From assembly GCA_964383885.1 (NCBI GenBank), contig CAYLHY010000001.1, positions 1 through 40,734 of the forward strand: DNA of 40,734 nt, read 5' to 3'. Shown here piece after piece: positions 1 through 40,734 of the stretch. Position 1 is the first letter of the stretch. Each line of letters starts with the position of its first letter. The notes beneath the pieces are model-generated. The model worked only from the letters and a program-made list of their open reading frames with translations, searched no databases and was not told the DNA's origin. Source of the DNA: Candidatus Woesearchaeota archaeon. GTDB taxonomy: Archaea; Nanobdellota; Nanobdellia; Pacearchaeales; GW2011-AR1. The position numbers were made by a program, and so were the translations under genes.

Positions 1-523
1 CTCTTATGACTTTTATTATGTTTAATTTAGCTTTTCTAACTGCCTTATCTCTTGCTGGAAGAGTTTCCATTGATTTTCCTATTCCTATTCCTACATGTCC
101 GTTTTCATCGCCAACAACAGCCATAGCAGAAAAAGTAGGAATATTTCCTTCGCCTGTTTTTCTTTGAGTCTGCCTCCAAGCTCTTCTTTTTCCTCCTCCA
201 AATTTTCCTTTAGCTTGCCCAATTGAAATTAAATCAGTTTTAACTTTGATTAAAAAATCAACTATCTCTGGCTCGAAAATTTTTCTGCCTTTATCAAGAA
301 TTTCATCTATATCTTTAATTTTGCCTTCTTTAACTTCTTTTCCTAGTTTTGTTTTTGGTTTCCATGAACTAAGTTTTTCTTTAAGAATTTCTTCTTCTTT
401 TGTCATTTCTTTTAATTTTTTTGTTTCCTGAACTTGAACTTCTTGAGATTTTTCTTCAGATTTTGTTTCAGGTTCTTTTAATTCTTCTGTTTTCTCTGCT
501 TTTTTGTTTTTTTCAGTTTCCAT
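1..523 (-). CDS. rps5: 30S ribosomal protein uS5, partial (C-terminus runs off the window edge)
   Basis: My translation from the ATG (complement of 521-523) is open down to base 2: METEKNKKAEKTEE...GKRRAWRQTQRKTGEGNIPTFSAMAVVGDENGHVGIGIGKSMETLPARDKAVRKAKLNIIKVIR. It carries the uS5 core pattern VVGD.NG.VG.G.GK. It lies directly after rpl18, as in archaeal spc operons. Absent from the ORF track because it is edge-truncated. Confidence 0.85.
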   Translation of the reverse strand, partial: METEKNKKAEKTEELKEPETKSEEKSQEVQVQETKKLKEMTKEEEILKEKLSSWKPKTKLGKEVKEGKIKDIDEILDKGRKIFEPEIVDFLIKVKTDLISIGQAKGKFGGGKRRAWRQTQRKTGEGNIPTFSAMAVVGDENGHVGIGIGKSMETLPARDKAVRKAKLNIIKVIR

Positions 524-533
524 TTTGTTGAAT

Positions 534-1028
534 TTATTTAAACTTAGAGTCTATGTTGGATTTAATTTCTTCGAAATTTATTTTATTTTTTAAGTGTTCT
601 CCTTTGATTCTGTAATCCTCTGGAAAAATTTCTTTTTTATATTTTAATTTAATTCCTGCATCAATTACTCCTTTAATAAATGCAAATATTTTTGACTTAT
701 GCAAAGCTCTTAACATTCCTATGTCAATTACAGGTGATTCCAACTTTTGTTTGTTAATCTCTTTACCGATTAAATAACCTGTTAAGTAAGATGCAGGAAC
801 TGACTTTAAACTTGATTTTTTTTCTTCAGGCCATTTGAATTTTAAAAGTTTTTTTGAATTAATTCCAATTACAACTTTATCTTTTGCTTCCTTGCTTACA
901 ACATATTGAGCAATTACATATCTATTTGTTTTTCTGAAAACCAATCTCGGCTTTTTGCTTTTCAGTAATTTTAGTCTTTTCAAATAATCAGTTTTAGCCT
1001 CTCTCCTTCTCCGTTTAGGTACTTTCAT
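534..1028 (-). CDS. rpl18: 50S ribosomal protein uL18
   Basis: The N-terminus KRRRREAKTDYLKRLKLLKSKKPRLVFRKTNRYVIAQ is the archaeal L18 signature. A GGAGGT lies just upstream. Operon position is between rpl19e and rps5. Confidence 0.9.
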   Translation of the reverse strand: MKVPKRRRREAKTDYLKRLKLLKSKKPRLVFRKTNRYVIAQYVVSKEAKDKVVIGINSKKLLKFKWPEEKKSSLKSVPASYLTGYLIGKEINKQKLESPVIDIGMLRALHKSKIFAFIKGVIDAGIKLKYKKEIFPEDYRIKGEHLKNKINFEEIKSNIDSKFK

Positions 1029-1029
1029 T

Positions 1030-1455
1030 TTATTTCTTACCTCCTAGTTCTTCTAGATGTTCTTTTATGTATTCTTTCAAATGTGATTTTCCTCTAAAAA
1101 CCTTGTTTCTTATTTTTTTTCTTAATTCTTTAATTTCTTCTGAAGATAATTTCCCTTGTTTTTTAAGTTCTGATAGATAATTTCTTAGTTTTCTAGTGAT
1201 TTTTACATACTCTTGTTTTCTTTTTTTAACTTTTTTTCTTATATTTCCAATGCTTTTTTTTCTGGTTTTTTTCTTGATTTTTCTTCTTCCTTTTATGTTT
1301 TTTACAACTATGGCTTTGTCTTTATACAAGTCTCTAATATCTTGCTTAGTAAGAGCTTCTTTAATATCATTTATTCTCGATTTCACAAATACTATTCTTT
1401 CTTTTCCGACTTTAAGTGTTCTTGCTGCTAATTCTTTTTTCTTTTTTAAATTCAT
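1030..1455 (-). CDS. rpl19e: 50S ribosomal protein eL19
   Basis: MNLKKKKELAARTLKVGKERIVF...IKEALTKQDIRDL matches the L19e N-terminal pattern. GGAGG lies upstream. Canonical position. Confidence 0.9.
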   Translation of the reverse strand: MNLKKKKELAARTLKVGKERIVFVKSRINDIKEALTKQDIRDLYKDKAIVVKNIKGRRKIKKKTRKKSIGNIRKKVKKRKQEYVKITRKLRNYLSELKKQGKLSSEEIKELRKKIRNKVFRGKSHLKEYIKEHLEELGGKK

Positions 1456-1835
1456 TTTTCCTCCTTGCTTCTACTTTCTTTCCTTAAAAATTTTTTAACA
1501 TTCAGATTATAAACCTCGAGATTTTTTTCTTTAGCTTTTTTTGCAATCTCAATTTTTTTCTTTTTTCCAACTTTTCCAATAATTACTATGTCATTTTTCT
1601 TAATTTTTTCAAGTTCTTTCACGTTCTTAACTAACACTGGATTTTTTCCATTTATTTTCCCTCTTGTATTTTTTTCTTTTCTATATCCAAGGCTTACTAC
1701 AGCCGGATACCCTCTTCTCTTTTCCCTCATTTTATTATCTCTTCCAGTAGGTCTTCTCCATACTTGTTTCTTTTTTCTTCTCAATCCTAATTTTGAATAT
1801 CTTTTCCAGGTTCTTCTTAAAAATTTTTTAATCAT
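1452..1835 (-). CDS. rpl32e: 50S ribosomal protein eL32
   Basis: WRRPTGRDNKMREKRRGYPAVVSLGYRKEK is the L32e core. The track start at 1862 is a TTG that overlaps rpl6. The ATG at 1835 (MIKKFLRR) sits 1 nt after the rpl6 stop, so I prefer it. Confidence 0.85.
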   Translation of the reverse strand: MIKKFLRRTWKRYSKLGLRRKKKQVWRRPTGRDNKMREKRRGYPAVVSLGYRKEKNTRGKINGKNPVLVKNVKELEKIKKNDIVIIGKVGKKKKIEIAKKAKEKNLEVYNLNVKKFLRKESRSKEEK

Positions 1836-1836
1836 T

Positions 1837-2391
1837 TTAGATTTCTTTACCTGCCTTTTCAATTATGTAAATGCCATCTTGAAATATTCTTCTATCTCTC
1901 ATTCTTATTTTAGTGCATCTTTCAAGAACTGCAGCTGCTTGCCCTGCAATTTCTTTATCAATAGATTTAATTGTAATTATGTCTTTATTAACTTCAACTT
2001 CTGCTTTTTCAGGAATTTCACATTCTCTTGGAGTTTTTTCTCCAAGGAAATTTTTAATAATCACTTTATTCCCTGCAACTTCAACATTAATTGGAAAATG
2101 ACTGAAAACCACTTTTAATTTGTATTCAAATTTTTTCTGCACTCCTTTAATCATATTGTTAATATGAGCAGTTAAAGTGTTAGTCATTTTTTTCTCTCTT
2201 TTTGTTGATTTTTTATTTCCAATAATTAATTTATTGTCTTTTTTTTCAAGGTCTAAATTAAAAACTTTGAAAATTCTTTTATTTTCTCCTTCTGGACCTT
2301 TTACTGTTATTATTAAATTATTGTCTTTTTTTTCAAAATTAATTTCAACACCTTCAGGAATTTCAATCCCTCTAAAAAATTCTTTTTTCAT
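1837..2391 (-). CDS. rpl6: 50S ribosomal protein uL6
   Basis: GIEIPEGVEINFEKKDNNLIITVKGPEGENKRIF is the L6 N-terminal pattern. The ATG at 2391 (MKKEFFRG) is 1 nt after the rps8 stop. The track start at 2409 is a TTG. Confidence 0.9.
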   Translation of the reverse strand: MKKEFFRGIEIPEGVEINFEKKDNNLIITVKGPEGENKRIFKVFNLDLEKKDNKLIIGNKKSTKREKKMTNTLTAHINNMIKGVQKKFEYKLKVVFSHFPINVEVAGNKVIIKNFLGEKTPRECEIPEKAEVEVNKDIITIKSIDKEIAGQAAAVLERCTKIRMRDRRIFQDGIYIIEKAGKEI

Positions 2392-2392
2392 T

Positions 2393-2767
2393 TTAATAAA
2401 AATATGCAATCAAGCACCCTCCTATTTTTTCTTCAAAAGCTTCTTTATGTGTCATTAATCCTTTGTTTGTAGAAACAATCAAAATTCCTATGTCTCTTGC
2501 TGGAAGATATCTTCTTCTGTATTTTTCAATTTGCTCTTTTTTAACAGTAAATCTAGGTTTAATTGCTTTACATTCAGATAAATCACCTATTGTTACTTCC
2601 ACACTTCTTCCCTGTATTTTGTATTTTTTTACTGCTCCTTCTTGTTTCATTATTTTAAGAATCTCAATTAAAAGATTAGAGATTCTGTTTATTTTCACAG
2701 TTTCTTTTCCAGCTCTGACTGCGTTTTTTATCATATTCAATCCGTCTGCAACTACATCTTGTGACAT
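2393..2767 (-). CDS. rps8: 30S ribosomal protein uS8
   Basis: DVVADGLNMIKNAVRAGKETVKI...LLIEILKIMKQEGAVKKY follows the S8 pattern. GGAGGG lies upstream. Operon position fits. Confidence 0.9.
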   Translation of the reverse strand: MSQDVVADGLNMIKNAVRAGKETVKINRISNLLIEILKIMKQEGAVKKYKIQGRSVEVTIGDLSECKAIKPRFTVKKEQIEKYRRRYLPARDIGILIVSTNKGLMTHKEAFEEKIGGCLIAYFY

Positions 2768-2776
2768 TTTTCCCTC

Positions 2777-3007
2777 CTAACTGTATTTTTTAAATCCAAT
2801 TTCTTCAGCAATTTCTCTAAAACACTGTCTGCATAAATTTAATCCATAACTGCTTATATGCGCTCCAAATCTTCCACATCTTTCGCATTTTTTCGCAGCA
2901 ATACCTGTTTTTCTTTCTTTTGGTTTGTTGTGTTTTAGAAACTTCTTTTTAATTTCAGGTTTATTTTTAATCTGCTTTAATATTTTTTTCCAATCACTCG
3001 CTGTCAT
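2777..3007 (-). CDS. rps14: 30S ribosomal protein uS14 (zinc-ribbon type)
   Basis: CERCGR...[22 protein letters not shown] is the C-terminal Zn-type S14 signature. About 20 extra basic N-terminal residues compared with the typical archaeal form. Confidence 0.9.
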
Positions 3008-3008
3008 T

Positions 3009-3527
3009 TTATCTGAATTGAGTATTAAAGTTATCCTCCATAAATTTAATTATCTCTTCTTTAGTAACCATTTGCCTTTTAGGAATTTTTCCTCTTTTTT
3101 GTTTTTTTATTTTCACTCTTTTGCCTGCTCTTTTAAACACAACTGTTACATCCAATCCCATAACTCCTATTTCCCTCTGATATTCTATTCCTGGAATATC
3201 AAGATACTCTTTAATTCCAAAAGAAAAATGATTTGTTTTTATCTGCTTTTTCTTAAGAGTATTGTCAATTGCAGCAAGCATTTTTTTTAAAATTTCTTCA
3301 GGATTTTTTCTTATTGTAACCATAGCACCAATTTCCAATCCCGGCCTTATGCTAAAAGAAGGAATTCTTTTTTTTGCTTTTGTTTTTACAGGCTTTTTAT
3401 TGCTGAGAAAAGCCAATAGTTTTACACCTCTCTCTAAGTCTTCTCCAGTTCCACTTACACTTAATATCATCTTTTCAATTTTTATCTTTCTCATTGGGTT
3501 TTCTTTATTTATATTCTCTTTGTCCAT
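3009..3527 (-). CDS. rpl5: 50S ribosomal protein uL5
   Basis: [29 protein letters not shown]...[30 protein letters not shown] follows the L5 pattern. Operon position fits. Confidence 0.9.
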
Positions 3528-3537
3528 TTTTTTCTAT

Positions 3538-4185
3538 TCATTCCACCACCATTATTTGTTTAATTAAGACATTGATTTTTTTATCATCAGTTTCTATTTC
3601 AGCCATTTTAAGTTCATTGTTTATTCCTTTTATTACTCCTTTTTTTCCAGAGTGTTTTCCGCTTATAATAATGGCTTTTGAGTTTTCTTTTAATGGAAGG
3701 CACTTCAAAATCTTTTTTTTCTTGAAATCCACTATTACAGAATCATTAACCTTGCATTTTAAATCTGACAAATAATTTCTGCCATCACTTAAATTTAACT
3801 GAACTTTTTTTCCTTTGAGTATTTTTTTATTAATGATTTTAGCTATTTTTTCATTTAATTTTTCTTTTACTTCTTCAACATCAAATTTTCCATGAGTGTT
3901 TAAGATTAATTGATAACAAGTATTTGAAGGAACAATAGTTATTTTATCGAATAATTGTATTCCTGCTCTTTCATCTTTTGCAGGATTTCCATTTACAAGA
4001 ATGTTCTTGTTGTGAATTGCTATTTTAACTTCTTTTCTATTTTGAGCTATTTTCAAAATATCTCTCAATAAAATCAATAATGGAATCCCTTGTTTAACAG
4101 CAAACCTAGGCCTGACTATGTATTTTGTTCCTTTTCTTGGAATAGGCCAATTTTTTGGTATTTTTTGTCTTTTTAAGTGGCTCAT
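3538..4185 (-). CDS. rps4e: 30S ribosomal protein eS4
   Basis: [25 protein letters not shown] is the S4e N-terminus. GGAGG lies upstream. Confidence 0.9.
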
Positions 4186-4631
4186 TTTTCCTCCTTAGTT
4201 TTTTTAATTTCCTTTTCAGTCTCTTTACTTTTTTTAACTTCTTTTTCTTGCTTCTCTGGTTTAATTTGTTTTATTCTTTTTTTATCTTCTAAATTCAACT
4301 CAATTATTTGAAGATTTGACGCTCTTAATGGAACATTAACTTTAGAACCATCTTGTTTTTTAGTTTGTATTCCTTCCACGAAAATCTTTCCATATTTAAC
4401 TTTAACATCAATAACTTTTCCTGTTTTCTTTTTGAATTTTCCCCTCATTATTTTAACTACATCTCCTTTTCTTACTGGAATATTTCTTTTTGAATATTTT
4501 TTTCTTAATTCTTTAGACAGATTCACACTTATGAATTTTCTCTTTAAATGCAACGGAGCATTCGCTAAAAATTTTCTTTGTTTTCTTGGTTGTTTACTTG
4601 ATTTCCATGATGTTGAAAATTCTTTTTTCAT
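4182..4631 (-). CDS. rpl24: 50S ribosomal protein uL24
   Basis: [62 protein letters not shown] is the L24 core. The ATG at 4631 (MKKEFSTSW) is 1 nt after the rpl14 stop. The longer track ORF running to 4736 overlaps rpl14 and is rejected. Confidence 0.88.
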
Positions 4632-4632
4632 T

Positions 4633-5034
4633 TTAATATACAATTGAAGCAATTTTAGCAACTTGAGGCCATCTTTCTGAAACCTCTCTTGCAATTGGTC
4701 CTTTAATTTGTGTTCCTTTTGGATTGCCTTTATCATCTTTTAATATAACAACTGCATTGTCTTCAAAAGCTATTCTTTCTCCTGTTAATCTTCTGTAAGG
4801 TTTTTTCTGTCTTATAACAACAGCATCAAAAACTTTCCCTTTCATATCTGGGACTCCTTTTTTAACGCTTACTTTAACCCAATCTGCTATTTTAGCAGAG
4901 ATTTGTTTTCCTTTTTTTGCCTTTGATTTTTTAACTCCGATTATTTTTACTATTTTAGCCCCGCTATTGTCAGATGCTATTACCATTGAACCCAAATTCA
5001 ATCCTTCTGTTGCTTTTGCGCTTATTGCTTTCAT
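4633..5034 (-). CDS. rpl14: 50S ribosomal protein uL14
   Basis: DNSGAK...[44 protein letters not shown]...[21 protein letters not shown] is the L14 signature. Confidence 0.92.
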
Positions 5035-5037
5035 TTT

Positions 5038-5379
5038 CTATTTTTCACCTGCATCTTTAATTTTTTTAGTTACAATGAAATGGATGATTTTACTTAAAGG
5101 TCTACATTCTCTAACTTGAATTAAATCTCCTATGTTGATTTCTTTTTCAAATTCTTCAGGAAGCCTGGCATGAATTCGTGTTTTAAATCTAGCGTATCTT
5201 TCATATTTTCTCATATAAACCATTCTTTCAAACTCAATTGTTACTCTTTTATGGAATTTTCTTATTACTCTTCCTTCAAAAGTCCTTCCTCTAGGATTGA
5301 TTTTTTTTAACTTGCTTCCAGCTTCAGCTATTTTGGATTTTTCCATCTTTCTTTCTGTTTCTTTTTTTTCTTTTGCCAT
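5038..5379 (-). CDS. rps17: 30S ribosomal protein uS17
   Basis: GRTFEGRVIRKFHKRVTIEFERMVYMRKYERYARFKTRIHARLP...GDLIQVRECRPLSKIIHFIV is the S17 core. I prefer the ATG at 5379 (MAKEKKE), which does not overlap SUI1. An ATG at 5433 remains possible. Confidence 0.85.
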   Translation of the reverse strand: MAKEKKETERKMEKSKIAEAGSKLKKINPRGRTFEGRVIRKFHKRVTIEFERMVYMRKYERYARFKTRIHARLPEEFEKEINIGDLIQVRECRPLSKIIHFIVTKKIKDAGEK

Positions 5380-5410
5380 TTTTTCTAGGGTTTTTACAGG
5401 TTTATGGGAA

Positions 5411-5710
5411 TTATTCTTCAATAGAGTTTTCATCAAATCCCATTTTTACAAGGATTTGCTTGATTTTTTTTGTGTGGTCTCCTTGCAACTCTATTGTGTT
5501 GTCTTTATATGTTCCTCCACATGCAAGCTCATTTTTAAGAGCTTTTGCAATTTTTTTGATATTGATTCCTTTGTCAAATCCACTGACAAGAGTAACAATC
5601 TTTCCGTATCTTTTTTTATCTGTTGTTACCCTTATTCTTTGCGAACTCTTCGCAAGATCTTCCCATTCTATTGCCTGCATAGGCAACCCTGTTTTTGGAT
5701 CTATTTCCAT
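5411..5710 (-). CDS. sui1: Translation initiation factor aIF1 / SUI1
   Basis: IRVTTDKKRYGKIVTLVSGFDKGINIKKIAKALKNELACGGTYKDNTIELQGDHTKKIKQILVKMGF is the SUI1 fold signature. It lies between rpl29 and rps17, as in other archaea. Confidence 0.88.
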   Translation of the reverse strand: MEIDPKTGLPMQAIEWEDLAKSSQRIRVTTDKKRYGKIVTLVSGFDKGINIKKIAKALKNELACGGTYKDNTIELQGDHTKKIKQILVKMGFDENSIEE

Positions 5711-5712
5711 AG

Positions 5713-5916
5713 TTATTTTTTCTTCAACTCCTCTGATTTATTTTCAGATTTGTTGATTGTAAGTATTCTTGATATAATCTTTTTTATTTCCCTTGTTCTT
5801 GCTCCTTTTTTTGACATTGTTTGAGATTTTATTAGTTCTATTTTTAACTCTTTTAGCTTTTTGTTTCTTTCTTCTTTACTCATGTTTTTTATGTCTTTTG
5901 CCCTTAAAGTTGCCAT
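5713..5916 (-). CDS. rpl29: 50S ribosomal protein uL29
   Basis: LRAKDIKNMSKEERNKKLKELKIELIK...REIKKIISRILT follows the L29 pattern. Operon position fits. Confidence 0.88.
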   Translation of the reverse strand: MATLRAKDIKNMSKEERNKKLKELKIELIKSQTMSKKGARTREIKKIISRILTINKSENKSEELKKK

Positions 5917-5918
5917 TT

Positions 5919-6605
5919 TTATTTGGTTTTTGTTTTAGTTTTTTTAGATTTTTTAGTTTCAGTTTTTTGTATTTCTAGTTCTGCTTCATTTTTCTTAATC
6001 TTGCTGATCATTTCTTCATTTACCTCTATTTTGTCTAGTAGTTTTGCATCAGGAGCTAATATGCTTACTCTTATTCCAATTGTTCCAGGCTTAGTTTCTG
6101 CTCTTGATTGCGCCCTGTCAACAACTTTTGCAGCATCTCCTGTTTTTTTTAAATATCCTTGAGCAAATCTCCATTGTTTAGCTCTTGCACCTGGAAGCTT
6201 CCCATGAAGTCTTATTTCTGCTCCAAGTGCTCCAGCATCCATTATTCTTTGAAGAGTTCTGTAAGCAATAACCTTAAATCTAATTGGCCCGAATCTTTCT
6301 AATCCTAATGCAATCTCATCAGCCATTAATTGAGCATTAAACTCTGGTTTAGTAATTTCATCAATTTCAATATGAGGGTTTTCTAATTTGAATCTTGTTT
6401 TTAAGACATTAGTTAATTCACTTATTTTCTCTCCTTTTCTTCCAATTACTAATCCTGGTTTGTGAGTAGAAACAATTATTTTTTCTCCAACAGGCGTATA
6501 AACTATTTTAACTTCACTTACTTTTCCTTTTCCTAATTCTCCTTTGATATACTCTCTAACAGCAAATTCATCTTTCTTGAATTTTACAGATTTTCTCTCT
6601 TCCAT
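5919..6605 (-). CDS. rps3: 30S ribosomal protein uS3
   Basis: KH-domain region KPGLVIGRKGEKISELT plus DEIALGLERFGPIRFKVIAYRTLQRIMDAGALGAEI. Lys-rich C-terminal tail. Confidence 0.9.
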   Translation of the reverse strand: MEERKSVKFKKDEFAVREYIKGELGKGKVSEVKIVYTPVGEKIIVSTHKPGLVIGRKGEKISELTNVLKTRFKLENPHIEIDEITKPEFNAQLMADEIALGLERFGPIRFKVIAYRTLQRIMDAGALGAEIRLHGKLPGARAKQWRFAQGYLKKTGDAAKVVDRAQSRAETKPGTIGIRVSILAPDAKLLDKIEVNEEMISKIKKNEAELEIQKTETKKSKKTKTKTK

Positions 6606-6606
6606 T

Positions 6607-7230
6607 TTATTTACTTGTTTTTTGTTTTTTAATTTTTGAAGATTCAGGTTTAGCTATAATCTTAATATGGGTTCTTTTTCTTCTTACTCTTCCAAATCTT
6701 CCATAAGGCCTTGAACCGATATTTGCAATTGCTTCTGAAATTATTGGGTTGTCTATTTCATTCACATTAGCATTTCCAGATAATCCTTTTAAAACAACAA
6801 TAATTTCTTTTGCAGCTTTTTTTGGAAATCCTCCTGACATAATTCTGCCTTTTCTATGCGGAATCTCTCCTTTCATTGGAATTGCTTTTTTTCCTTTAAC
6901 TACTTCTTCTAATTCTTTGATTGCTTGGTTTATTGTTTTTCCTTTTATGAATCTGCATATATCTGCTGCTTTTTTTGTTGATATAGGAAGATTATATGAA
7001 TTTACTGCTGCCTCTTGTTTTGCCTCTTGTTTTGGAGCCTTTTCTGTTGTTTTTGAAGTTTCTTTTGTTTCTTTTTTAATTTCTTTTTCAACTGAATCTT
7101 TTTTTATTTCTGTTTTTTGTTTAGTTTGTTTAATTTCTTTTGTTTCTTTTTTTGCTTTTTTTTCAGCAACAGCTGCATTTGCCATTGCTTTTTTTTCTTT
7201 TTGTTTTGGGTTGTAATTTTTTTCTGTCAT
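6607..7230 (-). CDS. rpl22: 50S ribosomal protein uL22 with a ~75-aa K/E-rich N-terminal extension
   Basis: The C-terminal two thirds match L22: LPISTKKAADICRFIKGKTINQAIKELEEV...IPHRKG...GGFPKKAAKEIIVVLKGLSGNA...RKRTHIKII. The N-terminus is low-complexity K/E/T. Confidence 0.88.
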   Translation of the reverse strand: MTEKNYNPKQKEKKAMANAAVAEKKAKKETKEIKQTKQKTEIKKDSVEKEIKKETKETSKTTEKAPKQEAKQEAAVNSYNLPISTKKAADICRFIKGKTINQAIKELEEVVKGKKAIPMKGEIPHRKGRIMSGGFPKKAAKEIIVVLKGLSGNANVNEIDNPIISEAIANIGSRPYGRFGRVRRKRTHIKIIAKPESSKIKKQKTSK

Positions 7231-7238
7231 TTTAATGT

Positions 7239-7634
7239 TTAGTGTTTAGATTTAGATCTAGTTCCTTTTGTAGCTCCAACTCCTGCACTTCCGTGTTTAA
7301 CTCTCGCTCTTGTCAAAGCAAACTCTCCTAAAACATGCCCTAACATTTCTCCTTTAATATCCACAGGAGTAAAGCCATTCCCTTTATGGACAAAAATTCT
7401 CATTCCAACCATTTGAGGAACAATAACTAAATCTCTTTGATGAGTTCTTATTGGCTTGCCTTTAGATAATTTAATCTTGGCACGGTTTATGAAATCTTCA
7501 ATTTTCTGAAATTGCCTTAACACAGTTCTTCTTTGCCTTGATCTTAATAATTTTGCAAATTCTCTTACGTCTAAGGCTTTTAATTCTTCTAATGTCTTTC
7601 CTCTGAATGTAAATTCTTTTTTCTTTATTTCCAT
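7239..7634 (-). CDS. rps19: 30S ribosomal protein uS19
   Basis: KKEFTFRGKTLEELKALDVREFAKLLRSRQRRTVLR...GMRIFVHKGNGFTPVDIKGEMLGHVLGEFALTR is the S19 signature. Confidence 0.92.
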   Translation of the reverse strand: MEIKKKEFTFRGKTLEELKALDVREFAKLLRSRQRRTVLRQFQKIEDFINRAKIKLSKGKPIRTHQRDLVIVPQMVGMRIFVHKGNGFTPVDIKGEMLGHVLGEFALTRARVKHGSAGVGATKGTRSKSKH

Positions 7635-7635
7635 T

Positions 7636-8337
7636 TTATTTTCTCTTTCCTGTTTTCTTTGGCCTTAATAAACCTACTTTCTTTCCAGGAGGCGCATCCC
7701 TCTTTGCTATTTTGCTTTTTATTCTCTTTCCTCTTCCGCTTCCAAAAGGATGATCTACAACATTCATCTTAACAGCAGAAGTTTTTGGCCATAATTTACT
7801 TTTTGATTTTTTAATATAATACTTTTTTCCTGCTTTTACTACTGGCTTATCTAATCTTCCTCCTCCTGCTATTTCTCCTATTACTGCTCTGCATTCTTTA
7901 TTGAATTTTTTTTCTTTTTTTGAAGGCATTAAAATGAATATATCCTCTCCAATTATTTTATTTATATAAGCGCTGTTTCCTCCGCTTCTAATAAATTTCC
8001 CCCCATCTCCTGGTTTGGATTCAATATTATACACAGGAGTTTTAACAGGAATATCTTTTAATTTTAGTATATTTCCTTCTTTAACTTCTTTATCAAGGAA
8101 TTTAATCTTTTGTCCTTCGTACATTCCTTTGAATGCAGGAATATAAAAATGTCCTTTGCTGTATTTTATTTTTGCAATAGGACATGAGTGAGCAGAGGAA
8201 TTAATGAGTTTTATTACTTCTCCTTCGCCTTTTTCTAAATCTTTTGGAAAAGACAATCTATATTTGAATGCTTTTCTTTTGACTCTATAAGTTGAACTTC
8301 CTCTTCCTCTTCTCTGGCTTATTATTCTTTTTCCCAT
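7636..8337 (-). CDS. rpl2: 50S ribosomal protein uL2
   Basis: GKRIISQRRGRGSSTYR...MNVVDHPFGSGRGKRIKSKIAKRDAPPGKKVG is the L2 signature. Confidence 0.92.
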   Translation of the reverse strand: MGKRIISQRRGRGSSTYRVKRKAFKYRLSFPKDLEKGEGEVIKLINSSAHSCPIAKIKYSKGHFYIPAFKGMYEGQKIKFLDKEVKEGNILKLKDIPVKTPVYNIESKPGDGGKFIRSGGNSAYINKIIGEDIFILMPSKKEKKFNKECRAVIGEIAGGGRLDKPVVKAGKKYYIKKSKSKLWPKTSAVKMNVVDHPFGSGRGKRIKSKIAKRDAPPGKKVGLLRPKKTGKRK

Positions 8338-8576
8338 TATATTATTCCTAATTTCGATGCTACGTCAATAGCAGGAAATTCTTTTTTTAATTTAGCATAA
8401 ACATGTTTTTTGTTATTCCTTATATGAACTCTAATCTTATCTATTTTCACTTCTAAAATTTCTTCAAGTTCTTTTTTTATTTCTGGTTTTTTCTTTTCTT
8501 TGTCAGTTACAAATGTTAAAACATTCTGAGATTCAATCATCATAACTGCTTTTTCTGTTGTTAGGGGTTTTATCAT
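8337..8576 (-). CDS. rpl23: 50S ribosomal protein uL23
   Basis: IKPLTTEKAVMMIESQNVLTFVTDKEKKKPEIKKELEEILEVKIDKI follows the L23 pattern. It sits between rpl4 and rpl2. Confidence 0.88.
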   Translation of the reverse strand: MIKPLTTEKAVMMIESQNVLTFVTDKEKKKPEIKKELEEILEVKIDKIRVHIRNNKKHVYAKLKKEFPAIDVASKLGII

Positions 8577-9376
8577 TTTTCTAATTTCTCCTTTAGTTCT
8601 TTAATTGCTTGTTCAGTATAAAGTGTTAATCTTCCTAATCCTCCTTTTGCAAGATCCATTACACTTAATTTTTCAACTGGAACAATGTCAAAGGCATTAG
8701 TTTTTATTTTTTCTTTATTTCCTACAACAATTAACATTCCAAGATTTTTTTTGTATTTTCTTCCTCTTAATTTTCCTTTTCCTTTTCTTACTTGTTTTTT
8801 CTTTACAGCTATTTCAAAAAACTCCTTTCCTAAAATTTTTTTAATACTTGAGATAAGTTCCCTTGCTTTTAATCCAGTTAACTTAGATTCAACTACTAAA
8901 GGAAGACTAAAGGTAATTTTTTTATCTTTAAGACTTTCATATTTCTCTAAAATTTTTTCTGCATTAGCTGTAGCACTTAATGCGCTTTCAATTGCAATTT
9001 TCATTTCTTTTTTGTTTATTTTTTTTGTATTTATTTTTCCAAGAATCTTTGGACCATGAGCTCGTCTTCCTCCAACAGCATTAGGCACTTCAGCACCAAC
9101 CCATATAAACTGACTGCCTCTCCTTGAAAGTATTTTCCTTGGAATTCTTGACATTCCTCTTCCATATCCGCTTTTCCAGACATGCCTTCTATGAACAATA
9201 ATTCCGCTAGCAGAATGTTGCTTCCCTGCTACAGGAGAATTAGAGTAGGGTTGTTCTCTTTTTTTAGTTTCTAAAACTTTAGCTACTATGTCTTCTCTTA
9301 TTTTAGCAGAAAAGCTTTTAGGAAGAGTGATTTCTTCTTTTTCCTTTCCATCTATTTTAAGTATTTTAGTTTTCAT
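8573..9376 (-). CDS. rpl4: 50S ribosomal protein uL4
   Basis: PYSNSPVAGKQHSASGIIVHRRHVWKSGYGRGMSRIPRK...GGRRAHGPK is the archaeal L4 (L1e) signature. Confidence 0.9.
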   Translation of the reverse strand: MKTKILKIDGKEKEEITLPKSFSAKIREDIVAKVLETKKREQPYSNSPVAGKQHSASGIIVHRRHVWKSGYGRGMSRIPRKILSRRGSQFIWVGAEVPNAVGGRRAHGPKILGKINTKKINKKEMKIAIESALSATANAEKILEKYESLKDKKITFSLPLVVESKLTGLKARELISSIKKILGKEFFEIAVKKKQVRKGKGKLRGRKYKKNLGMLIVVGNKEKIKTNAFDIVPVEKLSVMDLAKGGLGRLTLYTEQAIKELKEKLEK

Positions 9377-9377
9377 T

Positions 9378-10322
9378 TTATTCTATTTTAATTAATTCAT
9401 AAGTTTTTTTTGAAGTTTTTTTGCTTTCTCTTAATGGAAAAGTTATTACTAATTGTCTTTTAGAAGGCCCTTGCACTGAACCTTTAACAACAATATAATC
9501 TGTTTTAATATCTCCGTAATTAGTAATGTTCTTGAATTTATCTTCTGCTTTTCCAATGTCAATAATTTTATTATTATAAACAACTCTTGTAAACATTCCT
9601 AATTGTCCTGCCATAGGAACTCTAAAAGTTACTCTCGCAGGATGCCATGGCCCGATGCTTCCAGGATTTCTTCTTCCTTTTTCTGATTTATGCTGTTTAA
9701 GACTTATTCCAAATCTTCTAACAGGCCCCTGAGTTCCTTTTCCTTTAGTTAATCCTCTTAAATCAACTAATTGATTATTTTCAAAAAAATCCTGAACATA
9801 AAGTTCTTTTCCTATATTTTCCTTGATAAAATTGATTTTCTCATCGAGACTTCCATTAAGCCCGATTTCTAATAAATCAGGAGTTTTCTTTAAATTGGTT
9901 TTATTTACAACAGAATATGCTATTATTGCAACATCATCATAATCTTCTAAATTAATTTTTTCAAATTCAATTTTTTTAGGTTTTTTTGGAATTTTTACTT
10001 TTCTTTTTAATTCCTTGCTTAAATTCTCTGCTAATATGTCTTTTGCAACTTTTTTATTTTTGTAGAATCTTACTGAAAATATCCTCATTGGAGGGCATTC
10101 AAGAATTGTAACAGGAATTGCAATTTCTTTTCCTTTAGTCATTGAATCAGGAGTATTGTCTTTAACTAATGCAGTTTTCATTCCTGCTTTATAGCAGATA
10201 AAACCCTTTAATGGTTTGCTAGAATTAATTGCATTCCAGTTCACTCTAGGCAAGAATTTACTTGCCCTTTTTCTGGGCCAAAACTGCAAGCTTCCTTTTC
10301 TTGGTGATTTTCTCGTAGGCAT
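9378..10322 (-). CDS. rpl3: 50S ribosomal protein uL3 (first gene of the operon)
   Basis: RKSPRKGSLQFWPRKRA...GFICYKAGMK...GLTKGKGTQGPVRRFG...GSIGPWHPARVTFRVPMAGQLG is the L3 signature. Confidence 0.92.
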   Translation of the reverse strand: MPTRKSPRKGSLQFWPRKRASKFLPRVNWNAINSSKPLKGFICYKAGMKTALVKDNTPDSMTKGKEIAIPVTILECPPMRIFSVRFYKNKKVAKDILAENLSKELKRKVKIPKKPKKIEFEKINLEDYDDVAIIAYSVVNKTNLKKTPDLLEIGLNGSLDEKINFIKENIGKELYVQDFFENNQLVDLRGLTKGKGTQGPVRRFGISLKQHKSEKGRRNPGSIGPWHPARVTFRVPMAGQLGMFTRVVYNNKIIDIGKAEDKFKNITNYGDIKTDYIVVKGSVQGPSKRQLVITFPLRESKKTSKKTYELIKIE

Positions 10323-10394
10323 TTCTTAGATTATTTGCTAGAGCGGAGAACATTTTAATTTCTTCCCTGGAATAATTTAGTGAGAAAAATAGGC

Positions 10395-10402
10395 TTTTTA
10401 AA
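10395..10402 (-). promoter_or_regulatory. Candidate TATA box of the rpl3-rps5 operon (leadered transcript)
   Basis: The minus strand reads CCTTTAAAAAGCC about 75 nt upstream of the rpl3 ATG. This implies a ~50 nt 5' UTR, unlike the leaderless genes elsewhere in the window. Confidence 0.35.
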
Positions 10403-10438
10403 GGTTTTTAATCTGCAAAAATCTGGTTTTTCTAAGTT

Positions 10439-11164
10439 CTAAGCCTCAAATTCAAATTCTTCTTTAATTTCCTGTTCATCAATCTTCCCCTCTCTAAGAA
10501 TTCTTCCTTTTCTTATTGCCTGCTCTCTTATTTTAGCAAAATCATTGCTTGATTTAAGGCTTTCTGGTATGATAATTTCATCAATGAAAAAAGTATGTTT
10601 AATTTCTGCGTTTTTAAAATCAGGTTTTTCAAAAATAAAACTTTCAGCTAAAGCAGAATCTGTTGTTTTTAATGTGCAGAAATCAGCTTTTGGTTTTTCA
10701 TCAGTTTTTTTCCCTGGTTTTCCAGATTTCGGAGATTTTGGCTTTATTTTTAGAGAAGTGTCATCAACAGAAAAACTTAATGCAAAAAAACTTCTTGGAC
10801 ACTCTTCTAAAAGATGTAAAATCTCTTTTCCAGTCATTTCAGTGTTGATTAAGAATCTTTTTACCCCTTGAAATTGTTTTACTTCTGCATTCATAAGTAT
10901 GTCCTTAAAAGCAGGCTCTTCTTTTAGATTTCTTGTTGAAATAATTGCACCTGTAACTTTAATTTTTTTATCACCTGCTTTTTTTGCAACTTCTTTTACA
11001 AGGTCATTTGCAAATTCATAACTAGTCCATATAGTGTAATTTTTTCCAGAATGCTTTGCTTTTATTAAAGCTCTGTCTCTAAACTCTCCTTTGCTGAATT
11101 TTTGAAACTGCACATGAACATCAGAATCTTTAATCTTGTCATATGCTTTTTTAATAAAGTTCAT
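10439..11164 (-). CDS. Hypothetical soluble protein (241 aa), family not recognised
   Basis: Clean ATG ORF with its own TATA 21 nt upstream. No TM segment and no motif I can name. Confidence 0.6.
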   Translation of the reverse strand: MNFIKKAYDKIKDSDVHVQFQKFSKGEFRDRALIKAKHSGKNYTIWTSYEFANDLVKEVAKKAGDKKIKVTGAIISTRNLKEEPAFKDILMNAEVKQFQGVKRFLINTEMTGKEILHLLEECPRSFFALSFSVDDTSLKIKPKSPKSGKPGKKTDEKPKADFCTLKTTDSALAESFIFEKPDFKNAEIKHTFFIDEIIIPESLKSSNDFAKIREQAIRKGRILREGKIDEQEIKEEFEFEA

Positions 11165-11185
11165 ACATAAATTTCTTTAATCTAA

Positions 11186-11193
11186 TTTATAAA
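11186..11193 (-). promoter_or_regulatory. TATA box (TTTATAAA) for the leaderless 10439-11164 gene
   Basis: Exact TTTATAAA with 21 nt between the box and the ATG at 11164. Confidence 0.55.
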
Positions 11194-11236
11194 TTTTTTC
11201 TAATTTATTAAAAAACAAATCTTTAAAGACAAAGCA

Positions 11237-11244
11237 TTTATAAA
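11237..11244 (+). promoter_or_regulatory. TATA box (TTTATAAA) for the leaderless AI-2E/deoA transcript
   Basis: Exact TTTATAAA with 21 nt between the box and the ATG at 11266. Confidence 0.55.
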
Positions 11245-11265
11245 TTTCTTTACCTTAAAACAATT

Positions 11266-12321
11266 ATGGATGAAAATTATTTTAATAAAATAATGACTGC
11301 AATTATATTAGTTACATTAGTAGCTTTGTCTTTCTTTTTGTTAAAACCTGTTTTGCTTTTTATTATTCTAGGAATAATTCTTGCTTTTATTTTCAACCCA
11401 ATTTATACATGGATTTATAAAAAAACAAAGATGAAAAATCTTTCAGTTATTCTTGTTTCTTTTTTCTTAATCTTTTTAATTATTACTCCTATCTGGCTTT
11501 TTACTCCAATAATAGTTGACCAGTCAATAAAAATTTATTTTGCAACTCAAAAAATGAATTTTGTTACTCCTTTAGAAGATTTTTTTCCTTCTTTGTTCGC
11601 TTCAAAAGAATTCTCTAATCAAGTAGGTTCAACAATTTATTCTTTTGTAAATAAAACAATTAATTCTATTATGGTGTCTTTTTCAAACATAATTATTAAT
11701 TTTCCAACTATCTTTCTGCAATTAATTGTTACTTTTTTTACTTTTTTCTTTGTTCTTAGGGATCAAGATAAGTTTATTGACTATATTAAAAGTCTTCTTC
11801 CTTTTTCAAAAGAAGTAGAAAAAAGAATATTTACTCAAACAAAAGAAATAACAATGTCTGTTCTTTACGGGCAGGTGGTTATAGGAATGTTGCAGGGATT
11901 AGTTGCAGGACTTGGTTTTTTTATTTTTAAAGTTCCTAATGCCTTATTTCTTACTATTTTCGCATGCTTGGCAGGAATATTTCCAATAATTGGAACAGCA
12001 ATTATCTGGCTTCCTGTTGTTATTTACCTTCTTATTAATTCATATAACATCTCTGCACTAGGAGTGGCTGTTTTTGGAATTTTAGCTTCTACTATTGATA
12101 ATATTTTAAAGCCTATTTTAGTAGCAAAAAAAACAAGCATGCCTGCATCTATAACTCTAATAAGCATGATAGGAGGATTCTTTTTATTCGGAGTTCTAGG
12201 TTTTATAATCGGTCCGTTAATTATTGCTTATTTACTGATAATTCTTGAAATTTACAGGAATAAAAGAGTTCCAGGAATTTTAACAAAAGAATCTCCGCAG
12301 ATTTTAAAAATAAATATTTAA
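11266..12321 (+). CDS. AI-2E family (PerM/UPF0118) membrane transporter
   Basis: Multi-TM protein. The region VLYGQVVIGMLQGLVAGLGFFIFKVPNALFLTIFACLAGIFPIIGTAIIWLPVVIYLL is typical of PF01594-type permeases. Confidence 0.8.
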   Translation: MDENYFNKIMTAIILVTLVALSFFLLKPVLLFIILGIILAFIFNPIYTWIYKKTKMKNLSVILVSFFLIFLIITPIWLFTPIIVDQSIKIYFATQKMNFVTPLEDFFPSLFASKEFSNQVGSTIYSFVNKTINSIMVSFSNIIINFPTIFLQLIVTFFTFFFVLRDQDKFIDYIKSLLPFSKEVEKRIFTQTKEITMSVLYGQVVIGMLQGLVAGLGFFIFKVPNALFLTIFACLAGIFPIIGTAIIWLPVVIYLLINSYNISALGVAVFGILASTIDNILKPILVAKKTSMPASITLISMIGGFFLFGVLGFIIGPLIIAYLLIILEIYRNKRVPGILTKESPQILKINI

Positions 12322-12323
12322 AG

Positions 12324-13820
12324 ATGAAATTAAAAATAAAAATTCTTAATTGGTCTGCAGGAATTCCTGTTGTGATGCTCAAGAAAAAAACAGCAGATAA
12401 AATAGGAGTTCACCCTCAAGATAGAATTCTCATTAAAGTAGACTCAAAAAAATTTACAACAATTGTTGATACAGTTGAGAAAGGATTATTAAAGGAAAAT
12501 GAACTTGCAGTAACTTCTGAAGTAGTAGATGTTCTTAAATTAAAAAAATCCCAATCAGTTGATATCGACCTTGCCCCAATACCTAAAAGTTTGGAATACA
12601 TAAAAAAGAAACTAAACAAAAAAAGATTTTCTGAAAAAGAAATTTTTGAAATAATTCAGGATATTGTTTCAAATTCTTTATCTGAAGCAGAAATAGCATT
12701 ATTCGTAGCATCTATGTTTAAGTATGGAATGACTCTAAAAGAAATAATTTATTTAATTAAAGCAATTCAAAAAACAGGAAAAAAATTATCTTTAAAAAAC
12801 AAATATGTTGTGGATAAGCATTCAATTGGAGGCATTCCAGGAAACAGAACAACTCCTATTATAGTGTCTATCTGCGCTTCAGCTGGATTGATTATGCCGA
12901 AAACTTCTTCTAGAGCTATAACAAGTGCAGCAGGAACAGCAGATGTTATTGAAACTATAGCAAAAGTTGATTTTTCAATGAAGGAATTAAAAAAAATTGT
13001 TAAAAAAACAAAAGCATGCATGATTTGGGGAGGGGGTTTAGGAATGGTTCCTGCAGATTCAAAAATAATAAGAGTTGAAAGGCAATTAAAAATAGATCCT
13101 GATGCTCAACTTCTTGCATCTATAATGGCAAAAAAACTTGCAGTTGGAAGCAGGTATATAGTAATAGATATTCCTTATGGGAAAACAGCAAAAGTAACAA
13201 AGCAAAAAGCATTAAACTTAAAGAAAAAATTTGAAAAAATTGGAAAACATTTCAAAAAAAAGCTAAAAGTGGTTCTTACAGACGGAAGCCAGCCAATGGG
13301 AACAGGAGTAGGCCCTGCCCTTGAATTAAAAGATGTTATTGAAGTTTTAAATCCTGAAAAACAAGGCCCTAAAGATTTAGAAAAAAAATCAATTCTTTTG
13401 TCTGGAATTCTTTTAGAACTTACAAAAAAAGCAAAACCAGGGCAGGGAAAAAAACTAGCAAAAGAATTACTTCAATCAGGAAAAGCATTTAAAAAATTCA
13501 AAGAAATAATAAAGGCTCAGAAAGGAAATATTTCTTTTATAGATTTTCCAGAAAAAATTCCTGAAGCTAAATTCAAAAAAACTCTTTACTCTTCTTTAAA
13601 AGGAAAAATTACAGAAATAGATAATAGAAAAATTAATTCTTTAGCAAGAATTGCAGGAGCTCCAAAAGATAAATACTCTGGTTTAAAAGTACATGTTTCA
13701 ATAAATGACAAAGTGAATGAAAAAACACCTTTATTAACTATTTATGCAGAAAGTTCTTCTAGATTAAAAGAAGCAGAAAAGTACTATAAGAAAAACTCTC
13801 CAATAATAATAAAACGTTAA
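12324..13820 (+). CDS. deoA: AMP phosphorylase / thymidine phosphorylase family (archaeal DeoA type)
   Basis: Archaeal-type N-terminal domain: LKIKILNWSAGIPVVMLKKKTADKIGVHPQDRI. Glycosyltransferase-family-3 core: DKHSIGGIPGNRTTPIIVSICASAGLIMPKTSSRAITSAAGTADVIE. Begins 2 nt after the permease stop. Confidence 0.85.
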   Translation: MKLKIKILNWSAGIPVVMLKKKTADKIGVHPQDRILIKVDSKKFTTIVDTVEKGLLKENELAVTSEVVDVLKLKKSQSVDIDLAPIPKSLEYIKKKLNKKRFSEKEIFEIIQDIVSNSLSEAEIALFVASMFKYGMTLKEIIYLIKAIQKTGKKLSLKNKYVVDKHSIGGIPGNRTTPIIVSICASAGLIMPKTSSRAITSAAGTADVIETIAKVDFSMKELKKIVKKTKACMIWGGGLGMVPADSKIIRVERQLKIDPDAQLLASIMAKKLAVGSRYIVIDIPYGKTAKVTKQKALNLKKKFEKIGKHFKKKLKVVLTDGSQPMGTGVGPALELKDVIEVLNPEKQGPKDLEKKSILLSGILLELTKKAKPGQGKKLAKELLQSGKAFKKFKEIIKAQKGNISFIDFPEKIPEAKFKKTLYSSLKGKITEIDNRKINSLARIAGAPKDKYSGLKVHVSINDKVNEKTPLLTIYAESSSRLKEAEKYYKKNSPIIIKR

Positions 13821-13877
13821 TCTTATCTTAATTTCACATTAATTCATTGTAAAAGTATCACAAAAGTATAACTAATT

Positions 13878-13885
13878 TTTTAAAT
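13878..13885 (+). promoter_or_regulatory. TATA-like box for the leaderless 13906 ORF
   Basis: TTTTAAAT with 20 nt before the ATG at 13906. Confidence 0.45.
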
Positions 13886-13905
13886 CTCTAAGATTTTTAA
13901 TTTAC

Positions 13906-14175
13906 ATGGTGGAGAATTTTAAAAGAAAACTAATAAATTATTTTAAAAAAAATCTCTCTAAAGGATATACTCCTGATTCTTTAAGATTCGCTTTAATGTC
14001 TCAAGGATACTCTCGAACAGCTGTAGATTCTGCCTTGGAGATAGCTAATAAAGAACTTGCAGAAAAAGCTCCTGTTTTAAAGGAAAAACCAATAATAAAA
14101 TACGAGATTATAGATGAACACAATAGGCCTATCAAAATTAAAAAACCTTGGTGGAAAAGGCTTTTTGGGCTTTGA
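13906..14175 (+). CDS. Hypothetical small protein (89 aa)
   Basis: ATG ORF with a correctly spaced TATA. No recognisable motif. Confidence 0.5.
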   Translation: MVENFKRKLINYFKKNLSKGYTPDSLRFALMSQGYSRTAVDSALEIANKELAEKAPVLKEKPIIKYEIIDEHNRPIKIKKPWWKRLFGL

Positions 14176-14215
14176 TGTTTTTGATTATTTCTTTATTAAA
14201 AAGCAACAGAAAGTT

Positions 14216-14223
14216 TTTTAATT
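14216..14223 (+). promoter_or_regulatory. Candidate TATA box for tRNA-Ser
   Basis: TTTTAATT ends 22 nt before tRNA position +1, the same spacing seen at leaderless mRNAs here. Confidence 0.35.
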
Positions 14224-14245
14224 GATTTTAATTCTTATAATGTAT

Positions 14246-14368
14246 GCCTCCGTCGCATAGTGGTATTGCACTCGGCTTGAGAGTGAAGCTTCGCTTCCTG
14301 CTCGCAACGAAGTTTCGTCACGAGACCGAGGCCCTTTGGGCTCGCAGGTTCGATTCCTGCCGGAGGCG
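14246..14368 (+). tRNA. tRNA-Ser(UGA) with a 43-nt intron at the canonical 37/38 site (intron about 14282-14324)
   Basis: Hand fold:
- acceptor GCCTCCG/CGGAGGC, discriminator G;
- D stem GCA/TGC;
- anticodon stem CTCGG/CCGAG, loop CT-TGA-GA after intron removal;
- long variable arm GCCCTTTGGGC (class II tRNA, consistent with Ser);
- T arm GCAGG-TTCGATT-CCTGC.
The intron forms a long hairpin, and two AG|A 3-nt bulges flank a 4-position central helix (bulge-helix-bulge). A GAGA duplication at both junctions leaves the exact cut ambiguous by a few nt. Confidence 0.85.
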
Positions 14369-14370
14369 TG

Positions 14371-16287
14371 TTATATTTCAAAAGCATCTAAAACTCTTGA
14401 ATCTGGGCTTAAAAGATATACATGGTCTTCTTTGAATCTTAATCCTCGATAAATTTTCTGCAGTAATTCTCTTCTTGCTTTATCCTTATAAAAATTCCAA
14501 TAATCTTTTGGGTTGGTTCTCTTCAAGATTTTCCAAAAAAGATCTTTTACATTTGGATTTGGATATTTTGTAAAAATTATGCTTCTGCATTTCTCTCCAG
14601 GAAAATCAACCCCTCTTGAAGTTTTTGTTGAAAAAAGAACATCTATTTTTCCAGATTTAAAATCCTCTATTGTTTTTTCATGATTTTTTTGCAGGTTTTT
14701 TAATTCCTCTCTTGTAATCAAGCTTTTTATTTGATATTCTTTTGCTTCTCTTTCACTTGGCAGATCACTAAATGCATTAATGTGAACTAAAGCTGGTTTT
14801 TTTGAAGTTTCTACGCATTTATTTAACGCAGTTAAGTATTCTTTTCTTGAAACTTTGTTGTTGGAGAAGTTTGCGTATCTGCAATCTTTTTCTAAACCAG
14901 TTCTAATAATTTCTATTTTTCCTGGAAACTCTGTTTCAGCTTGAATTATTTTGAATTTTTCAATTCCAAAAATATTTTTAAGGATGTATTCTGAATGAAG
15001 TGTTCCAGACATTAAAATAAGTATTTTATTGTTGTCTGCTAACTCCTTAAATCTTTTCGCAAGATTTGTTGTTACTATACTGACAAAAAGCGAATTATCT
15101 CTTTTTTTAAAGCAGACATATGCTTCATCTAATAATTCTTCAAAAATTTTCGCAGCTTCTTCAACTTCAATAAGATAACTCTCATCATCAATTTGAGATA
15201 AAAATTCAGGATTATTCAAAATAATTTTTAATATATCATACACTTTTGTATCCTTTAATAGAATTATTTCTTCTGATTCAGCTGCTTTTTTAATTTTTTC
15301 ATCTTTTTTAATGTCTTTTAATGCAGCACTTAATTCTTTAATGCAATCATCAAATTCTTCTCCGAATCCAACAGCATAAATCAAACTTTTTTGCAACCTA
15401 TCTAAATTAATTGTTTTTTGATTTGAAAAATTATCTAAAAAAACATCACACTCATCTATTATCTCTACTTCTGTAAGAGGTTTTCTATTTAATGAACTCT
15501 CAAGAAGATATTTAGCAGAATTAAAAACAATTATATCAGAATCAAGGTATGAATTAAATTGTTCATAAAATGTGCATCCTGGTTTTCCTTGATGAATTAC
15601 AAACTCTGTATTTTTTAATCCCTGATAAGTTTTCTTTCTTGAATCTGGAAAAAATTTCAATTCATATTCTTTTGGAACAACAGGGCTCCAATATTTACAG
15701 ACTCTAGCAATGCTGGCTCTTGTAACATCTTTTACATCAGAAAATTTAGAAAGGTCAATTTTTGGATTTTGTTTTAAATACTCTTTTATTTTCTTCCAAT
15801 TTTTTTCTTTAATTTCTATTTTACACGGCAAATCATAAACATCTGCAGATAACTTAATATCTGAATTTTCAAAGTCTTGTTTTTTATCTTCGTTATCAAA
15901 AATATCCAAAGTAGCGTTAATTTCTTTTTTTATTTTTGGAATTTTTCTTTCCTTGAGAAAAGGACACTCATGATTAATTCTGCCAGTAATTACACTAATC
16001 TTTAATTTATTGTTATTTTTTCCAAGAAGATACTTATCATTTTCATAGTCTTTTTTGTATTGGTTTTGAAGAGATTTTCCAGGAACAACAATAGAAGCTT
16101 TTCCAATTTCCTTTGCAATATTCAAGGCAATAGCGCTTTTTCCAGTTCCGCAAACTCCATGAATAAAAATAATTTTATGTCCTTCTTTTACAGCATCTAA
16201 AACCTCTTTTACAATATCTTCTTGAGTTTTTCCATTTGAAAAAGACAAGGGTTCTAGAAATTCTCCATTTTTATAAAGGCTCCACAT
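14371..16287 (-). CDS. SF2 helicase of the XPD/Rad3/DinG (DEAD_2 + Helicase_C_2) type
   Basis: Walker A HGVCGTGKS. Motif II IIDECD. Four Cys between them (HECPF, LPCK, RVCKYW, PGCTF), placed where XPD-family FeS-cluster ligands lie. C-terminal VLFSTKTSRGVDFPGEKCRSIIFTKYPNPN ... QKIYRGLRFKEDHVYLLSPDSRV resembles the Helicase_C_2 end. Confidence 0.65.
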   Translation of the reverse strand: MWSLYKNGEFLEPLSFSNGKTQEDIVKEVLDAVKEGHKIIFIHGVCGTGKSAIALNIAKEIGKASIVVPGKSLQNQYKKDYENDKYLLGKNNNKLKISVITGRINHECPFLKERKIPKIKKEINATLDIFDNEDKKQDFENSDIKLSADVYDLPCKIEIKEKNWKKIKEYLKQNPKIDLSKFSDVKDVTRASIARVCKYWSPVVPKEYELKFFPDSRKKTYQGLKNTEFVIHQGKPGCTFYEQFNSYLDSDIIVFNSAKYLLESSLNRKPLTEVEIIDECDVFLDNFSNQKTINLDRLQKSLIYAVGFGEEFDDCIKELSAALKDIKKDEKIKKAAESEEIILLKDTKVYDILKIILNNPEFLSQIDDESYLIEVEEAAKIFEELLDEAYVCFKKRDNSLFVSIVTTNLAKRFKELADNNKILILMSGTLHSEYILKNIFGIEKFKIIQAETEFPGKIEIIRTGLEKDCRYANFSNNKVSRKEYLTALNKCVETSKKPALVHINAFSDLPSEREAKEYQIKSLITREELKNLQKNHEKTIEDFKSGKIDVLFSTKTSRGVDFPGEKCRSIIFTKYPNPNVKDLFWKILKRTNPKDYWNFYKDKARRELLQKIYRGLRFKEDHVYLLSPDSRVLDAFEI

Positions 16288-16359
16288 TCTAATTATTAAT
16301 CTAACTTTTACAACTAAAAAAGTCTATTTTAGAACTGTCTGTTTGAAAATTAAAAAACT

Positions 16360-16659
16360 TTATCCAAATAAAGCAGACAGTCCTTCTGCTGCAGCTTCTT
16401 TTTTCTCCTCTTTAGGTTTCTCTTCTTTAGGCTTTTCCTCTGTTTTCTCTGCTCCGCCTGCTGCTCCTGTTGCTGGAGCAACTAAGCTTGCGCTTTCCAG
16501 CTCTTTTCCAATATCAACGCCTTTTAAACTAGCAACAAGAGATTTTATCTTGCTTTCATCTGCTTCTACTCCTGCAGCTGCAACAACTTTTTTTATGTTT
16601 TCTTCATTTACTTCTTTCCCTAATTTATGCAACAAAAGTGCGGCATATACATATTCCAT
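16360..16659 (-). CDS. rpl12: 50S ribosomal stalk protein P1 (archaeal L12)
   Basis: [50 protein letters not shown] ... [16 protein letters not shown], including the canonical stalk tail. ATG at 16659 follows GGAGAGG and lies 1 nt after the P0 stop. The track start at 16677 overlaps P0. Confidence 0.9.
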
Positions 16660-16660
16660 T

Positions 16661-17578
16661 TTATTTTTCCTCTCCAAAGTTTTCTTGTTTAACTTCAGGA
16701 GTTTGAGCTTCTTGAGATTTTTCTTCAGATTCTTTAGATGTTTCTTTAGTTTTAATTTCTGTTTTTTCAGTTTCTTTAATTTCTGTTTCCTTTATTAATG
16801 AAGATAAAACTTTTTCATGCATTGAAGCTTTAGATAATAAAAATTTAATTGTTTCTTTACTAAAATAATTAATTTCAACAGCAAATGCAAGAGCTTTTGA
16901 ATAACCTTCCTGAATATTTTTAATTGCTTCTTCAGGGTTTATTTTTATTTCTAAATATACTTTATTTGTTTCTTTATCAAGAATAATTAAAGGAATAAGT
17001 CCTATTGAAAAAGGCTTAATGTCTAGTTTTGACATAACATCTGCAGCTTCATTGCTTATTTTTTCTCCTTTTTTTACAATGACTTTAGGAGCTTTTATTG
17101 AAATTTTTCCTTTTTCAATCTGAACTTGAATTCCTAATGCACCTAATTCACTAATAGCAGGTCCTGGCATTAAATCAGTTGGCCCTGCTTGCACTTCAAT
17201 ATCTTCTGGAGCTTCTTGTCCGGGTTTTGCTTTTGCAGGACTTTTATTCTTCAATAAATCTGCTGAAAGTTCAAATCCTTCTATATCTGAGAATAACACC
17301 GCAGTACTGTCTTTAAAATGTTCCTTAAGAACAGATGCATTTTCCTTGTCAATATTAGAAGAGTCTAATGCCCTGAAAAAAAGATTTTTTTTAGGTATTT
17401 TAATAATTGCTTTATCTCTGAATTTTTTACTAATCTCCTGCAATTGAGACGCAGGAAGATTTTTTATTGACGCGAATAAAATTGTTTTTTTATTGTTTAG
17501 AAGTTCTATTAGTTCTTCAACTATCTTTATCTTGTATTCTGGAACTGTTCTTTTTGCTGATTTTGAATTTTCAGTCAT
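16661..17578 (-). CDS. rpl10: 50S ribosomal stalk protein uL10 (P0)
   Basis: [59 protein letters not shown] follows the P0 N-terminal pattern. It sits between rpl1 and rpl12. The tail is K/E/T-rich and ends ...QENFGEEK. Confidence 0.88.
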
Positions 17579-17579
17579 T

Positions 17580-18212
17580 TTATCTTATGTTGATTTTTTG
17601 AGGTTTAGTCATAGTGAACTTTAGTTCAATATTCTTAATGTTTTCTTTATTTCTTGGAAGAGCTTTGATTAAAGCGTTGTATACAGCTAAAATATTCTCA
17701 ATAATTTTAGAATCTTCAAGACTTTGTTTGCCAACAGCAAGTTTAACACTCGCTTCTTTAACTTTTAGTTTCACACTGCTGTTTATTTTTTCTATGAGTT
17801 CCTTTATAATATTATCATTAACATTTCCCATTATAATCCCCATTTGAGGGGAAGGCATTTTTCCTGCAGGTCCAAGAACTCTTCCAAAGACAGATGCAAC
17901 TTTTGGCATTAAATTTGCTTGAGCTATGAAAAAATCATATTTTTTTGCAAGTTTTTTTAATTCTTTTTTATCAGAATATTTTTTGAATTTTTCAGGAGTT
18001 ATAGTATCTACATTTTTATTTTCAACTTCTAGAAATCCAGCAATCTTTTTATTTTTAATTTTATGAGGAACACTTACAAAAAGATTAATTGGATTTTTCT
18101 TAACATCATATTTTTGAAGATTTATAATTAAGTCTACTGTCTGGTCAAATTTTCTTTCTTTTTCTTTTCTTAATTCACTAAGAGCTTTTTGTAATTTTTC
18201 TTTTAGTTCCAT
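17580..18212 (-). CDS. rpl1: 50S ribosomal protein uL1
   Basis: RKFDQTVDLIINLQKYDVKKNPINLFVSVPH...FFIAQANLMPKVASVFGRVLGPAGKMP is the L1 signature. GGAGGT lies 5 nt upstream of the ATG. Confidence 0.9.
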   Translation of the reverse strand: MELKEKLQKALSELRKEKERKFDQTVDLIINLQKYDVKKNPINLFVSVPHKIKNKKIAGFLEVENKNVDTITPEKFKKYSDKKELKKLAKKYDFFIAQANLMPKVASVFGRVLGPAGKMPSPQMGIIMGNVNDNIIKELIEKINSSVKLKVKEASVKLAVGKQSLEDSKIIENILAVYNALIKALPRNKENIKNIELKFTMTKPQKINIR

Positions 18213-18222
18213 TTTAACCTCC

Positions 18223-18275
18223 CATATTATGCGCCCAGATGCAGAATTCTAGTCAAGCATCTGAAACGATATGGT
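18223..18275 (-). promoter_or_regulatory. Structured 5' leader of the rpl1-rpl10-rpl12 mRNA (two-tier hairpin abutting the SD)
   Basis: The inner stem CAGATGC(18237-18243)/GCATCTG(18258-18264) has 7 bp. The outer stem CCATAT(18223-18228)/ATATGG(18270-18275) has 6 bp. On the minus strand the 3' arm of the outer stem overlaps the first G of GGAGGT. The segment is locally G/C-richer than other intergenic DNA here. A TATA-like ATATTTAAAAAC lies about 35 nt further upstream. Confidence 0.45.
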
Positions 18276-18345
18276 TCAATCGGTTGATTAAGCAAGATAA
18301 ATTTAGTTTTTAAATATTTCTAATATTAATCTGGAATAACAATTC

Positions 18346-18353
18346 TTAAATAC
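18346..18353 (+). promoter_or_regulatory. TATA-like box for the leaderless 18375 ORF
   Basis: CTTAAATA with 21 nt before the ATG at 18375. Confidence 0.45.
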
Positions 18354-18374
18354 TTGCTCTTTTTTCAATTATCT

Positions 18375-18725
18375 ATGGAACTTGTAGCACTGCTTTCTTC
18401 AGGAAAAGGAACCTGGGCGCAGATATCAGGATTAATGACTTACGGAGAATGGGAAAAAATAATTCTTCTTGGAGATGATTTTGCCAAAGATTTCAAACAC
18501 AATAAAAAATTTGAATTTATTAAAATTAATTTAAATCAGAGAATTAAAGATTTAAAAGAAGAAATATCAAAAAAATTAAAGGGAAAAATTAATGGAACTG
18601 AAGTAGCATTAAGCATAGCAAGCGGAAATGGAAAAGAACACATGGCATTAATTTCAGCTCTCATCAATCTTCCTGTTGGAATAAGATTCGCAGCACTAAC
18701 AAAAGAAGGTGTTATTGATTTGTAA
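18375..18725 (+). CDS. Hypothetical small soluble protein (116 aa)
   Basis: ATG at 18375 (MELVALLSSGKGTW...). The track start at 18354 is a TTG lying inside the promoter. Alternating beta/alpha-like pattern with two Gly-rich loops. Family not recognised. Confidence 0.55.
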   Translation: MELVALLSSGKGTWAQISGLMTYGEWEKIILLGDDFAKDFKHNKKFEFIKINLNQRIKDLKEEISKKLKGKINGTEVALSIASGNGKEHMALISALINLPVGIRFAALTKEGVIDL

Positions 18726-18726
18726 A

Positions 18727-18996
18727 ATGCTTTTATTACTTAACATTATGCTTTTAGTCTTGCTCATAACAACTTTAATAGTCCTTTTTATGAAAAATTA
18801 TTTTTTATCAAGATTATTAGGAGAAGTGTGCGCAGATTTAGGTGTAGGAATTATTGCAGGTTCAATACTTTCTTATTTCCTTCTAAAAAATTTGAGTTTT
18901 TTAGTTTTTTCAATCATAGGAATTTTTTTAATTATTTACGGAACACTTTTAATTTTCTTTGCTGAATCTCTTCTTGTTAAATCTTCTGAATACTAA
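18727..18996 (+). CDS. Hypothetical small membrane protein (about 3 TM)
   Basis: ATG 1 nt after the preceding stop. Strongly hydrophobic sequence: LLVLLITTLIVLF, GVGIIAGSILSYFLL, FLVFSIIGIFLIIYGTLLIFF. Confidence 0.5.
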   Translation: MLLLLNIMLLVLLITTLIVLFMKNYFLSRLLGEVCADLGVGIIAGSILSYFLLKNLSFLVFSIIGIFLIIYGTLLIFFAESLLVKSSEY

Positions 18997-19003
18997 TTCA
19001 GAA

Positions 19004-20011
19004 TTAAATTTCTTTTCTTTTAATCTTCAAATCTTTTTTGCTTTTTCCTAAAACAACAGCTCTTGAAGGCTTATGAAAATCTAAAATTTTGTATTTTTGT
19101 TTTTTTAATTCTTTTTCTAGTTTTTTAGCAAAATCAATCATTTCTTTTTCATCAGGCATTTTTTCATATCCAAGTCTTTTTCTTGCAAATCCCACTGACA
19201 TATATCCTTTTAATTCAATAAACATTGGCTTAGCTTTAATTATAAGTTTTGCAAATTTCTTTGCATCTTCATCAGACATGTTGATTCCTCTTATTAAATT
19301 AATCCTGAAAACTGTTCTTGTTTTTCCTTTAACCTCTGACATTACTTTAAGACTTTCATTTAGTTTTTCCCATGCATTTTTTTCTGAGCTTCTATGAAAC
19401 CAATTGTATAATTTTTTATCCGGAATATTAACTGAAATATAAAGCTGAGTTGGAAGCTGTTTTTTTCTTTTTAATTCTTTTAATTTTTCAGGGCAAAGGC
19501 CGTTTGTAACAAGAAAACTTGTTTTTTTTCTTCTTCTAAGTTCCTCAATTAACTCTCCTATTTTTGGATAGAGAGTTGGCTCTCCTGCTAAAGATATTGC
19601 AAACTGCGTAGGTTCTTGAGCTTCTCGCCATTTTTTCATATCAGCTTTACTGATTCTTTTTTTAGTGGTGGGAAGAATTTTAAAACCTTGTAAAAGTTTT
19701 CTTTGAGCTTTAATGCATCCATCAATAATTTCTTTTGGAGAATCAAAATCTCCTTCAGGAAATTTATTTCCAAGAGTAAGTTCTATTGCACGCCAGCAAT
19801 GAAGACATCTGTTTTGACACCACATTACACAAGGAGTCATCTGGCAGCATTTATGGCTCTGTATACCATAAAATTTTTCCTTGTAGCACACACCCTCGTT
19901 TTTTATAGACTTTTTAGTCCATCTGCAAATCTGAACTGCACTATGCCCTTTTTTTCCAACAATTTCATAATGCTGTTTTTTCAATATTTTTTTTATTTCT
20001 TCAGGAATCAT
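19004..20011 (-). CDS. taw1: tRNA 4-demethylwyosine synthase (radical SAM, Taw1/TYW1)
   Basis: The N-terminal YGIQSHKCCQMTPCVMWCQNRCLHCWR carries the auxiliary Cys plus the CxxxCxxC radical-SAM cluster. LAGEPTLYP and FLVTNG follow, as in archaeal TYW1. Confidence 0.8.
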   Translation of the reverse strand: MIPEEIKKILKKQHYEIVGKKGHSAVQICRWTKKSIKNEGVCYKEKFYGIQSHKCCQMTPCVMWCQNRCLHCWRAIELTLGNKFPEGDFDSPKEIIDGCIKAQRKLLQGFKILPTTKKRISKADMKKWREAQEPTQFAISLAGEPTLYPKIGELIEELRRRKKTSFLVTNGLCPEKLKELKRKKQLPTQLYISVNIPDKKLYNWFHRSSEKNAWEKLNESLKVMSEVKGKTRTVFRINLIRGINMSDEDAKKFAKLIIKAKPMFIELKGYMSVGFARKRLGYEKMPDEKEMIDFAKKLEKELKKQKYKILDFHKPSRAVVLGKSKKDLKIKRKEI

Positions 20012-20012
20012 T

Positions 20013-21452
20013 TTAAAAAAGACTTCTCACCCATGAAAATAAAATAAGGAGAAGTAAAAATAAAAATAGCATAGTAACTGCATTAAAAGTTTTTTTTGCT
20101 TTTGATTCACTTTTGGTTACTGCAAGTATTGTAAGATAAAAAAATCTTCCTCCATCAAAAATTCCGATTGGAAGCATATTTATCAACGCAACACTGAATG
20201 AAATTAAAACAATCCACCATAATAAATTGTAAATGAATTCACTTGTTTTACATTTTGGTTTGTAATAAACATACGGATCTCTGAAAAAAGTTACAAAACT
20301 CATTATTCTTCCTAAAAAACCTCTTGGATTTTTATTATAAAAAACAATTCCCAGCCAAGGAAGATTCTCATCATCAGGATTTTTTCCTAAAACAATTTTG
20401 TATTCTTTTTCTCCTTCTTGTGTTGAAGTTTTAATAATTATTTCTTGCCCAGGAGATTTTTTAGACAACTCCTCAGAAAGCTGATTTAAATTTTTTATTT
20501 TAACATTATCTATTTCAGATATAGCACCTGTTAATCCTGCGTTTATTGCAGGAGCATCATAATACACTATTAAAAGATTTTTTTCATTGAATAATTTTTT
20601 ACTTTGTGAATTTTCAAAAAAATCTCTGCTTATTAAATATTTATCATTATTTTTAAGAATAATTTCATTTCTTTTAGGGTTTAAAATTTTTAAAATACTT
20701 TCATAGTTTAAATCAGTAAGAGTAACATTGTTGATTGTTTGTATATCTGAAACATTAATTGCAGAATAAGCATAATTATCAAAAACAACTCCTTCTGGAG
20801 AATAACTCATATAAAAAAATCCTCCCATTAAAACAAGGAAAAAAATTCCAGCAAGAACATTAGCAAAAGTTCCTGCAGAGAGTGTTGCCATTTGTTTGAA
20901 TTTGCTTTTTTTACTTAATTCTTTTTCATCTAATTCTACAAAAGCAGCTAAAAAAACAGGAAGAAAATACGGAAAAAATCCAAATCCTGTTGATTTGATT
21001 CTAACTTTACTGTAAACTGCATACAATCCATGAGCAAATTCATGAGGAATTGCAATTATAGCAATAATTATAATCCAGTAGATAAAATAAAATGGAGGAA
21101 GAAAATCAAGATTAAAAACTCTAGGAATATACGGAACTAAAGGCATAATAGGAGGTATTTTAATTGATTTTACAAAATCAAGATTAAATAAATAAATCCA
21201 AACTATTTTTCCAAAAAAATAAATTGCAGATATCATTAAAAAATATCCTAAAAATATTGACACCCATGCAAAAAATTTCAAAAGAGGTTTATTTTTTTTG
21301 CTGAATTTTTTTATTAATTTTATCCCCCAGCTTGTTTTATATAACAATAACAATCCTTCTCTAGATATTTTTTCTTTTCTAGAATGAAGAAAAATAGAGA
21401 TAAAAATAATAAAAATTATTAAAAGAACTGCATCATAAATCAAGAAACTCAT
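20013..21452 (-). CDS. M50-family site-2 metalloprotease with an inserted PDZ-like region
   Basis: HEFAHGLYA (HExxH) lies in a TM helix. The distal motif is NMLPIGIFDGGRFF (NxxPxxxxDG). Multi-TM protein. Begins 1 nt after the rpl40e stop. Confidence 0.8.
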   Translation of the reverse strand: MSFLIYDAVLLIIFIIFISIFLHSRKEKISREGLLLLYKTSWGIKLIKKFSKKNKPLLKFFAWVSIFLGYFLMISAIYFFGKIVWIYLFNLDFVKSIKIPPIMPLVPYIPRVFNLDFLPPFYFIYWIIIIAIIAIPHEFAHGLYAVYSKVRIKSTGFGFFPYFLPVFLAAFVELDEKELSKKSKFKQMATLSAGTFANVLAGIFFLVLMGGFFYMSYSPEGVVFDNYAYSAINVSDIQTINNVTLTDLNYESILKILNPKRNEIILKNNDKYLISRDFFENSQSKKLFNEKNLLIVYYDAPAINAGLTGAISEIDNVKIKNLNQLSEELSKKSPGQEIIIKTSTQEGEKEYKIVLGKNPDDENLPWLGIVFYNKNPRGFLGRIMSFVTFFRDPYVYYKPKCKTSEFIYNLLWWIVLISFSVALINMLPIGIFDGGRFFYLTILAVTKSESKAKKTFNAVTMLFLFLLLLILFSWVRSLF

Positions 21453-21453
21453 T

Positions 21454-21615
21454 TTATTTTTTTCTTAATGGCCTAAAGGTTCTATTTTTGCATTTCCTGC
21501 ATTTAACTTTTCCTTCTAATATTTTTAGAGGCTCTGCTCTTATTTTATTTTTGCATTTTTTGCAAACAAAAACATTTTTAAAAAGTCTGTTTTGAGCTTC
21601 TGGAATTTTAGCCAT
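21454..21615 (-). CDS. rpl40e: 50S ribosomal protein eL40 (53 aa; not in the ORF track)
   Basis: My translation is MAKIPEAQNRLFKNVFVCKKCKNKIRAEPLKILEGKVKCRKCKNRTFRPLRKK. It has a CxxC...CxxC zinc ribbon, and the N-terminus resembles archaeal L40e (MARFPEAE.R.F...C..C). Confidence 0.8.
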   Translation of the reverse strand: MAKIPEAQNRLFKNVFVCKKCKNKIRAEPLKILEGKVKCRKCKNRTFRPLRKK

Positions 21616-21645
21616 TTTACTTAGATTTTATTCAGGTATTTATTT

Positions 21646-22038
21646 TTAAAGTTTCCTCTTAATTATTTTCTGCCCTTCAATATCCCAGTATTCAGCATTT
21701 CCTCCTTCTACTAGTGTTTCTTTTATTTCTTCAGAAGGTGTTGGAACTTCAATTGTTTCAAAAGTTTCAAGATCCATTAAACTTACTACTGAGTCTCCAA
21801 TTGAAAGAACTTGAGCTTTTCTTTTTTCAACTATTGGCACTTCTAGTTTATCATGTCCAGGAACAACAAAGATTTTTTTACTTCCATCAATAATGCCTAC
21901 AGCCTCAATTCTTACTTTAGCATGTCCGTGTTTTCCTGTTTTGCTTATGTTTACTTTTTTTACAGTGCATGGCTTTCCATCAACAATGATATTAGTTCCA
22001 GTTTTCACTTCAGTAGCATTAATTATCTTAGCAACCAT
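21646..22038 (-). CDS. eif5a: Translation initiation/elongation factor aIF5A
   Basis: The hypusine loop is SKTGKHGHAKVRIEAVGIFDG-like (ISKTGKHGHAKVRIEAVGIIDG), followed by a C-terminal OB domain. Confidence 0.92.
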   Translation of the reverse strand: MVAKIINATEVKTGTNIIVDGKPCTVKKVNISKTGKHGHAKVRIEAVGIIDGSKKIFVVPGHDKLEVPIVEKRKAQVLSIGDSVVSLMDLETFETIEVPTPSEEIKETLVEGGNAEYWDIEGQKIIKRKL

Positions 22039-22059
22039 ATCTTATTCAAAAAAAATAGA

Positions 22060-22067
22060 TTTATAAA
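22060..22067. promoter_or_regulatory. Single palindromic TATA box (TTTATAAA) centred between divergent aIF5A and FKBP start codons
   Basis: The intergenic spacer 22039-22088 is 50 nt: 21 nt, then TTTATAAA, then 21 nt. TTTATAAA is its own reverse complement. Both flanks are A-rich on the respective coding strand, which is BRE-like. Confidence 0.55.
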
Positions 22068-22088
22068 CGTTTTTGCTGAACAATTTAC

Positions 22089-22715
22089 ATGGCATTAAAA
22101 GAAAAAGATTTTATTGAGATAGAATTCACTGGAAAAACCCAGGAAGGAGAGATATTTGATTCAAATATTTCAGAGGATATTAAAAAAGCAGGATTAAAAA
22201 CAAAAGCTAAGCCATTTATATTTGCTTTAGGCCAGGGAATGTTTCTCAAAGGAGTAGATGATTTTTTAATTGGCAAAGAACCTGGAAAAACTTATGAAAT
22301 AAAATTATCCCCTGAAAATGCATTTGGTGTAAGAGACCCTAATCTTGTTCATGTTATGCCTATGTCTTTATTCAAACAACATAATCTAACTCCTTTTCCA
22401 GGAGCTGTTTTTAATTTTGATGGAAAATTAGCTAAGATTCTTTCAGTTTCAGGAGGCAGAGTAAGAGTGGATTTTAATAATCTTTTAGCAGGAAAAAATG
22501 TTGAGTATAAAGTTAAGGTATTGAGAAAAGTTACTGATTTGAATGAAAAAGTAAAAGCATTTATAGAATTTTTATTTAGAAGGGATTTTGACTTTGAAAT
22601 AAAAGATAAAAAATTAATCATCAAGACAGAGCCAAAATTCAAGAAGTTTATTGAATTATTTAAGGGTAAGTTTAAAGAAATTTTAGGATTAGATTTAGAA
22701 ATCAAAGAACTTTAA
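22089..22715 (+). CDS. FKBP-type peptidyl-prolyl cis-trans isomerase (archaeal long type with IF/chaperone insert)
   Basis: DFIEIEFTGKTQEGEIFDSN ... FALGQGMFLKGVDDFLIGKEPGKTYEIKLSPENAFGVRDPNLV ... GRVRVDFNNLLAGK follows the FKBP/SlyD-like pattern. Confidence 0.85.
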   Translation: MALKEKDFIEIEFTGKTQEGEIFDSNISEDIKKAGLKTKAKPFIFALGQGMFLKGVDDFLIGKEPGKTYEIKLSPENAFGVRDPNLVHVMPMSLFKQHNLTPFPGAVFNFDGKLAKILSVSGGRVRVDFNNLLAGKNVEYKVKVLRKVTDLNEKVKAFIEFLFRRDFDFEIKDKKLIIKTEPKFKKFIELFKGKFKEILGLDLEIKEL

Positions 22716-22781
22716 TTAAATTCAAAACTTAAATCCTTCTTTAACCTATAGTATGAATTATACAATAAAACCACAATAATT

Positions 22782-22789
22782 CTTATAAA
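22782..22789 (+). promoter_or_regulatory. TATA box for leaderless ftsZ
   Basis: CTTATAAA with 21 nt before the ATG at 22811. Confidence 0.5.
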
Positions 22790-22810
22790 CAGATTACACT
22801 TATTTTCACT

Positions 22811-23935
22811 ATGGATATTTATGAACAGCCAACTTCTGAATCTAAGCCTAATCCTGAATTTTCTCAGTTTTCTAAACCAGGAAGTGTTTCAGAAGTAGAT
22901 AAAGAACTTGAAGAAATCTTAAAACAACAATCTGCTAAAATAAAGGTTGTTGGTGTAGGAGGAGGAGGAAATAATTCTTTAAGCAGAATGAAAGAAATTG
23001 GAATTAAAGGCGGAGAATTAATAGCAATTAACACTGATGCTCAGGATTTATTATACGCAAGTGCAGACCAGAAAATACTCATTGGAAGAGAACTCACCCA
23101 AGGATTAGGAGCAGGAAGCAATCCAAGAATTGGAGAAGAAGCTGCAAAAGAATCTGAAGCAGAAATCAAGAAAAAGCTATCTGGAGCAGATATGGTCTTT
23201 ATTACATGTGGATTAGGAGGAGGAACTGGAACAGGTGCAGCTCCTGAAGTAGCAAGAATATCCAAAAGATTAGGAGCTTTAACAATTGGAGTTGTTACTT
23301 TGCCTTTTACAATTGAAGGAAGAAAAAGAATTGAAAACGCAATGGAAGGTTTAGAAAGAATGGAGTCAATGGTGGACACATTAATAGTTATTCCTAATGA
23401 TAAACTCCTTGAATTAGCTCCTGAATTGCCATTGCATACAGCATTTAAAATTTCAGATGAAATATTAACTAATGCAGTAAAAGGAGTCACAGAATTAGTA
23501 ACTGTTTCTGGTTTAGTTAATCTTGATTTTGCTGATATAAAAACAATCATGCTTGATGGAGGAGTTTCTCTAATTGGAATGGGTGAATCTGATACAGAAC
23601 AAAGAGCATTAGATGCTGTTGGAAAAGCAATTCAAAATCCTTTACTAGATGTTGATATCTCTGATGCTACTGGAGCTTTAGTGAATATAATTGGAGGAAG
23701 TGACATGAGTCTTGATGAGTGCAAAGAAATAATTGAAACAGTAGGCCAAAAACTGTCTCCTGATGCAAAATTAATCTGGGGTGCGCAGATTTCTCCTGAT
23801 ATGGAAAAATCAATAAGAGTTTTACTAATAGTAACAGGAGTCAAAAGTTCTCAGATTCTTGGAGGAGCTGAGTCAATTAATTCCATAAAACACAGAGAAA
23901 TTGAAGAAGAATTAGGAATAGAATTTTTTGAATAA
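22811..23935 (+). CDS. ftsZ: Cell division GTPase FtsZ
   Basis: IKVVGVGGGGNNSLSRM, the tubulin signature GLGGGTGTGAAP, NTDAQDL, and VIPNDKLLEL. Confidence 0.95.
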   Translation: MDIYEQPTSESKPNPEFSQFSKPGSVSEVDKELEEILKQQSAKIKVVGVGGGGNNSLSRMKEIGIKGGELIAINTDAQDLLYASADQKILIGRELTQGLGAGSNPRIGEEAAKESEAEIKKKLSGADMVFITCGLGGGTGTGAAPEVARISKRLGALTIGVVTLPFTIEGRKRIENAMEGLERMESMVDTLIVIPNDKLLELAPELPLHTAFKISDEILTNAVKGVTELVTVSGLVNLDFADIKTIMLDGGVSLIGMGESDTEQRALDAVGKAIQNPLLDVDISDATGALVNIIGGSDMSLDECKEIIETVGQKLSPDAKLIWGAQISPDMEKSIRVLLIVTGVKSSQILGGAESINSIKHREIEEELGIEFFE

Positions 23936-23937
23936 AA

Positions 23938-24243
23938 ATGAGAGAGTTAAATGTTGATGAAATAAGAAAGATTTTTAGAGATTACTTAGAAGCTCAATCA
24001 AACATTAACAGAATTCTCCAAAGACAAGATCCTAACTTTTTTGTTAAAAGTCCAGACCAATATCTTACTCCAACAGTTGTGAGTTATAAAGTTCCCTTAG
24101 ATGATGAACGAGGAGAATTAATGCACTATATTTCCATTAGGAATGCTTTGGAAAAATTACTTCTAGGACAGCCCATAGAAGATTGCCCCGAAGCTTTAAA
24201 AAGAGCTCCTGATTTTATTAAAGATAGATTAAAATCTCAATAA
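23938..24243 (+). CDS. Hypothetical protein (101 aa) coupled to ftsZ
   Basis: ATG 2 nt after the ftsZ stop, with no promoter of its own. No recognisable motif. Confidence 0.55.
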   Translation: MRELNVDEIRKIFRDYLEAQSNINRILQRQDPNFFVKSPDQYLTPTVVSYKVPLDDERGELMHYISIRNALEKLLLGQPIEDCPEALKRAPDFIKDRLKSQ

Positions 24244-24262
24244 ACTAAAAATCCTCAATAAT

Positions 24263-24270
24263 TTTAAAAA
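24263..24270 (+). promoter_or_regulatory. TATA box for leaderless secE
   Basis: TTTAAAAA with 22 nt before the ATG at 24293. Confidence 0.45.
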
Positions 24271-24292
24271 CCTTTATTTTTTAATTTAATCT

Positions 24293-24457
24293 ATGGGTAT
24301 AAAATCTTTTTTAATAAAATGCAAAAGAGTATGGCATGCTCTGAAAAAACCAAGTAAAAAAGAATTTTGGACAACAGCAAAAGTAGCTGCAGTGGGAATA
24401 CTAATTATAGGAGCATTTGGATTTATTATTTCACTGATTATGAAAATTTTTACATGA
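24293..24457 (+). CDS. secE: Preprotein translocase subunit SecE / Sec61-gamma (54 aa; not in the ORF track)
   Basis: My translation is MGIKSFLIKCKRVWHALKKPSKKEFWTTAKVAAVGILIIGAFGFIISLIMKIFT. It has the KP.KKEF motif followed by a single C-terminal TM. Position is canonical, immediately upstream of spt5-rpl11. Confidence 0.8.
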   Translation: MGIKSFLIKCKRVWHALKKPSKKEFWTTAKVAAVGILIIGAFGFIISLIMKIFT

Positions 24458-24575
24458 TTTCTAATTACATCTAAAATCAAAATTTAAAAACAATAATTTT
24501 ATAAACCTGAATTTTTTATTTAAATTACTGCTTCTCAATAAGTTATAAAATAGCGGAGCAGGAAAATAAAGCAAA

Positions 24576-25052
24576 ATGATTTTCATAATTAAGGTAACAA
24601 CAAACAAAGAAGAAAGAGCAGTTGAAATGATAGCTGAGAGAGCAGAGAAAAAAAATCTTAATGTTTATTCTGTTTTAAGACCTCATGGACTAAGAGGTTA
24701 CATTTTATTGGAAGCAGAAGATAGAGAATCAGCAGAAGAAGCTGTTTTTAATCTTCCTTATGTAAAAAGCATTATTGGAAAAACAATTAGTTATGATGAA
24801 ATTAAAGGAATGGTTGAACCTTCAGCTTCCCAAGTGTCAATTAAAAAAGGAGATATTGTAGAAATTATTTCTGAACCTTTTAAAAAACAAAAAGCAAAAG
24901 TTTTAAGAATAGATAAACAAAAAGAAGAAGTAGTTGTAAGCTTGCTTGCAGCTGTTGTACCTCTTCCAGTTACAATTAAATTAGATAATGTAAGAGTCAT
25001 AAGGAGGGATGAAACTGAAGAATCTTCTGAAGAAGAAAAACAAGAAAAATGA
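24576..25052 (+). CDS. spt5: Transcription elongation factor Spt5 (archaeal NusG)
   Basis: NGN domain: IFIIKVTTNKEERAVEMIAERAEKKNLNVYSVLRPHGLRGYILLEAED. KOW motif: KKGDIVEIISEPFKKQKAKVLRIDKQKEEVVVSL. Overlaps the rpl11 start by 4 nt. Confidence 0.9.
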   Translation: MIFIIKVTTNKEERAVEMIAERAEKKNLNVYSVLRPHGLRGYILLEAEDRESAEEAVFNLPYVKSIIGKTISYDEIKGMVEPSASQVSIKKGDIVEIISEPFKKQKAKVLRIDKQKEEVVVSLLAAVVPLPVTIKLDNVRVIRRDETEESSEEEKQEK

Positions 25053-25690
25053 AAATTAAATTACTTGTTGAAGGTGGAGCAATGCAACCAGGCCCAGCAC
25101 TCAGCCAGAAACTTGGGCCAGCAGGAATTAATTTAGGACAAGTTATCTCAAAAGTTAATGAAGCAACAAAGGATTTTAAGGGTTTGAAAGTTCCAGTTGA
25201 ACTTGATGTAGATACAGGCACAAAAACCTTTAAAGTAGAGGTTTTTTCACCACCTGTTTCTGAGTTGCTGAAAAAAGAATTAGGAATAGAAAAAGGTTCT
25301 GGAGCTCAGAAAAAAATTCAAGTTGCAAATGCTTCTATTGAACAAATTATAAATATTGCAAAACAAAAAATGCAGAATCTTTTAGCTAAAGACTTAAAAG
25401 CTGCTGTTAAATCTGTTTTAGGAACATGTACTAGTTTAGGTGTTTTAGTTGAAAATAAACCTGCAGTTGAAGTCTGCAAAGAAGTTGATGAAGGTTTGTA
25501 TGATAAAGAAATTCAAGAAGAAAAAACAGAAACTTCTCCTGAAAAAAAAGCAGAATTAGAAAAATACTTTAATGAAATTCACAGCAGGCAAGAAAAATTA
25601 ATAAAGCAGGAAGAAGCAGCAAAAGCTGCTGAAGCAGAAACTAAGGAAGAAGGCAAAAAAACTGAGGCAGAAGCAAATAATAAAAAATAA
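25049..25690 (+). CDS. rpl11: 50S ribosomal protein uL11 with a ~60-70-aa K/E-rich C-terminal extension
   Basis: KLLVEGGAMQPGPALSQKLGPAGINLGQVISKVNEATKDFKGLKVPVELDVDTGTKTFKVEVFSPPVSELLKKELGIEKGSG is the L11 signature. Confidence 0.9.
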   Translation: MKIKLLVEGGAMQPGPALSQKLGPAGINLGQVISKVNEATKDFKGLKVPVELDVDTGTKTFKVEVFSPPVSELLKKELGIEKGSGAQKKIQVANASIEQIINIAKQKMQNLLAKDLKAAVKSVLGTCTSLGVLVENKPAVEVCKEVDEGLYDKEIQEEKTETSPEKKAELEKYFNEIHSRQEKLIKQEEAAKAAEAETKEEGKKTEAEANNKK

Positions 25691-25775
25691 TTATTGAAGA
25701 TTTACTAAAGCTTTTATTTAAGATAAATAGTTTTATAAATTCTCTAAGATTTCTAAATTAATCAAAGTTATCATT

Positions 25776-25848
25776 GGGGCTGTGGGGTAGCCTGGTAGCC
25801 TTTCAGGTTTGGGACCTGACGACCCCGGTTCAAATCCGGGCAGCCCCA
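25776..25848 (+). tRNA. tRNA-Pro(UGG)
   Basis: Hand fold:
- acceptor GGGGCTG/CAGCCCC, discriminator A;
- D arm GGGT-AGCCTGGTA-GCCT;
- anticodon stem TCAGG/CCTGA, loop TT-TGG-GA;
- T arm CCCGG-TTCAAAT-CCGGG.
No encoded CCA. Followed directly by TTTTT. Confidence 0.9.
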
Positions 25849-25853
25849 TTTTT
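25849..25853 (+). terminator. Oligo-T terminator after tRNA-Pro
   Basis: A T5 run lies immediately 3' of the discriminator base. Oligo-T is the usual archaeal termination signal. Confidence 0.4.
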
Positions 25854-25947
25854 AGGATTTGAAACTTTTTGAGTTCTGAAGCTTGTTTTCAGAATGTATA
25901 TTTTCAATTATCTAAAATAATTTAAAGAATTTTTTTATTGAATTTTT

Positions 25948-26418
25948 ATGAACAAATCTGAAACTGAAAAACCAAGTGAGGAATTTATGGATTCTATATG
26001 TCATGCTGGCTCTCCTGTTATTGAATGTGAATTTTGCGGAAGAATTCATTATGCTCCTAACTCTGATTTAGATTTTGAAGAAGGAGAACTAGAAGAACTT
26101 GAAAAAAAACATGAACAAGATCCTAGAAAATATATTAGAAATCCAGATGATGCTGTTTCTTGGGGATATTTAGATGGAAAACAAATAGTATGTGGTTGTC
26201 CATGCAATTCTGCATCAAAGTATGAAAAATTTATTTGGAACCATAGGTATGTTATTGCTAAGTATTTTTCTTTAATAGCTAAAAAACAAGAAAAACAAGC
26301 AAGAGATAGCAGAAATATTGCAGATAAAGTAAAAAATTCTCTGCAAAAAATAGAAGAAGCAGAAGGAACAAGTAAAAATATAGAAGATAAAGTAAAGAAT
26401 TCTCCAGAGAAGAAGTAA
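25948..26418 (+). CDS. Hypothetical Cys-cluster (zinc-binding?) protein with a repeated C-terminal tail
   Basis: CH...CEFCGR and later CGCPC clusters. The tail repeats (N)I(A/E)DKVKNS(L/P) twice. Family not recognised. Confidence 0.55.
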   Translation: MNKSETEKPSEEFMDSICHAGSPVIECEFCGRIHYAPNSDLDFEEGELEELEKKHEQDPRKYIRNPDDAVSWGYLDGKQIVCGCPCNSASKYEKFIWNHRYVIAKYFSLIAKKQEKQARDSRNIADKVKNSLQKIEEAEGTSKNIEDKVKNSPEKK

Positions 26419-26434
26419 ACTAAAAATAGAATAA

Positions 26435-26442
26435 TTTAAAAA
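26435..26442 (+). promoter_or_regulatory. TATA box for leaderless rpl37ae
   Basis: TTTAAAAA with 21 nt before the ATG at 26464. Confidence 0.5.
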
Positions 26443-26463
26443 CCAATTTCTTTAATTATCTAT

Positions 26464-26688
26464 ATGCCAACAAAATCTAAAAAAACAAAATCTGCAGGAA
26501 GATTTCAGGCTAGATATGGAAAAACAGTTAAAGATAGAGTAGTAAAAATTGAAGAAAAACAAAGAAAAAAACAAAAGTGCCCTTTCTGCGGTAAAACAGG
26601 AGTGAAAAGATTATCAAAAGGAATCTGGCAATGCACTAAACCAAAATGCAATAAAAAATTTGCTTCAAATGTTTATTTTGTTGAGTAA
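26464..26688 (+). CDS. rpl37ae: 50S ribosomal protein eL43 (L37Ae)
   Basis: KSAGRFQARYGKTVKDRVVKIEEKQRKKQKCPFCGKTGVKRLSKGIWQCTKPKCNKKFA shows the L37ae pattern with its CxxC...CxxxxC zinc ribbon. Confidence 0.88.
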   Translation: MPTKSKKTKSAGRFQARYGKTVKDRVVKIEEKQRKKQKCPFCGKTGVKRLSKGIWQCTKPKCNKKFASNVYFVE

Positions 26689-26742
26689 ATGTTATTAAAT
26701 AAATGCTTAAATTTAAATACACTAAAATAAGTATATATTAAA

Positions 26743-26880
26743 ATGCCTGTCTATAAATGTTTTAAATGCGAGAAAAAAATAACTAGCTCCAAGCTTGAAA
26801 AAAGATTTGTATGTCCGTATTGCGGAGGAAAGATTTTTTACAAGCCTAGAACTAAAATCAAAAAAGTAAAAACAGATTAA
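26743..26880 (+). CDS. rpoP: DNA-directed RNA polymerase subunit P (Rpo12; 45 aa; not in the ORF track)
   Basis: My translation is MPVYKCFKCEKKITSSKLEKRFVCPYCGGKIFYKPRTKIKKVKTD. It has a CxxC...CxxC ribbon with the G.RI.YK.R-like end. The neighbour order rpl37ae-rpoP-pfdB is conserved in archaea. Confidence 0.75.
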   Translation: MPVYKCFKCEKKITSSKLEKRFVCPYCGGKIFYKPRTKIKKVKTD

Positions 26881-26899
26881 ATATCTTTTAAAAAACCAA

Positions 26900-27226
26900 A
26901 TGCCAGAAAATTCAAATAAAATTCAAGAAATCCAAATTCTAGAACAAAATCTTCATAATCTTTTGTTTCAAAAACAAGCTTTTCAAATAGAATTAGCAGA
27001 AACAGAATCAGCACTAAAAGAATTGAAATCATCTGGAGATGAAATTTTTAAGGTTATAGGGCAATTAATGATAAAAACAGATAAAAAAAAGACTTTAGAA
27101 GAATTATCAAAGAAAAAAGAACTTTTAGAGTTGAGAATAAAAGCAATTGAAAAACAAGAATTTGCTTTCTCAAACAGAATTAATGAATTAAGAGAAGAAA
27201 TGCTTTCAAAAAATAAAAACAAATAA
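26900..27226 (+). CDS. pfdB: Prefoldin beta subunit
   Basis: Two coiled-coil arms flank a central beta-hairpin region: IQEIQILEQNLHNLLFQKQAFQIELAETESALKELK...IFKVIGQLMIKTDKKKTLEELSKKKELLELRIKAIEKQE. Confidence 0.85.
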   Translation: MPENSNKIQEIQILEQNLHNLLFQKQAFQIELAETESALKELKSSGDEIFKVIGQLMIKTDKKKTLEELSKKKELLELRIKAIEKQEFAFSNRINELREEMLSKNKNK

Positions 27227-27273
27227 AATATCATCAGAATATTTCATAAAATATACACCATACTTACGAAATC

Positions 27274-27281
27274 TTTATAAA
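27274..27281 (+). promoter_or_regulatory. TATA box (TTTATAAA) for leaderless sepF
   Basis: Exact TTTATAAA with 21 nt before the ATG at 27303. Confidence 0.55.
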
Positions 27282-27302
27282 TCTGCTGAGGTATAATCTA
27301 CT

Positions 27303-27686
27303 ATGGTTTTTAAGAAGTTAAAAAAAGTATTTTCAGGAACACCTTCTGAAGTAGGTGATGATTACATAGAAATTGACCTTGAACAAGAAGAGCCTCAAAA
27401 CAAAGTACAAGTGAAAGTTTTTGTATTAAAAAAATATGAAGATGTTAATCTTATTCTTAACGCTCTAAGAGAAGGATTTACTATAGCAGTTATTGATTTT
27501 AAGATTTTAAAACAAAAAGATCCTATTGAATTAAAAAGAGCTATTTCTAAGATTAAAAAAACAGTAGATGCTTTAGAAGGAAGTATTGCAGGGCATGATA
27601 ATATCGTTATTGTAACTCCTTCTTTTGCAAAAATCTACAAGCAAGAATCTCCTGCAAAAAAAGAACCAGAAGAAAAGTTTTATTAA
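27303..27686 (+). CDS. sepF: Archaeal SepF-like cell division protein (FtsZ membrane anchor)
   Basis: Amphipathic N-terminus MVFKKLKKVF, then DDYIEIDL, then the SepF/DUF552-like core VKVFVLKKYEDVNLILNALREGFTIAVIDFKIL...ISKIKKTVDALEGSIAGHDNIVIVTP. Confidence 0.8.
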   Translation: MVFKKLKKVFSGTPSEVGDDYIEIDLEQEEPQNKVQVKVFVLKKYEDVNLILNALREGFTIAVIDFKILKQKDPIELKRAISKIKKTVDALEGSIAGHDNIVIVTPSFAKIYKQESPAKKEPEEKFY

Positions 27687-27707
27687 TTCTTGAAAAAATA
27701 CTTGTTT

Positions 27708-28400
27708 ATGATAAAAAAATTATTTATTCCTGTAGAGTATAATTTTAAATATGAAGAAATTGAAAAAATTAAATCAAAACTTTTAAAGAAATTCAAGGAA
27801 TTAAAAACTTTAAAAAAATCTAATGTAGCTTTAGTTTATTCTATTCAATTTAGGAATTTAGCTGATGAAATAAAAAAAACTCTGGAAAAAAATACAAAAA
27901 TAAAGATTTTCAGGCAGATTTTAGGATGCACTCCTTCTAAATCCTTTAAGTCAGTTGATGTTATTATTCTTATTAGCAATGGAAGATTTCATGCTGTTTC
28001 TTTGGCTTATGAAACAAAACTTCCTGTTTATTTAATTGAAATTTCAGATTCAAATTTAAAAATAACTAAAATCTCTAAAAAAGACACAGAAATAATTGAA
28101 AAAAAACAAAAAGCATCTTATGTCAAATTTCTTAATTCAAAAAATATAGGAATTATTGTTTCATTAAAACCTGGGCAGAATAAAATTAAAAAAGCTTTTG
28201 AATTGAAAAAACAACTGCAAAAGCAAAATAAAATCCCTTATTTATTTTTATGCAATAATATTAATTTTAATGAATTTGAAAATTTTTCTGGAATTGAATT
28301 TTGGATAAACACTGCGTGTCCAAGGCTGGACATAGATTTTAGAAAAATGAACTTAAATGTTATTAATCTAAATGATTTGAAAGTTGATAAATCAAATTAA
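27708..28400 (+). CDS. dph2: Dph2-like diphthamide synthesis enzyme (2-(3-amino-3-carboxypropyl)histidine synthase), unusually short
   Basis: ILGCTPS..., DVIILISNGRFHAVSLA, and WINTACPRL are Dph2-like blocks. Three Cys lie in separate blocks, as expected for the 4Fe-4S ligands. I prefer the ATG at 27708; the track start at 27690 is a TTG. About 230 aa, against my recollection of roughly 330-340 aa for archaeal Dph2. Confidence 0.6.
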   Translation: MIKKLFIPVEYNFKYEEIEKIKSKLLKKFKELKTLKKSNVALVYSIQFRNLADEIKKTLEKNTKIKIFRQILGCTPSKSFKSVDVIILISNGRFHAVSLAYETKLPVYLIEISDSNLKITKISKKDTEIIEKKQKASYVKFLNSKNIGIIVSLKPGQNKIKKAFELKKQLQKQNKIPYLFLCNNINFNEFENFSGIEFWINTACPRLDIDFRKMNLNVINLNDLKVDKSN

Positions 28401-28774
28401 AGCTTAGCCATAGCAAAAACTGTTTTTATTGCAACTATTATTGTCGCAGGGATAAATAAAACAAGCAGAGCAGAAAAAGCAGAACTAACAACATTCACTA
28501 AACCAATTCCAATTAAACTTTCTCTCACACTCTCCATTCCAAACTTGCTTATTATTATTAAAATAGCCCCAATTAATAAAAAAGTTTGGGAGTCTTTTCC
28601 TGAAGTAATCATACTTCCAACTATCACTCCTAAAATCAATAGTATTATATAAATAGGTCCGCTGTAAAGCTTTAAAACTCCTATAAAAGGAGTAGATAAA
28701 CCTATTATCACTGCTAAAATAATTCCAATTAAAAAAGCCCAAGCAGCTACAGAATTTTCTCTTGATCTTAGCAT
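28397..28774 (-). CDS. Hypothetical small membrane protein (4 TM)
   Basis: Four hydrophobic helices, an ATG start, and a correctly spaced TATA. Confidence 0.55.
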   Translation of the reverse strand: MLRSRENSVAAWAFLIGIILAVIIGLSTPFIGVLKLYSGPIYIILLILGVIVGSMITSGKDSQTFLLIGAILIIISKFGMESVRESLIGIGLVNVVSSAFSALLVLFIPATIIVAIKTVFAMAKL

Positions 28775-28795
28775 ATATTTAAGAGAAATATCATG

Positions 28796-28803
28796 TATAT
28801 AAA
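28796..28803 (-). promoter_or_regulatory. TATA box (TTTATATA on the minus strand) for the leaderless 28397-28774 gene
   Basis: 21 nt between the box and the ATG at 28774. Confidence 0.5.
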
Positions 28804-28875
28804 TCTTCTCTTATTGAAAAATCCGAAACATTTATAAACTATAGTAACTCTTAAGTGACATTAAAATTTCATAAA

Positions 28876-30468
28876 ATGGAAAAAAATTTACTTAAAAAAA
28901 TTTTAGGACTTTTCATAATAATAGCAAGCATGACTTTTGTCAGCGCAGCAACTACTTTTAGTGTTTCTCCTTTAACTCTTACTTTTACTCCTTCAGATAA
29001 TTCTGAAAGCTTTACAATTACTAACCTTGGTTCAAGTCCATTATCTGTTGATTTAAGTCTGCCTACTATTAACGGCATTACTTTCACTGCAAGCGGACAA
29101 ACTTCTGACATAGACCCTTCAAATTCAAGTGTTATTACTATTGAAGCATCTGATATTGACTTCACTGAAATGGAGTTTAATGAAGTTTTAACAGGAGACT
29201 TAATTATCACTGATTCTTCAAATAGTTCTGAGACAGAAATCATTAAAATTGAAATCTCAAAAAATGAGTTTTGCGATTATGGAGATCCTGGAAATGACAT
29301 AAGAGTTGAGATTAAAGATATAACTAATAATGGCATAGGAGATGATGATAAATGGTATCCTTTAGATGAAATTGAAGTTAAGGTAAAAGTTGAAAATAAA
29401 GGAAATGAAGACCTTAAAGATGTAAGCCTTGAGTGGGGGCTTTATGACAAAGATTCTGAAAAATGGATTATTGAAGTTGATGAAGAAGATGAATTTGATT
29501 TAGATGAAGATGATGATGAAACTCTAACTTTTTCATTTACTCTTGATAATGGTGATTTAGATATAGACATTGATGAATTAGAGGATTCAGATTATGTTCT
29601 TTATGTTAGAGCTACTGGGGAGCTTAAAGATTCAGAAGAAATTATTTGTGATTCTGATTCAGACGAAGTTGATATAAATGTTGAAAACGATTATGTTATT
29701 CTTAGTGATATTAAATTAACAGGAGAAACTTTCTGCGGAAGCGTTGTTCAATTAACAGCAAAAATCTGGAATATTGGAGATGATGATCAAGATGATGTTG
29801 AAATAAAAATATTCAGCAAGGAATTGGAAATTAATGAAAGAGTTGAAGTTGGAGATATTGATTCTTTTGATGATAAAAAACTTAGTTTTGAATTTCAAAT
29901 CCCTAAAGGAATAGATGAAAAAATCTATCCTTTAACTTTAGAAGTTTATGACGAGGATGGAGACCTTTATAAGAATTCAGAGGACGATGAATCTGTTTTC
30001 ACTGTTTTATTAAATGTAAGCGGAAATTGTGTAGTAATTCCTCAAGCAAAGATTTTTGCAAGCCTTGAATCAGGAGGAAAAGCAGGAGAAGAAATGAAAA
30101 TAAAAGCTACTATTACAAATGAAGATTCAGTTTTAAAAACTTACACTATTGAAGCAAGTGATTATTCTTCATGGGCAGAACTAATAGATATAATCCCTAA
30201 TGCAGTAACTTTGGGGCCTGGCCAAGCTCAGGATGTTGTCTTAACTTTTAATATTAAAGAAGATGTTGCAGACACTCAAACATTTAATCTTCTTGTAAAA
30301 ACAGAAAAAGGAATCAAAACCCAGCCAGTTGAAGTTTTAGTTGAAACAGGATTCTCTCTTTCAAGATTATTTAAAGGAGAAAATACATATTTATGGGCTC
30401 TTGCTTCTCTTAATGTTCTTTTAATTTTAATAATTATAATAGTTGCAATAAAAGTTGCAAGAAGATAA
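28876..30468 (+). CDS. Secreted, very acidic surface protein with CARDB/Ig-like repeats and a C-terminal TM + KVARR tail (candidate sortase-type substrate)
   Basis: Signal peptide MEKNLLKKILGLFIIIASMTFVSAATTF. Repeated beta-sandwich-like blocks: VKVKVENKGNEDLKDVSLEWGLYD and LTAKIWNIGDDDQDDVEIKIFS. Acidic D/E runs. The extreme C-terminus is ...GENTYLWALASLNVLLILIIIIVAIKVARR. I prefer the ATG at 28876; the track start at 28855 is a GTG. Confidence 0.65.
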   Translation: MEKNLLKKILGLFIIIASMTFVSAATTFSVSPLTLTFTPSDNSESFTITNLGSSPLSVDLSLPTINGITFTASGQTSDIDPSNSSVITIEASDIDFTEMEFNEVLTGDLIITDSSNSSETEIIKIEISKNEFCDYGDPGNDIRVEIKDITNNGIGDDDKWYPLDEIEVKVKVENKGNEDLKDVSLEWGLYDKDSEKWIIEVDEEDEFDLDEDDDETLTFSFTLDNGDLDIDIDELEDSDYVLYVRATGELKDSEEIICDSDSDEVDINVENDYVILSDIKLTGETFCGSVVQLTAKIWNIGDDDQDDVEIKIFSKELEINERVEVGDIDSFDDKKLSFEFQIPKGIDEKIYPLTLEVYDEDGDLYKNSEDDESVFTVLLNVSGNCVVIPQAKIFASLESGGKAGEEMKIKATITNEDSVLKTYTIEASDYSSWAELIDIIPNAVTLGPGQAQDVVLTFNIKEDVADTQTFNLLVKTEKGIKTQPVEVLVETGFSLSRLFKGENTYLWALASLNVLLILIIIIVAIKVARR

Positions 30469-30580
30469 AAATAATTCTAATTAGAAAATAAAATTAAAAT
30501 AAAAATTTAAAATGCTTTTCTATGAATTAATTAAAGAGATTTTAAGGTTTAGTGTATTTGTTTTTAATTCTTTTGATTAA

Positions 30581-30588
30581 TTTAATAA
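30581..30588 (+). promoter_or_regulatory. TATA-like box for the leaderless archaeosortase-like gene
   Basis: TTTAATAA with 22 nt before the ATG at 30611. Confidence 0.4.
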
Positions 30589-30610
30589 ATATTCTTTTTC
30601 TTAATTATTC

Positions 30611-31177
30611 ATGAAATTATTTCAAAAATTTCAAAGATTAAAACTAAAAACTTCTCAATTAGATATTTTTAAAATTTTTTTTAGATATTTAATAATTTTT
30701 GTATCAGGATTATCAGAACTTTATATTTACTATTTAATTTTTACTCCTTTAACTGTTTATTTAGTTTATTTTTTTCTTAAGATTTTTGCAGGAATTTTTA
30801 ATTTTAATGTTCTTCTTGTGAATAATGTTTTTTTTCTAAAAAATTACTCTATAGAGATTATTAAGGCATGCGTAGGAGGTTCAGCATATTTTCTTTTATT
30901 TGCATTAAATCTTTCTATTCCTTTTGAATTTAAAAAAAGACTGAAAGCTTTAGGATTTTCTTTTTCAGTTCTTTTATTATTTAATGTTTTTAGAATCTTA
31001 ATTCTTATTGCTGTGCTTTTTTTAGGAATGTCTTTTTTCAATGAAATTCACAGAATCTTTTGGTATTTTCTCAATATACTGGCAGTAGCTTTAATATGGT
31101 TAGCTGAAATTAAGATTTTTAAAATAAAAGAAATCCCTGTTTATTCTGATTTAAAGTTTTTTTATAAAAAATTATAA
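30611..31177 (+). CDS. Miniature exosortase/archaeosortase-family-like polytopic membrane protein
   Basis: 188 aa with about 5 TM helices. There is an ordered set of Cys (IIKACVGGSAYF), Arg (LLFNVFRILILI, 41 residues after the Cys) and His (FNEIHRIFWYF), each within or next to a TM helix. That matches my recollection of the conserved Cys/Arg/His layout of the exosortase/archaeosortase catalytic region. It lies adjacent to a protein with a TM + basic C-terminal tail. Confidence 0.5.
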   Translation: MKLFQKFQRLKLKTSQLDIFKIFFRYLIIFVSGLSELYIYYLIFTPLTVYLVYFFLKIFAGIFNFNVLLVNNVFFLKNYSIEIIKACVGGSAYFLLFALNLSIPFEFKKRLKALGFSFSVLLLFNVFRILILIAVLFLGMSFFNEIHRIFWYFLNILAVALIWLAEIKIFKIKEIPVYSDLKFFYKKL

Positions 31178-31201
31178 ACTATTGAAAATATTAAAAATCA
31201 T

Positions 31202-31678
31202 TCAAATTGAATAAATTCCCAGAGTTCCTAAAAAAATAATTATTCCAGCTAAAGCTACTCCTGATGCAATAGCCATAATGCTTTTTTTTCTTTCTAATCC
31301 TAAAATCCATGATAATAAACATCCGCTCCATGCTCCTGTTCCAGGAAGAGGTATTGCGACAAAAACTGCTAAAGCAAGAAATCCTTTTTCATTGTATTTT
31401 TTTTCAAATTTATCTACTTTTTTTTGAATTTTTTTTAAATATTTATTGAATAAATATCTGTAAATTTTAATTTCCATAAATTTATCATGAAGATTATCTA
31501 AAAAAAAGAAAATAACAAATATCATTAAAATATTTATTAAAACTATTAAAAGAAAAATTAAAAATACAGGAATACCAGATTCCTTTGCAAAACTTAATGC
31601 CAAAGGCAAACCAGCTCTAAGCTCAGTAACAGGCATAACAGTAAGAATTATTGAATAAATTAATTTTGAAATTTCCAT
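31202..31678 (-). CDS. COG2426 / 'small multidrug export'-family membrane protein
   Basis: MPVTELRAGLPLA near the N-terminus and AIPLPGTGAWSG near the C-terminus are the two hallmark blocks of this family. Overlaps the upstream gene by 19 nt. Confidence 0.65.
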   Translation of the reverse strand: MEISKLIYSIILTVMPVTELRAGLPLALSFAKESGIPVFLIFLLIVLINILMIFVIFFFLDNLHDKFMEIKIYRYLFNKYLKKIQKKVDKFEKKYNEKGFLALAVFVAIPLPGTGAWSGCLLSWILGLERKKSIMAIASGVALAGIIIFLGTLGIYSI

Positions 31679-32421
31679 TCTATATTGTTTGATTCATAGT
31701 ATTTTACAAAAATCTCAGTCATAAGCCTTTCTATAACTTTTAATATCTCGCAGTTGTTTACATTAAGCTCATAACATGCTTTTCCTATTTGATTTATCTC
31801 AGACTTATCTGATTTTTTAACATTAACAAACATATATCTTCCGTAAGCATCACAGGATGCATTTTCATCTTTCACAACTTTAATTCCTAATGCTTTTAAA
31901 TTTAATAAATTAATAACAGCTATTCCTTCATCCCCTTCACAATCAAATTCATCTGACATGTTTAAAACTAATCTGTATTTTTCATCATTGAATTTAATTC
32001 CAAAATTAATTCCATCCTCATTGAAACTCTCATTAAAAATAAACGGAATTTCTTCATCAAGTTTTTCTGGATTATTTCTTAAATAAATATTATATGCCCT
32101 TATTTTTCCTTCATAAGTAACTGGAAAAGGAACCCTGTAAAAAATAAGTTTTCCTTCTTTTACAACTTCTCCATTAATTCCTCTGTATTCAAAATATCTT
32201 CCTGAATTAAGTAAGTATATTATCACAAAAATTAATATCACTAATGCTGCTAAAACAATTAGAACAGTTTTTAAAATATGGTTATATTTTTTTAATTCTT
32301 CTTTGCTTGCTTGTTTTTTTTCAATCTCTCCGCAAACTGTCTTTGTTTTTTCTTTTCCTTTTTTTTCAATTTCAAAAGTCTCGCATACTTTTTCTTTTGA
32401 TTTTTTATTTTTTTTAGGCAT
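31660..32421 (-). CDS. Hypothetical type-II anchored extracellular protein (basic N-tail, 1 TM, Cys-containing ectodomain)
   Basis: K/E-rich cytoplasmic tail, TM helix LKTVLIVLAALVILIFVIIYLL, and an ectodomain with 4 Cys after the TM helix. Shows weak similarity to the next gene upstream. Confidence 0.55.
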   Translation of the reverse strand: MPKKNKKSKEKVCETFEIEKKGKEKTKTVCGEIEKKQASKEELKKYNHILKTVLIVLAALVILIFVIIYLLNSGRYFEYRGINGEVVKEGKLIFYRVPFPVTYEGKIRAYNIYLRNNPEKLDEEIPFIFNESFNEDGINFGIKFNDEKYRLVLNMSDEFDCEGDEGIAVINLLNLKALGIKVVKDENASCDAYGRYMFVNVKKSDKSEINQIGKACYELNVNNCEILKVIERLMTEIFVKYYESNNIEWKFQN

Positions 32422-32512
32422 TTTTAATTCTAATACATGAAGATTTTCGTGCTTTATAAGTTTTTATAATTTATTCTCATTATTTTATTTAACCTTATTA
32501 ATCTTATTAATT

Positions 32513-33118
32513 CTAATCAATTCCTAAAATTTTAAATAAAAACTCATCACTAACATTAATTAAATCAGATTTTGGAGCTTGAATAAATACGCAATTATTT
32601 TCCTGCCTTATATTAGTAAAGTTGCTTTCTTGAATTATAATAAAATTATTATCGCAAGTTTTTATAGGATAATCACCTTTACAATTAAGAGAATAATTTG
32701 AATTCAAGCTTGTAAAATTTATAGAACTTTCATTGAGGCATGCAGGCTGTATTCTTTCAACAAAAACATTTAAATTATTATAGATTTCAGCAGAAGCCAA
32801 GTCATCTTCTGATTGAATATACAATGGTTCATCATAATAATAATTAAGAGGATTTACAAAACTATTAATCTCAGCTACTTGAAGAGGATTGTATCTAAAA
32901 GCAAATTGAAAACCATTAATTTCTGCAATCCAGTAATTATTTTGATTAATAAAATCTATTCCATTGTAAACAATTTTTTCTTTTCTGCTTAGTCTGTCAT
33001 TATTAATCATAGCATATCCTAAAATACTCAGAGAAAGCATTCCTATTAAAATAATTCCTGCAATGATTTGATTAAATCTTTTGTTGTTTTTTGATTCTGT
33101 TATGCTTCTTAACTTCAT
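32513..33118 (-). CDS. Hypothetical N-terminally anchored extracellular protein (Cys-containing)
   Basis: TM helix IIAGIILIGMLSLSILGYAMI. Ectodomain with 4 Cys and many NxS/T sequons. TATA-like box 22 nt upstream. Confidence 0.55.
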   Translation of the reverse strand: MKLRSITESKNNKRFNQIIAGIILIGMLSLSILGYAMINNDRLSRKEKIVYNGIDFINQNNYWIAEINGFQFAFRYNPLQVAEINSFVNPLNYYYDEPLYIQSEDDLASAEIYNNLNVFVERIQPACLNESSINFTSLNSNYSLNCKGDYPIKTCDNNFIIIQESNFTNIRQENNCVFIQAPKSDLINVSDEFLFKILGID

Positions 33119-33140
33119 TACTTAACCACATTAATTTTCA

Positions 33141-33148
33141 TATAAAAA
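33141..33148 (-). promoter_or_regulatory. TATA box (TTTTTATA on the minus strand) for the 32513-33118 gene
   Basis: 22 nt between the box and the ATG at 33118. Confidence 0.4.
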
Positions 33149-33182
33149 TTTTTGGTTTTAAAGAGAGCTTACGCTTAAGGTT

Positions 33183-33227
33183 AAAAAACAAAGAAAAAGA
33201 AAAAAGAAAAAAATGAAATAAAAGAAA
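33183..33227 (-). terminator. Oligo-T terminator region after the S-layer gene
   Basis: Directly after the stop, the minus strand reads AGTTTCTTTTATTTCATTTTTTTCTTTTTTCTTTTTCTTTGTTTTTT, with successive T4-T7 runs. Confidence 0.55.
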
Positions 33228-33229
33228 CT

Positions 33230-35560
33230 TTATTCTACAACGAGTTCAGCACTTGTTGCTCCAGTTCCAATGTATTTCTTTCCAACACTTGTGTCTACTG
33301 TTTGAGTTGTTAGGTATGTTGCAGCAGCAACTGTGTCTGCAGCTTCATAACCTGCAACTAATAGTGCTGTCTTTGAACTGTCGTAAGGACTCTCGACACT
33401 TTGTATCAAGAATTGTCCAGTTCCCACACCTGTAGCAGATGTGAATTCAGCACCACAGTATGAACCACCAAGTATTGTAGCAGCAACTGAGTTAATGCAG
33501 CTTCCACCAACAACAATTAAGTTCTTGTCGCTTACTGAGCTAACTTCACTGTCTTTTACAACAATGTTGCCAAGTCCGTCGCCTTTTGTCAAAGTAACAC
33601 TTGGAGCAGTTACATATACATCAGCGTAGGACTCTTCTCCATGATAAGTGATTGTCGCCCAGTCTTGATCTCCACCAGTGTCATAAACAACTTTTGTAGC
33701 AAGGTCAGAGACAACATAAGACTCATAGTCATCAGTATCATCTATTTCATATTCACTGCTTCCAGTATCTACATCACTTACATGAACTTTGTCACTTGTT
33801 CCAGATTCACCTAAAGTTACATTGAAAGTTTTTCCTTTTGCTAGATTTTCATTTCTATCTTCTTCTGCCATGTATAGATAGAAACTATCATAACCATGTC
33901 CAGCTGTGTTTTGCCAGACTCCAGCATCAGAAACATTAATTTCACCTTTCAATCCTGTAGAGTTAACAACAGTGTGTGGAAGATAAATCTTCAATCCTTC
34001 TTTAGTGTAAAGTGTATTGAAACTACCTCCACTACTTATGTTAAATGTAACCCATTCGTTTGAACCAACATCGTAGATTGAATCTACAGTCAATATAAGA
34101 CTTCCAATGGAACAAGTGTCTCCTTCATTAAGATGTTCACAAACGTCGTCTCCAGTAACTTCATTCTTAATTGTTGTTCTGTTATCATCTTCGTGTTGGC
34201 TTACACTGGCTGATAACAAGTAAGACTCTCCTTCTGAAGTTGCATTCCATGAAGCAACAAACCACCTGTCATTGTTGGTTTCATTAAAAGTAAGCTGTGA
34301 ACCAGACGAGGTTACTAGCTTATTATTTGAATCTTTACCTATTCCTACAAATTCTCCTGTAGAATTTGCATACAGTAGGTAAATGTTCGCTACTCCATCT
34401 TTGATTGGAGCTTCAAGCTTAATTCTATCACTTCCATCATTTTTAATGATGGTTTCTTCTTCAGCAGGGAAGTTCATTCCTCCCATGCTTAATTTCACAG
34501 CTTCAAATCCAGGCATAAGAAGCTCACTATCTGGAGTTACAAATGCTTCATCATCAGTAGTCCACTCAAGAGTTATTTTGTCAAGCTTTCCATTGCTTTG
34601 ACTTAAATAACCTTTGATTTCTTCAATAGTGTCATCATTTAATTCTATTGAAGAACCGTCAGTTATTTTTAATTTACCTGAACCCAAGCTGATTTCAACT
34701 GAACTCACTGTTCCTTGTTTTGACAGATATATAAGTTCTTTGACACCTACATAACTACCATCACTTAATTTCATGGTTTGGCCTTCTTCAAGTCCCTTTA
34801 TGTCTTCACCATCAATGGTCAAATATGCCTTACTTTCTGATATAGTTCGTACATAAACACTTTTTCCTTGAACAGTCTTAGTTTCACCTTCTGTGATCAA
34901 TGCACTTGAAGCAGAATCAAGAAGGGTTGTTGAATTTGCAGATGTACTGCTGTTTACAACATCTAGTATGTAATACTCCTTACCCATTAGAGTGAGTGTA
35001 GTTGTTTCTAAGGCATCTGGTGTGAAATCAGGGTTTGTAGTGAAGTCCAATGTATAGTTTAGGACATGAGTGCTACCAGGAAGCCTGATTCCTATGGTAG
35101 GTGTATCCTCTTTGTAATCTGAATCTGAAAAATGAGTCAGATTAAGATTACTTCCTAAAACTATCTTTTGAGTGAAATCATATTCTTCATTGTTGTCATC
35201 TAGGTATGTTCCATCTGCTAAAAGATTTGGTAGGTTTTCGTCTGTCAAAGACACAACAAAAACATCTTTTGCACTGTCACCTAGATTAAATTTATCTGAA
35301 GATCTTTCTAACTTCACTTTATCCCCTTCTCCTGCAACAGCAGAAGCTCCACCAGTGTAGCTTTCAGATAAATCAGTCTGAATGCTTGTAGCCTGGACAA
35401 AGTCACTGCTATCAACTCCTACTCCTGTACCATAGACTATTGCTACATCAGCTGAACTTCCAGAAACAAATGGTGCTGGATAGTTAGCTGCAGCAACAAC
35501 ACCCATAGCCATTAGAGCAGTTGAAGCAAGCGCTGTAATTTTTTTGAATGAAAATTTCAT
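33230..35560 (-). CDS. S-layer protein (Methanococcales-type S_layer_N / S_layer_C architecture)
   Basis: Signal peptide MKFSFKKITALASTALMAMGVVAAA, then NYPAPFVSGSSADVAIVYGTG. The C-terminal block is NLIVVGGSCINSVAATILGG...KTALLVAGYEAADTVAAATYL. These N- and C-terminal blocks resemble archaeal S-layer proteins of the slmr/slmv type. The protein is T/S/G/D/V-rich, has many N-x-S/T sequons, and its codon usage is visibly G/C-richer than its neighbours. No C-terminal TM. Confidence 0.75.
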   Translation of the reverse strand: MKFSFKKITALASTALMAMGVVAAANYPAPFVSGSSADVAIVYGTGVGVDSSDFVQATSIQTDLSESYTGGASAVAGEGDKVKLERSSDKFNLGDSAKDVFVVSLTDENLPNLLADGTYLDDNNEEYDFTQKIVLGSNLNLTHFSDSDYKEDTPTIGIRLPGSTHVLNYTLDFTTNPDFTPDALETTTLTLMGKEYYILDVVNSSTSANSTTLLDSASSALITEGETKTVQGKSVYVRTISESKAYLTIDGEDIKGLEEGQTMKLSDGSYVGVKELIYLSKQGTVSSVEISLGSGKLKITDGSSIELNDDTIEEIKGYLSQSNGKLDKITLEWTTDDEAFVTPDSELLMPGFEAVKLSMGGMNFPAEEETIIKNDGSDRIKLEAPIKDGVANIYLLYANSTGEFVGIGKDSNNKLVTSSGSQLTFNETNNDRWFVASWNATSEGESYLLSASVSQHEDDNRTTIKNEVTGDDVCEHLNEGDTCSIGSLILTVDSIYDVGSNEWVTFNISSGGSFNTLYTKEGLKIYLPHTVVNSTGLKGEINVSDAGVWQNTAGHGYDSFYLYMAEEDRNENLAKGKTFNVTLGESGTSDKVHVSDVDTGSSEYEIDDTDDYESYVVSDLATKVVYDTGGDQDWATITYHGEESYADVYVTAPSVTLTKGDGLGNIVVKDSEVSSVSDKNLIVVGGSCINSVAATILGGSYCGAEFTSATGVGTGQFLIQSVESPYDSSKTALLVAGYEAADTVAAATYLTTQTVDTSVGKKYIGTGATSAELVVE

Positions 35561-35562
35561 TC

Positions 35563-35688
35563 TTATAATTTACAAAACCTCCTTTCACCTCTATGCAAAC
35601 ATGTTGTCAAGGACAACCTCTTCTCAATGTCAGCAATCATAGGGGAAATTGCTTCATTGAGTTGAGCATTATTTTTTATCTTATTCAT
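35563..35688 (-). CDS. Possible 41-codon upstream ORF in the S-layer leader (speculative)
   Basis: My translation is MNKIKNNAQLNEAISPMIADIEKRLSLTTCLHRGERRFCKL. Its stop TAA lies 2 nt before the S-layer ATG. The only GGAGG in the leader is inside this ORF, 17 nt from the S-layer ATG. Confidence 0.25.
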   Translation of the reverse strand: MNKIKNNAQLNEAISPMIADIEKRLSLTTCLHRGERRFCKL

Positions 35689-35984
35689 TTTGTATTCCCT
35701 ATAGAACCTCAAGCCTTAACTTAAGTGGTTGTTCAATAAAAAACAAAGTTCATTTAAAAAGCTTACTATAAAAAAACATATATTTTTACGTAAAATCTTG
35801 ATTTTTAGAGGTTTTATTTATAAATCTTTTGGTGTAACTTCATTATTAACACAATCTGTATTTTTTGCTTTATTGGAGTTAAAACTTTGCAAAAACAAAA
35901 CATTTATTAATATATGGTTACTAATACTAATATATATAAACAAATAATAGATATCCCTAAAATATCTATTGAAGATATGTTAAA

Positions 35985-35992
35985 ATTATATA
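35985..35992 (+). promoter_or_regulatory. TATA-like box for the wHTH regulator gene
   Basis: ATTATATA with 23 nt before the ATG at 36016. Confidence 0.4.
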
Positions 35993-36015
35993 CCATATAA
36001 ACTTTTTTTACAAAA

Positions 36016-36366
36016 ATGGCAAAAACTAAAATCAGAGAAATAACAATCAAAGAATCAAAAGGAGCTTTTAACATCTTTAAAGGTTCTTCAAACAAAAAAG
36101 ATTATGATTTCTCAGGAATTCTTGCCTTAAGACAGCTTTTAAGCAATGAAAAAGCCAGAATTTTACATGTAATTAAAACCCAAAACCCGAAATCAATTTA
36201 TGATTTAGCAAAAAAATTAGGAAGAGGGTTTAAAGCAGTTAACGATGACATAAAATTACTAGAAAAATTCGGGTTTATTGACTTAATTGAAGAAAAAACA
36301 AAAAATAGAATAAGATACAAACCAGAAATAGTTGTAGATACAATAACTATTCATGTAAAAGTTTAG
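36016..36366 (+). CDS. Small winged-helix (ArsR/MarR-like, COG4190-type) transcriptional regulator
   Basis: ILALRQLLSNEKARILHVIKTQNPKSIYDLAKKLGRGFKAVNDDIKLLEKFGFIDL is a classic wHTH segment. The gene converges on the end of the pilin-like operon with a 23-nt gap. Confidence 0.65.
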   Translation: MAKTKIREITIKESKGAFNIFKGSSNKKDYDFSGILALRQLLSNEKARILHVIKTQNPKSIYDLAKKLGRGFKAVNDDIKLLEKFGFIDLIEEKTKNRIRYKPEIVVDTITIHVKV

Positions 36367-36389
36367 TAATACAAAAAGAAATTATCTAA

Positions 36390-36872
36390 TTACTCAGAAG
36401 AATAATAAACATTCATTGTTATTTCTACATTTTTAGGTAGTTTTTGTATAGTTCCTTTGAAATTATTAATTTTGTTTCCTTTACTAAAACTCATTAATTC
36501 TTCATTTTCACTAAATATTTTTAATTCATATGCACTAAACATTGTATTTTCAATTTTCCAGCTGTTATCAATTATCTCATAAAGTGTATTTCTTAAAACC
36601 TCGCAGGCCGGTTTCTCATTCAAACAAAATTCATTTTTTTTACAGCTGTATATGAGTTTTTCAACAGATAAATTTCCTAAATAACTTTCACACTCACTAG
36701 TATATTGAAGAACTGCTTGCAAAAAACTCTCAACTTCATAACTCTCTGCTTGTGTTTTACTCGGCCGAGTAAGTGCAAAACTTATGAATACAAGAAGAAT
36801 AATTGAAACTATAATTATTATAAGTCCAAAACCAACCATTTCTTCTTGTGCTTTTTTATTTTTTAAATTCAT
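36390..36872 (-). CDS. Pilin-like (class III signal-like) secreted/anchored protein, 160 aa
   Basis: N-terminus MNLKNKKAQEEMVGFGLIIIIVSIILLVFISFAL. 4 Cys in the ectodomain. Last gene of the operon. Confidence 0.5.
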   Translation of the reverse strand: MNLKNKKAQEEMVGFGLIIIIVSIILLVFISFALTRPSKTQAESYEVESFLQAVLQYTSECESYLGNLSVEKLIYSCKKNEFCLNEKPACEVLRNTLYEIIDNSWKIENTMFSAYELKIFSENEELMSFSKGNKINNFKGTIQKLPKNVEITMNVYYSSE

Positions 36873-36886
36873 TTTTATAAGATAAT

Positions 36887-37432
36887 TTAAGATTTTGATT
36901 CATAACCTATAAATAATTTAGCTAATTCGCATTTATTATCAATCCTTTTTCCACTCACTTTTCTGCATAATGACACAAAATTCCAGATATAATTCCCAGA
37001 AATTTCTTTATCATATAATTTAATATAATTGCAGTTAGGATAGGTTTGAGAAGTGCATTCTTTTTCTTCTTCAATAGGATAAATTTTTCTTATTTCAATA
37101 TTTGTAATGTCTTTCCCCCAAAATCCATTGTATTTTTCTGAAAAATCTTTTAATGCCATAACTTTATCAGCATCTATGCAATTAGTTTTTCCTGTTCCAA
37201 ATGAATTCCCACAAGAAAATTCAGGAGAATTTGCTAATTTTGTAACCAAAAGCATTGCATTTTTTTCTTCAAGAAGTGCAGATGTTTTTTTTAATCCAGA
37301 TAAACTCCATACTAATACAAACATCCCAACAATAATAAGGAAGATAGTAACAGCTATTAGCACAACCATCATCTGCTGAATCTTCATTTGCGCTTTTTTG
37401 CTTTTCATTTTAATTTTTTTTGATTTTACCAT
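36887..37432 (-). CDS. Pilin-like (class III signal-like) secreted/anchored protein, about 181 aa
   Basis: N-terminus MVKSKKIKMKSKKAQMKIQQMMVVLIAVTIFLIIVGMFVLVW. 6 Cys. The ATG at 37432 overlaps the stop of the upstream gene (ATGGTAA coupling). The track start at 37441 is a TTG. Confidence 0.5.
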   Translation of the reverse strand: MVKSKKIKMKSKKAQMKIQQMMVVLIAVTIFLIIVGMFVLVWSLSGLKKTSALLEEKNAMLLVTKLANSPEFSCGNSFGTGKTNCIDADKVMALKDFSEKYNGFWGKDITNIEIRKIYPIEEEKECTSQTYPNCNYIKLYDKEISGNYIWNFVSLCRKVSGKRIDNKCELAKLFIGYESKS

Positions 37433-38370
37433 AGCCTGCAAGTGCTTTTTTGATTTTTTTCATTAATTTCATCAGCAATTAAATCCAAGGAATTTAAATC
37501 TCTTGATGATTCTAGATTATTTGATAAGTCTGTAAGCAGAGATAATTCTGGTTTTACAGAATCTCCGCATCCAATTGTCTCTATTTTATTTAAATATAAA
37601 TCTGCTAAACTTGCAGCTCTTTTCATTAATCTTTTAATCTGGCATTCATAAACTTCTGGATTTGAAAAAATTCCAGCATACATTAAACTATTATCACTAA
37701 AATAAACTTTTCCTTGTTTCTTTTCAACAATTCCTCTTTCATAATCAACTTTTATTTCACACCCTTTACTGCTCCCAAAACATACTTTTTTTGCATTTTT
37801 TTCTTGTATGAATTCTTCACTGCAGTTTGTTAAAAGATTATTTTGATTTAAATTATTGATTTCTTCTTCAACATCTTCTGGAGCATTAATAAAACAATAA
37901 ATTTCATCAAAAGAAATTATGTATGTTAAATCAGCTACTTTAAATGGAAAATAAAAAGGTTTAGTGAATACTAAAAAACTCTTTCCTTCTGAAGGGTTGG
38001 AAGAGAAAATATATTTATTAGAGAAGCCAACGTCAATATCTGTTTCAGTCCATTTATTAAAACTTAATTGAGATACTTGTATTAATTGTCTTCCAAAAAT
38101 TCCTTCAGGATTGCATTTACTGTATATTCTGGTTTTTACAGGAAAACCTAAAATATTTGTCTTAGCCTCTTCAAAACCTGTTTCAAGAGGATTCAACAAA
38201 ATACCTATTTCTTTGCTTGTTTTTGCACTCTGGACTGTTTCTTGAGTTTTAATTAATTTAGTTACTCCGTAAATTGTTAAAAATAATATAAATGCTCCAA
38301 CAATTAGTGCAAATAACCAAGGAAAAGAAAATTGTATAAATGCTTTTTTGTTTTTTGTTTTTTTGCTCAT
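37426..38370 (-). CDS. N-terminally anchored extracellular protein, 314 aa (pilin-like signal variant KKAF)
   Basis: N-terminus MSKKTKNKKAFIQFSFPWLFALIVGAFILFLTIYG. 8 Cys. Confidence 0.5.
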   Translation of the reverse strand: MSKKTKNKKAFIQFSFPWLFALIVGAFILFLTIYGVTKLIKTQETVQSAKTSKEIGILLNPLETGFEEAKTNILGFPVKTRIYSKCNPEGIFGRQLIQVSQLSFNKWTETDIDVGFSNKYIFSSNPSEGKSFLVFTKPFYFPFKVADLTYIISFDEIYCFINAPEDVEEEINNLNQNNLLTNCSEEFIQEKNAKKVCFGSSKGCEIKVDYERGIVEKKQGKVYFSDNSLMYAGIFSNPEVYECQIKRLMKRAASLADLYLNKIETIGCGDSVKPELSLLTDLSNNLESSRDLNSLDLIADEINEKNQKSTCRLW

Positions 38371-38383
38371 TTTACAATCAAAA

Positions 38384-38890
38384 TTATTCAGTAATTGTAA
38401 CTAAATTCTCTCCAGGCATCATTTTAATTGTCATTTTAATTTTGCCTTTTATGTTATCTATGCAAAAAGGATTATCTGCAGAAGTAATTCTCTCAATATT
38501 AATATGTTTTATTTCTTTAGAGTCTAGTCCTTCTCCTGAACCAACAGGGTAAAAAATCATATTCTCGCTTCCAAAATAAGCCATTTTTAAATCACTGTAA
38601 ATGTCTTTATCTCTTCCTCTAGAACTTTGATTAAAATCTACAAAACATACTTTTTTTATTCTTTTTGGAAGAACATATTCATATTCTTGGCTTCCTTGAC
38701 TGCCTCTCCACATTTTATTTATATCATTTTGAAGATTTTCACTGAAGGTGGTTATTTGAATGCTTCTTTGAATTCCTAAAAATTTTTGAATAGCATAAAT
38801 ACTAAACCATAAAAAAACAACTATGAGTATTATTGAAAAAATCATTCCAAAAGACAACTTCATCTGTGCTTTTTTTAATCCTCTTTTCAT
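38384..38890 (-). CDS. Pilin-like (class III signal-like) secreted/anchored protein, 168 aa
   Basis: N-terminus MKRGLKKAQMKLSFGMIFSIILIVVFLWFSIYA. 2 Cys. Confidence 0.5.
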   Translation of the reverse strand: MKRGLKKAQMKLSFGMIFSIILIVVFLWFSIYAIQKFLGIQRSIQITTFSENLQNDINKMWRGSQGSQEYEYVLPKRIKKVCFVDFNQSSRGRDKDIYSDLKMAYFGSENMIFYPVGSGEGLDSKEIKHINIERITSADNPFCIDNIKGKIKMTIKMMPGENLVTITE

Positions 38891-38934
38891 AAATTAAAAA
38901 GAAATTCAATACTTATAAAGTTATTTCCTAATCT

Positions 38935-40734
38935 TTAATCTAGTGGTTTTATTATTGCTGAACATTTATTAGGAGCAGGCCTGTTTCCGTATTCATCCTG
39001 ACATTTAATATAGAATTTTGTCTTAGTGCTCCAAGTTGTGAAATGACTGTTTTCTTCTCCTGATGTCATTGGCAAGCCATCTTCAAATAAATATCCGCAA
39101 TCCTGAACATCATAGACGCATTTTGCAGGTTCATTTGTAATTATTTTTAGATAATTTTCTTCTTTATAAGCTCTTGTTATAATTGGAGGTTCTGAATCAG
39201 ATTCAACTTCAAAGCTGATTTTTTTAGTGTCTGAATTTCCTCCAACATCCACACATCTTATGTAATATTCATACTCTCCTTCTGGAAGATACAAGTCTGT
39301 AGAGTGAGTGTAAGAAGCTGTGTTGAAAAATTCTATGTTAATGTTATTTTCATCTTCTCCATAATAGCATATAGATTCTCCTTCATTGTATCCTGCAGAA
39401 GTTTCAACTTTCAATGTTACTTTTACAGATTCAGTTGAATCTTTTATAGTTGTGTCGTTTGGTTCTACGCTGTCTATATATAACGGCCTTGTTCCTATTA
39501 TTGTGAATTCATAAGACTCTGAATTAGTATTTCTCTGACTTTCTGAATTTGTTCCTTCTAATTGAGGCTGATCCTTGCATCTAAAGTAAAATTTGTTTTC
39601 TTGATTGTCTTTTATTCCTGTAAGAGTGGTTTTGCAGACATAGACATTTCGGTTATTTACAATTCTGAAGTCTCCTATATTTTGAGCATCAGAACAATCC
39701 ATTTCATTTGGCATGTTTTCATAGCTTTCATCATTTGTACTCCATTTGCAATTACTTGGTTCATTTATGTAGAGTTCTAAATCAAGAGTATCTTGATTAA
39801 ATGAAATAGGAACATTATTCCTTATGTTAGTTCCAACAATAAGAGGTGGAGTTGTATCTGGACCAGGGTCTACGCAGTATTTAAATACAAAATTAGCTTC
39901 ATTAGAATTACCATTTGCATCTTGACATTTAATGTAGATTGTTTCTTGTCCATTGTTTCTTAATACTAATCCTTCACTTCTTGTATTATTTGGTCCAGGA
40001 AGACTCATTGTTATTGAATGATTATATTTGAAGTTGCCTCCTCCAAGGTCAAACCTCATTTCATCAAAACTTCTTTTTCTAAAATAATCTGCTTTACATT
40101 TTGCAGGTTCATCTAATTTTATTCCAAATCTTAGAGGAGTGAATGCAGGAGCACATCCATCTCCTGAACGAGAATTTTCATAAACAACTATGACTCCTCT
40201 GTCAGGAGGAGAGACTGCATTATCAGGAGTATAAGAATATCCATCTAATAAAAATTCTGGATTAGCTTCAATTACAGGAGGTTTAACGTCATTAGGATTA
40301 ATCCAGACACACATTGCTTCCCCAGAAGCTTCATCGTTTAATAATTCACATGCTTGTCCAAGACTCTTACACTGATAAATACTGCATGGAAGTTCTTGTT
40401 TATTGCATAATTCACAGTTTTTTCCTTTAGTTTGAGCTTGCCACGGCTTGCAATCAAATTCTATAATCCTATAATAAACTTCTTCATATTCATGAGCATA
40501 CCAATAAAGAGCAAAAGCCATTCCAATACCAAATCCCCACCACCCAGCAGCTGTAGAACTTTTTCCAAAATATCCTTTCGCAAGGGTGTAGGTAAATTTC
40601 CCCATACCTAACCCCCAACCAGCTGCTTTACTTAGTGCATTTACTTCATTTTCTTCTAATCCCAATGTTGGACCAAGCCATTTAACTGCATAATATCCTG
40701 CAACATACCATTGCACACCTGAGAAAAAAGCATC
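38935..40734 (-). CDS. Large membrane-anchored extracellular protein with a Cys knot and four Cys-framed repeats (N-terminus beyond the window)
   Basis: The reading frame stays open upstream of the track's GTG at 40716 through to base 40734 (DAFFSG-VQWY...), so the gene is edge-truncated. It has Gly/aromatic hydrophobic segments (AAGWWGFGIGMAFALYWYA). A 7-Cys cluster follows (CKPW...CELCNKQELPCSIYQCKSLGQACELL...MCVW). Then four modules, each ending [FY]Y[FI][KR]C.D..GN. Confidence 0.6.
   Translation of the reverse strand, partial: DAFFSGVQWYVAGYYAVKWLGPTLGLEENEVNALSKAAGWGLGMGKFTYTLAKGYFGKSSTAAGWWGFGIGMAFALYWYAHEYEEVYYRIIEFDCKPWQAQTKGKNCELCNKQELPCSIYQCKSLGQACELLNDEASGEAMCVWINPNDVKPPVIEANPEFLLDGYSYTPDNAVSPPDRGVIVVYENSRSGDGCAPAFTPLRFGIKLDEPAKCKADYFRKRSFDEMRFDLGGGNFKYNHSITMSLPGPNNTRSEGLVLRNNGQETIYIKCQDANGNSNEANFVFKYCVDPGPDTTPPLIVGTNIRNNVPISFNQDTLDLELYINEPSNCKWSTNDESYENMPNEMDCSDAQNIGDFRIVNNRNVYVCKTTLTGIKDNQENKFYFRCKDQPQLEGTNSESQRNTNSESYEFTIIGTRPLYIDSVEPNDTTIKDSTESVKVTLKVETSAGYNEGESICYYGEDENNINIEFFNTASYTHSTDLYLPEGEYEYYIRCVDVGGNSDTKKISFEVESDSEPPIITRAYKEENYLKIITNEPAKCVYDVQDCGYLFEDGLPMTSGEENSHFTTWSTKTKFYIKCQDEYGNRPAPNKCSAIIKPLD

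Follow-up and report, generated by a model that had tools for sequence, protein, structure and literature searches.

We found that, in a DPANN archaeon of the Pacearchaeota/Woesearchaeota type, two neighbouring genes in the window, the whole 40.7-kb stretch of DNA analysed here, very probably encode a pacearchaeosortase and the one target dedicated to it, and we propose a mechanism by which the one may process the other. The earlier note, a reading from raw sequence, had rightly inferred an archaeosortase-type enzyme with a dedicated target, but had taken the pair and its signal to be unrecognised. The pair is already known, and correctly recognised, as an NCBIfam curation, in which the enzyme is NF033505 and the target NF033506, and in many MAGs NCBI names the homologues of the two proteins "pacearchaeosortase" and "putative S-layer protein". 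The window proteins are the same as the curated pair: both score above the curated cutoffs in alignments that span practically the whole model, and the taxonomic setting, the gene order and the tail agree, with no substantive difference. No paper on pacearchaeosortase, PACE-CTERM or paceosortase was found in the literature searched, and searches that joined archaeosortases with Pacearchaeota or DPANN gave only general reviews, which held no statement on DPANN sortases. The main value of the raw-sequence reading is calibration. What we add is the actual conserved signature of the tail, the exclusivity of that tail, the near-universal reciprocal linkage of the two genes, and an envelope island with an S-layer protein that has no anchor. 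With an enzyme of 188 aa and one substrate, the pair is a potential minimal model for archaeosortase recognition and a handle on the construction of the DPANN cell surface.

The pacearchaeosortase

The pacearchaeosortase gene (30611..31177, + strand) encodes a polytopic protein of 188 aa that belongs, as a minimal member, to the exosortase/archaeosortase superfamily. The protein scored 169.1 bits against NF033505 (cutoff 80), with residues 20-187 aligned to model positions 2-165 of 167, and 38 bits against TIGR04178, the core signature of the superfamily (cutoff 23, E 1.5e-9), with residues 81-165 aligned to model positions 1-91 of 97. These scores answer the HMM search that the earlier note had suggested. 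As the HMM E-values of the enzyme and target are 8.5e-50 and 1.6e-135, the pair lies far beyond chance. The enzyme has 179 homologues and is present in 454 species genomes. Nearly all of the 80 best enzyme-bearing genome loci belong to MAGs of Pacearchaeota, Woesearchaeota or Nanoarchaeota; the window, whose GC content is 25-34% (about 28% for the archaeon), has the same archaeal housekeeping gene order as those MAGs.

Other searches were less informative. Pfam gave no match to the 188-aa protein at E up to 1, and a precomputed PF09721 match was present in only a few of the homologues. A sequence search of the PDB with the family profile returned nothing at E up to 1. The AF2 model of the enzyme is an all-helical membrane protein (pLDDT 86.7, pTM 0.78) for which Foldseek found no match in the PDB (best E = 1.7); DgkA and PA28, which appeared in that search, were rejected as meaningless matches.

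The small size of the enzyme had been singled out as unusual, and ArtA, put there at about 300 aa, is larger. However, several curated models are similarly small, namely ArtE (153 positions), ArtB (156), XrtH (158), XrtM (150) and heimdallarchaeosortase (199). These models of 150-199 positions give weak, collinear, full-length alignments to the enzyme; for instance, ArtE model positions 8-151 of 153 align with enzyme residues 18-170. We rejected membership in any of these families because all scores fall far below the cutoffs: 25.3 against 95 for ArtE (TIGR04124), 9.6 against 150 for ArtB (TIGR04144), 20.8 against 86 for XrtH (TIGR04177), 17.1 against 125 for XrtM (TIGR04300), and 29.1 against 130 for heimdallarchaeosortase (NF045528). 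No ArtA model was matched in NCBIfam at E up to 1. Judged by its sequence, pacearchaeosortase forms a subfamily apart, marked by invariant N-terminal motifs of its own, R25-Y26 and F-T-P46-L-T48.

The ordered Cys, Arg and His that had drawn attention to the protein are invariant in 121 of 121 sequences. Cys87 (codon TGC, 30869..30871, + strand) lies in the motif KAC87VGG at the start of the helix that AF2 places at 85-101; we propose that it is the catalytic nucleophile. Arg128 (AGA, 30992..30994, + strand) lies in NVFR128IL, where N125, R128 and I129 of the pattern N125-x-x-R128-I129 are all invariant (121/121). His147 (CAC, 31049..31051, + strand) lies in NEIH147RIF, at the start of the predicted helix 143-169. 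Conservation of Cys, Arg and His is described as the hallmark of the superfamily (PMC4343526, citing Haft 2012), and in ArtA both Cys173 and Arg214 are reported to be experimentally critical (PMC9263693). The spacing from Cys87 to Arg128 is 41 residues, identical to that from Cys173 to Arg214. The third residue reported there as critical in ArtA is Arg253 and not a His (PMC9263693), so it is conservation that points to His147 as a third active-site-type residue. As these catalytic-type residues are invariant, the enzyme is under selection.

The basic residues of the enzyme cluster in three places, namely the two termini and the loop 102-113 (K108, K109, R110 and K112). The positive-inside rule would put both this loop and the C-terminus inside, and therefore C87, R128 and H147 are predicted to sit in the outer leaflet half.

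The target protein and its sorting tail

The gene directly upstream (28876..30468, + strand) encodes the PACE-CTERM protein, which NCBI calls "putative S-layer protein". The mechanical ORF starts at GTG 28855 and gives 537 aa with the same end at 30468. We consider ATG 28876, which gives 530 aa, the likelier start because an identical 530-aa protein exists in the database (P0121) and because it is preceded, at a distance of some 40 nt, by a TTTATAAA box. The protein matches NF033506 ("PACE-CTERM-PROT, putative S-layer protein") with 453.2 bits (cutoff 110) over model positions 118-627 of 627, that is, to its last residue, and it has 217 homologues.

The description of this protein as an extremely acidic, Ig/CARDB-like protein with a Sec signal held up well. 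A Sec signal peptide, MEKNLLKKILGLFIIIASMTFVSA, was predicted by reading the sequence (28876..28947, + strand); AF2 gives a helix at 3-19, and cleavage would follow VSA. The pI is 4.05 and D+E make up 21.7% of the residues. Pfam matches are to CARDB and Ig-like models, and the AF2 model (pLDDT 86.5) contains all-beta Ig-like domains from 28 to 490 followed by a helix at 504-529. These models suggest an acidic, Ig/CARDB-like beta-sandwich ectodomain with a C-terminal sorting tail. Four Cys in the protein are invariant across the family (C133, C258, C287 and C385). Resemblance of the ectodomain to S-layer families or structures is limited to generic Ig, CARDB and MG-domain matches, and Foldseek gives multi-Ig proteins with a TM of about 0.2.

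The sorting tail consists of the last 30 residues, GENTYLWALASLNVLLILIIIIVAIKVARR (30376..30465, + strand; tail HMM 46 bits, E 8e-13), and comprises a signature, a TM helix and a basic cluster. The basic cluster K-V-A-R-R (30451..30465, + strand) is the predicted cytoplasmic stop-transfer end and follows the family consensus [RK]-[VI]-A-R-[RK]. The helix and basic cluster of the tripartite signal that had been read from this tail both stand. The "motif region" of that reading, GFSLSRLFKGENTY, does not: most of it is linker with little conservation. The real signature and the beginning of the helix overlap: it is N-T-Y-L-W-A-L-A-S-L-N (30382..30414, + strand), at the predicted outer start of the helix, and the family consensus from column frequencies in 120 homologues is N-x-Y-[LI]-W-G-I-G-x-L-N, with N at 80%, Y 83%, W 90%, G 72% (A 17%), I 91%, G 62% (A 27%), L 72% and N 95%. 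The window protein has YLWALASLN where the consensus has YLWGIGxLN, and so carries minority residues at three positions (A 17%, L 4% and A 27%). We propose that the signature is the region of recognition and cleavage. It contains no Pro, unlike PGF, PEP and VPXXXP, and therefore ArtA gives no guide to where cleavage would occur.

The tail appears to be exclusive to this family. In the 40.7-kb window, the target is the only ORF of at least 60 aa with a C-terminal TM helix and a basic tail. When the tail profile was searched against 1.84 billion representatives, it found 370 proteins, always with the tail at the extreme C-terminus; among the top 143 matches, the body belonged to the PACE-CTERM family in all of the 134 that could be assessed. 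Across 0.89 Mb and 0.53 Mb of related DNA in 12-kb loci, there was one tail-bearing ORF per locus. As all 134 assessable top matches are of one family, we conclude that the system is likely a dedicated one, with one enzyme and one target. We considered it improbable that further substrates elsewhere in the genome carry a divergent signal which the profile missed, making this a many-to-one system. In favour of such a many-to-one system one may cite the coverage of the data, which comprise 40.7 kb of the source genome and 12-kb loci of others, the 1-52 PGF-CTERM proteins given for each genome with ArtA (PMC6098224), and the weak tail scores in some loci of the family itself, such as L003, L084, L015 and L043. 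But the single family among the assessable matches and the single tail ORF per locus argue against it, as does the adjacency of the two genes, since dedicated pairs are typically adjacent and adjacency is absent in many-target systems (PMC3237569).

Linkage of the two genes and proposed processing

The enzyme and target genes are linked in both directions and lie side by side in hundreds of genomes, which identifies the adjacent acidic protein as the cognate target. Starting from the enzyme, the target was linked in 79 of 80 species-level genome loci (77 upstream on the same strand, two nearby, one none). Starting from the target in metagenome loci, the enzyme was linked in 66 of 68 informative cases (65 downstream on the same strand, one on the opposite strand); the two unlinked loci carry inserted recombinase- or methylase-like genes. 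In the window, the genes are separated by an AT-rich spacer of 142 nt (30469..30610). It contains several runs of oligo-T, and a TATA-like TTTAATAAATA stands some 25 nt ahead of the ATG; elsewhere, the spacer ranges from 26 to 2810 nt. A bacterial-type scan of the locus for promoters and terminators, which is not applicable to archaea, gave counts at or below shuffled expectation.

Linkage must be weighed against the fact that the whole neighbourhood, including SepF, prefoldin, the S-layer gene and others, is syntenic, so that adjacency alone could be inherited gene order. This would suit a reading in which the tail serves permanently as a plain stop-transfer anchor and the 188-aa protein either acts on another substrate or has become an inactive relic, with the adjacency explained by synteny in a reduced genome; the family is also known from sequence and models alone. 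We regard this reading as very improbable. An ordinary anchor shows no conservation of individual residues, whereas this tail keeps W at 90%, I at 91% and N at 95% across proteins that are 35-50% identical, and L at 97% in one conserved column, which is far above the level of a generic anchor. It occurs in no other protein family among the 134 assessable top matches, the catalytic-type residues of the enzyme never vary, and NCBIfam curators reached the same pairing independently. We therefore rejected the ordinary anchor on the residue-level conservation of the tail and the invariance of the enzyme residues.

For the dedicated pair, we propose the following model. The target would be exported by Sec and its signal peptide removed. 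The C-terminal helix would then hold the protein transiently in the membrane, with KVARR in the cytoplasm. The enzyme, whose C87, R128 and H147 would lie in the outer membrane half, may there recognise N-x-Y-[LI]-W-G-I-G-x-L-N, which would form the first turns of the helix at the same depth. Cys87 may then attack a peptide bond within the signature or directly ahead of it, in analogy to Haloferax ArtA and its PGF-CTERM proteins. The helix and basic tail would be removed and the new C-terminus passed on to an acceptor, for which a membrane lipid is the likeliest candidate, or else released by hydrolysis. The mature acidic Ig-repeat protein would remain at the cell surface as an envelope component, where it probably works with the S_layer_C protein that has no anchor. 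ArtA is the model for both the cleavage and the covalent anchoring proposed here, and an acceptor and a place of the target in the S-layer are likewise proposals.

Many DPANN archaea have no lipid biosynthesis, and for this reason a lipid acceptor is uncertain. Another possibility is that the enzyme acts as a sheddase or maturase only: the tail would be cleaved hydrolytically, with no lipid transpeptidation, and the acidic protein released or held non-covalently, for example by the S-layer lattice or divalent cations. An ectodomain with so low a pI would suit association bridged by cations, and DPANN genomes commonly have no lipid synthesis. No PssA- or PssD-like gene was found among the 37 ORFs scanned with Pfam, of about 48 non-overlapping ORFs of at least 100 aa in the window (about 11 in 534-6605 and the 123-aa ORF 18354-18725 were left out); in Haloferax, lipidation that depends on ArtA requires genes of the PssA/PssD type. 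We nevertheless think that hydrolysis only is rather unlikely, because the Cys/Arg chemistry is of the transpeptidase type and because ArtA, the only characterised relative, is reported to couple cleavage to lipid attachment (PMC6098224, PMC9263693).

Processing with covalent anchoring, the reading we prefer, thus leans on ArtA of Haloferax volcanii. Both enzymes are polytopic Cys/Arg proteins of the same superfamily, and both act, or would act, on a cell-surface or S-layer-associated target whose tail combines a motif, a TM helix and a basic cluster. There are also differences. ArtA has PGF as its signal, whereas the family of the window protein has the Pro-free Y-L-W-G-I-G-x-L-N, and there is no PGF in the target tail. 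ArtA is given 1-52 targets per genome (PMC6098224), whereas pacearchaeosortase has one target family; and the third critical residue is Arg253 in the one (PMC9263693) and an invariant His147 in the other. In its gene arrangement, the pair is like rhombosortase and GlyGly-CTERM (Haft and Varghese 2011, PMC3237569), in which one enzyme and one target can be encoded by consecutive or near-consecutive genes. Rhombosortase, however, is of an unrelated family, the rhomboid serine proteases, and the dedicated state is special there but the rule in the pacearchaeosortase lineage.

The surrounding envelope genes

The S-layer gene (33230..35560, − strand) lies 2 kb downstream of the sortase gene and encodes an S_layer_C-family protein of 776 aa (PF05124, 33.5 bits, cutoff 23.9), which carries a signal peptide but no membrane anchor. 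Where a locus reaches 5 kb or more past the sortase on the downstream side, the gene is always there (49 of 49). We rejected this protein as a sortase substrate, in agreement with the earlier note, since its C-terminus (...GATSAELVVE) has neither a helix nor a basic tail. Between the sortase and S-layer genes lie two genes for single-pass, Cys-containing membrane proteins of 253 aa (31660..32421, − strand) and 201 aa (32513..33118, − strand). They have no significant match in Pfam or NCBIfam, and their homologues occupy the same relative position in 70 of 80 and 72 of 80 loci, respectively.

From this arrangement we put forward, tentatively, that Pacearchaeota and Woesearchaeota may have an S-layer of two components, in which the PACE-CTERM protein, once processed by the sortase, is the membrane tether and pairs with the anchor-less S_layer_C protein of this universally conserved island, together with the two small membrane proteins. 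The Pro-free, intramembrane W-G-I-G...N signal would then represent a mode of archaeosortase recognition not yet described, and, because these archaea are thought to depend on hosts for their lipids, anchoring would proceed through a scavenged lipid or another acceptor. SlaA and SlaB of the Sulfolobales offer an analogy only, with no shown sequence relationship to the window proteins: an anchor-less outer S-layer protein is encoded near a partner that is C-terminally anchored in the membrane, but SlaB keeps its TM anchor and the Sulfolobales are described as having no archaeosortases (PMC6098224).

On the other side of the pair, a gene divergent from that of the target (28397..28774, − strand) encodes a polytopic membrane protein of 125 aa. 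It has no family match in Pfam or NCBIfam, and it is present in 50 of 58 loci with at least 4.5 kb upstream.

The pacearchaeosortase and its acidic target

The 188-aa protein encoded at 30611..31177 (+), an ORF placed correctly in the earlier note, belongs to the exosortase/archaeosortase superfamily. In an NCBIfam scan it scored 169.1 bits against NF033505 'pacearchaeosortase' (E 8.5e-50, curated cutoff 80), in an alignment that covers positions 2-165 of the 167 in the model. It also matched the TIGR04178 exosortase/archaeosortase signature (38 bits, cutoff 23) at residues 81-165, a stretch that includes all three conserved residues (Cys, Arg and His). A Pfam scan of the enzyme gave no match, and its scores against the NCBIfam models for ArtE, ArtB, XrtH, XrtM and heimdallarchaeosortase were far under their cutoffs. 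Its small size, initially considered unusual, is normal for several curated subfamilies.

The three residues occur in the motifs KAC87VGG, NVFR128IL and NEIH147RIF. When the window protein was aligned with 120 homologues (42-97% identical), C87, N125, R128, I129 and H147 were present in 121/121 sequences. The 41-residue spacing between Cys and Arg equals that between Cys173 and Arg214 of ArtA, the archaeosortase A of Haloferax volcanii, in which Cys173, Arg214 and Arg253 are experimentally critical (PMC9263693). The third critical residue of ArtA is thus an arginine, whereas our enzyme has His147, so the case for a role of His147 is its invariance. A passage in PMC4343526, citing Haft 2012, describes Cys, Arg and His as conserved in exo- and archaeosortases.

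The AF2 model of the enzyme was confident (pLDDT 86.7, pTM 0.78) and contains helices at 15-63, 85-101, 107-137, 143-169 and 176-187, with a beta-hairpin at 67-82. Neither a sequence search for relatives nor a fold search returned a match in the PDB. The subfamily has further invariant N-terminal motifs, R25-Y26 and F-T-P46-L-T48 (residues 25-48; window 30611-30760 (+)), which lie inside a 49-residue predicted helix and outside the TIGR04178 core.

The substrate gene ends at 30468 (+). A mechanical ORF from GTG 28855 gives 537 aa, but we prefer ATG 28876 (530 aa), the start chosen in the earlier note, because an identical 530-aa protein (P0121) is on record and a TTTATAAA box lies about 40 nt upstream of this ATG. 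The protein has a Sec-type signal peptide, is very acidic (pI 4.05, D+E 21.7%), matches CARDB and Ig-like Pfam models and ends ...GENTYLWALASLNVLLILIIIIVAIKVARR. Its confident AF2 model (pLDDT 86.5) shows consecutive beta-sandwich domains at 28-490 and then one helix (504-529); structure matches were to generic multi-Ig proteins only. C133, C258, C287 and C385, its sole cysteines, are invariant across the family and may form ectodomain disulfides. There are just three N-x-S/T sequons.

Against NF033506, 'PACE-CTERM-PROT, putative S-layer protein', the substrate scored 453.2 bits (E 1.6e-135, cutoff 110), with an alignment extending through the last position of the model. Thus, the signal is not unrecognised, as had been thought; the locus is an ordinary instance of the already curated, and so already known, NF033505 + NF033506 system. 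Homologues in MAGs of Pacearchaeota, Nanoarchaeota and Woesearchaeota already carry the NCBI names 'pacearchaeosortase' and 'putative S-layer protein'. We found no paper naming or describing the system in the literature searched, so knowledge of it resides in database curation. A 2018 review confines its list of archaeosortases to some of the Euryarchaeota (PMC6098224).

A dedicated pair

The two genes are linked reciprocally. When genomes were scanned at one per species, 454 encoded a relative of the enzyme. Among the 80 best loci, 77 had a substrate homologue upstream and co-directional (gap 48-2810 nt), 2 had one nearby on the opposite strand, and one, a single-cell assembly, had none. Of 80 independent metagenome loci seeded with the substrate, 65 had the enzyme downstream and co-directional (median gap 457 nt), one had it on the opposite strand, and 12 contigs ended too early to judge its presence. 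The 2 remaining loci, with 3.4 kb or more of sequence beyond the substrate, lacked the enzyme. As recombinase- or methyltransferase-like genes directly follow an intact, tail-bearing substrate in both, these loci suggest insertion, not loss. The downstream space in each (L133:6576-9329 and L158:6261-10769) holds recombinase-like and other mobile-looking genes, and L158 has a C5-methyltransferase-like gene upstream as well; this suggests an integration hotspot right behind the substrate gene. Three pacearchaeosortase contigs labelled 'uncultured Vicingus sp.' (L015), 'Patescibacteria group bacterium' (L034) and 'Candidatus Thorarchaeota archaeon' (P0004) are probably mis-binned DPANN contigs.

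Among window ORFs of at least 60 aa, the substrate alone ends in a hydrophobic helix and basic tail. Across 120 homologues its last 30 residues are conserved far above the needs of a generic anchor, with the pattern N(80%)-x-Y(83)-[LI]-W(90)-G(72)-I(91)-G(62)-x-L(72)-N(95)-x-I-L(97)...I(98)-I(92)-x-x-A(94)-[VI]-[RK]-[VI]-A-R-[RK]. The earlier note had placed the motif before the helix (GFSLSRLFKGENTY); this region is mostly variable linker, and the true signature coincides in part with the opening turns of the helix. The window signature, NTYLWALASLN, has minority residues at three positions.

A 30-position tail HMM was run on 0.89 Mb (the window and 84 loci) and on another 80 loci (0.53 Mb); each locus gave exactly one ORF, always the cognate protein. 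Among 1.84 billion representative proteins, a tail-only profile had 370 matches at E ≤0.001, and every match was at the extreme C-terminus. The ectodomain HMM of the substrate family also matched 134 of the 143 new top matches, the shorter ones being N-terminally truncated but collinear fragments; the remaining 9 were fragments of ≤75 aa. As no second architecture bears the tail among these matches or in the locus scans, the pair is a dedicated system in the sense of Haft and Varghese, whose enzyme typically lies next to its one target (PMC3237569). The original interpretation, an archaeosortase-type enzyme with a dedicated adjacent target, is otherwise supported.

A model for processing of the substrate

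By the positive-inside rule, the basic N-terminus, the 102-113 loop (K108, K109, R110, K112) and the Lys-rich C-terminus of the enzyme would be cytoplasmic. Taking these regions as cytoplasmic would put C87 (start of helix 85-101), R128 (outer third of 107-137) and H147 (start of 143-169) in the outer half of the membrane. The substrate would be a type I protein with its signature forming the outermost helix turns and KVARR inside, which would bring enzyme and signature together at one depth in the membrane.

ArtA cleaves PGF-CTERM signals, and attachment of lipid to the new C-terminus requires ArtA (PMC6098224; PMC9263693). By analogy, we propose cleavage and transfer as the most likely mechanism. 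Cys87 would attack inside the signature or immediately ahead of it, the helix would be removed together with the basic tail, and the new C-terminus would be passed to a putative membrane acceptor. For this last step, simple hydrolytic release of the substrate instead of transfer is a serious alternative. Under this model the pair would work as ArtA/PGF-CTERM does, yet it falls outside that system: it has no PGF motif, no match to the ArtA model and a single target.

The envelope island and its surroundings

Comparison of related loci places the pair in a strongly conserved island, ordered as a 125-aa membrane protein, the substrate, the enzyme, a variable small-multidrug-export-family gene, two single-pass proteins and an S_layer_C gene. 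The 125-aa protein, encoded divergently from the substrate, is present in 50 of the 58 loci that extend 4.5 kb or more upstream. The single-pass membrane proteins (31660-32421 and 32513-33118, both (-)) have Cys-containing ectodomains and no Pfam or NCBIfam family. They are kept in 70/80 and 72/80 related loci, and their conservation between sortase and S-layer gene makes them candidate envelope-assembly factors.

The S_layer_C-family protein (33230..35560 (-), 776 aa) has a signal peptide and ends ...GATSAELVVE without an anchor; the earlier note had remarked on the missing tail. Its Pfam match stretches a 177-position profile over residues 26-751, which implies large insertions. Synteny of the gene with the sortase pair holds in all loci that reach 5 kb or more downstream (49/49). 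This conserved island with an anchor-less S_layer_C gene supports an envelope role for the substrate and suggests that it may tether or partner the S-layer protein. A more specific reading, which we hold tentatively and consider rather unlikely, is that these lipid-dependent DPANN archaea have a two-component S-layer in which the substrate, processed by the sortase and bearing a Pro-free intramembrane signal, acts as the tether.

The window (GC 25-34%) is a chromosomal fragment of a Pacearchaeota/Nanoarchaeota/Woesearchaeota-type organism; a ribosomal protein operon and genes for FtsZ, Spt5, L11, prefoldin, SepF and Dph2 occur in the order seen in distant MAGs. The Dph2-like diphthamide synthesis protein (27690-28400 (+), 236 aa) starts with TTG, 4 nt beyond the stop codon of SepF, and is found at this position in 26/80 related loci. 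As its match to the Pfam profile begins only at position 65, either it is N-terminally reduced or its start is mis-set. Synteny with other Pacearchaeota stops at about 37.4 kb. The 593-aa ORF at 38935-40716 (-), which starts with GTG, lacks homologues in the related loci, and its only match, to the Ig-like family Big_13, is sub-threshold. Last, Rfam placed a 123-nt tRNA at 14246-14368 (+) (44.7 bits) that was absent from the ARAGORN output and is probably an intron-containing archaeal tRNA.

Follow-up and report, generated by a model that had tools for sequence, protein, structure and literature searches.

The window analysed here, the entire 40,734-bp contig of a Candidatus Woesearchaeota archaeon, ends inside a cluster of nine genes that is cut through by the contig end. 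The order of the cluster is A1-B1-A2-B2a-B2b-C-D-E-F, and its 3' neighbours are a convergent wHTH gene and then an S-layer gene. The five window genes, tightly packed minus-strand ORFs (Table 1), are the distal end of this nine-gene operon. A preliminary description of the same DNA gave the gaps between them as 44, 13, -7, and 14 nt, and recomputation yielded the same values. It also presented them as a five-gene unit headed by the large protein. Neither the five-gene unit nor the head position holds, because the cluster has nine genes and the large protein (B2b) is gene 5 of 9. The operon was correctly said to run on upstream past 40734: related loci carry four further genes there, along with the rest of the 736-aa protein. 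In 59/61 related loci the 314-aa gene (D) ends in the heptamer NTGGTRR, with a start codon placed over Trp-stop, and the D/E overlap is thus not a chance feature. TATA-like motifs were enriched at a distance of 50-60 nt before the Gln codon (see below) in families C, A1, and A2, and not in D, E, and F; the TTTATAA upstream of C is at most suggestive of a possible internal promoter for C-D-E-F. In some genomes variable cargo, including a Bro-N protein, is found between genes of the cluster.

Table 1. Features of the distal operon and its 3' neighbours. Positions count from the first base of the window; a slash marks the end of the leader; residue numbers of B2b are those of the full-length protein.
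Feature	Position	Strand	Basis or remark
S-layer-type protein gene	33230..35560	-	PF05124 S_layer_C, E 4e-8; syntenic neighbour
Convergent wHTH gene (HVO_A0114 family)	36016..36366	+	PF25212, E 2.8e-16; syntenic with operon
F, 160 aa, pilin-like, MNLKNKKA/QEEMVGFGLIIIIV..., 4 Cys	36390..36872	-	ORF
F leader, 8 aa	36849..36872	-	Family alignment
E, 181 aa (ATG at 37432), pilin-like, MVKSKKIKMKSKKA/QMKIQQMMVVLIAV..., 6 Cys	36887..37432	-	ORF
E leader, 14 aa from ATG 37432; 6 aa with internal ATG	37391..37432	-	
D stop/E start overlap, ATGGTAA	37426..37432	-	Translational coupling
D, 314 aa, pilin-like, MSKKTKNKKA/FIQFSFPWLFALIVG..., 8 Cys	37426..38370	-	ORF, family alignment
D leader, 10 aa	38341..38370	-	Aromatic, not Gln, after small residue
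C, 168 aa, pilin-like, MKRGLKKA/QMKLSFGMIFSIIL..., 2 Cys	38384..38890	-	ORF, family alignment
C leader, 8 aa, MKRGLKKA	38867..38890	-	Proposed cleavage after Ala8
TATA-like TTTATAA	38913..38919	-	29 nt upstream of C start codon
B2b, last 599 codons and stop of 736-aa membrane protein	38935..40734	-	ORF, truncated at contig end
B2b four Ig/FN3-like beta-sandwich domains, conserved Cys in each	38938..40299	-	AF2 strands 292-732, pLDDT >90
B2b Cys-rich knot, residues 232-281	40303..40452	-	CxPWxAxTxGxxCxxCN...PCSxYxCxSLGQAC
B2b hydrophobic helix, residues 197-219	40489..40557	-	AF2 helix
B2b charged amphipathic helix, residues 165-191	40573..40653	-	AF2 helix
B2b hydrophobic helix, residues 138-157	40675..40734	-	AF2 helix 136-157, start outside window

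A relative of the large protein was present in 537 species genomes, and the best 80 of these 537 relatives were all labelled Woesearchaeota, Pacearchaeota, or Nanoarchaeota. In 39 of the 43 related loci with at least 6 kb of downstream sequence, the C, D, E, F, wHTH, and S-layer genes were all present in order, which bears out the co-occurrence of families that had been proposed as a check. Among tiny archaeal symbionts (Woesearchaeota/Pacearchaeota), hundreds have the operon in conserved form. In dozens of species the cluster keeps the same position and order beside PCNA, the S-layer gene, and housekeeping genes, and a pacearchaeosortase/PACE-CTERM pair is also in tight synteny with it. Conservation of the operon proteins is high and uniform (45-56% identity) and no lower than for the S-layer protein. 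The wHTH gene, already described as a regulator converging on the 3' end of the operon, was confirmed by its Pfam match and has a median identity to its orthologues of 72%. The S-layer-type protein carries an ordinary Sec-type signal peptide, and the operon proteins therefore use a distinct signal type; the S-layer gene is the syntenic context of the operon, and we claim no more for it.

An identical, full-length B2b of 736 aa (P0001) is encoded on related locus L003, and its AF2 model has a mean pLDDT of 85.5. Helix 136-157 would, from its aromatic and hydrophobic sequence, be the second membrane pass, helix 165-191 probably a cytoplasmic connector, and helix 197-219 the likely third pass; the side assigned to the connector is inferred from the Ig-like array, which with its many disulfides has to lie on the exterior. 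Within the Cys-rich knot, Cys 244, 247, 254, 259, 266, and 279 are invariant in 120 homologues, across which B2b identity is ~50%, and Cys232 is nearly so. The Foldseek matches of B2b were adhesion molecules with tandem Ig/FN3 domains and the repeats of adhesins, with E between 3e-12 and 1e-8, and Big_13 scored 20.9 bits in the window B2b (cut-off 27) and 28.4 bits in the orthologue on L005. Model and matches together point to an adhesion-type Ig/FN3 array. The protein that the preliminary description called a large repeat protein thus has three predicted membrane helices, a Cys knot, and four modelled Ig-like domains. B1 matched both B2a and B2b and is therefore a B2a/B2b fusion. Ig-like repeat adhesins (Big_13/DUF4625-type) resemble B2b in its four beta sandwiches, for which the Foldseek neighbours were adhesion molecules, the repeats of RTX adhesins, and GhpA, a grappling hook. 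Unlike such adhesins, B2b is anchored by three helices near its N-terminus and has a conserved Cys knot, and its conservation is very high whereas adhesins are fast-evolving.

The N-termini of C, D, E, and F read as first noted. Their Cys counts are all even, as had been reported, but the last two counts had been listed in the reverse of the N-terminus order. The sizeable ectodomains (up to ~270 aa) differ widely from one another and are rich in Cys. Across the orthologues of A1, A2, C, E, and F, position -1 was G/A/S in 254/254, positions -2/-3 were mostly K/R, and +1 was Gln in 246/254 (97%), as it is in C, E, and F of the window. By family, -1 was G47/A14/S4 in C, A34/G24/S3 in E, and A31/G22/S5 in F, and Gln occupied +1 in 57/65, 61/61, and 58/58, respectively; F had E-E at +2/+3 in 57-58/58. 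The D family columns read K/R, then G/A, then Y/F/L, with no +1 Gln; D also has a conserved C-terminal C-(K/R)-L-W, and its relatives form 706 clusters at 50% identity (E <= 1e-3). What follows the Gln differs from family to family, and leaders vary in both length and sequence (8, 10, 14 or 6, and 8 aa for C, D, E, and F in the window), with two tandem leader motifs in 16/260 genes. Among 3,631 ORFs of 86 loci, [KR]-[GAS]-Q followed by a hydrophobic run occurred in only 5 ORFs outside these families, one of which is an A-family relative; its recurrence in the operon exceeds chance. Conservation at -1/+1 is far tighter than a plain membrane anchor needs, and the class III (prepilin) geometry proposed in the preliminary description is supported.

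EppA requires a +1 Gln (PMC4371748), and processing sites in Epd proteins are KGQV, KGQL, KGQI, and RAQI, behind leaders of 5-13 aa (PMC4371748; PMC3875500). At the level of sequence, the K-[GAS]/Gln site of the operon proteins is the same tetrad as in the EppA substrates EpdA-E, and the suggestion that the +1 Gln belongs with the EppA subclass agrees with both papers. The upstream paralogues A1 and A2 have a canonical, uncharged K/R-G/A-Q-V/I-T-I-F-I-I, in which the hydrophobic Q-V/I-T-I-F-I-I follows the site at once. In C, E, and F, 2-5 polar or charged residues (MK, MKIQQ, EE) precede the hydrophobic run, with charged residues at +2/+3. Position +5 is F in A1 and A2, S in C, Q in E, and V in F; Glu at +5, described as a feature of Epd pilins (PMC3875500), is absent.

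Profile comparison by hhalign linked C to D (94.5% probability) and A1 to F (85%). Similarity between families was confined to the N-terminal module, the ectodomains being unrelated, which is the pilin pattern. The AF2 model of E, built from 11 sequences and of moderate confidence (pLDDT 74.6; 58-64 at the helix-domain junction), has a 57-residue N-terminal helix (12-68) that begins 3 residues before the Gln, two short helices, and then a four-stranded sheet (strands 109-116, 136-141, 147-160, and 164-177). Foldseek with this moderately confident model gave no significant match, solved pilin folds included. Some E orthologues carry inserts or extensions of 150-270 aa on the same scaffold, added domains that recall modular pilins of the kind mentioned in PMC8179133.

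Searches of Pfam, NCBIfam, PHROG, and PDB returned zero sequence matches for any of the nine proteins, and the ectodomains, which had not been recognised before, matched no characterised family in Pfam, NCBIfam, or PDB profile searches. Models of the type PF04021 (Class_IIIsignal), PF07790 (Pilin_N), and TIGR02537 gave no match at E <=10 with full proteins or N-terminal 60-mers; the closest N-terminal model was NF007660, prepilin-type, at E 0.06. Comparison of the family profiles and a joint N-terminal profile with solved pilins found none (best PilE1, E = 1). Judged by their sequences, the nine proteins belong to no described family.

In line with the preliminary description, no assembly ATPase, platform protein, or prepilin peptidase was seen in the window: T2SSE, T2SSF, and Peptidase_A24 had no Pfam match among the 27 window ORFs scanned. 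The three genes were not found in the flanks of 80 related loci either, and secretion-ATPase Walker A and A24-type GxGD motifs were absent from the ORFs of 86 loci. The literature is mixed. Such machinery is made plausible for the lineage by an Epd-type TFF "system 1" reported in DPANN (preprint), by FlaIJK reported in a sister order of Nanoarchaeia (PMC8561730), and by nanoarchaea in which Makarova et al. 2016 found ATPases but could identify no pilins. On the other side, Makarova et al. noted two nanoarchaea with an ATPase and without a recognised peptidase, and a 2020 preprint described type IV pilus components as missing in DPANN.

Among known systems, the Epd pili of Methanococcus maripaludis share with the operon proteins the short basic leader ending in G/A, the obligatory +1 Gln, identical tetrads (KGQV, RAQI), and an operon that combines several different pilin-like genes, some of them large and with additional domains. 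The window proteins differ in lacking the +5 Glu and a DUF361/Class_IIIsignal match, in the charges at +2/+3 of C, E, and F, and in their unrelated, Cys-rich ectodomains. The Epd cluster holds ATPase, platform, and EppA genes, whereas the nine-gene cluster holds none, and we know of no Epd counterpart of the polytopic B proteins. Bacterial minor-pilin and pseudopilin tip sets (FimU-PilVWX with PilY1; GspH-I-J-K) combine small pilin-like subunits with a large partner. By analogy, the window may present a similar set, with four small subunits, one of them (D) clearly larger, alike in their N-terminal helices and unlike in their globular parts, beside a large surface protein. There is, however, no detectable homology, the leader here is of archaeal type, and B2b is an integral membrane Ig-like protein, not a beta-propeller adhesin. 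The Sulfolobus bindosome likewise has class III-type leaders on sizeable extracellular proteins and does not require a long filament (PMC4371748), but the ectodomains here have no substrate-binding domain, and Sulfolobus PibD substrates have A, I, L, and similar residues at +1 rather than Gln.

We interpret these data as type IV pilin-like proteins and Ig-like membrane proteins that probably build a cell-surface structure. The reading that we favour, by a little better than even chance, is that the window holds the distal part of an envelope operon, in which class III pilin-like C, D, E, F, and A proteins are assembled with B2b. The pilus or adhesion apparatus suggested earlier is retained in part: leader geometry, conservation, the E model, and co-occurrence speak for it, but the genes number nine, and neither machinery nor a pilin match was seen. 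The charges at +2/+3 and the missing +5 Glu of C, E, and F, and the aromatic +1 residue of D, also count against it. The operon would be a core feature of Woesearchaeales and Pacearchaeales. Each of C, D, E, F, and two A proteins would begin with a short, basic leader of class III, which a prepilin peptidase most likely removes at [KR]-[G/A/S]/Gln, an EppA-type site; the Gln thereby exposed could cyclise. Bundling of the hydrophobic N-terminal helices of the mature proteins would then unite the ectodomains, unrelated to one another and stabilised by disulfides, in a short filament, a pseudopilus, or a tip-like complex. B2b, as a predicted three-pass membrane protein with its Cys knot and its four Ig-like domains on the exterior, may act with B2a (the two being fused in paralogue B1) as the non-pilin partner of this complex, either base or adhesin, possibly in contact with a host or a surface. 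The genes for ATPase, platform, and peptidase would lie in another part of the genome.

Alternatively, the small proteins could be uncleaved type II signal anchors that form a fixed envelope complex with the B proteins, assembled by Sec/YidC alone and without filament machinery, for example an S-layer anchoring or spacing device or a pore; K-[GAS]-Q would then be a conserved feature of the membrane interface or of subunit contacts, kept from a shared ancestor. We regard this as possible but doubtful. It fits the absence of ATPase, platform, and peptidase genes from the window and related loci, the lack of a pilin match by sequence or fold, the charges at once after the Gln, and the tight synteny with the S-layer gene and the pacearchaeosortase/PACE-CTERM pair. 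Uniform identities of 45-56% suit a structural machine better than a variable adhesin, and the pilin-like archaellum proteins ArlF and ArlG act at the S-layer. An uncleaved anchor, however, needs positive charge, not an invariant small -1 residue and an invariant Gln in five families that differ in the residues behind it. The leaders also vary freely in length, a few with tandem motifs, and the motif equals a known peptidase site (PMC4371748).

It is also conceivable, but improbable in our estimate, that the small proteins are processed class III-signal proteins that form no filament: a bindosome-like surface assembly in which pilin-like N-termini tether subunits that bind ligands or act as enzymes, for uptake or host contact. 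The same signal evidence, the size, diversity, and Cys content of the ectodomains, and the absence from the cluster of a recognisable candidate for a small major pilin agree with such an assembly. Against it, no ectodomain matches a substrate-binding or enzyme family, and four small subunits beside a large partner look more like a minor-pilin set than like binding proteins. A module of a provirus or mobile element for entry, fusion, or receptor binding, to which nine orphan proteins with Ig-like and Cys-rich domains and the occasional cargo (Bro-N included) might point, is close to refuted by the fixed position and order of the cluster beside PCNA, S-layer, and housekeeping genes in dozens of species, a base composition that is the same as in the remainder of the contig, and searches that gave no PHROG match and no relative among 2.9 million IMG/VR contigs.

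We finally consider a further reading, which seems to us unlikely: the nine genes may encode a self-contained organelle peculiar to this one DPANN lineage, with six pilin-like subunits assembled on its own polytopic B1 and B2a/B2b. B1 and B2a/B2b would replace the usual ATPase/platform pair or connect to it, and a fixed stalk would carry the Ig-like arrays through the S-layer for contact with the host cell. If true, the organelle would represent a novel class of surface structure in archaea, descended from type IV pilins but with another mode of action.

The five minus-strand genes at the end of the contig, with gaps of 44, 13, -7, and 14 nt, were recovered exactly as in the preliminary description, as were the N-termini of the four small pilin-like products C, D, E, and F and the wHTH gene converging on the operon's 3' end. 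The next gene after this wHTH gene encodes an S_layer_C protein, and G+C content is ~28% along the whole contig, which the window covers from end to end. The large repeat protein B2b had been placed at the head of the operon, a position it loses once related long contigs are considered. There, the gene order is PCNA, a small HTH gene, A1, B1, A2, B2a, B2b, C, D, E, F, the convergent wHTH gene, and the S-layer gene, so that four genes of a nine-gene cluster precede B2b. The identical, full-length large protein (P0001, 736 aa) was found on another assembly contig, L003, where a 563-aa protein rich in Cys, a 252-aa protein starting MKKRGQITVFVILAI, and the C-terminal end of an even larger protein come before it. 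B1 is similar to both B2a and B2b and is thus read as their fusion, which argues for B2a and B2b working together.

Genes of the nine-gene cluster (lengths marked ~ are those on long contigs of related genomes) and neighboring features in the window
Feature	Position	Strand	Length	Remarks
A1			~260 aa	
B1			~1,230 aa	
A2			~260 aa	
B2a			~525 aa	
B2b	38935 to contig end	minus	~710-760 aa	599 codons present
C	38384-38890	minus	168 aa	2 Cys
D	37426-38370	minus	314 aa	8 Cys
E	36887-37432	minus	181 aa	6 Cys
F	36390-36872	minus	160 aa	4 Cys
wHTH gene	36016-36366	plus		HVO_A0114 family (PF25212, E 2.8e-16)
Signal-anchored, Cys-containing protein	32513-33118	minus		family unknown
Signal-anchored, Cys-containing protein	31660-32421	minus		family unknown
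Putative S-layer protein, then directly pacearchaeosortase	28855-31177	plus	537 aa; 188 aa	NF033506, E 1.6e-135; NF033505, E 8.5e-50

When one genome of each GTDB species was scanned, B2b relatives turned up in 537 genomes, and the best 80 of these were all labelled Woesearchaeota, Pacearchaeota, or Nanoarchaeota/Nanoarchaeia. For synteny counts, ORFs were called in the loci of these best 80 genomes and sorted by phmmer. Sequence of at least 6 kb downstream of B2b was available for 43 loci, and 39 of them had C, D, E, F, the wHTH gene, and the S-layer gene, all in that order. The complete set of A1, B1, A2, and B2a was found in 21/33 loci with at least 9 kb upstream, most of the others showing A2 and B2a. 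Since the gene sets are kept in these proportions, the families do co-occur across genomes, a check that the preliminary description had proposed. Median identity of the window's operon proteins to their orthologues was 45-56% over the full length, compared to 44% over 62% of the length for the S-layer protein; the cluster proteins are thus conserved as much as, or more than, the S-layer protein. Family D alone forms 706 clusters at 50% identity in a large protein library. The most conserved gene of the neighborhood is that of the wHTH protein (median orthologue identity 72% vs. 45-56% for the operon proteins). Three loci (L030, L057, and L073) carry no C-F genes within ~9-10 kb downstream of the B2b-type gene, and in L030 the A1 gene is inverted and lies downstream of B2b, showing that the cluster is sometimes split or rearranged.

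Stretches of 1-5 kb separate operon genes in some loci, with B2b|C (16 loci) and B2a|B2b (15 loci) as the main sites; examples are L010 11956-16334, L032 4608-10010, L019 12195-15447, and L007 12166-14829, among others. They contain tRNA-synthetase-like ORFs, a Bro-N protein, a CARDB protein, and unknowns, all unrelated to the operon, and were rejected as hidden further components. A single transcript for all five window genes was first proposed from their close packing. The D/E overlap is kept in 59 of 61 loci and couples the two genes. TTTATAA lies 29 nt 5' of the C start, TATA-like motifs at that distance were enriched in families C, A1, and A2 and not in D, E, or F, and B2b|C is the most frequent site of cargo insertion, so C-D-E-F may instead be a transcription unit of its own.

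Orthologues were aligned on the proposed leader cleavage junction and tabulated for families A1, A2, C, E, and F. Positions -2 and -3 were mostly K or R in these families, the stretch before -3 varied freely in length and content, and the sequence after the Gln was conserved inside each family and different between families. In family D the junction reads K-K-G/A, then Y, F, or L, followed by x-Q-I-S-F-x-W-L-F-A. Outside these families the motif occurred in 5 of 3,631 ORFs of the same loci.

Residues at the proposed leader junction
Family	Position -1	Gln at +1	Sequence from +1
A1	G15/A8/S1	24/24	QVTIFIII
A2	G39/A6/S1	46/46	QVTIFIII
C	G47/A14/S4	57/65	QMKLSFGMIFS
E	A34/G24/S3	61/61	Q(L/M)KIQQMAFML
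F	A31/G22/S5	58/58	QEEMVGFALII

The tetrads of Methanococcus maripaludis pilins processed by the prepilin peptidase EppA are RAQI, KGQV, KGQL, and KGQI, as here, and EppA requires Gln at +1, whereas FlaK leaves substrates with this residue unprocessed (PMC4371748). Leaders of these pilins are 5-13 aa long and are accompanied by Glu at +5 (PMC3875500), a residue absent here. The proposal of a class III, EppA-type signal agrees with the tetrads and the near-invariant Gln; the missing +5 Glu, the lack of a +1 Gln in D, and the N-terminal 60-mers, which had no match to archaeal pilin N-terminal models, do not fit it. A plain anchor needs basic residues, but not an invariant small residue and an invariant Gln in five otherwise different families, and this pattern is the chief argument for the putative processing of a leader at the junction. 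Cleavage by Sec signal peptidase I was rejected because the motif precedes the hydrophobic region instead of following it. A doubled leader was seen in 16 of 260 pilin-like genes, consisting of M-K..K-[GA]-Q, ~15 basic residues with a K-I-S-x-L-S-like core, and K-[KR]-[GAS]-Q. In L046 it affects three families of one genome (C 1655-2197, E 3120-3689, and F 3667-4197), and it also occurs in L012, L049, L029, L032, and L038 and in proteins P0124-P0126. The doubling may represent either processing sites in tandem or the insertion of a short repeat.

Comparison of the families with hhalign gave 100% for A1-A2, 94.5% for C-D, and 85% for A1-F over the first 56 columns, and nothing was found between families after removal of the first 42 residues. 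A common N-terminus on unrelated globular parts is the usual pilin picture. The E model was built on 11 sequences, the ectodomain-only search having given ten E-family proteins, all of at least 217 aa. It reached a mean pLDDT of 74.6; residues 12-68 form a helix, which is followed by a pair of short helices and four strands (109-116, 136-141, 147-160, and 164-177). This predicted topology agrees with a type IV pilin, with low confidence at the helix-domain junction; Foldseek of the model against the PDB gave no significant match. Three E-family members, P0121 (451 aa), P0122 (333 aa), and P0130 (428 aa), are enlarged by inserts of 150-270 aa between strands or by an extension at the C-terminus. 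Cys is very abundant in one insert, and a GDSSGS motif lies in the extension; no Pfam or PDB sequence matched these additions, and neither source supported reading the GDSSGS of P0121 as a vWA domain.

The B2b model (120 sequences, mean pLDDT 85.5) comprises a membrane helix at 13-31, a small beta domain, and a disordered linker, followed by helices at 136-157, 165-191, and 197-219, a Cys knot, and four beta sandwiches. From this model we infer three membrane passes and a cytoplasmic connector, because the middle helix (165-191) is charged and the Ig-like array must be extracellular. In Foldseek the array matched tandem Ig/FN3 adhesion molecules, RTX-adhesin repeats, and the GhpA grappling hook (E 3e-12 to 1e-8).

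The preliminary description saw a candidate undescribed apparatus and recognized none of the four small ectodomains. No Pfam or NCBIfam match to C, D, E, F, A, or B2a passed the threshold. Profile searches of PDB sequences with C, D, E, F, and A and with a joint N-terminal profile had no significant outcome; PilE1, found with C at E = 1, came closest. None of the cluster proteins is named in the source annotations, and our literature searches found no description of the cluster. A viral origin is very unlikely, as the proteins had no PHROG matches and no relatives in IMG/VR.

Peptidase_A24, T2SSE, and T2SSF were absent among the 27 window ORFs scanned, in agreement with the earlier observation that the window holds no assembly ATPase, platform protein, or peptidase. 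The ORFs of 86 loci contained neither a secretion-ATPase Walker A motif nor an A24-type GxGD motif. The literature on type IV machinery in DPANN is mixed: a 2026 preprint assigns the Epd-type system 1 to DPANN, a sister order of Nanoarchaeia is reported to have FlaIJK (PMC8561730), and a 2020 preprint finds type IV pilus components missing in DPANN. Makarova et al. 2016 describe secretion ATPases in nanoarchaea whose pilins were not identifiable, and two nanoarchaea without a recognized peptidase.

The cluster is real, strongly conserved, and a candidate variant within the type IV pilin/filament kind. As the most likely mechanism, held with slightly more than even confidence, the hydrophobic segment would serve for insertion of the small proteins, an EppA-like peptidase whose gene lies elsewhere would trim them at [KR]-[GAS]|Gln, and assembly through the N-terminal helices would then give a short filament or a complex of tip-like form. 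F has Glu-Glu at +2/+3, and C and E have Lys at +3; speculatively, these charges could order the subunits. In the window, four small subunits that differ from one another, one being larger than the rest, lie beside a large non-pilin surface protein, an arrangement that recalls bacterial minor-pilin sets with PilY1 by analogy only. The chief rival, which we regard as rather unlikely, is that the helices stay uncleaved and that all nine proteins build a fixed complex of the envelope linked to the S-layer.

The PACE-CTERM putative S-layer protein and the pacearchaeosortase are, by their family matches, a known pair of substrate and sorting enzyme, which assigns the contig to Pacearchaeota-type organisms and the region to an envelope gene island. 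Directly downstream of the S_layer_C protein gene that follows the wHTH gene, and on its strand, lie the two further signal-anchored proteins; L004 and L005 have genes of about this size at the same place. The Woesearchaeales and Pacearchaeales count among the most widespread of uncultured archaea. Both are thought to be host-dependent, and to our knowledge nothing is known of how their cells touch anything. The cluster, set in a fixed island of envelope genes, contributes six families of candidate pilin-like proteins along with three large surface proteins. It thereby offers the first concrete candidates for a surface apparatus of these two very large orders and makes the question of such an apparatus concretely testable. 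It would also take the EppA-type +1 Gln signal far outside the methanogens.
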